The notes under the pieces were generated by a model. The model was not told where the DNA came from. It searched no databases and saw nothing but the letters and a program-made list of their open reading frames with translations. A stretch of 64,000 nucleotides of DNA from contig NC_087245.1 in NCBI RefSeq assembly GCF_037042905.1, positions 14,386,001 through 14,450,000 of the forward strand, written 5' to 3'. Below, in pieces: positions 1-64,000 of this stretch (position 1 is its first letter; every line of letters starts with the position of its first letter). The DNA comes from Lytechinus pictus. Its lineage: Eukaryota. A program made the position numbers and the translations under genes.

Positions 1-22
1 ACTTTTCCAACTGTAAAATTAG

Positions 23-79
23 GTAAGAAGCATATGGAACGGCATCGATGAAGGCAGCAAAGAAATTGTCTATGCCACG
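23..79 (+). CDS. Tetraspanin internal exon (EC2 N-terminal helix, VRSIWNGIDEGSKEIVYAT); the gene continues upstream of the window
   Basis: AG at 21-22 and GTAAGT donor at 80; 57 nt, phase 0, in frame with the CCG exon at 1469. The 5' boundary is less certain. Confidence 0.6.
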
Positions 80-1468
80 GTAAGTCTTAAAAAATGATAT
101 TTCGATTATCTTACCCTTAATAGATTGGAAGTGGCTAGTAAGATCACACTCCGCGATTCTTTTGATTAGAAACATGAATGAATGTCGTATTTAGATCCAA
201 TGAAAATGACGATTGTCACTTATAATACATCCAATGATTTTATTGCATAATGCGATTTCGATTTTCAAACACCAGGGCTAGCATTCCCCCTTTACGGAGC
301 CCCTGACATGGCAATTCTATTTTTACTCCTACCAACGAATTCGTTCCTCCGAATAGATAACTCGTTCCCTAACGCGTTCCCTCGAGTTATCGAGGTAAAT
401 ATCGAGGGCCCGTCTTACGTTTTATCCGATCATGGACCTATTACGAATAGGTCCATGATCCGATCGACCTCAACCATATGGAAATCCATCCACATCTTAA
501 TATTTTCTGCAGGGAATTTACACGATGTCCTTTGTAAACAAAGAGAAGCACACTATATTTTCAAGACATCGATGACTGTATGAGTGCCTACATCATATCC
601 AGAAATTTCCGAAACAAACATGCATTTTATATGTTGACATTACTGGCTTTCTATAGCTGTGGTTGATTGGCTCACGGGCCCCTGGTCTGGACGGATGCAA
701 AAGCGCAGTTTCATCCAAGTCCAGGATGGACGTTGTTATAGGGAATCTATCTTTCCTAAATTTTACGTAGAGGAACAGACTCCCAATAAGTGCTAATCTT
801 CTAAGGCCACCCACAATTATTTCTCCATAAGCTAATGTTAAAAAAATGAGATTGGATAAAATCACTAACAATCATTGTTAATAATGCCGCGAATCATACC
901 TTGGTACCTGATAGACCGTCAAATGTGCTTCATTTCCTTACAATATAAGGATATGTTTTTCAGCCCCCCCCCCCCCGTAGGGGTTGAATTAAACTAAATG
1001 AGCTGCAGCAGAAGTATTGATAGGTTTTCTTGAACAACTAACTACGTCCCAATAAAATACTCAAAGGACCAAAATATGATCCTACTTCATTGGGCTTATT
1101 TGAATAAGTCCCAACGTATTATGTTCATGTGATAAAAAGTTCTCAGATGTGCATTATTGATTTTATATGAATTCATTTCTATGTACTACGTCGATTAAGG
1201 TACGGGTCGGGGGAATCCCTGATAATGACCGGAAGTAATTAGTGATGGTGTGCATCCCTAGGTTAAAGAAAATGGGAATCGGTCCCTTTAAGTAAGCTGT
1301 GTGAAAGGTATAGCTTCTTCTTTTTCATCTCCCAATCTGCATTGATATAATCCCGGAACAATATAAAAATATATTTTTTTAAAAGTATTATTGGCAATTT
1401 TCATACCCTTTTATCATGTTTTATAACACAGGTTTATTTTCTCCCCGTAAAACATTCTCTTTAAACAG

Positions 1469-1525
1469 TTCAAATGTTGCGGAGTAGACGATCAAGCATG
1501 CGTTATTGCAAATCCTACTTATGAG
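1469..1525 (+). CDS. Tetraspanin exon with CCG motif (FKCCGVDDQACVIANPTYE)
   Basis: ttctctttaaacAG acceptor, GTAAGA donor at 1526; 57 nt, phase 0/0; CCG is the tetraspanin EC2 signature. Confidence 0.85.
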
Positions 1526-1798
1526 GTAAGAAACGCATTGTTTACAAATAACTTCTTTTAATTTTCGGCCAATGATGATGTTTCCCCCTGAATTTATTTT
1601 TATTTATTTTGTCTATGTGGATGAGATCTGTCATACACTTAAGGTGCAAATGCTGATTTAAATTCGGGGTTATATAGATAAACTTCCAAGTTTACATTAT
1701 TTTGTTAAACTTATTCATTCCAATTTTGTGAACAAATCGCTGTTAACTAACATCGTTATACCACCTCCCCCTTTCTAAATAAATAAAATCAATTGCAG

Positions 1799-1885
1799 GT
1801 TGGCTGTATTGGAAAGCTTCGGAGTGCTTTCAAAGAACTAAACATTGTGACCATTTGTGTGGCAGTTGCGGCAGCCCTGTTACAG
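1799..1885 (+). CDS. Tetraspanin exon, end of EC2 and first half of TM4 (VGCIGKLRSAFKELNIVTICVAVAAALLQ)
   Basis: ttgcAG acceptor, GTAGG donor at 1886; 87 nt, phase 0/0; conserved xGC cysteine and TM4 polar Q at the exon end, typical of tetraspanins. Confidence 0.85.
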
Positions 1886-2149
1886 GTAGGAACCATGCAT
1901 ATTCTTGAAAAAAAAAAAACTATAAAGGCAAGGTGTGGAGCAAATCCTTCCCAATACCATGGATGTATGACACAAAACCCAAATTTAATATATTTTTATG
2001 AACAAATTTTAAATCAATTATGATAAAAACATTGACTTAAAGAGAGTGAAGGCTAGCAGATGGTCTACTGCACTTGAAGTAAGCAAGTTATTGTTTTTTT
2101 TTATATTCAGTTTCCCATACAAGAAGGACGATTCAGATAGCCGAATACC

Positions 2150-2480
2150 ATCGGCTTTTCCCATTTTGATCTACTATCCATTCGGTCCAATTGCCGAATG
2201 GTCTACTACGTACTTTGTCTAATACCCACTTTGTATAATTTTCACATAGTCCAATGCCCATGCAGTTGGTATAACTATATATATTTACTAATAATTATCA
2301 ATTAATTATTTCATTTTTACTTTGACAATATTTTGGTTCATGAACAGTTCATCTAACTATTTGGACTAAATGGTGTTAGACCAAATGGATATAAGAAAAA
2401 ATAGCCTAACTGTAAATTAAGCAGGATGAATGGGTTAATTGGCAAGTAGCCCAATTTTTAGTAGACGAACTTTTTGAAGG
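2150..2480. repeat. Degenerate inverted array of short GTCTA/TAGAC-containing repeats (old foldback-like remnant) in a tetraspanin intron
   Basis: The left half has repeated ggtctact/gtctaat/gtccaat; the right half has the complements tagacc/ttggact/gtagac. No clean termini. Confidence 0.35.
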
Positions 2481-2507
2481 CAGACTAGGATCATGTGGGA
2501 TGTGACT

Positions 2508-2706
2508 ATTATTTTCACTATTATTTTCATTATTGTTATTATTATTATTATTGGTATTATTATTATTATGATTATTATCATTATTATTATTGTTATTATT
2601 ATTGTTATTATTATCATTATTATTATTATTATCATTATTGTCATCATCATCATCATCGTCGTCGTCGTCGTCATCATCACTCGCATTACAAGTATCATTA
2701 TCATTA
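2508..2706. repeat. Compound trinucleotide microsatellite (ATT)n-(ATC)n-(GTC)n
   Basis: Directly visible; explains the poly-I/Y/N/D ORFs in the track. Confidence 0.95.
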
Positions 2707-2760
2707 CTCTTGCTAAAATACCTTTTCATAATTATTGTTAACTTCTTTGTCATCTTCCAG

Positions 2761-2836
2761 ATACTTGCTATCATCATGTCATGCTTTCTCGCCTGCAACA
2801 GAAAGGAACACGTCGAAAACCAAGTCGTACCTTTGC
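2761..2836 (+). CDS. Tetraspanin exon, second half of TM4 and cytoplasmic tail (ILAIIMSCFLACNRKEHVENQVVPL)
   Basis: catcttccAG acceptor, GTAAGT donor at 2837 (phase 1); juxtamembrane cysteines. Read-through would give RKY* at 2847. Confidence 0.8.
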
Positions 2837-3635
2837 GTAAGTATTAGTTAATCCACTCCGTTTCAAAAACTTATTTAATCGGTCACTATGTAAAGAACAA
2901 AAGGAGACGCAACTTTTCTTTCTTCATTAGCATATTGTGATGCATTTATTTAATAACAATTACCTTGACTGTTATGTATCATGAATGTATAAAACAATAA
3001 AATGATAAATGGACGCTATCGGGGAGGGTCAATTGATATTCGCAAGATCCTCCCTTACCGAAGACATTTTCGAAATACAAAATTAAATATTAGCTGTTTG
3101 CTACAATCAAATATGTTACTCTATGCGGCTGTGGTGATTTTTAGTCTAGATGGGGGTACGGTGAAGGGGGGGGGGGCAGGGAGAAATCGCCTGGCAAACA
3201 TATCGATTTGCCCCCATCCCTAATAATTTGACAACTTGGAAAATAAGATAATATAAGATGAAAACATGTTTTTAAACAGTATTGGAAGCACTTTAAACTA
3301 TAAAACTTGGCTTAAAATGCTATTAAATCTATAAACTTGTCACTTTTTCGGCGTGCTTTTCGCCTGAAATTCTGTATTATAATTCGGCGTAAAAAATTTT
3401 CGACATTTTTTTTCTCGGACAAATGGGTCGCAATTATCCCCAATGAGGTCTAAAATACACTAAAATGCAGTCCTTTGAAATTTTCTATTGGGGTTGAAAT
3501 CGCCCCCATCCTGTTATATTGCTTTAAAAAAATAAACGTATGTGACAAAGATTTTCAAGTTCAGATTGATTGCAATGTGATGACATAAGAATTGAGACAG
3601 AAAATGTTTGTACTTTTTATGGCATTACAAATTAC

Positions 3636-3657
3636 ATTATTATTATTATTATAGTAA

Positions 3658-3720
<63 letters not shown>

Positions 3721-3785
3721 AAGAAGTAGTAGTAGTAGTATATAGTTAATATAATAATAATAAGAAGAAGAAGAAGAAGAAGAAA
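3636..3785. repeat. Compound microsatellite (ATT)n-(AGT)n-(AAT)n-(AAG)n
   Basis: Directly visible. Confidence 0.95.
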
Positions 3786-3963
3786 GTGAATTAAAGAATT
3801 AATAGATAAAAATAAGAAATATTCTTGCTCGTTCGAAAATATTGCACTGTGAATAATCTTTGCATGTCAATCATGTTTGATATGCCTTTTCACAAAAATT
3901 AAATCTATAACTTTCATTTCGAGTTTAAACACTTTTAATCGTCTCATTTTTTTGGTTATACAG

Positions 3964-3986
3964 AGCCACGTGGAGGATATCGGTAA
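3964..3986 (+). CDS. Probable terminal coding exon of the tetraspanin (QPRGGYR*)
   Basis: Poly-T ...ggttatacAG acceptor; phase 1 matches the donor at 2837; TAA at 3984-3986. Confidence 0.55.
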
Positions 3987-5109
3987 AATACGCAATGGAA
4001 CCAAAACAATAATAAATAATTATTTATGAATTAACTAGTTGCGGAAATTAATACAAATAAGAAATAATAATTCGGGTAATTTATGCTTGGTAAGTGGATA
4101 TTTTTTCGAAGTTCAATGGTGAGAAATATCACAAAGTTAGAGTTTCAAGGTTAGTTGCAGTGAATGAAAGGTTTGAATATTAAACATGAATATGAAAGGG
4201 GAAACTTCTATATTCAATGATGGTGTGAAAATGACCTTGAAGATTGTGAAGCAAAGTTAATATTGCGAAATCATAATATCTACTAAGCAAAAAGTTTACA
4301 ACTAAACAATTGTAATTTAGAAATCAGTGATGAATGATATATATCACTTTATGAAAAACTGTTTTATTCCAAAATAATTGGTATCATTTTCACCAGGAGA
4401 TACTGTTTTATACAAGAGATCCAAAATCAACTTGCGCCATATATTGCCTCTTTCATTAATTTTTTTTTTAATTCATAAAAACACGAAGAGCAGTACCGTA
4501 AAATGATACCAAATTGTTTGGGATGAAGTTCATGGGGAAGTTTTCTTTCAAAATTATGATGTATAATTATTTACAGTTCATCTAAAGTAATCGGCCATTA
4601 AGAGTTACCTTTGTTTTAAACTCCGGCGCCCGAAATGTTTGGTATGCAGTCGAGATTTTTATTTTTTCGGATTTGTGTATAGTGAGTGAATTAGCAGAAC
4701 ATGTTTGTGCAATCGTCTTTGTTTTTTTGTTCGAATTTCATATTCTTATTATGAAAAGTCCCTTACAGAGGTATGAAATTGAAAAAGATTCAGATAGTTC
4801 TACTGCAATTTTTTCGCAGGATATTCAACACAAGAACCCCGGATTATTATTCAAAGTATGATTATAATAGCTAGTTGCTTGGTGTACCGTCAAACCGCTA
4901 TATACACTCTTTCTACTTCACCATGGAAACCTTCAGAAGTTTTGTGATATTTTTTCCGAGCAACATACATCATCCTTATTCTATTTAATAGGGTTTACAA
5001 TGAAAATATCGTGAAAGAGTGCTGGTTTTAAATTAATCAATAAGCTCATACAACAAGCTGGGCTTATACCAATTGCTTTATAAATATAGATTTATTTTCT
5101 TGCTGCTCT

Positions 5110-5306
5110 CAGGGGCGAATCCAGGATTTTCCAAAAAAGGGTTCAGAAAATTCTGACAAGCAACACACAAAAAAAGGTCTTCACTTTATACGTATGCCAA
5201 ACATTTAACTGAAAATATTTTCACGGCTCTCAATGGCGGGGGGGGGGGGGAGCACGAGCCGGATGAGCCCCTCCCACTCCACCCCCTCCACCTGCATCCG
5301 CCACTG
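5110..5306. mobile_element. Short hAT-like MITE
   Basis: Termini CAGGGGCGAATCCAGG / CCTGCATCCGCCACTG; 8-bp TSD gctgctct / gctgcact (1 mismatch). Confidence 0.75.
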
Positions 5307-7096
5307 GCTGCACTGATTTGATGCTTATAGCTGTGTGTTAATGCATTACTTTAAAAACAGAACCACAACAAATAAAGAGTTTCAATGGGTTATAGAATTT
5401 GTCGCATTATGCCGCCAAATCTTATTGGTCTTTTCTGTGCTTGTCATGCATGTATATTGCAGCTACTTGATCATGTTGATGTTATGCTTATCATTGGTTC
5501 TTTATTACATATGAAAACTACCAAACTCAATCCCCCCTCTCATTTTTCTTTACAATTTTAATTGAATTGTTATAATTATATTATTCTATGTAACTTTTCC
5601 GGCTGACATTATATTTTGCATTTATACCTTATCTTCGGTACTGTATATTGTAAATGGCTGAACAAATATTATTGGAGATTTATTTTTGACAATCGTCGAG
5701 TTTATTTGGGCGTGTGAAACGATAGTAAACAATATATTGTGTCCTCAAATGGAATAATTTTGTGTACGCTCTTCTGTGTGATAGCGAATATCGTGTAAAT
5801 AATGTTGATTTATCATGTTTATATGAATGATAAAATAAATTATTGTAAATTTGTTGAAAATCTTATTTGCGTAAGCCTACTTGAGTGTTTTATAATTATA
5901 CATTATGCAAGCGTGTGCTTTGAAAAAGCCCCTAAACAAACAGATACATTAAATACACGTATATGCACATTCATGTGTATAGGGCAGGAGAGGAGATTAG
6001 CCAATGACCAAACAAAAATCGTTATAATTTTTAGAAATTCACGTTTTCACTTTTGATCCGTTTCTTTGATCTAGGATATCAAGTATATGTATTAAGACTA
6101 TAGCAAATCTGAAATTTTAATAATTTTACCTATTATTCGGTCCAATTAGCACGGCAATGTTGACTTTACATAAGGCTGATAAACACAACAAATACAAGAT
6201 ATTTCTCGTTGTAACATTCTTTTGATGTCGCTGAGCTTTTTACTGTTTTCATAAAATTACATTGATAAAAATACTTTGTATATTATATTTTCTGTTTGAA
6301 TAATAAAATCTGCAGTGTCTTTCTCATGCTAAAATGTTGTTGTTTGTTTCTTATATTTTAGCTTATAATGTGCTTGTTTTTTTTTTTTTTTTTTTTTTTT
6401 TTTTTGGAGGGGGGGTCTGGCGGGACTTGGGTCTAGGAGGGGAAGGAGACAAGTGGACGGGACGATCGAGACAAGATAGATATATATATATTCATCGCTA
6501 ATAGGTATTAGGGCCAAGGGTACCAGGAGCGGGGAGGGGCAGAGGGCGGCATATATGGGCGTGGATGGGTAAAGGATTGAGAGGTCCAATTTGAATGGCA
6601 CAATGTAAGTAATGCTTGGGCCATTATTATGGCAAATATTTACGAATAAATCTGTGAAATTCATACAGGATTAAACAACAAAGTCTAAATTGTCAATAGA
6701 AAAGAGTAAGAGGAGATGAATAAGTGTAACTTTTTGTTGTTAAAAGAAGGTATAAAGGCAAGGGGGAAATGGGGAAGAGAAATGGGCTAAGAGAATAAAG
6801 TGAGGGGCTTGTCAAAAGATAAAAGGTTTAAAGAACAAGAAGGCAAAGAAGAAGAAGAAGAAGGTCGTCGAAGATGAAGAACAAAAAGGAGGAGGAAAAT
6901 AATAAGAAGGAGAACAGAGAGAGAGAGAGAGAGAGAGAAAGAGGGAGCAGGGTGCCAGAATTGAAATTGAATTGAATTAAATAAAAACAATCGATGCATT
7001 TGCGAGGTACATTCTAACTTCTGCCATATCATAGCAAAGACAACGCACCCAACAATTTAATGAGATTGATTGTGCACTCATATTTTTCTCATTTCG

Positions 7097-7193
7097 GGGG
7101 CGTCGTGGTCTAGTGGTTACGACTCTCGTCTTTCAATTTGAGGGACGTGAGTTCGATTCCCAACCATAGCGTGTTTTTCTTCAGCAAGAAATT
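7097..7193 (+). mobile_element. tRNA-derived SINE, 5' head only
   Basis: Pol III A-box-like TGGTCTAGTGG and B-box-like GTTCGATTCC; closely similar to the SINE at 31154. Confidence 0.8.
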
Positions 7194-8105
7194 TCGCTGC
7201 TTCGCTGTATCCTTTTTAAGATTACTGAAAGTGCCTATAATGTCCAGTTATCAGGTCTGAATTAAAAAAAATTAAGCCCGCGTTTCGAACGCGCATGATT
7301 TGATAAGTGAGACATGTATCCTCTTGATGAATTCATACAAAAATCTTTTCAAAAATATTCCCTTTTCAGGTCAATATATAGTCAAAATAGAGGACTCGCG
7401 CTTCACGATCGCAATATTCATTTAGGCCTTATGAAATATGTTTTAATTTATATAAATACATTCATATTCTTGTCGATATTGAATTGAATATAATTCAATT
7501 GAATTTAATTGCGATTAAAAAAGAAAAGATTACAGCCAAAGTGTTATCGAAAGGAGGAATTGGCTTAAAAAGGAAAGAATTAGGGTAGCAAATTCCCCAG
7601 ATGTAATCAAACTGCTGATAAATATACAATCACTGAAACGCAGATCACCAATGAAACAAAACAGCGTGAAAGAGCATATACTAGAGAAAGAGAGAGAGAG
7701 AGATAGAGAGAGGGTGGGGTAGTATAGCAATATATTTTATTTATTTCCATATAAAAATCACTAGCAAAATACATGAAAATCAAGAAATATTTGCGGCGGA
7801 AGTCCATTTTTAATATAAGTGGAATTTACTGAATGGCATTGTTCTTTTGGGGTCCTAAAAATGAGGTATAAGTATATTGCCTCCCCCCAAAAGAAAGACT
7901 CAAGTTCGGAGTGACGCCCATATGCTTCATGGTAGAACTTTGTTGAGTGGATGGGATATGGTCGAGAGGATATTATACCCCCTCCCCCTCGCTCTCCCGA
8001 CCTCGGCCAGACCTCAACCTGTATCGTCGAAAATGTTTCCCAATGGGCCCTAAGCCAGTGCCCTATACCTTGGGAGTGTTGACATTTGCATTTAAAATGC
8101 CTATA

Positions 8106-9026
8106 CAGTGCGTATTAAAAAAAACGGGACAGTTTTGAAAAGTCTATCAAAATTTTGTTTCAAATTATGATGTGTATATGTTAATGTTAATAGATGCTCT
8201 GATTTCTTATCTTTCAAATGCCATTAAAAAAATGAGTTTCGTTCATGCTTGAGCGAACACGAAAGTTTTTGTAAGGGGTTAAAAAAAAGGCTTGCACCAA
8301 ATGGCATAAAATTAGAAAATATTGATCATCAGACTTCTAGCTAGTTTTTATTCAACTTGCTCTCATTTTTTTTATTTCTTCATCAATTATGTTCATATTT
8401 GGAATATATGATCCTTAATATGTGTCCATGAGGATGATGAGGTCGAAGGTCATCTAGGGGTCAAAAGGTCAAATGATATTTATTCATGTCCATCCTTTTT
8501 TGAAGTTTTTGTTCAACTTGCTCTCATTTCTTTATTTCTGTATCAATTACGTTCATACTTGGTACATATGATCCTTGGGTAATACTACATGTGTATCCAT
8601 GAAGATACACTTTCACTGCTGTAAGATACCATATAAACAAATACAGAACAATTCAAGTAAGATTTCAAAATGAATAGAATTCGAAAATCTTTTTATGGCA
8701 AAGATAATGAAAAGATTAACAGGAGATTTACTGATTAGATTCAGATTTATTTCCAACAGAACATAAAGAATAAGCAATTAATTAGCAAGAATTCTGATGA
8801 TCAATATTTTATGCCATTTGGCGCAAGCCTTTTTTTTTGAACACCTGACAAAAACGTTTCGTGTTCGCTAGCTCAAGCATGAATGAACGAAACTAAATTT
8901 TTTAAATGGCATTTGAATTAAAGATAAGACATTAGAGCATCTTTTAACATCAAAATATAGACATCATAATTTGAAACGAAATTTTGATAGACTTTTCAAA
9001 ACTGTCCCGTTTTTTTATACGCACTG
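8106..9026. mobile_element. Tc1/mariner-type non-autonomous element with ~230-bp TIRs
   Basis: TA|CAGTGCGTAT...ATACGCACTG|TA; long inverted repeats ~8106-8335 vs ~8790-9026; internal direct repeat ~8343-8420 / ~8504-8577; no transposase ORF. Confidence 0.85.
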
Positions 9027-10109
9027 TAGTCAGGCGCTCCGGAACACTTTCAGTTTTAGGGGGGCAAAATCCCGAAGGGGGCACAATATTTTTGACAGCG
9101 TGAGTTACCGAAGCGATCGAGCGGGAGAGGGTGTGGGACCCCCCACGGTAAGGACTTTGTGTAAAAATGGAGTATAAAAGTTGCGTTTCTAAGAGCATTC
9201 AAAAATAAATTTCTTGAGAAGTAAACATAGAATTCACTACGAAAGCCTATACTCATAATTTATGAGAACCTATGATATCTACGCGCAAAACGATCGCTTC
9301 GGAATGTGGTTTTCATGTCTGATCAACTAAATTACGTATTACGCTTATATTGACTCAAACTACCAGAAATTACATTTTCATGCAATATCCTTTCAGAAAC
9401 ATTTATTTGTGTACATTTACATACACGGACGACGCGAGAGAGCACAATCATCATAATTTTCAAGTAATTCATGTCAGAACAAGGAGTGTATTAAGCAGAA
9501 GCGTAACAACAGAAGCAAAAGAAATTCTAATTAATGTCTTTTCAAATTCAAAATGTCATACTGTTCTGACGTGGCAGACGTCGATAAGCGCTTAAATCCC
9601 CAGTCTATGCAAATCATTTCTGACATCAGCATTAGAGATAGTCCCTGATTATCCATGCATGGGCAATACGTTTCATATTTTGTAACTGGAGGAAAAAGAA
9701 ATATGACAAGCTTAATTGTCTAACAATTTAAAACTTTTCTGAAAATCATTAAAGTTTAAAACATTACTCGATTTATGTGTTTCCTTTTTGCATGTTTTGT
9801 ATGGCTGGGAAGCACTTTTGGATGACTCCTTCAAAATCTTCTTTTTTCTTTACATATTTTCTGGGGAAAATGTGACCATAACTAGGAAATGATGAATATC
9901 AAATTCCAGGAAATATTCATTTGTAAATAATCATGAACTGATTAACAAACTACCGCAGTTCATAATGTACATTATGTAACATTATTTAGAAGAAAACAAT
10001 TACATTCCAATAGCGGATGTGGTTGACGGTACACCATGTGGAGTTTTCGAAAAAGTGGATAGAGGAAGAAGTGAAATTGATATATATAGGGGAGGAAGTG
10101 GACAGTTGA

Positions 10110-10352
10110 TAGTCGAGTAAATTTTTTTTTAATGAGCGTAGTCCTGAAAAAGACAGTAAACCAGAAAAGGTTGAAGAGGCTTGAGTAGTTGATAGATGAG
10201 TACTCCTGCTCTGCACTCCATTCGCCGACTCAAGCTAGCATCTTCTCATTTATCCAATAATCCAACTACTCAAGCCTCTTTAACTCTTTAACCTTTTCTG
10301 TTTTACAGTCATTTGCAGAACTACACACATTTTCAAGAAATATTACTCTAGG
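10110..10352. mobile_element. Degenerate hairpin-type MITE remnant
   Basis: cagaaaaggttgaagaggcttgagtagttg is inverted as caactactcaagcctc...aaccttttctg; termini eroded. Confidence 0.5.
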
Positions 10353-10431
10353 ACCTATACTCTCAATATTCCAATTTCCCGCCTCGAGATGTTATGGTTT
10401 CTGGGCTTGACAGCTATGACATAGATTCCAT

Positions 10432-10722
10432 ATAATAATAATAATAACAATATAGGGTATTTATAATGATATTTATATCCACCTTGTTAGGTGCTCAAGG
10501 CGCTCAAGGCGCTCCTATATTACCCGGCTAAGCTAGGCGTTCATAGCGCACACAGCTTTTTAAGGAATTACTTCCTACCGGTACCCATTTACCTTACCTG
10601 GGTTGAGTGCAGCACATTGTGGATCAGTTTCTTGCTGAAGGAAATTACGCCATGGCTGGGATTCGAACCCACGACCCTCTGTTTCAAAGTCCGAAGACTA
10701 ATCCACTGGGCCACAACGCTCC
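10432..10722 (-). mobile_element. Full-length tRNA-derived SINE
   Basis: The minus strand begins GGAGCGTTGTGGCCCAGTGG (A box) ...GGTTCGAATCCC (B box), followed by the central domain tgcactcaacccagg...aaatgggtacc and an (ATT)n tail. Confidence 0.9.
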
Positions 10723-11114
10723 ACACAATGTTGCTCGAGTAACTAGCGTTCACGCGCGTTAGTGATATCGGGTCCGGTCTGAGCGTTTCTTGGCGACAGC
10801 GCTTCCGGCGCCCATGACTGTAGTACATCAATACCCAATCAGTAAACCGGTCAATAAAAGGGTAAATTGCATAAGAGATGATCAAACACTGAGCGAAGGA
10901 CGCAATTTGCATGTCGGCTCGTGATGGTTTAATAGTAGGTCCTATGAGCATAGGCCATAGCTATGGTATGAGCAGGGAAGTATAACACTTCCCTGGTATG
11001 AGCATTGCAGGGCTGGGTTTATTGCAAGGAGATGAGCTCTGCACGCAATTACAGCTGGACAACCGATTTGGAAAATGGCAACTTTTGTCACTGCCCGACA
11101 GTAGTTCATCAAGG

Positions 11115-11289
11115 ATGGATGCGTGGCGGTATGTTATTGTCGTAGCGAAGTTCATGTGCCACTTCATAGCCGTTGGACTGGTCAAGTCACTGTCAGTTCT
11201 CATCCCACCCTTGGTCATCCAACTCGACATCGAGCAAGCGACCGCTGGCCTTCTCGTTTCAGTGCAATTTGGAGTGTATTTGATGGCTA
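11115..11289 (+). CDS. SLC16/monocarboxylate transporter-family MFS protein, coding exon 1 (start may be ATG 10998)
   Basis: AWRYVIVVAKFMCHFIAVGLVKSLSVLIP resembles SLC16 TM1; GTAAGT donor at 11290, phase 1, joins exon 2 as ...LMAS-PISL. Confidence 0.8.
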
Positions 11290-11539
11290 GTAAGTAATTC
11301 AACTTTCACCTTTTCTTTTGTTCGGCAATCAGCAGTATCCTGTACGTAGCTGTACTGGCTGATTTGCTGCACAAATTGGAGAATATATATCTTTTCTGTA
11401 GTGATATGCAATCTTAATCACTATTGGTGATGAGAAGGAGGTGGGGGAGGGGAAGGGGTGAATTAACAAAGGAGATACATCAACAAATTAAAGCCATGCC
11501 TTCCCTGAAACCGTACAAAACTGGTAATTGCAAGTTAAA

Positions 11540-12338
11540 GAATCATTGTTCCGATTTGGCTGAATAGAGCCAACAACTTGATGTTGATGGTACACTCATT
11601 AGACCATCAGAAAAAATACGAAACCTCGGTGTCATATTTGATTCCCGCATGTCAATGTCGTACCATATCTCTCATATCTGTAGCACAGTCACTTTTTATT
11701 TAAGGAACATTTCTAGAATCAGAAGCGGGATCAGAAGGTTCATTGACCAGTCTGCCTGTCACAATGCTGTTCGTTCATTGGTTCTGTCTCGTATCGATTA
11801 TTGCAGGCTCCTTTCTATATATATATACAATTCCCTCTAATCAATTAATCCGTATTCAACGACTACAAAATTGGGCAGCACGATTAATTTTACATGTTTC
11901 CCGAGATCATCCTTCCCAACCACTCTTTAATTCTCTTCACTGGCTTCCTTTTAAACAGAGAATTACGTTCAAATTACTCTTGATTGTCTACAAAACACTG
12001 AATAAACAGGCTCCACAGTATTTAAGTAACTGCTTGAATCTGTATACGCCAACTAGAGCACTTAGGTCGGCCAGTGATCACCTTCGCCTCACATATTCAT
12101 TAACTCGTACACAAGCTGGTGACGGAACTTTTACGGTGTCGGCTTCAAAATCCTGGAACGACCTGCCACTAATAATTAGACAGTCTCCAACATTAGCAAT
12201 TTTCAAAAAGTCATTAAAAACTCATCTCTTTCGTACTTTGTAGTTTTTAAAATATTACATTTAATTAATTCATTGTAAGCGCTTTGGGCCTAATGGGAAA
12301 AGCGCAGTACAAATAATAATTAATAATGATAATAATAA
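11540..12338 (+). mobile_element. 5'-truncated L2/CR1-group LINE (RT C-terminus and 3' tail), frameshifted
   Basis: NLGVIFDS, SRIDYC, LQNWAARL, LHWLP, WNDLP motifs; 3' end gtaagcgctttggg...aaaagcgc...aaat followed by (AAT)n. Confidence 0.9.
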
Positions 12339-14149
12339 CACATATCATGATTGATTTGAAATACGTTTACTTATAGCGAAAAAAAAAGAAAAGAAGCGAT
12401 TTCTTTAAATGAATATAGGACATTTTTCTGAAGATCTGAAGAAATTCATGCATGCCATCCCCGGGGCAAGCTCGTTCGTAGGCAAACACAGACCCTATGG
12501 GTCTTAAGACGAGTCCAGCACCAATTTCATACACACTGGTCAGTGGTCAATAATTAATTCCCAAGTAGGCTTAAAATTCAAACCCCTTAATTGTTAAAGA
12601 AAACGAATATCCGGGGTTGTACTTCAAGCTATACTAATGAGTCACGTTACCAAGTAGCGTTCGTTCTCAACCGAGTGGAAATTCAAAGTGATAAGGAAAT
12701 GATTATTGACCTGATAGAACAGCTATAATTATACGCATTAGATTTAATTCACAGTAAATGGTGACCTTGTGTCGGATGGTAGCCTACTCATGATTATACC
12801 ATAGAGCTATTAATAGCTCCATGATTATACAAGAACGTAAGTTTTTCTTATGGTCAGACCACTGACATCACACCTATAATAAAAATGTGGTTTCCATGTG
12901 TGCTTTCAACTTGAACGTAATTATTTATTTATTTATTCAACATATTTATACAGGATTAATTTAAAGAAACAATTATCGATGCAGCAAGGCTGTTTTCATC
13001 GATGTCATGTTAAAAGACATCTATACATGCATACAAATCATTTCCAATTATAACAATAGAGATCTAAAAAATAAAGTAAAGTATATATGAAGTAAAAAGC
13101 TTAAGTAGATTCAAAGAGGATTATGTCAGAGCAGTATCAGGTTAAAAATAAGAAAAGGACAACATACAAAGCACATGTGCGACCAAATACGCACTCTTGA
13201 TAACACGCACCGTCACTCAACATTAAACACACCCTCCTTTCTCTCACCCCCCCCCCCTCTCTCTCTCTCTCTCTGCACCCCCGCCTTCCTCGTTCTCCCA
13301 ATCTCATCCTCAGTCACACGTAAGACACTCCCATACTCAATCAATGGATTCTCAACAAAAACATTCAAAATCAACCACACACATAAGACCTCAGCGGTTT
13401 AATAAAGTTATGAAAAAAAAAACTTAAGATGAGTGGAGAAAAATATGAGGATTGTTGATCAGGGGAATCTCACCTAAAACAAATAATAGCAGATTAGTAG
13501 ATTAGTATTATTTGTGATACATGAAGGCATTTTGCAGTTGCAATTGCTTTCAACGCTTACCGAGATTTGTAGTTCGTAAAAGTTTGAATTGTGTAGCCTA
13601 TCCCCGCGAAAGTTCTCGTAATTTTGACAAGTACCTACTATTTAGTGGGTTCCTTTTTGGGGGGAGAATACGCGTAATTTGCTTTCATTCTTGCCAATAT
13701 TACCTGGTATTTCCCGATAAGAAAATACCTGGAACTGACGAACTTCGAGGCGGTCTAAAACCACCTTTTGTATAAGTTTGAAAATTTGTGCTATCTTTTT
13801 TGGTTAGAGATTTCCAGGATACATTCTTAAATCACATGAGAGATAAGATCATGCAGCGGATGGCTTAATGTCCAATTGTCAAGCGTAATTTGCAAGGGAT
13901 TTCATGCAGTAAGTGGGTTATTTGGCACAATAGGTCCATGTTTGGCATGGGTTTCATTTAGAAATGAAGACAACAAGGACTAGGGCTCGTTGTCTGAAAA
14001 AAGTGCTATAAATTGCAAGAAAACTCTTTATTGGTGCATTATGCGTTATTAGGCATTGTACTTCTTGCAATTGAAGGGGTTTCTTTAACATCTTTCCTTC
14101 TGTTATCACGGATGCTTTTCTTTACGTACATCAGGAATCTGTTAGGAAG

Positions 14150-15220
14150 CAGGGGCGGATCCAGCTTTCGCCAATAGGGGGGGGGGGGGGGGGGCCGAAA
14201 AATATTTTCATCAACATTTTTCTCGATTGGCCGCTATAATCTGATTTTTTGTTGGTTTTTCAGGGGGAAGTCCTAAGTAAAGACTGAAGTTTTAAGGTAT
14301 ATGTCAGTTTTTATTGTTATAAACAAGATAAGGTATCTCATGTGGTTATATAATGCGAGCGCAAAGTGCGAGCTCAAATTCTTTGATATTTTATGTTCTT
14401 AGACCTGAAGATTCTGAGGAGATTTTATAATCATGAAATAAGATAAGTATCCAACTAAACAATGCAAGCGCGAGTCGAAATTTTATTATAGTAACGTGAA
14501 AAGGGACTCGATGAGGACCGTTTTTTAGTAATTAATGAAGAGGATATAAGTATCACCAATTAAATAATGAGAGTGCGAAGCGCGAGCTCAACATTTTTGA
14601 TATTCCGACCTGAAAACTGGACAGTCTAAGCGCGTTTTTATTTAAATAAAGAACAAGCTGTGTGTCTCAAACAATTAAATGCGAGCGCGAAGCACGAGCT
14701 TAATTTTTTGATATACTGACATGATAAAGGAGCATTTTGACAAATTTTGGTAAGAATTTCCAAAGAGTATAGGTAACTCACAAATCAAACAATGCGAGCG
14801 CGCAGCGCGAGCTGAAAATTTTGATATATATAAACAATTTGTGTAAATCAAACAAAATAATGAAAGCTTGATGTGCGAGCTAAAATATTGTGTGCAAATT
14901 GATTTCAGAACTGAATATATATGTGCCATTTAATCCTCTTGAATGGGATTCATTACACAGGCAATGCGAGCGCGAAGCGCCAGCGAACATTTTTATATAA
15001 AGTCTATTTTCCAATTCTTCCCCTCACCTTTTTCTTGTTTCCTTTCGGGGTCGGGCCAGCCGTTACGAGGCTGTAAATTACCCATCATGGGTATGATACC
15101 TCTTTCTTTTCTTTCTGTTTTTCATAGTTTCTATCAAGTCAAAGTGTACACTTTTTTCTGCAGGTTGTCAAAAAATAGGGGGGCCGGGGCCGGCTCGGCC
15201 CCCTCATGGATCCGCGCCTG
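14150..15220. mobile_element. GCGGATCC-family non-autonomous DNA element (~1.07 kb)
   Basis: Termini CAGGGGCGGATCCA / TGGATCCGCGCCTG; flanking 5-bp repeat ggaag; near-colinear second copy at 37259-38299. Confidence 0.85.
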
Positions 15221-15349
15221 GGAAGGATAATAGTAACAATAATAATAACGGTATATTCACCCAGGGTATACCCACTTCAGTTCCGTTCACTCCCAGCGGG
15301 CCCTGCTATTATGTTTAGGAATATACCCGCCTAGTACCAGCCCATGTCT

Positions 15350-16070
15350 GGTTGTTTGTTTGCTTTATTTTTCACCATGCATAACAAGAAATAAATTGAC
15401 AGAATATAATGATACATGGATAATAATAATACACAGTAGGAACTAAGCATAAACAAATAAGTGTTTGAAGTGCGGGACCCTTAAATAACATCGTGTGTAT
15501 AAGTAACTCGTTTAACTAAAACATGTCTCGAAATAAGCATTCATAAAAACCAGAACAAAATTAAATTAATACAATAACTAAAATAATGCTCCTAAAGCAT
15601 ATTAAGATATGGACATCATTATTTGGAGTATTTGGAGAGACATAAATCCTTTATCCCGGGCCTTTATCCTTTTTGAATGATAAAATATTGTTACAAATTG
15701 GTATATTAAAAGGTAGTGAATTACAAATGTTAGGTCCTACATATTTTATTGATTTATGAGCTAAGGCACTTCTTGGAGTGAATAAATGAAAACCAAAATA
15801 TGTCTAGTTGGATAGCTATAAATGTCTCTATTCAAAGTAAAATCATCATGAAATTATAAAGGTAACTAATTTTAATTCAAGTGATTCATTATGAATATCA
15901 GTAACTTTCAATGTTTTCAGTCTATACAAAATAAAGGATCAGCATGTGCAAAATATCCCGACCCAGTACAAAGCCGCACGGCTCTCTTTCGTAATCTTAA
16001 AATGCAATCTGTATTTACTTTCTTGTAATTGACCTATGCTATATTGCAATATGAAATCCTAGAGTGAATG
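15350..16070 (-). mobile_element. Decayed 3' fragment of a CR1-group LINE
   Basis: The minus strand encodes YCNIA*...LRLRKRAVRL...AHADPLF, a typical post-RT motif, with stops. Confidence 0.7.
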
Positions 16071-16482
16071 AATGAATTCACGTGACGAGCCGACGATAAG
16101 ATTCATTAATGTCTTCCAATACAGACATGTTCATTTGGCGACAGTTTCTCGGACCAACAAGATAAAAGTCTAACTTGGCTTGTCCAGTTAATCATGCATT
16201 GTGCGTTACTACGTTTAGTGGGCATAAAATGTATCTGCAAAGAGAATTAATAACTATAATTCGAGTAACATTAAAAGTTGATTACCTAAGATTCACGCAA
16301 GAACGCACATTATAGGCCTACACGCACAGTGAGTGAGCTCTAAAATAGCACGAATTGTCAGAAAATGCTGCAATTTATCAATATTGTAAGTAGTTAAAAA
16401 GTTGTTTATGTCTTTTTTTACGATTCTTTCATATTATGTTGGCATGAATATATCACAAGGGCTTCCTTTTGGTCTCCATAAC

Positions 16483-17159
16483 CAGAGGCATCGTTCCGGG
16501 GGGGGGGGGGCGATCGCCCCACCAATGAAAATATTGGGGGCAAACATAATTCCGTATGTGCAAAAATAAAATAAGATTGTAATGCTACACAGATATCGGC
16601 AAGCGAGATCGAGATACACAACTCGTTCTTTATTTAAAATCGTGCTCAAGATGTCCGCTTTTCAGATTGGAATATAAGAATTTTCAGCTCGCGCTTCGCG
16701 CTCGCATCATTTCTATAGCAAAATCCCATACTTTTCATGATTAAATATATAGGTGAATAGAATGTCCCGTTTTTAGTTCTCAATCTCAAAAGAACTCCCG
16801 CTTCGATTTGCAATAATCGTTTATTGGATATACATCTTGTTCTGTATTAAAAACGTCATTTAAATTGTCAATTTTTTAAGATCAAAATATCAAAATTTTT
16901 AGCTCGTGAGCTTCGCGCTCGCATTCATTGTTATTTTAGATACCCATCTTAATCATTTTTGCCAAAATGCTTAGAATATCAAACTTTCAGGTCAGCATTT
17001 AAAGAAATTTCAGCTCGCTCTCTGCACTCGCATTATCCGTTAGTGAGGTATGTATCCTCCTCATGAGTTACTACAAACAGTCCAAAACAGGTACCCTTTT
17101 CCTGTTTTCAGGTTAGTATACTAAAAAAATTCATATATATATATATGTCATATATAGAC

Positions 17160-17219
<60 letters not shown>

Positions 17220-17231
17220 CATACATAGGCA

Positions 17232-17306
<75 letters not shown>

Positions 17307-17443
17307 TATGTGTATGTGTGTGTGTATGTGGGTTGGTGAGTGTGTGTGCGTGAGTTAGTTTGTTTTGTGTGATCGAGCGCCTTTGGAACGTTGATTCATG
17401 ATTTGCCCCCCCCCCCCATCTGAAAAATGGATCGACGCCCCTG
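16483..17443. mobile_element. hAT-like non-autonomous element containing a (TA)n/(TG)n microsatellite (17133-17350)
   Basis: Termini CAGAGGCATCGTTCC / GGATCGACGCCCCTG; 8-bp TSD tccataac / tccgtaac; inverted relative at 53682-58500. Confidence 0.85.
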
Positions 17444-18600
17444 TCCGTAACTAATTTGAAATTTACAATAGAAATTGATCCAAAACGATGCTTATCGCCT
17501 CTTCAGAAACCAGTCGCCTCCGACATGGAATGTCAAATCCCCATGGAATGCTTTGTCAATGATTGGGATTCTTTTGTATTCCCTATATAATTTTGTATTC
17601 AATTTAGAAAAGAAAAATGTTGTTAATAAAAGAATATGCAAATTGATTACCAATGAAAATAAGGAAGTAACAACACATGAGGATATTACATCAGAAATTG
17701 TTTCTTTTTATTCACAACTATATGAAAGGCACCCTGTTATAAATATTGATTTAAATGCAATGATAAACAAAGATGAACTAAATAAATTAACAAATGCTAT
17801 GTCACGGAATTTAGAAGGAGAGCTCTCCACCGACGAGGTTTATTATGCCCTAACAAATATGAAAAACAATAAATCTCCTGGTCTAGATGGATTCACTGTT
17901 GAATTTTTTAAACATTTTTGGAAGGAAATCCATATATTTTTAGTTAGATATTTAAACTATTCATTTTTATCTGGTATGCCTTACATACAGAAGTTAGGAG
18001 TTATTACTTTAATCCCCAAAGGAAGTAAAGATAGACACTATTTAAAAAATTGGAGACCCATATCATTATTAAATGTTGTATACAAAATAGGATCTACTTG
18101 TATAGCTATTACATTGAAGAATGTACTCCCTCTTCTTATTCATGAGAATCAGAAAGGGTTTATGTCCGGACGCTTTATCGGAGAAAACATCCGCTTGTTA
18201 TATGATATATTATTATATACTGAATTAAACGATATTCCCGGTTTATTGTTACTTATAGATTTTGAGAAGGCATTCGATTCAATTTCTCATGACTTTATTC
18301 GCAATGTACTACACTTCTTTAAATTTGGTCCGACCATTGTTAAATGGTTTGATGTGTTTTATGAAAATGCTCAATCTTGTGTTTTAATCAATGGAAACCT
18401 ATGAGGCGCCGAATGTACCAATATTATATAGAACAATTATTTGTTATATAATCATTATTTATTAAATAATAACTATTATTTATATATAATTTACATTTTA
18501 TTTGTAAATAACTACTATTATATAAAATAACATTTCTAATTATTTATATATAATTCCAAGTAATACTTCATTATTTGTAAATAATAATAGTTCGACATTC

Positions 18601-18990
18601 CATTATTTATAAATAATGATTATTTGTTTTTCATTATTTATAAATAATGATTATTTGTTTTTCATTATTTATAAATAATGATCATTTGTTTTTCATTATT
18701 TATAAATAATGATTATTTGTTTTTCATTATTTATATATAATGATTATTTGTTTTTCATTATTTACAAATAATGATTATTTGTTTTTCATTATTTATAAAT
18801 AATGATTATTTGTTTTTCATTATTTATAAATAATGATTATTTGTTTTTCATTATTTATAAATAATGATTATTTGTTTTTCATTATTTATAAATAATGATT
18901 ATTTGTTTTTCATTATTTACAAATAATGATTATTTGTTTTTCATTATTTATAAATAATGATTATTTGTTTTTCATTATTTATAAATAATT
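18601..18990. repeat. 31-bp minisatellite, ~12.5 copies, left arm of the foldback
   Basis: Unit cattatttataaataatgattatttgttttt; each unit carries the 20-bp palindrome tcattatttataaataatga. Confidence 0.95.
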
Positions 18991-20531
18991 TGTTGAGTTT
19001 TCCATTATTTATAAATAATGATTATTTGTTAAATAATGAAAACGTCTACTTCATTATTTATAAATAATTTTTTCGAGTGCACCATTATTCTCATTATTTA
19101 TAAATAATCATTATTTAATGTTCGAGTTTTCCATTATTTATAAATAAAGATTATTTGTTAAATAATGAAATATCTACTTCATTATTTATAAATAATAATT
19201 TTGTTTCAATATCCCATTATTTATAAATAATCATTATTTATAAACAATTTTTACAGTTTGCCATTATATACAAATAATCATTATTTATATACAAATAACC
19301 ATTATTTATTAAATAATGCCATTATTTATTAAATAATGGAAAACTCGCTATAACATGCAAATGTGTTTACGCGCGTCCTGCTCCCCCCAACCCCCCCCCC
19401 CCCCCGGAAAAAATTCTGCGTAAGGCCATGATGATAATGAGATAAAAATAATGAAAATGAAGTATACATAAATCAATGTGCCAGGCTCTTTAGAGCATGG
19501 CCGTATACAGAATTTCTTTCGGAGGAGGGGGGGGGGGAAGCAGACGCGTAAACGTTCTCAAGTTGAAAGCGACACAGCGAAGCGACCAAGCTTGTCATTT
19601 GGGCACTTTTTGGAGTTTTAAAAGTGAAATACGAAGGCTTTCGTGCACACTTTTGGTGAATTTTGTGATAATTTTCAATAGAAAAATAAGTTTTAAAAAA
19701 ATTAGGGGTCATCATGCCCCCGTATTGTCGTTGCGAGCATTTTGGGGCCAGGGTGAAATCGCCCCAAACGCCTCAAACAGACACTCCAAAATGTATTTGA
19801 AGTGCATTATTAGAACTGAAACTTATCTCTACACCAGGAAAAATTAACTTAACAAAAAAAGCAACAAGAAATATTTATAAAAAGTAGAAGGGCCTGTACA
19901 AGTACACTGATATTTCACTCTCTCAGCTCATATGCACTTGATCGACTTCCATCGAGGATTCGGGCTAAATTCCGCCCGCCACTTCCGGGGACCAACCAAC
20001 GTAGTATTTCGATGAAGAGCACTCCGTCGATTCACCGGTTGTCCCTACCGTACACGCGCGCCTATGGGGATTGTGAACTGTAGGAAAAATCGTATAAAAT
20101 TACACTTTTTGATATTTCTACGAAGACGAAGTTATATAGAAAATGAAGAATATTACAATCAGACCATATCCCTAGAAAATTGCTTCAAGAAATGTCATTA
20201 TGAAGAGGAAATGGACAAAAATTTGTGAAGAAAAATCACGAAAAAGGAAATCGCATCATGAATATTCATATCATGGGCGGTCCCACATTTGCATGTTATA
20301 GCGAGTTTTCCATTATTTAATAAATAATGGCATTATTTAATAAATAATGGCATTATTTAATAAATAATGGCATTATTTAATAAATAATGGTTATTTGTAT
20401 ATAAATAATGATTATTTGTATATAATGGCAAACTGTAAAAATTGTTTATAAATAATGATTATTTATAAATAATGGGATATTGAAACAAAATTATTATTTA
20501 TAAATAATGAAGTAGATATTTCATTATTTAA

Positions 20532-21115
20532 AGGAGAATGAAACCCTTGAAACCAGCTGAATCCATATCAAAGAGAAAAATCAAAGAAACATATTGTTGA
20601 AAGTTTGAGGAAGATTGGATAAATAATAAGAAAGTTATGAGCATTTGAATATTGAGATCACTAATGCCATGTAGATCCTCCTATTGGCAATGCGACCAAG
20701 ATCTGTGATGTCACCCACGTACAACTCCCTCATTACTTTAGTACTTATTTCACTTATATTCTCACTTTTATAGAGTCTATCACAAGGTGAGGTGTTCTCT
20801 TTATGAGAGGACAAGTACAGAGGTTTCACAACATTATATCATTGATGAATCGTTTGTCATATGATTAGAATGAGCAAAAAGAGATGTTTTGGGGTATATT
20901 TTCAGTGTCCAAAAGGGGAGAGTTGTTCATCTGTGACATCATAGATCTTGGTCGCATTGCCAATGGGAGGATCTCCATAGCATTAGTGATCTCGACATTC
21001 AAATGCTCATAACTCTTCTATTGCTAGTCCTATTATACTCAAACTTTTGTTGATCTTATTCTTTGATTTGTCTGCTTTCACAAAAGCTAACTTGCTCCAA
21101 GAGTTTCATTCTCCT
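20532..21115. mobile_element. Kolobok-type MITE inserted in the right arm of the foldback
   Basis: TTAA|AGGAGAATGAAAC...GTTTCATTCTCCT|TTAA; ~180-bp imperfect inverted repeats; the left arm has a single TTAA at the mirror site (~19158). Confidence 0.88.
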
Positions 21116-21286
21116 TTAACAAATAATCTTTATTTATAAATAATGGAAAACTCGAACATTAAATAATGATTATTTATAAATAATGAGAATAATGGTGCAC
21201 TCGAAAAAATTATTTATAAATAATGAAGTAGACGTTTTCATTATTTAACAAATAATCATTATTTATAAATAATGGAAAACTCAACA

Positions 21287-21676
21287 AATTATTTATAAAT
21301 AATGAAAAACAAATAATCATTATTTATAAATAATGAAAAACAAATAATCATTATTTATAAATAATGAAAAACAAATAATCATTATTTATAAAGAATGAAA
21401 AACAAATAATCATTATTTATAAATAATGAAAAACAAATAATAATTATTTATAAATAATGAAAAACAAATAATCATTATTTATAAATAATGAAAAACAAAT
21501 AATCATTATTTGTAAATAATGAAAAACAAATAATCATTATATATAAATAATGAAAAACAAATAATCATTATTTATAAATAATGAAAAACAAATAATCATT
21601 ATTTATAAATAATGAAAAACAAATAATCATTATTTATAGATAATGAAAAACAAATAATCATTATTTATAAATAATG
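21287..21676. repeat. 31-bp minisatellite, inverted copy, right arm of the foldback
   Basis: Reverse complement of 18601-18990 with the same copy number. Confidence 0.95.
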
Positions 21677-24301
21677 GAATGTCGAACTATTATTATTTAC
21701 AAATAATGAAGTATTACTTGGAATTATATATAAATAATTAGAAATGATATTTTATATAATAGTAGTTATTTACAAATAAAATGTAAATTATATATAAATA
21801 ATAGTTATTATTTAATAAATAATGATTATATAACAAATAATTGTTCTATATAATATTGGTACATTCGGCGCCTCATAGAAACCTGTCTCCCAGATTTTCA
21901 ATAGAGCGGGGCTGTCGCCAAGGAGATCCATTGTCTCCATATATTTTTCTATTATGTGCTGAAATACTTGGCGTTTTGTTTCGACAATCAACGTCAATAG
22001 ATGGTTTGAGGATGCCCTCTGGTAAATGTCATAAAATATTACAGTATGCAGATGACACTCTTCTGACATTAAACGGTTCAGAAAGAGAATTGAGTAGTGC
22101 TTTTGACATCTTGGAAAAATATAAAACAATATCAGGTTTGACTGTTAATATAACCAAGACACATGCAATATGGATTGGAGGATATAAGAACAAGAAAGAC
22201 TGTATTCTTGCCAATAGGAATTTGAATTGGGTATTTGATGAATACTTCAGATATTTAGGTATAGATTTTTGTACAGATCTTCAGAAAATGACGGTGCATA
22301 ATTACAATGAAAAGTTTAAAGAGATCAAAGGTCAAATGACTTCATGGTTAAGACGTTACCTGACGGTCCTGGGAAGAGTTACGGTTGTCAAGTCATTGTT
22401 TGTGTCTAAATTGAACTACTTAATTCTTTCTCTCCCGAATCCAAGTGAGTTATTTCTAAAAGATGTAAATTCCCAATTTCATAGATTCATATGGGGAGAG
22501 AAACCAGATAAAGTAAGTAGAAATCAAATGTCTCAGAGTTATTCTGAAGGTGGAGTAAAAATGATAGACATAAATCTGCATTGCCAGTCATTGAAAATTT
22601 CTTGGATGAAAAAAAATGATAAACGGTTCCATTGACGGTAATATTATTTGTCTTCTTCAGTCTTTTTTGCATAAAACGCAAAACTTGGATCTTTATATGG
22701 GAAATAGCTATTTTTTTAGACTGGCACACGAAATTAAAAATCCCTTTTGGAAAGAAATGTTCTTAGCTTATAGCACACTGTTATCTATGCACTGTAATGA
22801 TATACCTTGCCAACCCTTATGGAATAATGATTTTATCAAAATAGGTAATAGCTCAATTCACAGTAGATCTCTAAATAATAGGGGTGTTCGTTTTGTTAAT
22901 GATATTTTAGATGTACATGGCAATTTCCTCTCTTTGAATGACCTTAAGGAAAAATACAATGTTCAAATAAATTTTATTTTTTACCGTGGATTATGTGATG
23001 CTATAAGAGACGGTTTTAGCAATGGCACACACTTTAGCAAGTTCCAAGAACCTATTATCCCTGATACAATAGCACTTGTTATGAAATATAATAAAGGTTG
23101 TTCACACATCTATACGATTCTTAAAAAGAAAAGAAAAGTGGAATGTAAAAGTTTCCTTAAGTGGAAGTGTATATTCGATATGAATGACAAGCAATGGCAA
23201 TCGTATTGCTCTATTGGATTCAGTTGTACTACCGATGTGAATTTACGTTGGTTTCAGTTCAAAATAATGCAACATATTTTATATACAAATGAAATATTGT
23301 TTAAAATTAATTTAGCTCAACAAAAAGAATGTACTTTTTGTAATGTACACCGTGAAACAGTTACTCATCTACTTTGTGAATGTACATGTATTAAACATAT
23401 ATGGGACAGGTTTGAACAATGGATATTTCTTAAAACTGGAAATAAATTTTTTTTCTCTAATAAAGAAAAATTATTTGGTTTAAGAGGTTCAAGTAATTAT
23501 GCATTAAATTGTTTATTGATAGTGATACGACAGATGATCTATACTTCCAGAGTAAAACATCAATTACCTGTTTTTGATAATATCAAATTTGCACTTCAGA
23601 ATTATTTCAAGAATGAAAAATATATCGCAGAGTCAAATTGTAAAATGGTAAAGTTTACAAAGAAATGGTTTCAATTACGTGCCATGTTTACATGAAGTGA
23701 TCTGTTCAGTTCCCTTTCCATGTACAATGATACATATGAATATTATTGTTCATTTACTCCTTGCTTGTTCCTTAAATTGTTTACTATTATGTAAACCTGA
23801 CAGTTCAATTTATATATTTGTTACAATTACTGTTGTATTGTATTTCGTTGTTATTAATTTGATTTGTCATTGAAAAGATATCTTGTTATGTTTTGAATAA
23901 TAATAAAATCCCTGTGGAGGGGAAACAAATTGAAAAAAAAAAATAATAATAATTTTGTATTCCTATCATTCCTAACACATCCCTGCGTACATGAAGTAGA
24001 AGGGAATTCCGTAATCGATATGGTATAGTTCCTTTGGTTCCAGCCCGATAGTCCGCGGGTCTGTTAGTCCGCGGGTCCGATAGACCGCGGTGTGTGTAAA
24101 ATTATGATCAGGATATAGTGAGATCCAATGTCATCAAGAGGTCAAAACGCCAATGATACGAGTCCATGGGGTTCTATAACGATGACACAAAGGACAATCG
24201 CCCCTGTGACATCTTCTTCAAGGAAAATATTATCCCCATATTTTTATCGTCGGGGACTGTTACTCCCCCCCCCCCCCCGTAAATTTACACTCTAGACGCC
24301 A

Positions 24302-24954
24302 TACGGAGCCTTTAAATGCCATCGACTTGACGACATGGCGAGATACTTTATCTTGCCATATCGACTAAATAAACTTATTATGTCCGCATGGCGAGATATG
24401 TTATCCTGCCAAGTCGACTTAAACAAGTTATATGTCAACATGGCGATATATCGGGATTCTCGTCGGGACTTGTACACTTCATATCTCGCCATGTCGACAT
24501 ATCGACTTGACAAGATAAAATATATCGCCATGTCGAAATAATAAGCTTATTAATTACATAGGCGGCGGAAGCGGGGGGGACGGGGGGGGACCTGTCCCCC
24601 CTAAATTTGAGGTGGGGGGGGGGGACGGTCCCCCCTCAATTTTTAGTTGAGAACTTTTTTTTTTTTTTTGCTTGTCAATTTGTTTTCTACGTCTCCCCTA
24701 AATTCAGGTGGAACCCCCCTAAAGTTTTGGTTGATAACCTTTTTTTTTTTTTTTTTTATCTTGTCAAAAATTTTGGTGGTCCCTCCTAAAATTTTGCTTG
24801 ATTTGCTTGTCAATCTTTTTACCTGTGTCCATCCCAAAATTTCAGGTGAACCCCCCCTAAATTTTTGGCCTTCCGCCGCCAATGATTAATTAGACATGGC
24901 AAGATAAAGTTTCACGCCATGTCGTCACGTTGATGGCATTTTCAAGGCTCCGTA
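24302..24954. mobile_element. MITE with TAC...GTA termini (IS3EU-like) at the centre of the foldback
   Basis: ~60-bp inverted repeats tacggagcctt..aaatgccatc..gacgacatggcg / cgccatgtcgtc..gatggcattt..aaggctccgta; internal gacatggcg repeats; no TSD recovered. Confidence 0.7.
24557..24884. mobile_element. hAT-like MITE nested inside the 24302-24954 element
   Basis: Termini CATAGGCGGCGGAA / TTCCGCCGCCAATG; perfect 8-bp TSD attaatta (24549-24556, 24885-24892). Confidence 0.9.
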
Positions 24955-27900
24955 CTAGGGGTAATTGTTTGGAGGGTAAATTTCCGGGGGGTAACATTCC
25001 CCGGCGGTAAAAATATGGGGATAATATTTTCCTTGAAGTAGTTGTCAGGGGGTGATTGCCCTAATTGGGTTATTGTTATAGAACCCAGGCGCGGATCCAG
25101 GATTTCGTGGGGAGTGGGGGGGGCCCAAATTTGACCTGATTTTTGGCGCCCATGTGTACTTTTCGAAAAATGGCGCCCACTCCCTCCCGGCCAGGCTTAC
25201 TTAAGTGCCTTAGATGGATTTTGAATTATCTTATAATCACATTAAAAAAAGACAATTAAAGACCACTTTTTTAATGTGTTCTTGAACAAAAATCCATGAA
25301 TATATAATGTAATATCAATGGGAGCGCGAAGCGCGAGCGATTTTGGGGGGTTTCAATTTGGTGTAACTTCTCACCAGAGTAGGCCCTACTAGAATATTGT
25401 GTGAACGGGAGCTGTAGTTCCTTTAATAGTTGTTTTAGAATACCCTTCAATCATATTAATGATAACCTCTTGGGAATAATGCAATCTCGAAGCAATCGAC
25501 TCATTCTCATCAGTGGCGTATTTATTCAGCATGGGTGCACGGGGGGGGGGGGGGGGGGCTTGTTGAACTTTTGTAGAGGGCACCAGGATAAAAAATGAAA
25601 TGGGGGGGGGGTAGAAGTTAAAGAAAATCTGAGATTTTATTCTTAAAAACACATTGAGGTATCTCACAAGGCCTAAATAAATAATAAGAACGCGAAGCGC
25701 GATCTGATTTTTTTTTTCATGTATTTTATCCTGAAAGCTTAAGTCAGGGGCGGACCCAGCTTCCGCCAATAGGGAGGGGGGCGATTTTTTTCACCCATAT
25801 TTTCCCCGATCGGCCGCTCAAAGTTTTTTCTTTTTTTTCTTTGAAGGGGTTGTCCCAGTGGCGTAATGAGCCAACAATTTTGAGGGGGCTCGATATGGCG
25901 TATCGCATAGAATTAATAAGAAGTTGCCAGTGAGCGAAGCAAGCAAGCAAATATGCTGACATTTTTATTACAAAAATACAAGGTTGTGATAGATTTTGAC
26001 ATAATATTTGGAAAATAATATTATATTTCATCCTCATCCCTTTCCTTTTCTCTCTTTTTTTTGGTCTTGATTCTTTTTTTTTTTTTTTGGGGGGGGGGGG
26101 AGCAAAACGCCCATGTCCTAACAGTCATTTCCTAGCTTTACTTTATAAACAACATAAATGTGTAATAATCTCATAAGCCCTTATATGCAAGCTAAAAAAA
26201 AATGAAATTTCATGTATTTTGTCCTGAAAATTGAACATTCTGGGCAATGTTTGTGAACCTGAACAGGACGCGTATGTAACTACATAATTACCACGAGCGC
26301 GAAGCGCGAGCAGAAATGTTAAATATGCGTTCTGGCCTGGTCGAAAAGGGACCTGTTAAGGACGTTTTGCAGTTAGCCATTAAGACGATACATATTTCAA
26401 CGATTAAATAATGCGAGCGCGAAGCGCGAGCTGAACAATTTTGATATTCCAACCTAAAAAGATGAGATTTCAAACCCCCAACGGAACACTCAATTTATGT
26501 TTTGTCAATCATGAAAAAGGATGGGTAATTTTTGGTATCCTCCTACATTAATAATGCGAGCGCAAAGCGCGAGCAGAAAATTTTTGATATTCTGATCTGA
26601 AACTGGATAATTTTAGCACGTTTTGAATAAGATCAAGCTGCGTATCTCAAAAAATATGCGGGCGCGTGTTTTAGAGTTAGACAGAATCTGGGCATTCTGA
26701 ATACATTTCATTTTTCATCATGAAAATCAATAATGCGAGCGCAGAGCGCGAGCTAAAAATAATATTTGAAATTCCGATATGAAAAGGGTCAATTAAAGCA
26801 CTATTTACAGCACTGTTTATATAGAGAAATTGTGAAGTGGAAGTGGATAGCACTAGATAAATGATGCGAGCACGAAGCGCGAGCTGATATTTTATTATTA
26901 TTTTAACCTAGGATCGAGACATTTTAGGCCTAAGGACATTTTGTCATCATATAAGAATGATGACTATCTTCTATTTATTTTCCTAAAACTTGTCGATATT
27001 TATTTCTGAAAAAGGGACAAATGAATTATTATGAATTCATACAAATTTTATTTCATATTAATCTAATAAGCCTAATGAGTGTGTGAAATTTGTTGACAGT
27101 GCATGAGGCCTGAAAACTGGATATTTTAAGTATTTTTGTAACCATGAATAGGATTCTTTGGTTGATATATTTTTAGCAAATAATGAGAGCGCAAATCGCG
27201 ATCCGAAATTTTTAAATGGGGGAATTTAAGAAGTTTGGTATAGAATTAATATATAGGTATACATACCTCACCAATCAAAATGCGAGCGCACAGCGCTAGC
27301 TCATAGGCCTTCATTTTTTACGATCGAGACACATGAAAAGGGATATTTAGATAATCTTATATGAAATACAAAAAGACAATAGGTAGGCCTACTTGGCAAA
27401 TAATGCGAGCGCACAAAATGTTGCAAATGTTGATTCACACCATAAAACGGACATTTCCAGAGCACAAAATAATGAAAGATCGATGTCCGAGCTGAATTAT
27501 GTTTTGTATATTGACTTCAAAACTTGATATTTTAAACTACATATCAGCCTATTGAGCAAGATATGTATCTCATCGAACAGGCAATGCGAGCGCGATGCGC
27601 GAGCGAAACTTTAATATAGTGACATTAAATATTTTCAAAAATTATTTTCCAAGTCTTCTCCTGACCTTATCTTATTCACTCGTCTTACTCCTTTTATGTT
27701 TCGTCTTTTTTTCTCCTTTCTTTCCCCTTCTTTTTTCTTTCTTTCCCCGTTTTTCCCAATTTATTTGCTCCGTCAATAGGGGGAGGGGGCCCTCGGGCCC
27801 CCTGAATCCGCCTATGTTAGTAGTTGTTATGATGAACACGATGCATATCTATTAAGAAATGAATGCGAGCGCGAAGCGCTAGCTGAAAACTTTTATAATG

Positions 27901-28464
27901 ATGAAACGAAAAGGACATTTTCAGTTGTCAGGTTAGAATACCAAATATTTTCAGCTTGTGCTTCTCTGTCGTGAGGTGAGGTCGGGATGCGTATATAACT
28001 AAACAATTAATTGATGCGAGCGCGAAGCGCGAGCTCAAATTTTTTATATACTGACTTAAGAAGGACTCTTTTAAGGTAGAATTCCTATTCTAATTGCTTG
28101 TCCTTTTTTTTTTCTGTTTCTTACCCTTTTTTGCGCCACCATGGGGGAGGGGGCAAAATCTTTGCCCCCTGGATCGGCCTATGTATGTTAACTTGAAAAA
28201 CACTAACACTTATGTACGTGGGATCGATGCAGAGGATACACACCTCATTAATCAAATATTGCTAGCGCGTAGCGCGAGATGAATTTGATATTAACCCTTT
28301 TTTGTGACCCTAAACAGGATATCTACTTCGCTTAACAGACTTAAAACTCGAGAACATTGTTTTTGTTTATTATCGTAAAAACGGGATATTTTAATTTAGC
28401 CGCATTAATTTAAGCTTTTTGGGCAGGACATATATTTCACTATAAACAGGCAATACCAGCAATG

Positions 28465-28800
28465 TTGCGCCCCCGGTCGAAAATGAATTTGCATGAAGCC
28501 CCCTAAGTTCAAGGTCAATTTGGCACCCTCGGTTGAACATAAACTTGGCGCCCCCATGTGAAATATAAATTTTCCCTCCCCCCCCTCTGAAACATGTATT
28601 TGTCGCATTATGGTCAAAATTCAAATTAGCGCTCCCCTAGTTCGAACATCAATTTGGTGCCCCGCTTGATCGAACATCAATTCGGCGCTCCCCTAGTTCG
28701 AACATCAATTTGGCGCCCCCCTCCCAGTTCAAACATTAATTCGGCGCCCCATAGTTCGAACGTCATTTTGGCGCCGCCTAGTTCGAACATCAAATCGACG
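28465..28800. repeat. ~29-bp tandem repeat (aatttggcgccccctagttcgaacatc-like)
   Basis: About 9-10 diverged units, subterminal in the hAT-like element. Confidence 0.8.
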
Positions 28801-28811
28801 TCTGTGTCAAA

Positions 28812-29449
28812 TCTCTCTCTTTCTATTCCCATCTCCTTTTCTTTTTTTTCTTTTTTCTCTTTTCCTCATTCCCCTTCCTTTCTCTTTCTTTCCCCCCTCT
28901 TCCTCCCCCTTTTTCTTCTTCTCTTCTTTTCCTTCCTCCTCTCTCTCTTTCTTTTTCTTATCTTCATTTTCCCCTTTTCTTCCTCTTTTTTCTTCTTGTC
29001 TTCCTTTCCCCCTTTTCTTATCTTTTTTCCCCATCTTTTCTTTCCCCCTTTTCTTCTCTTTTCTTCGCCTTTTCTTTCCCTCTTTTCCTCTCTCTTTTCT
29101 CCTTTTTCTTCTCTTCCTTTTCCCCCTTACTCTCTCTTTTTTCTTCTCTTCTTTTCCCCTCTTCCTCTCTCTCTCCCTTTTTTCTTATCTTTCTTCCCAT
29201 CTTCCTCTCTCTTTGAATATTCTTCTCTTCCTTCCTCTTTTTTTATTCTTCTTTTTCCCCCTTTTCCTTTCTCCTTTCTTTTCTTCTCTTCTTTCCCCCT
29301 TTTCTTCTCCCTTTTTCTTTGTCTTTCCTTTCCCCCTTTTTTTTCTTCTCTTTCTTTCTCCCTCTTCCTCTCTCTTTTATTCTCTTCTTTTCCCATGTTC
29401 CTCTCTTTTTTATTCTCTCCCTTTTCCCCTCTCCCCCGCTCTTTTTTTT
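28812..29449. repeat. ~640-bp polypyrimidine (C/T) low-complexity tract
   Basis: Almost no purines on +; explains the F/S/L/P- and K/E/R-rich ORFs. Confidence 0.95.
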
Positions 29450-29596
29450 GAGCTGGGGATGGGGGGGGGGGGGTGAGGCAAGGCCCCCTCGGCCCCCCAT
29501 GGATCCGCACTTGATAGAACCCCATGGTCTCGTATCATTTGACCTTTGGACCTCTCGATGACATTTGATATATCTGATTATAATTTTACACACACT

Positions 29597-29753
29597 GCGG
29601 ACTATCGGACCCGCGGATTAACGGACCCGCGGACTATCGGACCTGCGGACTAACGGACCCGCGGACTATCGGACCCGCGGACTATCGGACCCGCGGACTA
29701 TCGGACCTGCGGACTAACGGACCCGCGGACTATCGGACCCGCGGACTATCGGG
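29597..29753. repeat. 16-bp tandem repeat gcggactatcggaccc, ~10 copies (~3 inverted copies at 24045-24090)
   Basis: Directly visible; subterminal array of the foldback element. Confidence 0.92.
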
Positions 29754-30225
29754 ATGTCCCCGTTCCTTTGATTCATTCCTTGGTCTAACATTTCTTGAAG
29801 TACAACATTTATCAGCACCGTTTATTTGTCAATTTTCTTTTCATTTATAATTTCTGAGGGGCAGAAATCAAATTAGATAAAAATAAAAAATTGATGAAAC
29901 TGTAATGAAAAATTTTCTACAGAAAAAAATAAAATCTCACCTTCTTGTTCATATAGAGAGACAATGAAGAACCAATGAAAAAATCGAAGATACCAGTCCT
30001 CAAATGGGACAGCAGTTATTTAACAAGTAATATAGACCTTATTATTTCAAAATTCTTTAAAAATTGGTTCACGTACGGGCCATGATTTTCGTTCAAAAGA
30101 ATAGTGCTGCACTATCTTTCCAATAGTTTCAACAGTTGCCAAAGCTTCTGACCAGTCTTCTAACGTGAGTTTGTTTTGAGATATGGTAGAAATATTTGAT
30201 GAAACCAATCCTAACATATGTATTA

Positions 30226-30641
30226 AGGCCACCGCACACCTTACGACTGGTCTGCGACCCAATTTCAGAATAAAATGTAATAGAATTTGATGCTGATATT
30301 GGGACTTGGAATATCTTACTGTGTAATGTTCTAAATCATCGTACGAATACCTATGATAAAATTCGTGACTATGCTGTCATCCTTCTTAGAATAAAAGCGA
30401 ATTTAATATCTAGTCGTAATGACGTCATAGCAGTCGTACGATTGGCTGCGATTTGAAACTAATTTGGACTTTACTCCAAAATAAGGACTTGCAATCTTTC
30501 AAAATTGTTATAATATTATTATTTCAATTAATTTTAACCTCAAATGAAATGATATGTTCCATTCACATCTTCAGAAAATGAGCAAAATGCGATTTGTTCC
30601 AAAATCGGGTCGCAGACCAGTCGTAAGGTGTGCGGTCGCCT
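30226..30641. mobile_element. PIF/Harbinger-type MITE
   Basis: TTA|AGGCCACCGCACACCTTACGACTGGTCTGCGACCC ... GGGTCGCAGACCAGTCGTAAGGTGTGCGGTCGCCT|TTA; 3-bp TWA TSD. Confidence 0.85.
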
Positions 30642-31153
30642 TTAGATGTAATGGAGCACTGTAATGTCAATCTTTATTTTAAAACATACTTTCCGCGCTA
30701 AGTAGATCCTTACTGCGTCATTACAACGCACTGGTCAGATGGCGCTCCTGCTACTTTTATTTGGATATGTTGAGAGTCCACGTAGCGGAAAATGGGTCTC
30801 GGGAGATCATGCAAACAATGCTACAATTCTCGATACGCTCTCAGTACGCAGTGCTCACTGCGTCATGGCCATTTTTCGTTGACGTAGCGAGGACTGTATA
30901 GACGTTGCGTTGGTGTAAAGGGGCGTATATAAAGACGCTATGAAGTTACTGAAAACGGTAAACGACTCGTCAGCTTGGCATAGTGTGATAACTCTTGTGT
31001 TTACAATGGCGAAAGTTGCGGGTTCGAATCACGATTTAGGCAAACTTAATGTGATTTTTTAAAATATAAACTGAGGTAATACTTTGAACAAAATACAAGT
31101 CAAAGTTTTGTAGTCTCATTCAAAGACTCCAAAAACGTTTCATTGGTGATACG

Positions 31154-31415
31154 GGGGCGTCGGGGTTTAGTAGTTATGACTCTCATTTTCAATCTGAAGG
31201 ACGTGTGTTCGATCCCAGCCATGGCGTGTTTTCCTTCAGCAAGAAATTTACCCACAGAATTCTGCACTTAACTTAGGTATAAGGTGAATGGGTTCCCGGT
31301 AGGAAGAAATTCTCGAATGCTTGAGCGCCTATACATGGGCAGCGCAGCTAAAGCCGGGATGATAATAACAGCGCTTTGTATCATCAGGCGCCTTATAAAT
31401 CCAGCTATTATCATT
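31154..31415 (+). mobile_element. tRNA-derived SINE, near full length
   Basis: tRNA-like head, central domain shared with the 10432-10722 SINE, L2-like tail agcgctttg...ggcgccttataaat and (ATT)-type end. Confidence 0.85.
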
Positions 31416-31705
31416 GTCATTAATGATGTTATTACGGAAAGATGAAAAGTCCGAAAAGTTATAGAAACACAAGTAAATTTTCGCCCCCCCCCCGCCCGCA
31501 TCGACTTCTTAGGGATCATGAAGCAATATCTCGGATAATTGTTATTGTTAAGTCTAATCTCCCGTATTTCCCGTATCATTGAAATGTTTATAATGGGTTT
31601 TATCATGGGGAGAACCGTCTTGATTTTCTTCGCCTCCCTCTAGCGATCCTGAAGACATGAAAAGCAATAGTAAAAGACAGCAATTACTCTCTGCTCTCTC
31701 CCCAG

Positions 31706-31846
31706 GTCCGATCAGCCTCTTTTTCGGTCGGAAGTTTGGTAATCGTCTGGTCCCAACGGTAAGCTGCTTTCTGTCGACAATCTCGCTCCTCGCAGGAACA
31801 TTCAGCAAAACAGCCACTCTTTTTGGTTGCTCCCTATTTTTCACAA
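31706..31846 (+). CDS. SLC16-family transporter, exon 2
   Basis: ctctctccccAG acceptor, GTGAGT donor, phase 1/1; PISLFFGRKFGNR is the MFS motif A loop. Confidence 0.88.
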
Positions 31847-31989
31847 GTGAGTGAATGTAGTCGGTATATTTTTTGTTCTTAATGTTGTTCTTGTTATTGA
31901 TAGTTGAACAAGTTCTAGGCTTACACAGTCATGCTTAATGATATATCTGTGCTACATTACACATACATTAATGGACTGATGGTACTGTA

Positions 31990-32610
31990 CACACTAAGAA
32001 ATCCCGATGCAAATGGGGTGTACGATACGTGCGTACACCCCTTAATACCATCGAGGTGCAAGTTAGCTCTTATGCGAGAGTTCGTGTCTGTTGTACACCC
32101 CTGTACTCTTTGCGTGCACCCCACCAGTCTCGCTGATAGACGTATGGTATAGATAAAGATTTGTGATCGAAGATTACCCGAAATAACATTACACTAACAC
32201 CACTAGTGAAATGATTTGGTAAATATTTAATATTTATGTGATGATAATTGTTTCAAAAATACATTTAATTGATTACGTATACATTTGGAGAAACAGTAAA
32301 TAGAGCTACTTGAATCACAACCATCAGAACAAGTAAAAAAAGAATCGACTCATGTCGCTGTAGAGACCTCATCCAGTCTCAGCGCTTCTCGCTGGCATAG
32401 CGGGAAGAATCTTGATTACAGATTACGAGGTGAGTTCGATGCCCAACTAAGGTAACTAAAAAATCGATACAGAGAGGGAATGGACCAGAAGTCTCGACAA
32501 TTTTTTGGCATTTTAGGTGGGGTGTACGTGTGCACCGCTAGGGGTACTCGTATAGGGACAAGCCTGTGCACCCCTAGGGGTGTAAAATTGAATCCGAATT
32601 TCTTAGTGTG
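31990..32610. mobile_element. EnSpm/CACTA-like non-autonomous element
   Basis: TA|CACACTAAGAAAT ... ATTTCTTAGTGTG|TA; subterminal tacaccc/tgcaccc repeats at both ends. Confidence 0.7.
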
Positions 32611-33083
32611 TAACAGGTAATAAAAAAGGATCATGACTCAGGAAGGGATGCCAGTTCCGAGCTGCAAGTTGACAACCAGTCGGTGAGTCTAGTCTCCAAC
32701 GGATCCAATTCGTTCTTTGCTCTTTCTTTTCAAGCAGGTATTACGTCTTTGTAATATATTCATGTTGCTAGAGACTATTATGACTAATATGAGTCTTTTA
32801 TATTGCGAAGATAACGCAGAGACCGGCTGAATACTAACATCATCGCAACTTAAGAGACCACTCACGTCTCGGGACTAACTTGTGAATTTGGATGTTGCAT
32901 TGTATATTAGATTCTACGTCTATAAGAAAGTTCCTTCATGATTCGTCAAGGCCGGCACGCGTTATCAACAAAAGCAGCAACACGTGCTGTTGTTTAGATA
33001 TCCTTTTTAAACCCATTTCAATTTTTTTCTTCATACGTAATCTATGTTAATGCATTATTTCGATGTACACTTTATTGTCCTAG

Positions 33084-34175
33084 GTCTTTGCCTTTCGCCA
33101 TGGAGGCAGATATCAAGTGAAATCCTTCATCAGCACTTCGGAGAAGGGTTTGGACTAGCTACAACAATTACCCATCTGGGTGACCACCTCGGGAATTTTT
33201 TAATGCCGTTCCTGGCCTTGAAGTGTTTCGATGCCTATGGACTCAGGGGATGTTTATTGATCCTGACTGCTATAGTTTTTCACGGGGTACCTATGGCAGC
33301 CACATTGCGACCTCCACGATATTCAGAGGGTAGATTTGAAGAAGATAATGGTAATCGAGAGGACGATACTAAAGATGGCGTATTTGAGCCGCTTCAGCCA
33401 CATTGTAGCAGTACTGCGGACAGTGCCAATCAGACTCGGAATGAGATATTCCCATCAGACTCCACTGATTTATCCACGAATATTTTGAAGCAACCGGTGA
33501 GGCATGGGTTTGATCAAGATGTTGTTAGTGACTGTGAAATTGATCCGCTTAAATCAGGTAGCTATGAGATGGACAGTGCCAACCAACCTGAGAGTGAAGG
33601 AATCACAGTAGATGCAGATTTTATGTCCCCTAGGTCGAATGAACCAAATGAAACGCGGAATCTCCTGCATTCAGCTTACAACTTAATATGTAATGTGGTA
33701 CATGATATGTTCAGCTTCGCGAAGAAGGAATGTGTTTTTACATTTCTGTTGCTTCCCTGTCAAGTTTTGTTCGATATATCATACTGCTGCTGGGAAGTGT
33801 TTCTCTTCTCTTATGGAATATCCGAAGGATTGACTAAATATAAAGCCGCCTATCTTTTGGTTATGGGTTCCGTTGGGGGTATCATGGGACGACTTTTACT
33901 TATCGCAGTCCTCTACAAGCATCCATTACTGACCACGCACCTCCTGACATTCAATCTCGCAGTATCATCATTCGCACTCCTAGCCTATCCTATCAACTCG
34001 TCTCTGACATACTTGTTAAGTATTTCCTTCGTTGCCGGCTTTGGATTTTACGCTTCCTACTCTGCACTCTTCGGTACTTTCCCACTGAAAGTGCAAAAGG
34101 AGAATTTTCCTACGGCCATGGCGTGCTCTCTGATGCTGTGCGGAACTGCATATCTTATCTCAGGATTGCTCGCAG
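33084..34175 (+). CDS. SLC16-family transporter, exon 3 (mid TM4 to TM11 with the long central loop)
   Basis: ttgtcctAG acceptor, GTAAAG donor, phase 1/1; YGLRGCLLILTAI...AATLRP is a typical SLC16 TM6 motif. Confidence 0.92.
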
Positions 34176-34856
34176 GTAAAGATGAATACTTGATCATTGG
34201 GCAGAGGAGAGGGCATTCAGTAATACAGTGGGGGGGGGTGTATTGAGGAGTGCGCATGCACCCAGGGGGAGTAATGTCTTGTACAAGATTAAACCGATTC
34301 TCAAGTTTTAAAATACAAGAAAACACTTGGATCACAGCAATTTATTGGGTGCTCAAAACCAGTGTCATGGCGGACATTTTTAAATTCATCCATATTTTCA
34401 TATCTACGATATTCGTTACTTTTCCCTTGCTGGTGTAAGAAGGTTTATCATTATTTTTCATAATAAAGCCAATTAATTAAAGGGAAATAGTCCTATCGTA
34501 TTAATGACCATGTACATAAAAATTGTCCGTCCTTGAAAGGAACAAATGCCAAACATTAATTTTCTCCACCCTCGTGGCAGCCAGATATATCACTATTTTT
34601 TAAACAATGGAATGATTACGAAACTCTAATAAAGTTTATAAACATGAAATTGATAATCAGATTTGTTCTCATGGAATTTGTTAAGAATGCTTGAAAAATA
34701 TTACCGATGCAATTTAGAGGTTTCTTAAGCATTCTCATGTAAAAAGTATTTTACATATATTCACTAATTTGATGCAACTGTTTTGGTAATATGAATATAC
34801 AAACTTACAAAAACAATTTTCCAGATGATCTTTTACCGTTCTTGCTTCATTTTCTT

Positions 34857-35025
34857 TATTATTATTATTAGTAGTAGTAGTAGTAGTAGTAGTGGCAGTA
34901 GTAGTAGTAGTACTATAGTAGTAGAAGTAGTATAGTAGTCGTAGTAGTAGTAGTAGTAGTAGTCGTATTAATCGTTATTATCATTATTGTTATTTGTTAT
35001 TATTATTATTATTTTATCATTATCA
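34857..35025. repeat. (ATT)n/(AGT)n compound microsatellite
   Basis: Directly visible. Confidence 0.9.
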
Positions 35026-35132
35026 TTTCAAATCATCATCAAAGTTAATACCATCATTCACTGCTAATAGTGACAGGCTTTCGTGTATCGTTGGTAACGT
35101 AATGCTATTTACCTTTTCTCTTTTTATAACAG

Positions 35133-35284
35133 GTTTCCTGTACAATATGTTCGGTTCATACCGGGTTGTCTTTCGCATCTTAGGTATCAGTCTTGCCGGG
35201 ATCTGCATGGTCATCTTGATTTACATCTTCGTTGATTCGGTACGAAGTAAGAAGAGAGCACGGTCAAGATTAGAGAGGGAGTAG
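35133..35284 (+). CDS. SLC16-family transporter, terminal exon (GFLYNMFGSYRVVF...RLERE*)
   Basis: ttttctctttttataacAG acceptor, phase 1; G.LYD..GSY-type motif followed by TM12 and TAG. Confidence 0.9.
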
Positions 35285-36820
35285 AGGTCATTTATTACGC
35301 GATCAGAACATTATCATCATATGTTATTCATGCTCTTGACTGTTCGAAGAGGACTAAAGATATTTCAGCATAATCATGATAATACAGGTGCAATAGTTTC
35401 CGGGGTTGGTAGCGTCATAAAAAAAGGAGGATTGTGATGAAAAGGTCGTTGACGTCATTCACTTTCCATGCACATATTGCTTTCTGAACGAGTGTTATTG
35501 CCATATTGCTGCTTGAGACAATCGAGAAGTTCATTCGTTGTCATTTTTGTAATCATATTTCATTAATAAAAACATAAACAAAAAATTGAATGTGTGATGC
35601 CATCGACTTTAATTTGCACATCGACCAAGATTTGCATAGTCATTATTCTTTCTTTCAGCAGTCCTGAATTGATGAAATTTTCATTATAACTCTTAGTTTC
35701 TGCATTCATTCAATTCAGCTTGATGTTTGGGTGACTTAGGATATTTTGTAACGAGGGGGGGGATAATCACCCCTCAGAAATTATGAAGAGCGAAAGAAAG
35801 AAGTAAAATTATAATGATTAGTATTGGATCATCCTATGCAGCCATCAAGTAGTATGAAAATACGATATTTGACATAGATTTCCTTGTGTAGCCCACACTC
35901 TGGAATAGTCTTCATTTTGGAAGTCGGGGTTATAATAATTATTGATATTTCTATAGCGCCTTTTCCATAAGATACAAAACGCTTCGTGATGCAATCCTTG
36001 GTCGGTTCCCTGATATTTTGTTCCTGCGAAACCCAACTTCGAATCCAACTTTCCTCTCAGTTCATCGTCACCGTCACATGATTCTGAAGCATAGAACCCT
36101 GGAACAACCCGAATCCTCACCCATAGGCGGATCCAGGGGGCGAGGGCCCCCTCCCTAAAAAAAGGGGAAAAAAGGAGGAAAATGAGAGGAGAAAAAAAAA
36201 ACGAGGAGGAAGACGAGTGAATAAAATAAGATGAGGGGAAGACTTGGGGGAAAAAATTGTCACTATATGAAATTTTCGCTCGCGCTATGCGAAGGCATTG
36301 ATCAAATACATACAGCCGAAAAAGCTGTCAAAACGTCGAAGGATCAAATGTAAATCTCTACCAGAAGCCAAAATTGAAAGTGCTTATGACACCATCTGTG
36401 ACCTCACAACGCCTAGTCCTCCGGATGAAGTGATTCTACACCTTGGAACAAATAATATACCTAGTGATAACAATGACGTGATTATTGCAAAATTATCATC
36501 CCTGTGTGATGAAATTATCACCCTCTGTGACGTCCCTAAGCTCCCATTCCCGACCTTTCGTTGGAAGAACGCGAACGCTTATTTACGACGTTAGTTGATT
36601 TTAGAAGAGACTTTTGGGCCCGTCGTCATGGTCTTAAAACTTTGTCCTGCAATGCAAATTGTGTGACATGAGATTTTTTTTTGTTTCGCATCTGGAACGG
36701 AAACATTCAATTTGCGTTTCGTGTGCAAAATTCTGGTTGCTACTATGGTAACAGCGATATATCCGATTTAGGACGACTTTCCAAATCCACATTTGGTTCC
36801 TCCCAGAGCTTGAGAGGCCG

Positions 36821-37120
36821 CCCGGGGGGCCCACTTTCATTGAAGGGTGGATACCAGGCGCAACAACGCGTAAAAAGGGAAAGAGTGGGTAAGTACGTTA
36901 CGTATAGGCCTATGTAACGTTATAAAGGTGTCAAAAACGATGATTAAAATACTGAAAAAAGGGATATATTTCCAATACTTGTAGGGTTTCAGAAGACGAA
37001 TAATTGTTAAAAGATGCATTTTCATAATCTGGAAAAGACTTGCTTCCCTCGTTTAGGGTACTTTTCGAAACCCCATGGTCGTGCCTGGTATCCACTCATC
37101 AATGGAAGTGGTCCCCCCGG
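36821..37120. mobile_element. MITE with CCGGGGGG termini
   Basis: ccggggggcccactttcattgaagggtggataccaggcgc is inverted as gtgcctggtatccactcatcaatggaagtggtccccccgg. Confidence 0.8.
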
Positions 37121-37258
37121 AATTTGAATCTAACCCCCATTTCTGGGGAAAGTAAAACATAATACCCTTTACATCGTGTGCTAGAGGCGTATCGTTTGTG
37201 TAGAAAGAGTGAACAAAATAAACAAAAGAAACCCGCATGCAAACGTATTGCATAGTAC

Positions 37259-38299
37259 CAGGGGCGGATCCAGCTTTCGCCAATAGGGGGGGCCGAAAAA
37301 TATTTTCATCAAAATTTTTCTCGATTGGCAGCTATAATCTGATTTTTTTTTTTGGGGGGGGGGTTCAGGGGGTAGTCCTAACTAGAGACTGAAGTTTTAA
37401 GTATATGTTAGTTTTTATTGTTATAAACAAGATAAGGTATATCATGTGGTCTTAATATATAATGCGAGCGCGAAGCGCGAGCACAAATTCTTTGATATTT
37501 TATGTCCTTAGACCTGAAGATTCTGAGGAAATTTTATAATCATGAAAAAGATAAGTATCCAACTAAACAATGCGAGTGCGAAGCGCGAGCCGAAATTTTA
37601 TCATAGTAACGTGAAAAGGGACTCAATTAGGACTGTTTTTAGTGATTAATGAAGAGGATACAAGTATCACCAATTAAATAATGAGAGTGCGAAGCGCGAG
37701 CTCAAAATTTTTGATATTCCGACCTGAAAACTGACAGTCTAAGCGCGTTTTTATTTAAATACAGAAAAAGCTGTGTGTCTCAAACAATTAAACGCGAGCG
37801 CGAAGCACAAGCTCAATTTTTTATATACTGACATGATAAAGGAGCATTTTGACAAATTTTGGTAAGAATTTCCAAAGAGGATAGGTAAATCACAAATCAA
37901 ACAATGCGAGCGCGCAGCGCGAGCTGAAAATTTTGATATAAACAATTTGTTTGATGTGTGAGGTGCGAGCTAAAATATTGTGTGCAAATTGATTTCAGAT
38001 CTGCATATATAAGTGTCATTTAATCCTCTTGAATGTGATTCATTGGCACATGCAATGCGAGCGCGAATCGCGAGCGAAATTTTTTATATAAAGTTCTTTT
38101 TCCAATTCTTCCCCTCACCCTTTTTTCTTTCCTTTCGGGGTCGGGCCGGCCGTTACGAGGTTGTAAATTACACATCCTGGGTATGATACCTCTTTCCTAC
38201 TTTTCTTTAGTGTTTTTCCTATAGTAAACTTTTTCTGCAGGTTGTCAAAAAATAGGGGGGGGCCGGGGCCGGCTCGGCCCCCTCCTGGATCCGCGCCTG
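37259..38299. mobile_element. GCGGATCC-family element, second copy of 14150-15220
   Basis: Colinear along its length with 14150-15220; same termini. Confidence 0.88.
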
Positions 38300-38951
38300 C
38301 ATACGCTGTGTTCATATGCGAAATGGGTTCGGATAGAGAGGTGATCTGACCCATGGAATCAATTGCCAGAGATCCACCAATAATCCACAATAAATGCAAT
38401 ATTGATTCGATGGACTGTAATGATCTATATCTAAGCCTTAATTTAGTAAGTTTTTCCTCACTCAATATGTACTCGATTTGTTTGAAAAAACACTTTCTTA
38501 TCCATGTCATATTCTATTTTAGGTCCTGCATTTCGAATATCTCCAGCCATCAGTCGTAATACATGCATGTATGGCGCGCGGGTGTCGCGGGAAAGAATTT
38601 TACACACGAAATGCAGATCTGTAGGGCCTGTAACCCCTCTGTAACACAAATCTTAGCATTGATTGTAGGGCAGTTTTCTACGTTTGATTCTTTTGACTAT
38701 AATGTACAATCAATCTTAAAAATCAAGTGTATGATTAAGCGTCAACTTTTGTGTTATGGGACCCTAATATTAGCGTCCGTGATGATTGCGAAAAGTGGCA
38801 ATTATCGACCATCATACATCGATATGGTGAATCCCCCAGCCAACGCCAAAGAGTTGACGAAGTTAACGCCCACATCAAACTTTTGGCCAATCAACGCGGA
38901 TGGTCGATCATAGACAATGACGCGATCCGCACATTCATCTCTCGTCAGACG

Positions 38952-40031
38952 CAGTCAGACCGCAGGTCCCTATGCTAATGAGCAAAAAGGCCAGATTCAT
39001 CCAAATCATCTCGCGGCTGAATCCTCCTCCTTGCAAAATCTCATGATTTGTGAGATTTTCTTTCTCTAAGAATTTACCTGTTTTAACCTCAAGTTAAATG
39101 AAATTCTATTGCACCACCAGGTAGAGTAAAAGTTACTCTTTCATATTGGTCATTTATTTTGTATACAACGTTTTGTTCAATAAGTAAATTTCTGGCCTGA
39201 AAATGTGCCTCAAAACTGAATTTTCTTCCTCTGTTTTCTTTTGCAAATTGTGCAAAACTTTTTATTTTGAGCCTCAATGATATCTATATCATCATAAAGC
39301 TGAACTTCTGTACTTTCTCACAATGCCACTCTTGATATGCGGCACCTTTTAATCGGGTCAAGATCACACTTTTCCCACCAAGGTACAAGACGAGATTTCT
39401 GAAATTTTGTACTTGCAAGAAATCCAGAGTTCTGATTGGCTGGATAAGGTTCACAGAACAACAGGCGCGGGGTATTTGAGGAGATTACCACATGGGAAGT
39501 GTGACCTTCCCACGAACCCAGGCACTGGGACCGTTGGAATTTGCCATTGTGTGGTCTCTTTGACCAATCAGAGTGCAGTATTCTTGTTTTCAAACTGTTT
39601 TATGTACTTGGCAAATGAAAAGTGTGATCTTGACCCGATTAAACCAATTCTTATTTTGAAACCTATATCATTTCAAAGCATATTCAGCTTTATCATGATA
39701 TAAAAATCATTTGGGCTCAAACAAAAATAAAGTGTGAAAATAGCAGCTTTTGTCAGGTGAAAATATTTATTTTGTAGCATATTTTAGATCAAAATTTTAA
39801 CCTATATTACAAAATCTTTGAATAAATCCAAACACATGACCTGAAAGAATGATTCTTCTTCTTTACAATGGTACCAAATTCATGAAATTCGATGCACAAT
39901 TAGAGCAGCAATGACCGATTGAAAAGAGGTGTTTTGGTCCGCATCAAGCTCATTAAATATGCAAAACATCTCAAGTCATGAATATCACTTGGATGAAAGA
40001 AGCCACTTTCTTGGGACCTGCAGTCTGACTG
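38952..40031. mobile_element. Non-autonomous DNA element with 19-bp TIRs and a 5-bp TSD
   Basis: CAGTCAGACCGCAGGTCCC / GGGACCTGCAGTCTGACTG; TSD AGACG (38947-38951, 40032-40036); internal inverted repeat ~39347-39373 / ~39618-39643. Confidence 0.85.
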
Positions 40032-40114
40032 AGACGGCATTCATCTGAATAGGAGCGGTATCGTCGCCTATATGCTCGAAATATCATACGCCATCTACGG
40101 CATTACTCCTCTAC

Positions 40115-43065
40115 TGAGCACAAAGATAATTTATGTAAAGAAATGTCGAATGATGACTGCATTAATGACGATTTTAACATGAATGAAATGAAGAGTGTTT
40201 TCCAAGATTTGAAAAACTCAGCGCCAGGTAAGGATGATATTCATGCGATTATGTTAAAAAAACTTACCCCAAATAGCGCTTGATGTCATATTAGATCTGT
40301 ACAACGACATATGGAAAACTTCACATTTCCCTTGTCAGTGGTATGAATTTGTTCAAATACCTATTTTGAAACCTGGAAAGGATCATAGTTTAGTGTCGTC
40401 CTATAGACCTATTTCTTTATTATCGACCCTGATTAAAGTCATGCAGAAAATGATTAAAAACCGTCTGAATTGGTTTTTAGATAATAAGAAAACGTTAAAC
40501 CCACTTCAATCAGGATTCCGCAAATATCGTAGTGTCAAAGATCATTTAGTCAGGCTTGAAACAGATGTTCATTTAGCATTGAAGGAGAAAAAATATACCG
40601 TGGCAGTTTTTCTATACCTGGAAAAGGCGTATGATTCGTTATGGAAAGGAGGTCTCTTGAAAAAATTGTCAATGTTAGATATAAGTGGAAAATTATTTTT
40701 CTTTATTAGAGCTTTCTTAAGAAATAGATATTGTAACGTGAAAGTTAACAATAGTATGTCAGAAAAGTATGTATTCGAGCACGGAATCCCGCAAGGGAAC
40801 TCAATAAGTCCTGTCATTTTTACATTGATGTTAAATGACTTAAAGATTAAAGAAAGTGGAGTAAAACTATCATGTTATGCAGATGATATCGCGATTTGGT
40901 TTACTAGCTCAAACTTAGATCTGGTTCGCCATAAGCTGCAAGAAGTCCTCCATGAACTCGAAATATGGTGCTGGAAATGGAAATTAAATATTTCTCACAC
41001 AAAGTCTGTAGTTTTAATTTTTACCAATAAACAAAAGAAAGATATTACTTTGAAAATAATTGGGCATGTTTTGCCTCATTGTGAGCAGTTCAAATTTCTT
41101 GGTATGTGGTTAATCTCGAAACTAACTTGGTCTAGCCACATTAATGCGATTATTGATAAATGTAAGAAAAGATTAAATTTATTACGTTGCGTTTCGGGTA
41201 CATCCTGGGGGAATAGGTATGAAATTTCGATAATGATATACAAAGGACTTATTTTATCTGTTTTAGACTATGGAAGTGAAATGTATGATTCTGCCTGTAC
41301 ATCTCTTAAGAAAAAGCTTGACTCTATACAATATAGAGCTTTGAAAATCATTACAGGAACGATATACAATGTATCATTAGAGTCTCTACAAGTTTTGACC
41401 GGTGAATTACCGTTGTATCTTCGGAGAAAACTGTTTAATGATAAATTTAGATATTATTTGTTGTTTAGCACTTCATGCCATCCAAGTAGAGAAATTTTCA
41501 TTGAACATACGAACAGACACGAATGGAAGGAAGGGGAAAGACCTTTCAATCTCCAGCCTGTAGTGATAAGGTACTTGTAGAGAAGCAAGACAACTTATTA
41601 ACAAAAATCCCGGAATGGCGTTTGTCCCGCCCTCCTGTGTCATTTTATGCTCATCGTATAATTAGAAAAAAGGATATGCTAACGGCCGAGATGAAATCTA
41701 TATCGTTCTAGAAAGAATTGGAATTGTGTGGAATGGTTATTTACATATATATACTGATGGATCCAAACAAGAAAATTTTAGAACGGGGGCAGCATTTTAT
41801 GTTCCTCAATATAAAATAAAAAAGTATTTCAGGTTATCCAATGTATAAGTATCATGAGAGCGGAACTCATGGCCATTTTAAAGGCACTTGAGTGGTTAGA
41901 CTCCTTTAATAAACCATGTTCAGTTGTAATTTTTTGCGACTCTTTGTCAGCACTGAATATGATTGATTCATATTTCATAAAATGCACTATTGTTAATGAA
42001 ATTTTATTTAAAATTCATAAACTCAGTTTGAAAGATATCTGTAATAATTTTGAATGGTTTCCCTCACATTGTGATGTTAACGGCAATGAGATCGTCGATA
42101 AAGCTGCCAAGAAAGGAATGCCAAGTAGCCGCGAAAAATTGTATAGACATCGTTTTACCAACACTATAAATGAACTTACATGCTCACGCATGACATTTTA
42201 TAAAGGTGTCTGGCAAGCAGATTGGAATGCGTCTAGAAATGGTAGATTTTTATATGCTATTCATGATAATGTTTTTAAGCAGGCATATAGAAAAGGTTTT
42301 TCTCGGAAAGAAGAATGCCTCCTTCCTCAAATCACAGTAGGTAAGTGCAAATTAAACTATTATATGTTTCAAATTAAACAGCACTCTTCATGCCTCTGTG
42401 AGGTGTGCAATGTATTTGAGACTATTGAACATTATGTTTTATTTTGTTCAAAATATGTAAAGGAGAGACGCGTTATGTTTAATAAACTTAAGATGAATGA
42501 CCCGAATCTTAAACAATTGTTAATTAATCCCGATTATACACGGGAACTACTATGTTTTATAACATGCCACTAACCGTTTTGACAGTTAGGTGCATATGTG
42601 TCTTTTTTTTTCTTCAAACACAAGACATGAAAGAAGGATTTATAATTCTTATTAATAAGAAACTAAGAAAAGACAAAACAAAAGAATAAGAAGGACGTAA
42701 AAATCTATGTGATTTCACATTTGAATTGTTATTTGACGAAGATTTTAAGAAATTCTATAAATATTTAACTAGTAGCCGATTGGTTAGCTGGTGTGCCCTT
42801 TTCCACGAACAATCATTTAGCACGCGCGATATTTAATTTCTCTATTTGTATTAAAGTGTTATTCCTCGAAGATGTTTAATCTTGTAGGACCTACTAATAT
42901 AATAGGTGGATGGGTGACTAATCTACATTAATATGTCATATAATCGTCACCAATGGTTTGACGTCGTATGGAACGCCTTTGCCAACGACGTCCTACGTAT
43001 ACGAAAGCGACTGGCGCGTATAATCTGGAGAGATTGAAGAGCGCCATCATATTCAACAACAACGA
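40115..43065 (+). mobile_element. 5'-truncated I/Nimb-group LINE: RT, RNase H and CCHC, with stops and frameshifts
   Basis: SAPGKD, SYRPISL, QSGFR, GIPQG, YADD; RNase H YTDGSK, AELMAI, FCDS, PSHC..GNEIVDKAAK; CEVC...ETIEHYVLFC; 3' stem-loop and caacaacaac tail. Confidence 0.9.
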
Positions 43066-43071
43066 CCAGCC

Positions 43072-43192
43072 GCGTTTCGGATGGTGAAGTCTTTCGGATG
43101 GTGACGTTAAAGGTCGGTCCCAGACGTAAATAATCATATCTGATTGATACACGTCTGACAAAACTCAAATACACACACACACACACACACAC
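43072..43192 (+). mobile_element. 5'-truncated SINE-like fragment with a Deu/Nin-domain-like motif and (CA)n tail
   Basis: gtctttcggatggtgacgttaaaggtcggtccc resembles, from memory, the conserved ctttcggatgagacgttaaa core of Deu/Nin SINEs. Confidence 0.5.
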
Positions 43193-46100
43193 GTTTAACA
43201 GATCACCGGATGACCAATCATTGGCGTACACCCCGCGGCCGGGAGTTTCCCCGCGATTGGACGGACCCGACAGGAAACTGGTGGCCGATGAACGACAGTT
43301 AACTCTCGCAGAACTAGTTTAGTGATAATGTTGATGATCATGATATTTGCTCAAATTTGAACATTACGTCAATTTCTGACTCCAATGATTATGATGTATG
43401 TATAAATAAACTCAAGAAATACAATGGTCTCAAACTAGCTCACTTAAATGCCTGTAGTATGTATGGGAAACTATAGAAGAACTGCGATTTCTCTTGCTGA
43501 AAATTGATCTTGATGTATTATGCATTTCTGAAACTTTAAGTGACAATCTGGTATCAATAGATGGATATGCACTTTTCCGTAGGGATAGAACAGATGGTCG
43601 CCGTGGAGGTGGTGTTTGTTATGTTAAAAACACATTATCATGTACTCAACGCGATGATCTCAAAAGGCGACATGGATAGACTTAAAAATATCCTTATCTG
43701 ATGATCTGTTAATATGTTGTCTATATAGACCCCTGATTCTATAATACTGATTACTTTAACAATATGTTGGATGTGTTTCAAAAGGCAACCGATGATCCAT
43801 CTGATTTAGTAATCATGGGTGATTTTAATATAGATTATAGAGTTGATGAATCACTCCATGAAAATCACATAAATCTCTTAGAAAATTTATTTCTTTTAAC
43901 ACAGATGATACGTAAACCTACTAGAGTAACGTTGACTTCTTCAACCTGTATAGACCACATATTAAGCTCAATTCCTCAGAAACATGTTATATGTGATGTA
44001 GTAGAAATTTCTATGAGCGACCATTATTATGATATATACATGCATTGATTTCTCCACCGAAAAAAAAACAACACAAATGTCGTCGTTTTCGTGACTATAA
44101 ATCATTCGATGTAAATATGTTCATTGCTTCTGTGGAAAATGCTGCAATATTCAAAGAAGAAACATGGAACACCTGGAAGGAATCTTTTCTGACAATATGT
44201 AATGAACACGCACCTATCAAAAAGCAAGAGTAAAATATAGAATATGCCCTTGGATGACCCCTGACATTATAAAACTCATCTACACTAGAGATTTTCTCAA
44301 AAGAAAGTCAGTGGCTTCTGATGAATATGAAATACGCACTGAATATAATGAAAAAATAAGAAGCTGTATTTTCCAAAGGAAAATTATCTAATATTAAAAA
44401 GCTTTCTATTGGAGTACCGCAGGGCAGTGTTCTGGCCCCCATTTTGTTCTTAATTTTTATTAATGATATATCTGAATGTATTACTGAAGGTACTTGCAGC
44501 ATATTTGCTGATGATGTAGTAGTATTTGCCTCCGACAGTAAATTGGAAGATGTCACAAAGAAATTACAGAAAGATGTAGACGCCTTAAATGACTGGTATA
44601 ACCGAAACCGATTACGCATTAATACAAGCAAAACCAAAACAATACTAATTAAATTAAGATCATCCGATACATGAAATGTATTCATTAATAATGATCTGAT
44701 TGAACAGGTAAAGTCTATAAGGTATTTAGGCATTGTGATAGATGAAAACCTGAAGTGGAATGTATATTTAAGAGAATTATGTAAATCGATTGCCTATAAG
44801 ATCTACTCTTTAGGCAAGTTGAGTAAATTCCTGACTTCACATGTACTAAATATCCTATATAAACGCATAATTCAGCCCTGTATAGACTATGCAATCTCTG
44901 TTTGGGGCAACTGTCCAGCAGCCTACAAATTGCCCCTAAAAAAATTGCAAAAAAGAGCTGCCAGATATGTATCTGGAATTTCTGACTATCAAATTGCGAG
45001 CGGGAGTGCATTGATAAATCAACTCTCCTGGCAAACTATTGACCAACGTCGAGATTATTTTCTGGCAATTCTCATGTACAAGAGTATAAGGGGCGTTGCC
45101 CCTCCCCGCTTATCAAATGAAATTGAAATGTACTTCGATCGCCATGGCATGAACACTAGGAATGCAAATTCACTAAATGTAGTATTACCCAAACCTAACA
45201 TATCCCTATTTAAACAATCCTTTAAATATGCCGGAGCAGTAACTTGGAACAAACTCCCGGAAGATATCCAGAATGCCATTTCTGTTGAAAGTTTCAAACA
45301 TCGTTACAAGAAATTTCGCTTAAATCTATAACAATTATTTAACTGTTCTATTTTTGTCCATATATATCTATAGTATTGCCATTATTAGCATGATTACCAA
45401 ATAATACACATCTACTTATTATCGATTATTATGACTTCCTATGAGTATTTAAATTGTTACAATTCTTTAAATTGAGACCCATTCCTGTCTTCATATCGAT
45501 ATATAAAACCTCTTTCCTTTTCCTTCACATCTTTATCTTACTATGAGATAAATCTTGCTATTAGTTCTTTTTTTTTCTGATGTATCATTTTTAGCATTAT
45601 TTGTATTTTAGTTTTGCTGTATATAATAACATGTATTTCTAATTATTTGTAATCTTTCCTTTTAATATGTGTATATTTTCTTTATGCAAAACCATTATGT
45701 GAAACAGCCTGCGAGCTGGTTAAGGTTTTATCATGTTGAAAGATGTTTTAATAAAATAAAATAAATAAAAATGTAGGAAGATCCCCAATTACTCACCCTT
45801 TTCATGATTTACAAAACATGCATAATGTCCTGTTTTTAGGTCTAAATCTTGAATTTTCCAGCAATTGTTTACTTGTATACCTATTCTATTCACGATTACA
45901 AAAAGTGGTTAGAATTTCCTTCCTTTAAGGAGAATTAGTTGATTGTTAAAATATGTAACGTCTTCATGGCTAACTGCAAGCAGTCCATAACATGTACCTT
46001 TTCGATCAGTTCAAAACGTATTAAAAATTTCTTCTCGCGCTTTGCGCTCGAAGGAATTATTAAGGTGCAATGCATCCACATCTTGTTAAGAATCACAAAC

Positions 46101-47057
46101 ATTGCCCAGAATTTTCAAATTTTAGGACAAAATACATATATTTTTAAAAAATTTAGCTCGCGCTTCGCACTCGCATAGTTTGAATAAGGTTTATGAGATG
46201 ATTATGTGTTTATGTTGATTTATACGAATAAAGCAAAGCAGTGACTATTAGGACTACCCCCTTCAAAGAAATAAATAAAAATCGACTTTGAGCGGCCGAT
46301 CGGGGAAAACGTGGCTGAAAAAATTCCGCCGCCCCCCCCCTATTGGTGAAGGCTGGATCCGGCCCTGCCATCAACCTTATGTACCCGATCAGCTGAACAA
46401 ACTCTCAAACCCCCGGTCTAATACCATCATTGTGCAATTACAGGGCAGGGTATTTTGTATATTTTTCAATGCAATAAATGAGTACAGACAACTGAGCGAA
46501 TAATCCCAGATGTTACCAAAATTCGCTGTCAATGGCCTGTAACATAATTATGGCATATTTGGTAAATTACCAAAATAAACAGTTACCAAATCGTGCCGAA
46601 GTACGGTAGCCCATATGGCGGCAGAGAACTTAGAAAACGACGAACGTATTGGCATTGTGTGTTGTAAGGATTCAATGACGCACGGATTGAAGGTAACTGA
46701 TTTTAACACAAACCCACACTCGTAAAAGAACTACGCTGTCCGTTTCAAAGTTGGTTTCGTATGTAATACCTTAAATAAAACAAAGAGTTAAACTCCCGAA
46801 ATGTGTTTTAGTAAACTTCACTCATCGTATGTATGTATAAACCATTCTTAATATTTAGCTAAAATTATAGCACACTAAAAGCCAGGGACTAAAAGTCAAC
46901 AGGTCTATCCAAAAACAATAAGCCCCGGGCATCTTGACATATTTCTTTTTTTGCAGAATTCCATCGTTCTTTTCACTTGAAACTAAGTTTTAAAAGAATC
47001 TAATGTGTTAGCTCTTTATTTTCATTCCGTACTTTTCCAATTCTATTGAATAAAGAT

Positions 47058-47198
47058 AATAATTTGCAACATTTATATAGCGCTTAATACAAATGTTGCT
47101 AAGCGCTGCATATAGGCCTATACTTACCCCGGCTCTAGCACGGCTATACCCTGATCAGACGCTGGAGCATTCAGGAACTCCTTCCTACCGGGTACAAT
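47058..47198 (-). mobile_element. 3' fragment of a tRNA-SINE
   Basis: ttcctaccgg and tttatatagcgc...aagcgc tail similar to the SINEs at 10432 and 31154. Confidence 0.6.
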
Positions 47199-47901
47199 TT
47201 AATGCTTTGTACATATTGATATCTAAGCAATATTTCTACGTCCAGTTATAGTAAATATTATATCCCTTATTGATTATTTTTGCTATTTAATTGGTCGAGT
47301 CCCTTCACATGACTAATCATAATTTCACCAGAAAATGCATGAAATCGGAGATCAAAACAGTTCGTGACGTCAGAGTAGAATAGACAAAGTTTATTTTATT
47401 ATTATTATTTGATCCGACTGAAAACCACGCAATCAAACGGGCACAGCGCACGCATGGCAAGCAGTGTTGTGGTGCCTTGATGCTCGGCCTTGGCCTTAAG
47501 GCCTATTTTTTCAAAGCCTTGAACATTCAAGCCTTGGCCTTAGGAGGGCCTTGGCCTTGATGATTTTGAGCCTTGAAATTCCAAGGCATTTTCAAGGCAT
47601 TTTTTAGGCTTTTTCAAGGCATTTTCTATTTTGTTCTTTCATTTGTTTTTATATAATTAATTATAAATGTTTCAATTGTTCTGTATATTTAATGACACTA
47701 ATGGTCAATACTACCAGTCACCATGCAGTAACAGTAGCAGCAGCAGTAGTGAGTGTACTAGCAGTGTCATCAATTGTAATTATTAAATCATCATTATCAA
47801 GAATTATCATCACATATGTAACAAAGAAAACAGCAGTGATGAAAAATAACATTATTTATTGGCAATGTGTTGTAATCATGACTAATGATGATAATGACAA
47901 T

Positions 47902-49898
47902 GGGCGATTCCATACGTGTCGTACGGGACATTTAGAGAACATTTGACAGTTTTTTTGACAAGAAAAACAAAAAATATTCCAGTAACTAAAGGTGATCATC
48001 AAGTACTCCCAGAGTGTTAGGAAAACCAAGACTTAACATGACTTGAATTCACATCCTGTATAATACAGATTTAAAATAGTAATTTGTCGTACGGACGCAG
48101 AAAAGTGGCTTTTTTAGAAACCTTAAGTTTGTACTCTAAAGTCTGTGAGTTGGACAGATAATTTTCATAGAAACTGAACTCAAATTGATATTCAATTACC
48201 CAAGAACAAACACATCTACGAAAGAAAGCAAAATAAACATCCATGAATAAATAAAGCAAATTACAATTTTCGAGAACATTGTGGCGTACGGGACACTCAA
48301 AATGTGTCGTACGGGACATCTCCAAATTGAAGCCAAACGTTCTTACTTTATGTCTCTTTGACTTCTTCGAACAGACACTTGCGTGTTGTACTGGACAGCC
48401 TGAATAAAACAATGAACTTTTTATCAATCAGAATGGGAGCATTGCCCCTAAAAGCCTTTTACATGTAATAAGTAGTCATTCAGGACAAGATAATTAAGTA
48501 ACCTCAATATATACAATCGCGAGCAATATATTATCTTTTTTTTCATGATGGGAAATGTACAATGGTTCACAACATTTTGACGAGCTGAAAAACTTGAGGT
48601 TTTGTGTGAAGTTATATATTAGTGAATTAATTGATGATTTCCAATACACTATTTAAACAATGAATGAATGAAACTGTTTGTGTAAATAATGGGCTATAAT
48701 GTTATGATTTTTCATATAAAATGTATATATATATGATATATGTCACTACTGTCACTTGAAATTCCACAAAATATTTTTTTTTCTAAAAAAATGCGATTCT
48801 ACTTTTTTCAAACCTTTCTGCATTTCATGAAACCACATGGTTTGTCTTATTTTCCAGATTTTTTTTTAAAAACATGGTTTGTGATTTTTTTTACAACTTG
48901 AAAAAAGTAAGGAGTTTCAATACTGTATATAAAAAAATTAGTGATCATCAAGGGAAGTCCAAATAGATGATTGATAGGTAAATATTTTTTACATCTTAAA
49001 ATAATTTCACATTAGCATGCAAGAGGAAGTCATCTTCCAGGCTAAGGTGAATCAATTATAAAGGTTTTCTTTCAATGCTCAATGACAAAGAAATTAACCT
49101 GCTCTGACCAGTGAAAATCACCACTTTAGCTGAAGGGATTCACAAAAGAATACGCCTACATGAAGTCAAATAAAATGGTTAGAATCACCTTCATGTTCTA
49201 TGCATATAAAAAAAAATACTTTTTCAGTTAACTTTATGTCAAATCAATTACTTAAATTAAAATAGGCCTACTATTTATATATTCTGAATCCAAATCCTGC
49301 AATTAAATGCAGTATATATTGTGTGTCGTACAGGACATGTCCCGTACGACACACACTGTGTCGTACGGGACATCTTTTAATGGGACAATTATTGAAAAAT
49401 GAAGGGCAGTAATTAGATCCTTATGGGATCAATCGATCACCCATGGGTCAAAGATAGAGAAACTGATATTGTGAAATTGCAGCATCAAAAATAAAATTAT
49501 AGGAAAAACTTTTGCATTTTCATGTGTCGTACGGGACATTGCCAAAAATAGGTTCGGAAAAATCAGGGCTGCCCCCATTATGGATCATGGAAATGTAGAT
49601 ATTATTTGGAGCCATTAATGATATATTATTCCACTGACCCGCAATATTTTCAATCTTCTCGTGCTTTGCCAATAATCGTTTCAGGCAGTGTTTGTACTTG
49701 ACTATTTATTTAGCAAAATTATTGAAAATTCAATTGTTTCCCCCCCCAAAAAAAACTATATCAAACTTCCTTTTTGGTTAAAACTCATAATTTTCATAAA
49801 ATTTAGGTATCATAGTAAAATATTACACTACTTAATATGACTTATTGAAAGCGTGTTGAAATTTATGATATTTTTTAAGTTCTAGTGTGGAATCGCCC
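47902..49898. mobile_element. Sola2-like non-autonomous element (~2.0 kb)
   Basis: CAAT|GGGCGATTCCATAC ... GTGTGGAATCGCCC|CAAT; 4-bp TSD, GRG termini; motif gtgtcgtacgggaca recurs about 8 times inside. Confidence 0.78.
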
Positions 49899-51089
49899 CA
49901 ATATTAATAATAATGATAATAATGACAGTAATAAAGATTATGATCAAGATTATAGTGCTTTGATGACAGGAATAATTCTGACAGATCCGACTGCAATTTT
50001 CGCAACAATTTTCATACTTTAAACATAGCTAACTCTAAAGAACGATTTATAACAAGGTTGATTTCTATTCCATAAGGATTTTCCTTGTATTATTTTCTTT
50101 GGCCAACAATAATGTTTTAAGTCTTAATGATATTCTGTAAATATTTGGTAAACTTGAACACAGTCTTCAATTTTGTCATATCCAAATGGGCTATGTCAAT
50201 GGCATGATGAGCCAAAAATTTTGAGGGGCCAAGCATGGCATATAGAACAAAATTTCTGCCAAAAAAGTTGAAAGCGATTGAAGCGAGCGAGCGAACAAAA
50301 ATTTTCACCCTCTTGCTATATTAAAAGAAAAGCTAATTTTTTGATAGATTGTGACAATATGTGTAGAAAATAATATCACATTTACTCCACCTTTTCCTTT
50401 CCCTTTTCCCCCCTATTCTAAGTTTATTCTTGGTGGTGGAACTTCTTCTTCTCTCTCTTTTTTGGAGGGAGTTCTGATATATTTTTAAACAGACGAGGAG
50501 GAATGGGAAGAGAGAGAGAGAGGAGAACGGGAGAAACATGTAAGGGCGTAAGAAAGATAGTGGTGGCTGGTTAGGCAGAACATACTGCAAAATTAGTTAA
50601 TAATGATAGGCAGTATATCTTTTCTAAATTGTATACATTTTGTTTTGGGTCTAGTGTCTCCGATCGACAAAACAAAGGAAAAAATGTTTACTTCTTTTTA
50701 ATAATATGGTTCGACAGTGAATTTCATTTCTCTACAGTCATGACAGTTTCAAGGAAATAACGTATTTGTTTTTGTGTAAATATGGTTTCAAGAAATAATA
50801 ATTAATAAAAATAATAATATGTAATTAATAATTATTAATATTATTAATAATTATTAATAAATAATAATTAATTAAATGTTTCAAGAAATAATTAAGATCT
50901 ACCCCCCCCCCAAACTAAGGGTATGGGGTGCGCCCCGTTATTTTATATCCTTTTGAATATAACTTTATTTTGTTAGTATTCTTTATTCTGTTTTTTGAGG
51001 TAATATAGGTGTAGAAGATACAATAAATGAAAGTTGAGATTTAAAAGTGGTTGTAAGCAGAAAAAACCATGAAAACTGGCAAGAGTCCT

Positions 51090-52083
51090 AAAAATGTCTC
51101 ATTTTCAGGTCAGCATTTAAAAATTTCAGCTTGCGCTCTGTGCTCTCTTGCCCCCCTAAAAAAATTCCCTGTAGCAAAAAATGCCTCTTTTTCCAAAGTC
51201 GAAATTTTTTTTTTTTTCAAATGAAATTTTTCAAAAAAGAAATACCTTCTTTAATAGTAAACATAATACATTTTAGGCTCGAAAATCACAAATTTTGAAT
51301 CATGCTTACATCAATTATTATTTAGTACAGTACTAATCCTGTTCATGGTTACAAAAATGTATGTTGTTTTCTGGTTGGAATATCACAAATTTTTGGCTCG
51401 CTTTCTGCACTCGCATCAATTATTGTACTCATTCTATTCCCGTTTACACATAAAAAAATGCTTAGAATGTCCAGTTTTCAGGTTGGAATATCACAATTTT
51501 TTTTTAGCTCGCGCTTTGCGCTCGCATTACTTTGATTGGTGAGTTATGTATCCTATTTAAAATGCATTCCTTAAATGCTTCCTTTTCTGGTCAGTATATT
51601 AAAAATTTCAGCTCTCGCTTTGCGCTCGCATTATTTCTTTAGTTAGATACACATATTTTTCATGATTACAAAAACAGTTCAGGATATTTAATTTTCACTT
51701 TATTACACGACATGTCCAGAAGTTTGAGCTCATGGTTCGCGCTGGCAACATCACGCAACAGTGATTAAACAGTGATTAGCCCCATTATTGACCAAAAATC
51801 AAGTTTTTCAACTTCAGAATTGATTTTTTTTTCAAAACCGATTGTTCGCTACGCTTTCTCGCTGAGAGGTAAAACCTAAATCAAGATACCTATCTTATCA
51901 ATTAGAAATCACTTTAAAAGGCTTTGCTCCACTTAAACTACAAAACACACAACTACTTCACGCAGTTGATAATCTCATTTTGAAAATACATGTATCTGTT
52001 TGCACCAAAATGCCCATTTTTATATATAAGTGCCTTTTTGGCTTTGACCCCTCCCCAAATAAAAATAGGTTCTGCCACCCCTG
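51090..52083. mobile_element. Partial element of the GCGAAGC-motif MITE family
   Basis: Repeated gctcgcgctttgcgctcgcat motifs; ends in the hAT-like terminus gccacccctg; left end unclear. Confidence 0.55.
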
Positions 52084-54027
52084 TCTCAGGGAGTGAAGAA
52101 AAACATACTTTGAAAATGCCAGGATCAGATGACCGTGGTAATAATAAGCAATGTAAATCGCCTAGAAAAATTATGTATTAAATGTACAAAGGTCATTTGA
52201 CTTGAAGCTGAGGTATATTATTGCAAACATTTTAAAGATTATATTCTTGTAAGTTCGATTATTATCCTTAATTGTCAAAGATATTAATTGCTCTTTTCCA
52301 AAGTGGATGTTGCTTAGTATTAACTTTTGCTTGTCATAATGTAACTAGAAATCAGAAATTGTTTTATCATGTTTATGGAAATGGCATGAGGCTGAATATT
52401 CTTGATTGTTCTTGTGATATATCAGATATTTATAGTATAAAGGTGAAGCTTGTGTTTTGTTAGGGATAGGTAGATTTTATGCATTGGTATTTTATTATCT
52501 GTAGATGGCGTTGACGTTGATGTCGACAGTTTTAATGATGTCCATTGAGTGAAGGCGTTTCTCAAGCATAGAGGTGTAAACCCGATGTAAACTACAGTAT
52601 GATGTTAAGTCTACACTAGTCAAGTTGAGTCAGTCAAGGCGAACGTCGATGGACTTCGGCCATGTTAGACGGTCAACGAGTTGATTCCAATATTTCCAAG
52701 ATGTTCTTCAGATCAGGTTCCATATTTTAAAGAAATGAAGATATAGAAATAAAAGAACTTATGGACTTTAAGCAGTAACACAGTAAACTGTTTGGTTATA
52801 TTAAGATATATTGATCATTTATATAATGAATTGATCAGGAATAGTTAATGGTTGCATTACTAGATTGTATTGCAAGGTATGATCTCCGTTGGATTTGATG
52901 ATTGTTTTATATTGAATACTTTTCCATATTTTATGTTTTGAAGTAATGTAATTGTTGTTCCAAGGAACACTTGAACTTGAAGATTGAAATTAAATCTAAT
53001 TTCCTTAAAATATTGTCTCCATTGTTACTTTGTCTGAGTTCTGTATTTAAGAAGTCGCCACTGGACCAACACATAGGCGGATCCAGCTTTTGGCGAAAGG
53101 GGGGGGGGGCGCACTGCCGAGCGGCGCACATATTTTTGCACTTCACCGGCGCCATAAAAGAAAATGTTGAAAAAGGGGTAAAGTCTGACCCTGTCAAATG
53201 CTCTTTTCAAAATGTTGGATTTCCAGTCATGCAATTTTGCATGACCACACGCAGATAATATTTCCGGGGGGGGGGGCAAGACTCGAAAATTTGGTGCACA
53301 TCTCACATTTGCAAATTTTTCATAGTTTTCATGAAATGTTAAGGGAAAAAAAATTGTTTTTCACAACAGCAGATCGCGAATGTGCCCCCCCCCCTCCTTT
53401 CCCTTGCTGCGTACGACCATTCCCTGAAGTCCACTTAAACATATCTCATTATAACAGAAATATACATCAATTTAAACATATAATCTTTCTAAAACATATA
53501 TAGAGAGAGATTGAAAAACTTATTAAATAAAGAAACAAGCAAAAAGTAACACAAATTATGCATGTTATGTGCGATTTCAAAATCTCGTGTATTAACCCTT
53601 TTATTGCGATGAGGCCAATACTTTTGTATATTAATAGAGATACAAGTTTTTTTTTACTATATGTATATATATATATATACACAGGGGCGTCGATCCTTTT
53701 TTTAAGATTTGGGGGGCAAAATCATAAATCAATTCAATTCAATTCAATTCAATTCAATTATTTATTCAACCATCAAAAGGATAAAAACAGTACAATATAC
53801 AGTATTAACAAAGTATCAGAAAAAAAAAACAAATAGATGGTTCGGAGACCCCGGAGAAGCAATGCTTATAAAAGGGGTCACCACGATACATTAATACATT
53901 ACAAATGACAAAATTAAAGAGTAAAAATCCTAGATCAAAATTAAAAGAAACACTCCTGCAGCCAAAAAAAAAAAAAAAAGGGGGGGGGTGAAGCACTAAT
54001 GTAAGATGTGAGATCACATGCATTCGA

Positions 54028-56328
54028 TCAATAAACGGAAAATAACATTTTCCTGCATAAAGATCTAAATCTTGATAAAGTAGAACTATTTTTTATATCA
54101 TTTGGAATTTCATTCCATAGTTTGGGGAAGTAAGTCTTAAATGAATTAAAAGCAATGGATGTTCGAACGTGTGGAGGGCGTAGGCATTTGCTGTGACGGG
54201 TATTGTAAGAATGGATTTGAGAATTTGAAACAAAAATGTCACTGAAGAGAGGCGGTAAGATTTTGGCATTAAGCTTGTACATAAAAACTAGTGAATTTAA
54301 TGATATCAGATCTTTTAAAGTTAATAAATTTGATTGTAAAAGCAAAGGCTTTGTATGACTATTAAAAGGAGCATTTGAGATAAGTCTTATTGCTTTCTTT
54401 TGTAAAATTGTCAATTTATCCAAGTGTGTTTTGAATGTATGACCCCATACAATGTTACAGTAATTTAAGTGAGGAAGTATGATACTGTTATAAAGAGTAA
54501 TTAAAATTGAATGGGGAACAAAATGTCTAATTTTAGAAATAACTCCAATAGATCTTGAAACTTTGGTATAGATTGAATTGAGATGTGGTTTCCAAGAGAG
54601 GTGTTCATTAAAAATTACTCCTAAAAATTGAAAATGTTTTACTTGTTTTATATTATGTACACCAAGAAAAATATTTAGAGAATGAGGAGGGTCCCTCCTG
54701 CCTCGAGTTCGAAAAATGATATACTTTGTTTTGTCTAAATTTAAAAACAGTTTGTTGCAAACGAACCAATCATTTAATTTTCTTAATTCATTGTTTGCTG
54801 ATGAGACAAGATTATTTATTTTTTTATGAGATAATGTGACTGTTGTGTCATCAGCAAACAATGAAAAGTTTAGAATTGGGGAGCTATTAATTATATCATT
54901 AATGTAAACAAGAAACAGGAGGGGGCCCAACACAGAGCCCTGAGGAATTCCACAAGATATGTCTCTGTGTTGAGATTTGACACCATCAATCACCACATGT
55001 TGGTTTCTATTAAATAAATAATTAAGAAACCACTGAAGGGGAATTCCTCGAACTCCATAATATTCTAATTTTTTTAACAATATGTGGTGATCAATGGTGT
55101 CAAAAGCCTTAGACAGATCCATAAAGACACCAAGGCAAAAATTACCGTCATCTATTTCTTTTGAAATTATGTTAAATAAATTTAGGACACCAAGGTCAGT
55201 AGAAAAGTTCTTCCTAAATCCAAATTGTTGTGGTATTAAAACATGATTAACTGTTATTTTTTCTTCAGTTATAATACGTGACTTACAATGATGCAAATGA
55301 ATTGGAATAGACTTGGTGTCAGTAATATGAAAAATTGGAAAGTGATCCGAAAGATCAGAATAAATTATACCACACTTATTGTTCATATCAATACAGTTAG
55401 TAAAAATGTTATCTATTAACGTAGCAGAGTGCCTTGTCACACGTGTAGGTTTGTTAATAGATGGAAAAAGGCCACATGAAAAAAGAGTATTTAAGAATTC
55501 ATTTGTCTTGTTGTCAATGTTATAATTGATTAAGTTAATATTGAAATCACCTAATAGATAAATGTCCTTTTTTGAGTAGTTAATGTCAGTAAGAATATTT
55601 GAAAGTGTTTCGTTGAATAAAGTTATATCAGTATTGGGTACTCTGTAAATGCAACCAACTACAAGAGATTTCTTTTTTGGTTGATTAATTTCTACAAAAA
55701 CAGTATCACAGTGATCTTTACTTAATGATATCATATTGCACAAGTTATAATCAATGCCATCTCTTATATACAATGCTACTCCTCCTCCATTTCTACCAAC
55801 TCTATCAGTGTGAACAAGGGAATATCCATCAATATTATACATATCAATTGAAACATTATCACGAAACCATGTTTCAGAAATCCCGACAGCGGTAAATTTA
55901 TAATCTAGAGATTTCAGAAGAAGCTGTAAGTCGTCAAAATTACGAATAAGACTTCTGGAATTAACATGTAATAAAGAAAAGTTGTCACAAGTAGAATGAA
56001 ACTTAGGGATAAATTCATCAGAAAATACATATTTACAGGAAACATTGTTTGCATTGTTTACATTAAATGGAGATTGAAAGCTACTTATATCATTATAGTC
56101 ATTCTCAGATTCATTCAAAGTAAAAGGATTAATAGCCAAGGCATGAAAATTGTCCTCATCAATAGACTTATCTAAATGAAAGAAAGTAAAAATTGAGAAA
56201 ACAAATTCTTCATTGCTTAAATAATGGTTAAAAGGGAATAATATAGTATTGCAGGAATCACAAAATGCATTTTCATGATGAGATTGAGGTTTGGAACAGT
56301 TACTGCAGGTGAATAAATTACTAATCAT
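54028..56328 (-). CDS. LINE ORF2: N-terminal CxxC...CxxC, APE endonuclease and partial reverse transcriptase (766 aa)
   Basis: LHVNSRSL, GISETW, GDFNI, LIDNI, LSDHFP; QFGFRK, DLSKAFD, GIPQGSVLGP, FADDT; linker and RT subdomains 0-2 are absent. Confidence 0.92.
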   Translation of the reverse strand: MISNLFTCSNCSKPQSHHENAFCDSCNTILFPFNHYLSNEEFVFSIFTFFHLDKSIDEDNFHALAINPFTLNESENDYNDISSFQSPFNVNNANNVSCKYVFSDEFIPKFHSTCDNFSLLHVNSRSLIRNFDDLQLLLKSLDYKFTAVGISETWFRDNVSIDMYNIDGYSLVHTDRVGRNGGGVALYIRDGIDYNLCNMISLSKDHCDTVFVEINQPKKKSLVVGCIYRVPNTDITLFNETLSNILTDINYSKKDIYLLGDFNINLINYNIDNKTNEFLNTLFSCGLFPSINKPTRVTRHSATLIDNIFTNCIDMNNKCGIIYSDLSDHFPIFHITDTKSIPIHLHHCKSRIITEEKITVNHVLIPQQFGFRKNFSTDLGVLNLFNIISKEIDDGNFCLGVFMDLSKAFDTIDHHILLKKLEYYGVRGIPLQWFLNYLFNRNQHVVIDGVKSQHRDISCGIPQGSVLGPLLFLVYINDIINSSPILNFSLFADDTTVTLSHKKINNLVSSANNELRKLNDWFVCNKLFLNLDKTKYIIFRTRGRRDPPHSLNIFLGVHNIKQVKHFQFLGVIFNEHLSWKPHLNSIYTKVSRSIGVISKIRHFVPHSILITLYNSIILPHLNYCNIVWGHTFKTHLDKLTILQKKAIRLISNAPFNSHTKPLLLQSNLLTLKDLISLNSLVFMYKLNAKILPPLFSDIFVSNSQIHSYNTRHSKCLRPPHVRTSIAFNSFKTYFPKLWNEIPNDIKNSSTLSRFRSLCRKMLFSVY

Positions 56329-56567
56329 AAAAAGCGTTCAATAACAAGGAATACAAATACAATCAAGTACATGGGAAAGAAATACTCTATAGACAGAGAG
56401 AAAAAAAATTGAAATCGGGGGAGGGTGGGGAGCTGCAGAGAGTGTAAAAAAAAAAAAAAAAAAAAACTTAACAATCAAAGTACAACAAATCAATAACAGT
56501 TTTAGACTTCAACAGTAAAAACAGTGTAGTAAGCTTTAGAGGTGAGTCAATGCAGGCAAAGTTTGTT

Positions 56568-57365
56568 TCAAGTAAGCCTGGATAAGTGTGCGTTGAGTTC
56601 AATGAGCTGCTCAAGTTCAGTTTTGTTCTTTATCAGATGTTTCTTTTTAGTGGTACCATTTGACACAAGTACAAAGATTCGTCCATCCACTGACCAAGCA
56701 GTTTCCACTACCTTAGATGTCTTAGCAGCATGGAGAAGTTGTGCATTTTGAGCAGTCAGATCTTCCTGAATCGACTGCCCCTTTCCAGCGAGCTTCCGAC
56801 GTTGCCTAAGAATCATCTGGCGGGTCCTGTACGAGGCAAACTTGGCAATTATCTGTCGTGGAGGATGGGATCTTTCTGTGCTTTCAGCCACTCCAGATCT
56901 TGATGATTTAGTTCTTGAAGTAATCCTGTGGCTCCTCTCGATGTCGTTCCTCGCCAGCTGAACTCCAAGAACTTCAGAAGCGAGCTTCATGATGATGTCA
57001 TCTGTATCTTCTTGGGGAGACTCTTGAAAGCCAAAGAACCGAAGGCAATTTCTGCGAGAATATTGTTCCTGGGCATTGAAGTCATGTTGTAGCTTCTTGA
57101 TACTTGATTTCTGGGTTTCTATCAAGGATTTCATGTCGTTCATATCATGGGTGTATCGTTCGACTTTGACCTCAAGATCAAATAACCTTGACTCCTGTTT
57201 CTCTACCTCAGTACGTAGTTCAGATAGTTGTTTAGAAACCTGACTCTCAACAAGAGCAAGAAAAGTTTTATCCAACAAAATGTCTTTAATAACAGATGTC
57301 ACTAAACTCTGAGTGTTGGATTTTTCCTTGGAAGCCTGTCTAGTTCTAACGCTGGGAGATGTCAT
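56568..57365 (-). CDS. LINE ORF1, L1-ORF1-like (coiled coil plus RRM-type) nucleic-acid chaperone (265 aa)
   Basis: Heptad region followed by EQYSRRNCLRFFG, DIERSHRI, PRQIIAKF, IQEDLT, WSVDGRI; immediately upstream of ORF2. Confidence 0.88.
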   Translation of the reverse strand: MTSPSVRTRQASKEKSNTQSLVTSVIKDILLDKTFLALVESQVSKQLSELRTEVEKQESRLFDLEVKVERYTHDMNDMKSLIETQKSSIKKLQHDFNAQEQYSRRNCLRFFGFQESPQEDTDDIIMKLASEVLGVQLARNDIERSHRITSRTKSSRSGVAESTERSHPPRQIIAKFASYRTRQMILRQRRKLAGKGQSIQEDLTAQNAQLLHAAKTSKVVETAWSVDGRIFVLVSNGTTKKKHLIKNKTELEQLIELNAHLSRLT

Positions 57366-58879
57366 AGTTGATGGGTTAAACTACCAGTTCAAAGACTAGT
57401 TCAAAGACTAAGTTCGATCAAGGTTTAGTCTATAGTCTAGAGTAGTAGAGGTGAATAGACCATTCAATGAATACCAGACAGGTCAATAGGAGTCAACTGT
57501 ATAATGCAATCAATAACAATCAGGATTGAAGGAGTCATTTACTGCTCGAGTAGATATGAACGACTGAAAATCCAGGTCAGTCCTTTAGTGCTACATACAT
57601 TAGCTAGGTCTCTGTGTACACTTTAATCATAGCAAGACATTAAGGTAAGTACATGGGACCGTACCAAAAATGTGGAGAGCAATCCTGTGCACATAGCAGA
57701 CAAAGTTCACCAATATTTCTCAACGAATAAGCAATATAGTTACCTGCAAAGTCCCTCCTAGGTATTTATAATCCAGTTAAAATATCACATATTAGCAAAA
57801 TTACGGTAAGAAGTGTACAAAAGGTAAAATTTCCAAGAAAAATACACCCAGTAAACCCAGTTTAGTCCAGCAGTCCAGCAGTTTTCCAAAGGCGCTCGAT
57901 ATCACACAAAACAAACAAACTCACACAAACACACACACACATATGTATATATATATATATATATTTATATGACTCATGGGATAACACATATCTCACCAAC
58001 AAATTAATGCGAGCGCGAAGTGCGAGCTGAAATTTTTTAGTATACTGACCTGAAAACAGGAAAAAGGTGCCTGTTTAGGACTGTTTGTAGTAACTCATGA
58101 GGAGGATACATATCTCACTACACAGTTAATGCGAGTGCCGAGGGCGAGCTGAAATTTCTTTATATTCTGACCAGAAAGCTTGATATTCTATGCATTTTTG
58201 GTACCAATGATTAGGATGGGTATCTACAAAAAACAATAGATGCGAGCGCGAAGCGCGAGCTTAAAATTTTGATATTTCGATCTGAAAAAAAAATGACAGT
58301 TTAATGGACGTTTGTAATAAAGAACAAGATTATATCCAGCAAAAGGTTATTGCAAATCGAAGCGGGAGTTCTTTTGACGTTTAGTCCTGAAAAAGGAATA
58401 TTCTATTTACCTATTTAATCATGAAAAGTATGGGGTTTTGCTACAGAAATGATGCGAGCGCGAAGCGCGAGCTGAAAATTTTTATATTCCAATCTGAGAA
58501 TCTCAATATACGACTGGTTGCGTAATTATACACTCCCGGTACTAGCAATGGGTTTTAGCAAAGTTTTGGGCTAAAATATCGAATCATCTTCATAAAATAC
58601 TATAGTATCTGTCTTAAACTAAAGGCCATAGAGGTGGCACAATGTAGAATGTGTAAAGAAGAAAAGTGACTGACCTTCTTTTTATTAAAGCATTGGAAAA
58701 TAAGATCAAAATTAAAGGATTTGCTCTACGCTTTTGTATGATTCTGGGATTTTTAAAATAAATTAAAGATTTCATGACATCTGTCATTCTGTGGGCAACT
58801 GCCCCGCCCCAGTCCACTCTTTAAGGGCATGCGATAAGCTTTGTTATGACCATTCAACAATAAAATGTATAAACAGATG

Positions 58880-59655
58880 CCGCTGATCATTCTTGACCGG
58901 CGCCAATCTAGATTTGGTTGGCAATAGGCCCTTCTTCATTATTCTACCGGCGCCTATTTATTGGAACCAGGGGACGCTGATTATTCTTGACCGGCGCCGA
59001 TTTAGAACAAGTAGTGCTGATTATTTTTTACCGACGTCACGTAAGATTCAGGCAGCGGCAATTCATAATTGACTGGCGCCGATTTAGAACCAGGAGGCGC
59101 TGATTATTCTTGTTCGGCGCCGATTTAGATTTAGGTGGAGCTGATTTTTCTTGATCGGCGCCGGTTAAGACTCAGGCAGCGCCGATTTATAACCAGATGG
59201 CGCTGATTATTCTTGACCAGCCCCGATTTAGAAATAGGTGGCGCTGATTATCCTTGATCGGCGCCGGTTACGAACTCAGGCAGCGCCGATTTTTCTTTAC
59301 CGGCGCCGATTTATAACCAGATGGCGCCGTTTATTCTTGCCCGGCGCCGATTTAGATATAGGTGGAGCTGATTATTCTTGATCGGCGCCGGTTAAGACTC
59401 TGGCAGCGCCGAAAAAGAGATGGCGCTGATTATTCTTGTCCGGCCCCGATTTAGATTTAGGTGGCGCTGATTATCCTTGATCGGCGCCGGTTAAGAACTC
59501 AGGCAGCGTCGATTTTTCTGTACCGGCGCCGATTTATAACCAAATGGCGCTGATTATTCTTGTCCGGCGCCGATTTAGATTAAGGTGGCGCTGATTATTC
59601 TTGATTATCGCCAGTTAGATGCAGGCAGCGCACTGCTGATTATTTTTAACCGGCG
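58880..59655. repeat. GGCGCC-rich minisatellite with higher-order structure, subterminal to a GCGGATCC-type terminus (ends 59930)
   Basis: ~20-bp subunits paired into ~41-bp units; followed by a T-rich tract and cctggatccgccactg. Confidence 0.9.
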
Positions 59656-60299
59656 AAGTTGTTGGGAAAAGGGTAGTTAAAAGAAAAGATAAGGAAGATG
59701 ATGTGATTGTGCTTTGCTGGGGGATAGTCTTTCCTTACTGTTGCTAATATCATATCAGTGTATAATTTTTTTTAGCGGCGCCTTTTCTTTTCTTTCCTTT
59801 ATTTTTATTTTTTCAAGCAGCGCCTTTTCTTTCTTTTACTTTTTTTTTTTTTTTTGAGCGGCGCCTTCGGCGCCGCTCAAATATTAGGGGGGCGCGCGCC
59901 CCCTGCGCCACCCCCCTGGATCCGCCACTGCAACAGGTCATCACACCCTCCCCATGGCTGTGATACTATTAAACGTAATCATGATGTCATGATGACGCAA
60001 GTCTTCAAGAAATTAATCATATAATGCATATGCTTCAACTCGGTATCGACAGTTGAATGTTTAACTCCAGACTCAACGGGAAGCCAACCAGCTCTCAAGC
60101 AGATTATATAGTGGCTATAACACACACGTTGATAATTAATTATTTTGTCATCTAATATTACCAGCTTTGCAGGTAAGATTTGTAATGTTTATTTTATCTG
60201 ATATGACTACCTCGACATTGAAATATCACAGAGACATTCAGCTATCCTAGAATGTATTTTTGTTTTTACTTCTACAATTCTTCGTTTATTATCCACATT

Positions 60300-61805
60300 C
60301 ATAGGCGGATCCAGGGGGGGGGGGGGGGGCGAGGGGATCAAACAAAAAGAAGAAAAGGGGGAAAGAAAAAAAGAAGAGAAAAGAGACTGAGGAGAAAAAG
60401 AAGGAGAAACATAAGAGGAGGAGGACGAGTGAATAAAATAAGATGAGGGGGAAGACTTGGAAAATTATTTTTAAAAATATTTAATGTCACTATATCAAAT
60501 TTTCGCTTGCATTTCGCGCTCGCATTGCCTTTAAGGTGATTTACATATTATATTGCTCAATATAGAGCTGAAAATTCTTTGCATTAAAAATCTTTAAGTC
60601 AATATACAAAACACGATTCAACTCGGAAATTGAACTTTCATTATTTTGTTTGATTCACAAATTGATTTTTAAAAAGTGCTTTGTACAAATGTCTGTTTTA
60701 TGGTCTGAATATTATTTTTTTTTTTCATTTGATGTCATAATGTTCATAGAATGCCCAGGTCCTGTGTCAAAACTCAAGTAATAATAATGAAACATATCAG
60801 CTCTTTTTTAGCTGTGATCCATATCCACCTTACAATTTTCCTACAAAGTGCTTGATATGCAGAGCTTAAATTGACCCTTTTTCAGATCGGAATATCAAAT
60901 GTTTCAAGCTCGCGCTTCGCGCTCGCCTTATTGATTTTCATGATTAAAAAGGGTATTTAAAATGCCAAGGGTATTTAAAATGGCGCAGATAATCTACCAG
61001 ATTGAAGAGCGCCAACTAAACTCCAACACCAACCAACCAACCCAAGATTCTTGGTCGAAATCTGAAACGCGCGCGCATGTTTATTCAGATACGCAGCTTG
61101 TTCTCTATTTAAATCAGTATCAAGTTTCAGATCACAATATCCAAAAACAAATTCTGCTCGCGCTTTGCGCTCGCATTATAATATAAGAAGATTTTCCATT
61201 ACTTATCCTTTTCATGATTTACAATACATGAATAGAGTGTCCAATTCTTAGGTGTAAATCTCGAATTTTTCCGCTCGCGCTTCGCGCTCGCATCAATAAA
61301 ATGTTTAGCTATATACTCATTCTTTTTACGATTACAAAGAGTGTTCAGAATTTCAATTCTTCACGTAGAAATGTCAAAAATTTCAGCTCGCGCTTCGCGC
61401 ACGCATTGTTTGATTGTTGAAATACGTAACGTCTTCATGGCTACCTGCAAGCAGCCGTTAACAGATCCTTTTTTGATCAGATCAAAATGAATACAAAAAA
61501 TTCTGCTCGCGCTCGCAGTAATCATTTAGTTGGATACACATCTCGTTCAGGATCATAAACATTGCCCAGAATGTTTAAATTTTAGGACAAAATACATGAA
61601 ATGAAAAATATAGCTCGCACTATTCAAATAAGGCTTATGTCATCATTATATATTTATGTTGATTTATAAAAAAAAATTAGAAGTGACAATTAGGACTACC
61701 CCTTCAGATAAGAGAAACAAACACAAATTAACTTCGAGCGGCCGATCGGGGAAAATGTGGCTGAAAAATCCACCCCCCTGTTGGCGAAGGCTGGATCCGC
61801 CCCTG
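60300..61805. mobile_element. GCGGATCC-family non-autonomous DNA element (1.5 kb)
   Basis: Termini CATAGGCGGATCCAG / CTGGATCCGCCCCTG; flanking 6-bp repeat cacatt (60294-60299, 61806-61811). Confidence 0.85.
60970..61041 (+). mobile_element. Ultra-short 3'-end retro-insertion related to the I/Nimb LINE tail
   Basis: tggcgc..ataatct..agattgaagagcgcca matches 43012-43046; (CCAA)n tail; ccaag repeat on both sides. Confidence 0.7.
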
Positions 61806-61969
61806 CACATTTTACTATTTTTTTAAATGAAAAAGTAGGACCTTTGATGTTTTTATTCAGCATCGGGTTACATGATTCATTCGGATGGTTTAAGCATGAT
61901 ATAAAGCTGACTTCTAGCATCAATGTGTATATTTTGACCCCCTTCTTTTATTTGTAATTTTTCAACAGG

Positions 61970-63304
61970 ATGGAGTTTCCAACGATCTCTCCGATGTTGA
62001 AAATTAGCAAGATAGGACTTGACATCCACAATATATGCGACATGGGTATCAAGGAACAGTCGTTATATGAACCGATTAGCAGATCTACAAAATTGCAATC
62101 CAAAGAAAAGACAATATGTAAGCGGGTAAGCTACAGCAATACGAGTGACGAATCGGTCACGTGTAAGGAAACGAGATTTAAAAAGAAAGATGTCAATTCA
62201 AATCGGTACAGTCCTACAATTAATACGACATCGTCGATATTCATACACAATGGAAACAACATTCCATCGTATATCTCGGATTGCCCATGGCTACAAGAAT
62301 GTTATTATACGAGTCTAGGGCCAGGGGTATGTCAAGCTGGCACCAGGGAATGCGAGTCATCTGATTTTGAAAGTGATCTCGATCAAAATCATGAAGACTA
62401 TGAACTTACAAAACCTCGCGTCAATGACATTCTTATAAACGTTGCTTCCATGGTCTCGCTACCTTCGGAAAAAACGAAGAACGATGGGAAAGTGTGTAAT
62501 GTAAAGTATAATTCTTGCCCACCTTCTACCGCTATTACTTATACCAAAGAAAGAGATCGGTGTCCAGCTCAGCATGACGTCGGGAGGCACTTCCTCTCCG
62601 ATCACGTACTTCCACAGGAAATGAAAATGTCTAAACTCACTTGCACAACCCAGCCCACCCAGCTTCTCGTTTTGCCTCAAATTGACGTAAAGAGTAATTT
62701 TCACTCCCGTACACCAAGAGAAAGTACATCGAAGAAGAAGAAGGCTTGGGGATCACCGGAATCACCTGTCAAGAACTTCCAACCACAATTCCGCGAAGGG
62801 GCAAATGTTCCTAAGATTCAGAGTGCACCCAAAGACCAATTTAAATCCGGGTTAATGTGTTCAACACGTGAAATTAATGGCGGAAAGAATGTTAGTAGCA
62901 ACGAGACGGGTTTCGTCAAATGTGCAACAAAGAAGGATAAATCCCTACAATATTTCCGGGAATATAGAGTGAACAAACGTGACAAATATAGTGCCAGGTA
63001 CAGTAGCGATAGCATACTTGCTTCTATCAAGACACAGTATGGTGAGGATCAGACCGTGATAAACGGATCTTCTCTGATGGGGATGACCTCATCAAACCTT
63101 CGAAAAACATATGCTTCAAGGGCAGAACGTCTGGAGTACTCGCCTTTGACTAGCCTTAACACTGATTTGGCTCGTTGTGTGAGTACACCGACGATTCGTC
63201 TGCCCTCGGGACCATGTCCTGAAAGAAGGTTACAGGGAATGACCCTTCGTGAATCTTGTTGCTCAAGCCAACCGAATGAACCGAAACGGGCCTCTAATAA
63301 GTGA
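61970..63304 (+). CDS. Uncharacterised Ser/Lys/Thr-rich, probably disordered protein (444 aa); single or terminal coding exon
   Basis: 1335-nt stop-free frame in AT-rich DNA, non-repetitive, no TE motifs; preceded by the acceptor tttttcaacAG at 61967-61968; candidate upstream donor AG|GTAAGA at 60173. Confidence 0.7.
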   Translation: MEFPTISPMLKISKIGLDIHNICDMGIKEQSLYEPISRSTKLQSKEKTICKRVSYSNTSDESVTCKETRFKKKDVNSNRYSPTINTTSSIFIHNGNNIPSYISDCPWLQECYYTSLGPGVCQAGTRECESSDFESDLDQNHEDYELTKPRVNDILINVASMVSLPSEKTKNDGKVCNVKYNSCPPSTAITYTKERDRCPAQHDVGRHFLSDHVLPQEMKMSKLTCTTQPTQLLVLPQIDVKSNFHSRTPRESTSKKKKAWGSPESPVKNFQPQFREGANVPKIQSAPKDQFKSGLMCSTREINGGKNVSSNETGFVKCATKKDKSLQYFREYRVNKRDKYSARYSSDSILASIKTQYGEDQTVINGSSLMGMTSSNLRKTYASRAERLEYSPLTSLNTDLARCVSTPTIRLPSGPCPERRLQGMTLRESCCSSQPNEPKRASNK

Positions 63305-64000
63305 TGATTTGTGAATTGACTGGGAATAAGAAACTTTGTGGTCGCGGAAACTTGAAAGAACGGATGAATAAAAACATGAAAAGGGTATACCATTGTACAC
63401 CAACATCTCTAGGCGATCACCATGTTGATCCAGTGGTGGCGTAACTACGAGGGGCACGTGCCTATCGGCCATATTCAAAACAAAACAAAATTCGGCTGGC
63501 AAAAAAAAAAACCGGGGGAAAAGAAGTAAAAGAGGGAGAAAGAATGAGAAATGTAGTGGGGGTGAATAAGAAGAAAATATTGTATATCATATCACATTGT
63601 GTTATGTAATATTATACATATATTACATAGTATTTTTTCATATTCTTTCAAACATAGTTTGCTTAGGGCCTATGTGTTCATCACCCCCGGTGATCGCATT
63701 GTCTGTTTGATAAGAATCCTGTTCAAGGGGATTAAATGGTACTAAAGCTATTTCATGTAAAATTATGAACCAAGTTTCTTACGATTGGTCAGATTTCATT
63801 AACCATGTTAACCGTTTCGACTAATGTCGATAAGATTTTTTAAGCGGTTTGTGAGATATGGTTTTGCATCTTTATCTCTGGTTTTCTACATAAATTGTAA
63901 TTATGTTTTTGTTTATGTTTTTTTGTAATGATGATGATTCATTTCATGACAAGATTGTATATTTTCATCTATTGTTGTATACCTGTTAAACACTTACTAG

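Follow-up and report, generated by a model that had tools for sequence, protein, structure and literature searches.

A 64-kbp stretch of DNA from a Lytechinus sea urchin (the window) contains a real, mobile and young insertion that carries no gene, occupies positions 18400-21877 (Table 1) and interrupts the reverse-transcriptase (RT) frame of a LINE. Its ends are TA..TA with a 6-bp target-site duplication (TSD), and its long inverted arms are filled with palindromic repeats. We interpret it as a non-autonomous foldback-type DNA transposon that was probably moved in trans by an IS3EU/GingerRoot transposase, an assignment made from sequence features. The length of 3478 bp proposed in an earlier note on this DNA is correct, and in structure the element is a new variation on the familiar foldback plan and does not constitute a new type.

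The host LINE, whose ORF2 we take to be Tx1/L1-like, could be followed on both sides of the element. An open frame at 17472-18404 carries the first half of the RT, and the second half is found beyond the insertion (Pfam RVT_1 positions 114-203, E 4.3e-12). The break therefore falls at profile positions 109/114, and the codon phase is identical on the two sides. Farther downstream the ORF2 frame changes near 22610-22635, upstream of a zf-RVT match (Pfam, E 8.7e-6) that lies slightly under the curated cut-off. The empty site, with a single GAAACC, is present in contigs of three of four public runs; runs X13 and X14, of small share, and X19-X21 lie outside this set and carry no weight either way. 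The filled junction is bridged by no contig among those listed from the four runs, so that the insertion in its filled form is taken from the assembly, as are the array, the middle and the right arm. We do not read the lack of a bridging contig as absence of the insertion. These points would fit an inverted duplication created by misassembly, which we nevertheless regard as highly improbable: the exact 6-bp duplication lies at a site whose empty form occurs in three runs, the arms differ by private substitutions and by a nested insertion that has itself duplicated a TTAA, and in other runs the same terminus adjoins many unrelated flanking sequences.

The element starts with TATGAGG and ends with ATA between two copies of GAAACC, as first read. 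Its boundary is fixed by loose-end contigs from other insertion sites, 12 of the 18 listed breaking at 18400 and six at 18399; the latter number agrees with flanking Cs that occur by chance (P 0.09 to 0.28). Because those 12 contigs break exactly at TAT, the ends must be TA..TA. The duplication is then 6 bp long, a length that comes from the one locus with both flanks known (n = 1). The earlier note had also offered CTA..TAG ends with a 4-bp AAAC duplication; this parse fits the window alone, but it is excluded by the other copies, since the C that it requires is missing in 12 of the 18 listed records.

Relatives of the element are present at many other sites. The outer left-arm domain has many diverged copies in run X3, and run X15 shares just the outer 58-76 bp. 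Depth at the terminus was 54.7 in run X1, compared with 3.4-3.8 for the LINE, and about 3,000-17,600 in run X3, compared with about 1,600; these depths hint at many copies and are not copy numbers.

Table 1. Features of the insertion and its host LINE (window coordinates)
Feature	Position	Strand	Evidence or remark
Host LINE ORF2, 5' part with first RT half	17472..18399	+	Pfam RVT_1 profile positions 1-109, E 5.6e-15
TSD, left copy (GAAACC)	18394..18399	+	single copy in empty-site contigs, 3 of 4 runs
Left long terminal inverted repeat, 966 bp	18400..19365	+	alignment to right arm; terminus defined by loose-end contigs from other sites
Left arm, outer domain: GC-containing tip, then degenerate AT-rich half-sites	18400..18597	+	
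Left array: 12 full 31-bp units and partial 13th	18598..18989	+	
Left arm, inner domain: degenerate palindromes, 129-bp duplication, two 20-bp palindromic units at 19299-19338	18990..19365	+	
Hairpin, about 190 bp, C-run/G-run arms	19366..19555	.	self-match E 5e-13; DNA fold -42.4 kcal/mol for 19360-19560
Middle domain, non-coding	19556..20283	.	39% GC, 31 CpG in 728 bp, no arm half-sites
Right arm, inner part: four 20-bp palindromic units (two in left arm)	20284..20531	-	alignment; TRF 20311-20430
Nested 584-bp Kolobok-type MITE	20532..21115	.	ends AGGAG..CTCCT, long imperfect inverted repeats
Right arm, outer part, including mirrored 31-bp array at 21288-21679	21120..21877	-	758-bp block, 6 mismatches
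TSD, right copy (GAAACC)	21878..21883	+	sequence repeat
Host LINE ORF2, remainder	21884..23695	+	second RT half, then zf-RVT

The two arms align over 966 columns with six mismatches. The near-identical inverted arms of ~965 bp described earlier are thus present, but the right arm is not an uninterrupted copy: it extends over 1594 bp (20284-21877), of which 588 belong to a 584-bp element together with a single TTAA and another 40 form two 20-bp palindromic units that the left arm lacks. Its inner part matches the left arm in blocks of 67 and 141 bp, without mismatch, on either side of the 40-bp gap. Long modular inverted arms with tandem repeats are the structural hallmark of foldback elements. 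The first reading did not include the nested 584-bp MITE, the two extra right-arm units or the probable MITE in the middle.

Each array unit consists of a 20-bp palindrome and a third half-site. The ~12.5 copies of a 31-mer that had been counted in each arm correspond to 12 full units plus a partial 13th (TRF gives 15.0 per arm array, degenerate flanking units included), and the palindrome is perfect at eight places in the left arm, six in the right arm and none in the rest of the 64-kb window. A 7-bp half-site was counted 66 times in the left arm and is absent from the middle domain; 30 of its occurrences lie outside the left array, against a mean of 2.4 and a maximum of 9 in 2,000 shuffles. 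A satellite-only or CRISPR-like array was considered and rejected, as spacers are lacking and the array forms part of transposon arms.

The variants in units 5 and 6 are identical in both arms, and a few other changes are private to one arm, in agreement with the first reading; five of these lie in the array (units 2, 3, 8, 10 and 11) and one more at 18530. The mirrored variants indicate that one arm was at some time a copy of the other, and to this extent the earlier proposal of recent copying or homogenisation stands. They do not demonstrate ongoing homogenisation, and the 588-bp insertion, the 40-bp indel and the six substitutions have been left uncorrected. A further proposal is that the arms are kept alike, or rebuilt, by snap-back (hairpin-templated) copying tied to mobilisation, the palindromes acting as DNA secondary structures and not as protein sites. 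The exact mirroring of units 5 and 6 would suit such copying, as would the non-array parts of the arms, which differ at one of 594 positions, and the folding of single-stranded units into hairpins (-19 kcal/mol for three units). We nonetheless find it improbable. The arm-private differences just listed have persisted, and mismatches are concentrated in the array (5/372 versus 1/594 elsewhere; Fisher p 0.034), the opposite of strong inter-arm correction there. Furthermore, a lone 20-bp hairpin is weak (-3.8 kcal/mol), and a young age combined with one founding copy event gives the same pattern.

The 584-bp element in the right arm is flanked by TTAA at 20528-20531 and 21116-21119 and has AG..CT termini, in accord with the TTAA duplication and RR..YY ends by which Kolobok is defined in the available text of PMC9587614. 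It is a passenger and no part of the foldback. A homologue, compared by eye, sits at another TTAA within the internal consensus of KolobokP-N1_LyPi (PMC9587614, supplement 3), and the available portions of that paper do not name the MITE as a family of its own. The hairpin next to the left arm is probably also a nested MITE, possibly flanked by a TA duplication, as judged from this locus alone.

The earlier claim that the element has no coding capacity was upheld. The longest stop-to-stop frame among the 50 in 19340-21150 is at most 117 aa, and neither a transposase nor a remnant of one was recognized by Pfam in 33 of these 50 internal frames, 32 of which had no match at all and one a match under the cut-off (DUF6165, E 0.028); the scan left out 17 frames of 25-38 aa and the frames wholly within the outer arms. 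The middle domain is thus devoid of a conserved coding frame, as in non-autonomous foldback copies. Neither the terminus nor the arms, the middle or the nested MITE recurs in the window, in which matches were weak and AT-rich or had E 0.003-0.05, and viral contigs gave no match to a terminal 18-mer or an array 41-mer. Four metagenome matches to a terminal 19-mer (L001-L004) all diverge directly past the motif, show no other similarity to the window and were set aside as chance. Three matches to Rfam miRNA-precursor models, far under the gathering scores, were likewise dismissed as reflecting hairpin shape alone.

In architecture the element resembles Tetris, Tm1, Galileo, FB and TU, all of which have long inverted arms of modular make-up, divided into an outer, a tandem-repeat and an inner domain; a non-coding middle, nested insertions and differences in arm length are also shared with known foldbacks. 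In contrast to these elements, which are assigned to Mutator or P, its repeat unit is built around a perfect palindrome. Its arm layout, the same as that of Tetris and Tm1, would by itself allow a classical Mutator- or P-type foldback (FB, Tetris, Tm1, Galileo, sea urchin TU). However, the TSD is 8-10 bp in Tetris (PMC4079207) and mostly 9 bp in Tm1 (PMC3169594), whereas it is 6 bp here, next to TA..TA ends, and no direct repeat of 7-10 bp flanks the element. That the insertion is either such a classical foldback or the CTA..TAG element with a 4-bp duplication is therefore very unlikely. The same two papers hold that foldback structure probably has independent origins in different superfamilies (PMC4079207, PMC3169594).

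The link to IS3EU/GingerRoot is drawn entirely from the ends and the duplication length. In complete IS3EU families TA..TA ends are invariable and a duplication of 6 bp is usual (PMC10045372), and GingerRoot belongs to the IS3EU lineage (PMC10045372; PMC6839031), according to the available excerpts of these papers. Both features are found here, the duplication at one locus, so that this non-autonomous foldback matches the published signature, as the earlier note had held. Excerpts on rust-fungus IS3EU give the end motif TAYGG..CCRTA (PMC12730594); this rust-fungal TAYGG is matched at four of five positions, the TAYG start being shared and position 5 being A here and G there. Compared by eye with three consensus ends, all of them fungal, the first 11 bases agree at 6/11 with IS3EU-1_PGra, 6/11 with 1B_PGr and 5/11 with IS3EU-1_TuIn; the Repbase rule is 10 of 11 terminal bases in common with a known member (PMC4455052). 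IS3EU has been annotated in another sea urchin genome (PMC13745590). Whereas IS3EU and GingerRoot elements encode a transposase, this element does not, and its 966-bp arms with tandem palindromic arrays differ from the terminal inverted repeats (TIRs) of 100-150 bp in Selaginella GingerRoot and of 'over 30 bp' in rust-fungus IS3EU, as given in the available parts of PMC6839031 and PMC12730594, respectively. No IS3EU foldback was found in the published literature, in which a bioRxiv DDE survey likewise offered nothing pertinent, Repbase and Dfam being beyond this search, and judged by that literature the family is likely to be undescribed.

The same non-autonomous foldback might instead be moved by hAT6, by the Polinton/Maverick integrase or by an enzyme of an unclassified superfamily, a reading that we consider unlikely but well worth weighing. 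Among animal hATs there are hAT6 families that make 6-bp duplications, and to this extent the element fits, but it departs at positions 3 and 5 from the hAT end consensus, YARNG. Polintons have long TIRs. Their duplications are also of 6 bp, but their termini are AG..TC (available text of PMC6839031) and not TA..TA. The mismatch to TAYGG at position 5 and the agreement with fungal IS3EU ends at just 5-6 of 11 bases speak for another enzyme, whereas TA..TA together with 6 bp is the combination stated for IS3EU/GingerRoot in the accessible text of PMC10045372.

Under the preferred IS3EU/GingerRoot assignment, an integrase-like DDE transposase acting in trans would cut at the TA tips and make a 6-bp staggered cut in the target. 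The arms may have grown as a short AT-rich half-site was amplified in tandem, by analogy with Galileo, whose transposase binds sites within the tandemly repeated parts of its long TIRs (PMC3688188, in part). By the same analogy, palindromes recurring every 31 bp, or about three helical turns, could serve a dimeric transposase or a helper protein as additional sites of attachment and so aid end pairing. One arm would have served as template for the other at about the time of the family's spread or a little earlier; the arms would later have drifted by six substitutions and the 40-bp change in unit number, and an unrelated TTAA-targeting MITE would have landed in the right arm.

There is a fair likelihood that IS3EU/GingerRoot has a foldback lineage of its own in sea urchins, a third origin beside Mutator and P. 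The fuller statement, in which this lineage also rebuilds its arms by hairpin templating at mobilisation and uses helically phased 31-bp palindromes as a multimerised protein-binding platform, is improbable as a whole. The structure and function of IS3EU are described as largely unexplored in the available text of PMC11934779, and a young element with clean ends, an empty site and a helically phased palindrome offers a concrete candidate binding site for its transposase. The element is selfish DNA of familiar design, with no host function in view. Its arms could plausibly give rise to satellites and inversions, as those of Tetris and Galileo have done, and, if the assignment is true, the foldback convergence seen in Mutator and P would extend to an integrase-like superfamily.

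The foldback element interrupts the second open reading frame of a LINE and is bounded on each side by one copy of GAAACC. Its left tip is TATGAGG, and its right tip is the reverse complement of this sequence. Global alignment of its long terminal inverted repeats (the arms) gave 966 columns in three blocks: one of 758 bp containing six mismatches, and two, of 141 and 67 bp, containing none. Each arm carries an array of 12 full 31-bp units plus a partial 13th. Thus, the earlier note had described the ends, the GAAACC copies, the 31-bp units and their palindrome largely correctly; however, it omitted two interruptions of the right arm, of 588 and 40 bases, that are absent from the left arm. Without both nested MITEs, the element consists of two arms of about 1 kb flanking a 728-bp middle.

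Features of the foldback element and of the remainder of the window
Feature	Position	Strand	Description
Repeat fragment	17523–17582		Part of another repeat; contig comparison, 17520–17601
Foldback element	18400–21877		3,478 bp
Left arm	18400–19365
C-run/G-run hairpin	19366–19555		190 bp; begins exactly at inner end of left arm
Middle domain	19556–20283		31 CpG
Right arm	20284–21877
40-base addition	20351–20390
588-base addition	20532–21119
Kolobok-type MITE	20532–21115		584 bp; AGGAG..CTCCT ends, TTAA flanks; has its own long, imperfect inverted repeats
Minisatellite	24045–24090, 29597–29752		One 16-bp unit, opposite orientations
Tandem repeat	28621–28797		Six 28-bp units, 8-bp palindrome in each; then 550-bp pyrimidine tract
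GC-rich array	58964–59631		41-bp sub-units in 99–124 bp and 223-bp higher-order repeats
LINE-like frame, other type	11704–12243	+	Read by eye
LINE-like frame, other type	40258–42573	+	Read by eye
LINE-like frame, other type	44675–45331	-	Read by eye
LINE-like frame, other type	54028–57380	-	Read by eye
Monocarboxylate-transporter-like MFS gene	33041–35284	+	Pfam and protein matches
448-aa open frame	61958–63304	+	No Pfam match; probably one long host-gene exon

The window by itself is compatible with two parses, TAT..ATA ends with the 6-bp duplication GAAACC and CTA..TAG ends with the 4-bp duplication AAAC, both of which had been proposed in the earlier note. Contigs of public sequencing runs that enter the element from other insertion sites were therefore informative (18 records in 14 rows, the best 14 of 68). 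Among the rows listed, the breakpoint falls at 18400 in 12 records (one from run X1 and 11 from X3) and at 18399 in six (one from X15 and five from X3). The 4-bp parse would need the C at 18399 in essentially every record and is discarded, since 12 of the 18 break without it; the six that retain it are compatible with a flanking base that happens to be C (P = 0.09 for 18% C and 0.28 for 25% C). Consensus agreement in the X3 loose ends is 0.46–0.49, so the flanks are unrelated and represent many insertion sites. The pieces listed for X15 share only the outer 58–76 bp with the element, which suggests related families that have this tip in common but differ in their interiors.

Parts of 18100–22200 were present in 18 of the 21 public runs listed (eight studies, six organism labels), and contigs of four runs were compared over 17480–18590, outside the array, the middle and the right arm. 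In three of the four (X1, X15 and X3), a LINE contig departs from the window at 18400 and resumes with the sequence from 21885 onward, with one difference in one of the three. In these contigs the site is empty and GAAACC occurs once. They may come from an empty allele or from a paralogous copy of the LINE, and in either case they fix the duplication. Breakpoints and empty site together bear out the first parse: the element ends in TAT, and the duplication at this locus, the single one with both flanks known, is 6 bp. No contig bridging the filled junction was found among the pieces listed for the four runs, and the filled state therefore rests on the assembly. The insertion splits the LINE reverse transcriptase (RVT_1 positions 1–109 before it and 114–203 after it in Pfam), and the last base of both GAAACC copies has the same codon phase. 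Upstream, the LINE ends or is interrupted at 17601, beyond which X15 and X3 contigs carry other sequence.

The 588-base addition comprises the 584-bp MITE plus one TTAA; Kolobok elements are defined by TTAA duplications and RR..YY ends (PMC9587614, in the part consulted). By-eye comparison located a homologue, apparently unnamed, within the internal consensus of KolobokP-N1_LyPi (supplement 3 of the same paper, seen in part). It ends at TTAA, and the next tandem unit of that consensus shows the empty form, so the MITE is an independent mobile passenger. The 190-bp hairpin is probably another nested MITE, judged from this locus; a weak 38-bp match to it lies at 53240–53276 (E = 0.049). Of the two MITEs nested in the foldback element, one is thus certain and the other probable.

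Fifty stop-to-stop frames of at least 25 aa overlap 19340–21150, the longest being 117 aa. A Pfam scan of 33 of the 50 left 32 without a match and one with a sub-cutoff DUF match, in keeping with the absence of coding capacity noted previously, and Rfam returned below-threshold matches only, driven by shape. The element is non-autonomous. The middle domain has retained CpG, at 31 in 728 bp against 16 in 922 bp and 27 in 1,812 bp of LINE, and contains GC-box and Ets-like words near 19970–19990; speculatively, this domain could be what is left of a promoter from the parent element.

A perfect 20-bp palindrome occurs eight times in the left arm, six times in the right and nowhere else in the window. 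A 7-bp half-site has 66 occurrences in the left arm, counting both orientations, and is absent from the middle domain; 30 of the 66 lie beyond the array, against a mean of 2.4 and a maximum of 9 over 2,000 shuffles. Each 31-bp unit, close to three helical turns of DNA, combines a head-to-head half-site pair with a third half-site. The half-site is the single building block of the arm, and by analogy with Galileo the palindromes are most likely multiplied candidate binding sites for a dimeric protein that would pair the transposon ends. In Galileo, the DNA-binding domain of the transposase is described as binding to sites within the tandem repeats of long TIRs (PMC3688188, in part). Action of the palindromes as DNA hairpins is a weaker explanation: three units fold at -19 kcal/mol, and a single palindrome at only -3.8 kcal/mol.

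The arm alignment confirmed identical variants in units 5 and 6 of both arms alongside a few arm-private changes, which lie in units 2, 3, 8, 10 and 11 and at 18530. The mirrored variants show a past event in which one arm served as the template for the other. Continuing correction between arms does not follow from them, since the nested MITE, the 40-bp difference and six substitutions, five of them in the array (p = 0.034), are still uncorrected; of the recent copying or homogenization put forward earlier, one past copy is therefore supported and ongoing correction is not. The left-arm change in unit 11 is the unit-6 variant, suggesting exchange inside the left array. The left-arm base at 18530 is probably a later mutation, because X1 and X2 contigs have the right-arm base. 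Since the arms have diverged by 0.6%, either the element is young or the copying was recent.

Complete IS3EU families are reported to end in TA..TA without exception and to make duplications that are usually 6 bp long, with GingerRoot in the same lineage (PMC10045372, in part); of 77 GingerRoot copies, 72 have TA..TA ends, and the duplications are mostly 6 bp and the TIRs 100–150 bp long (PMC6839031, in part). The foldback element shares both the ends and the duplication length, and fits the TAYGG end of rust-fungus IS3EU (PMC12730594, in part) at four of five positions. Against three fungal IS3EU consensus rows, distant references from outside animals, its first 11 bases agree at 5–6, short of the 10 of 11 terminal bases in common with a known member that Repbase uses as its rule (PMC4455052, in part). 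Duplications of 6 bp likewise occur in hAT6. Polintons also have them, with AG..TC ends in contrast to TA..TA (PMC6839031). On its termini, the element is probably an IS3EU/GingerRoot derivative.

Elsewhere in the window, the two sites with the 16-bp minisatellite unit may belong to a dispersed element that has a minisatellite within it, and the 8-bp palindrome of the 28-bp units resembles a Pol III B box. One LINE-like set has a 270-aa ORF1-like frame adjoining a 769-aa endonuclease/RT-like frame (by eye). The first-exon frame of the MFS gene is 99% identical over 81% to a Lytechinus pictus protein, and all 10 matches listed are from Lytechinus.

Foldbacks in the literature have 8–10 bp duplications, unlike the 6 bp found here, and are assigned to Mutator or P, and it is recognized that their origins were independent (PMC4079207, PMC3169594, in part). 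A connection between IS3EU-like repeats and tandem arrays has been reported for Hydractinia centromeres and for two oyster satellites (PMC11934779, PMC8268682), where the portions seen mention no foldback arms. Neither an IS3EU foldback nor this family was found described in the portions seen of open papers; a consensus may already exist in Repbase, Repbase Reports or Dfam, which lay outside that search. In its workings the L. pictus element resembles a foldback; it is a real and young transposon of foldback type, and its TA end is verified.
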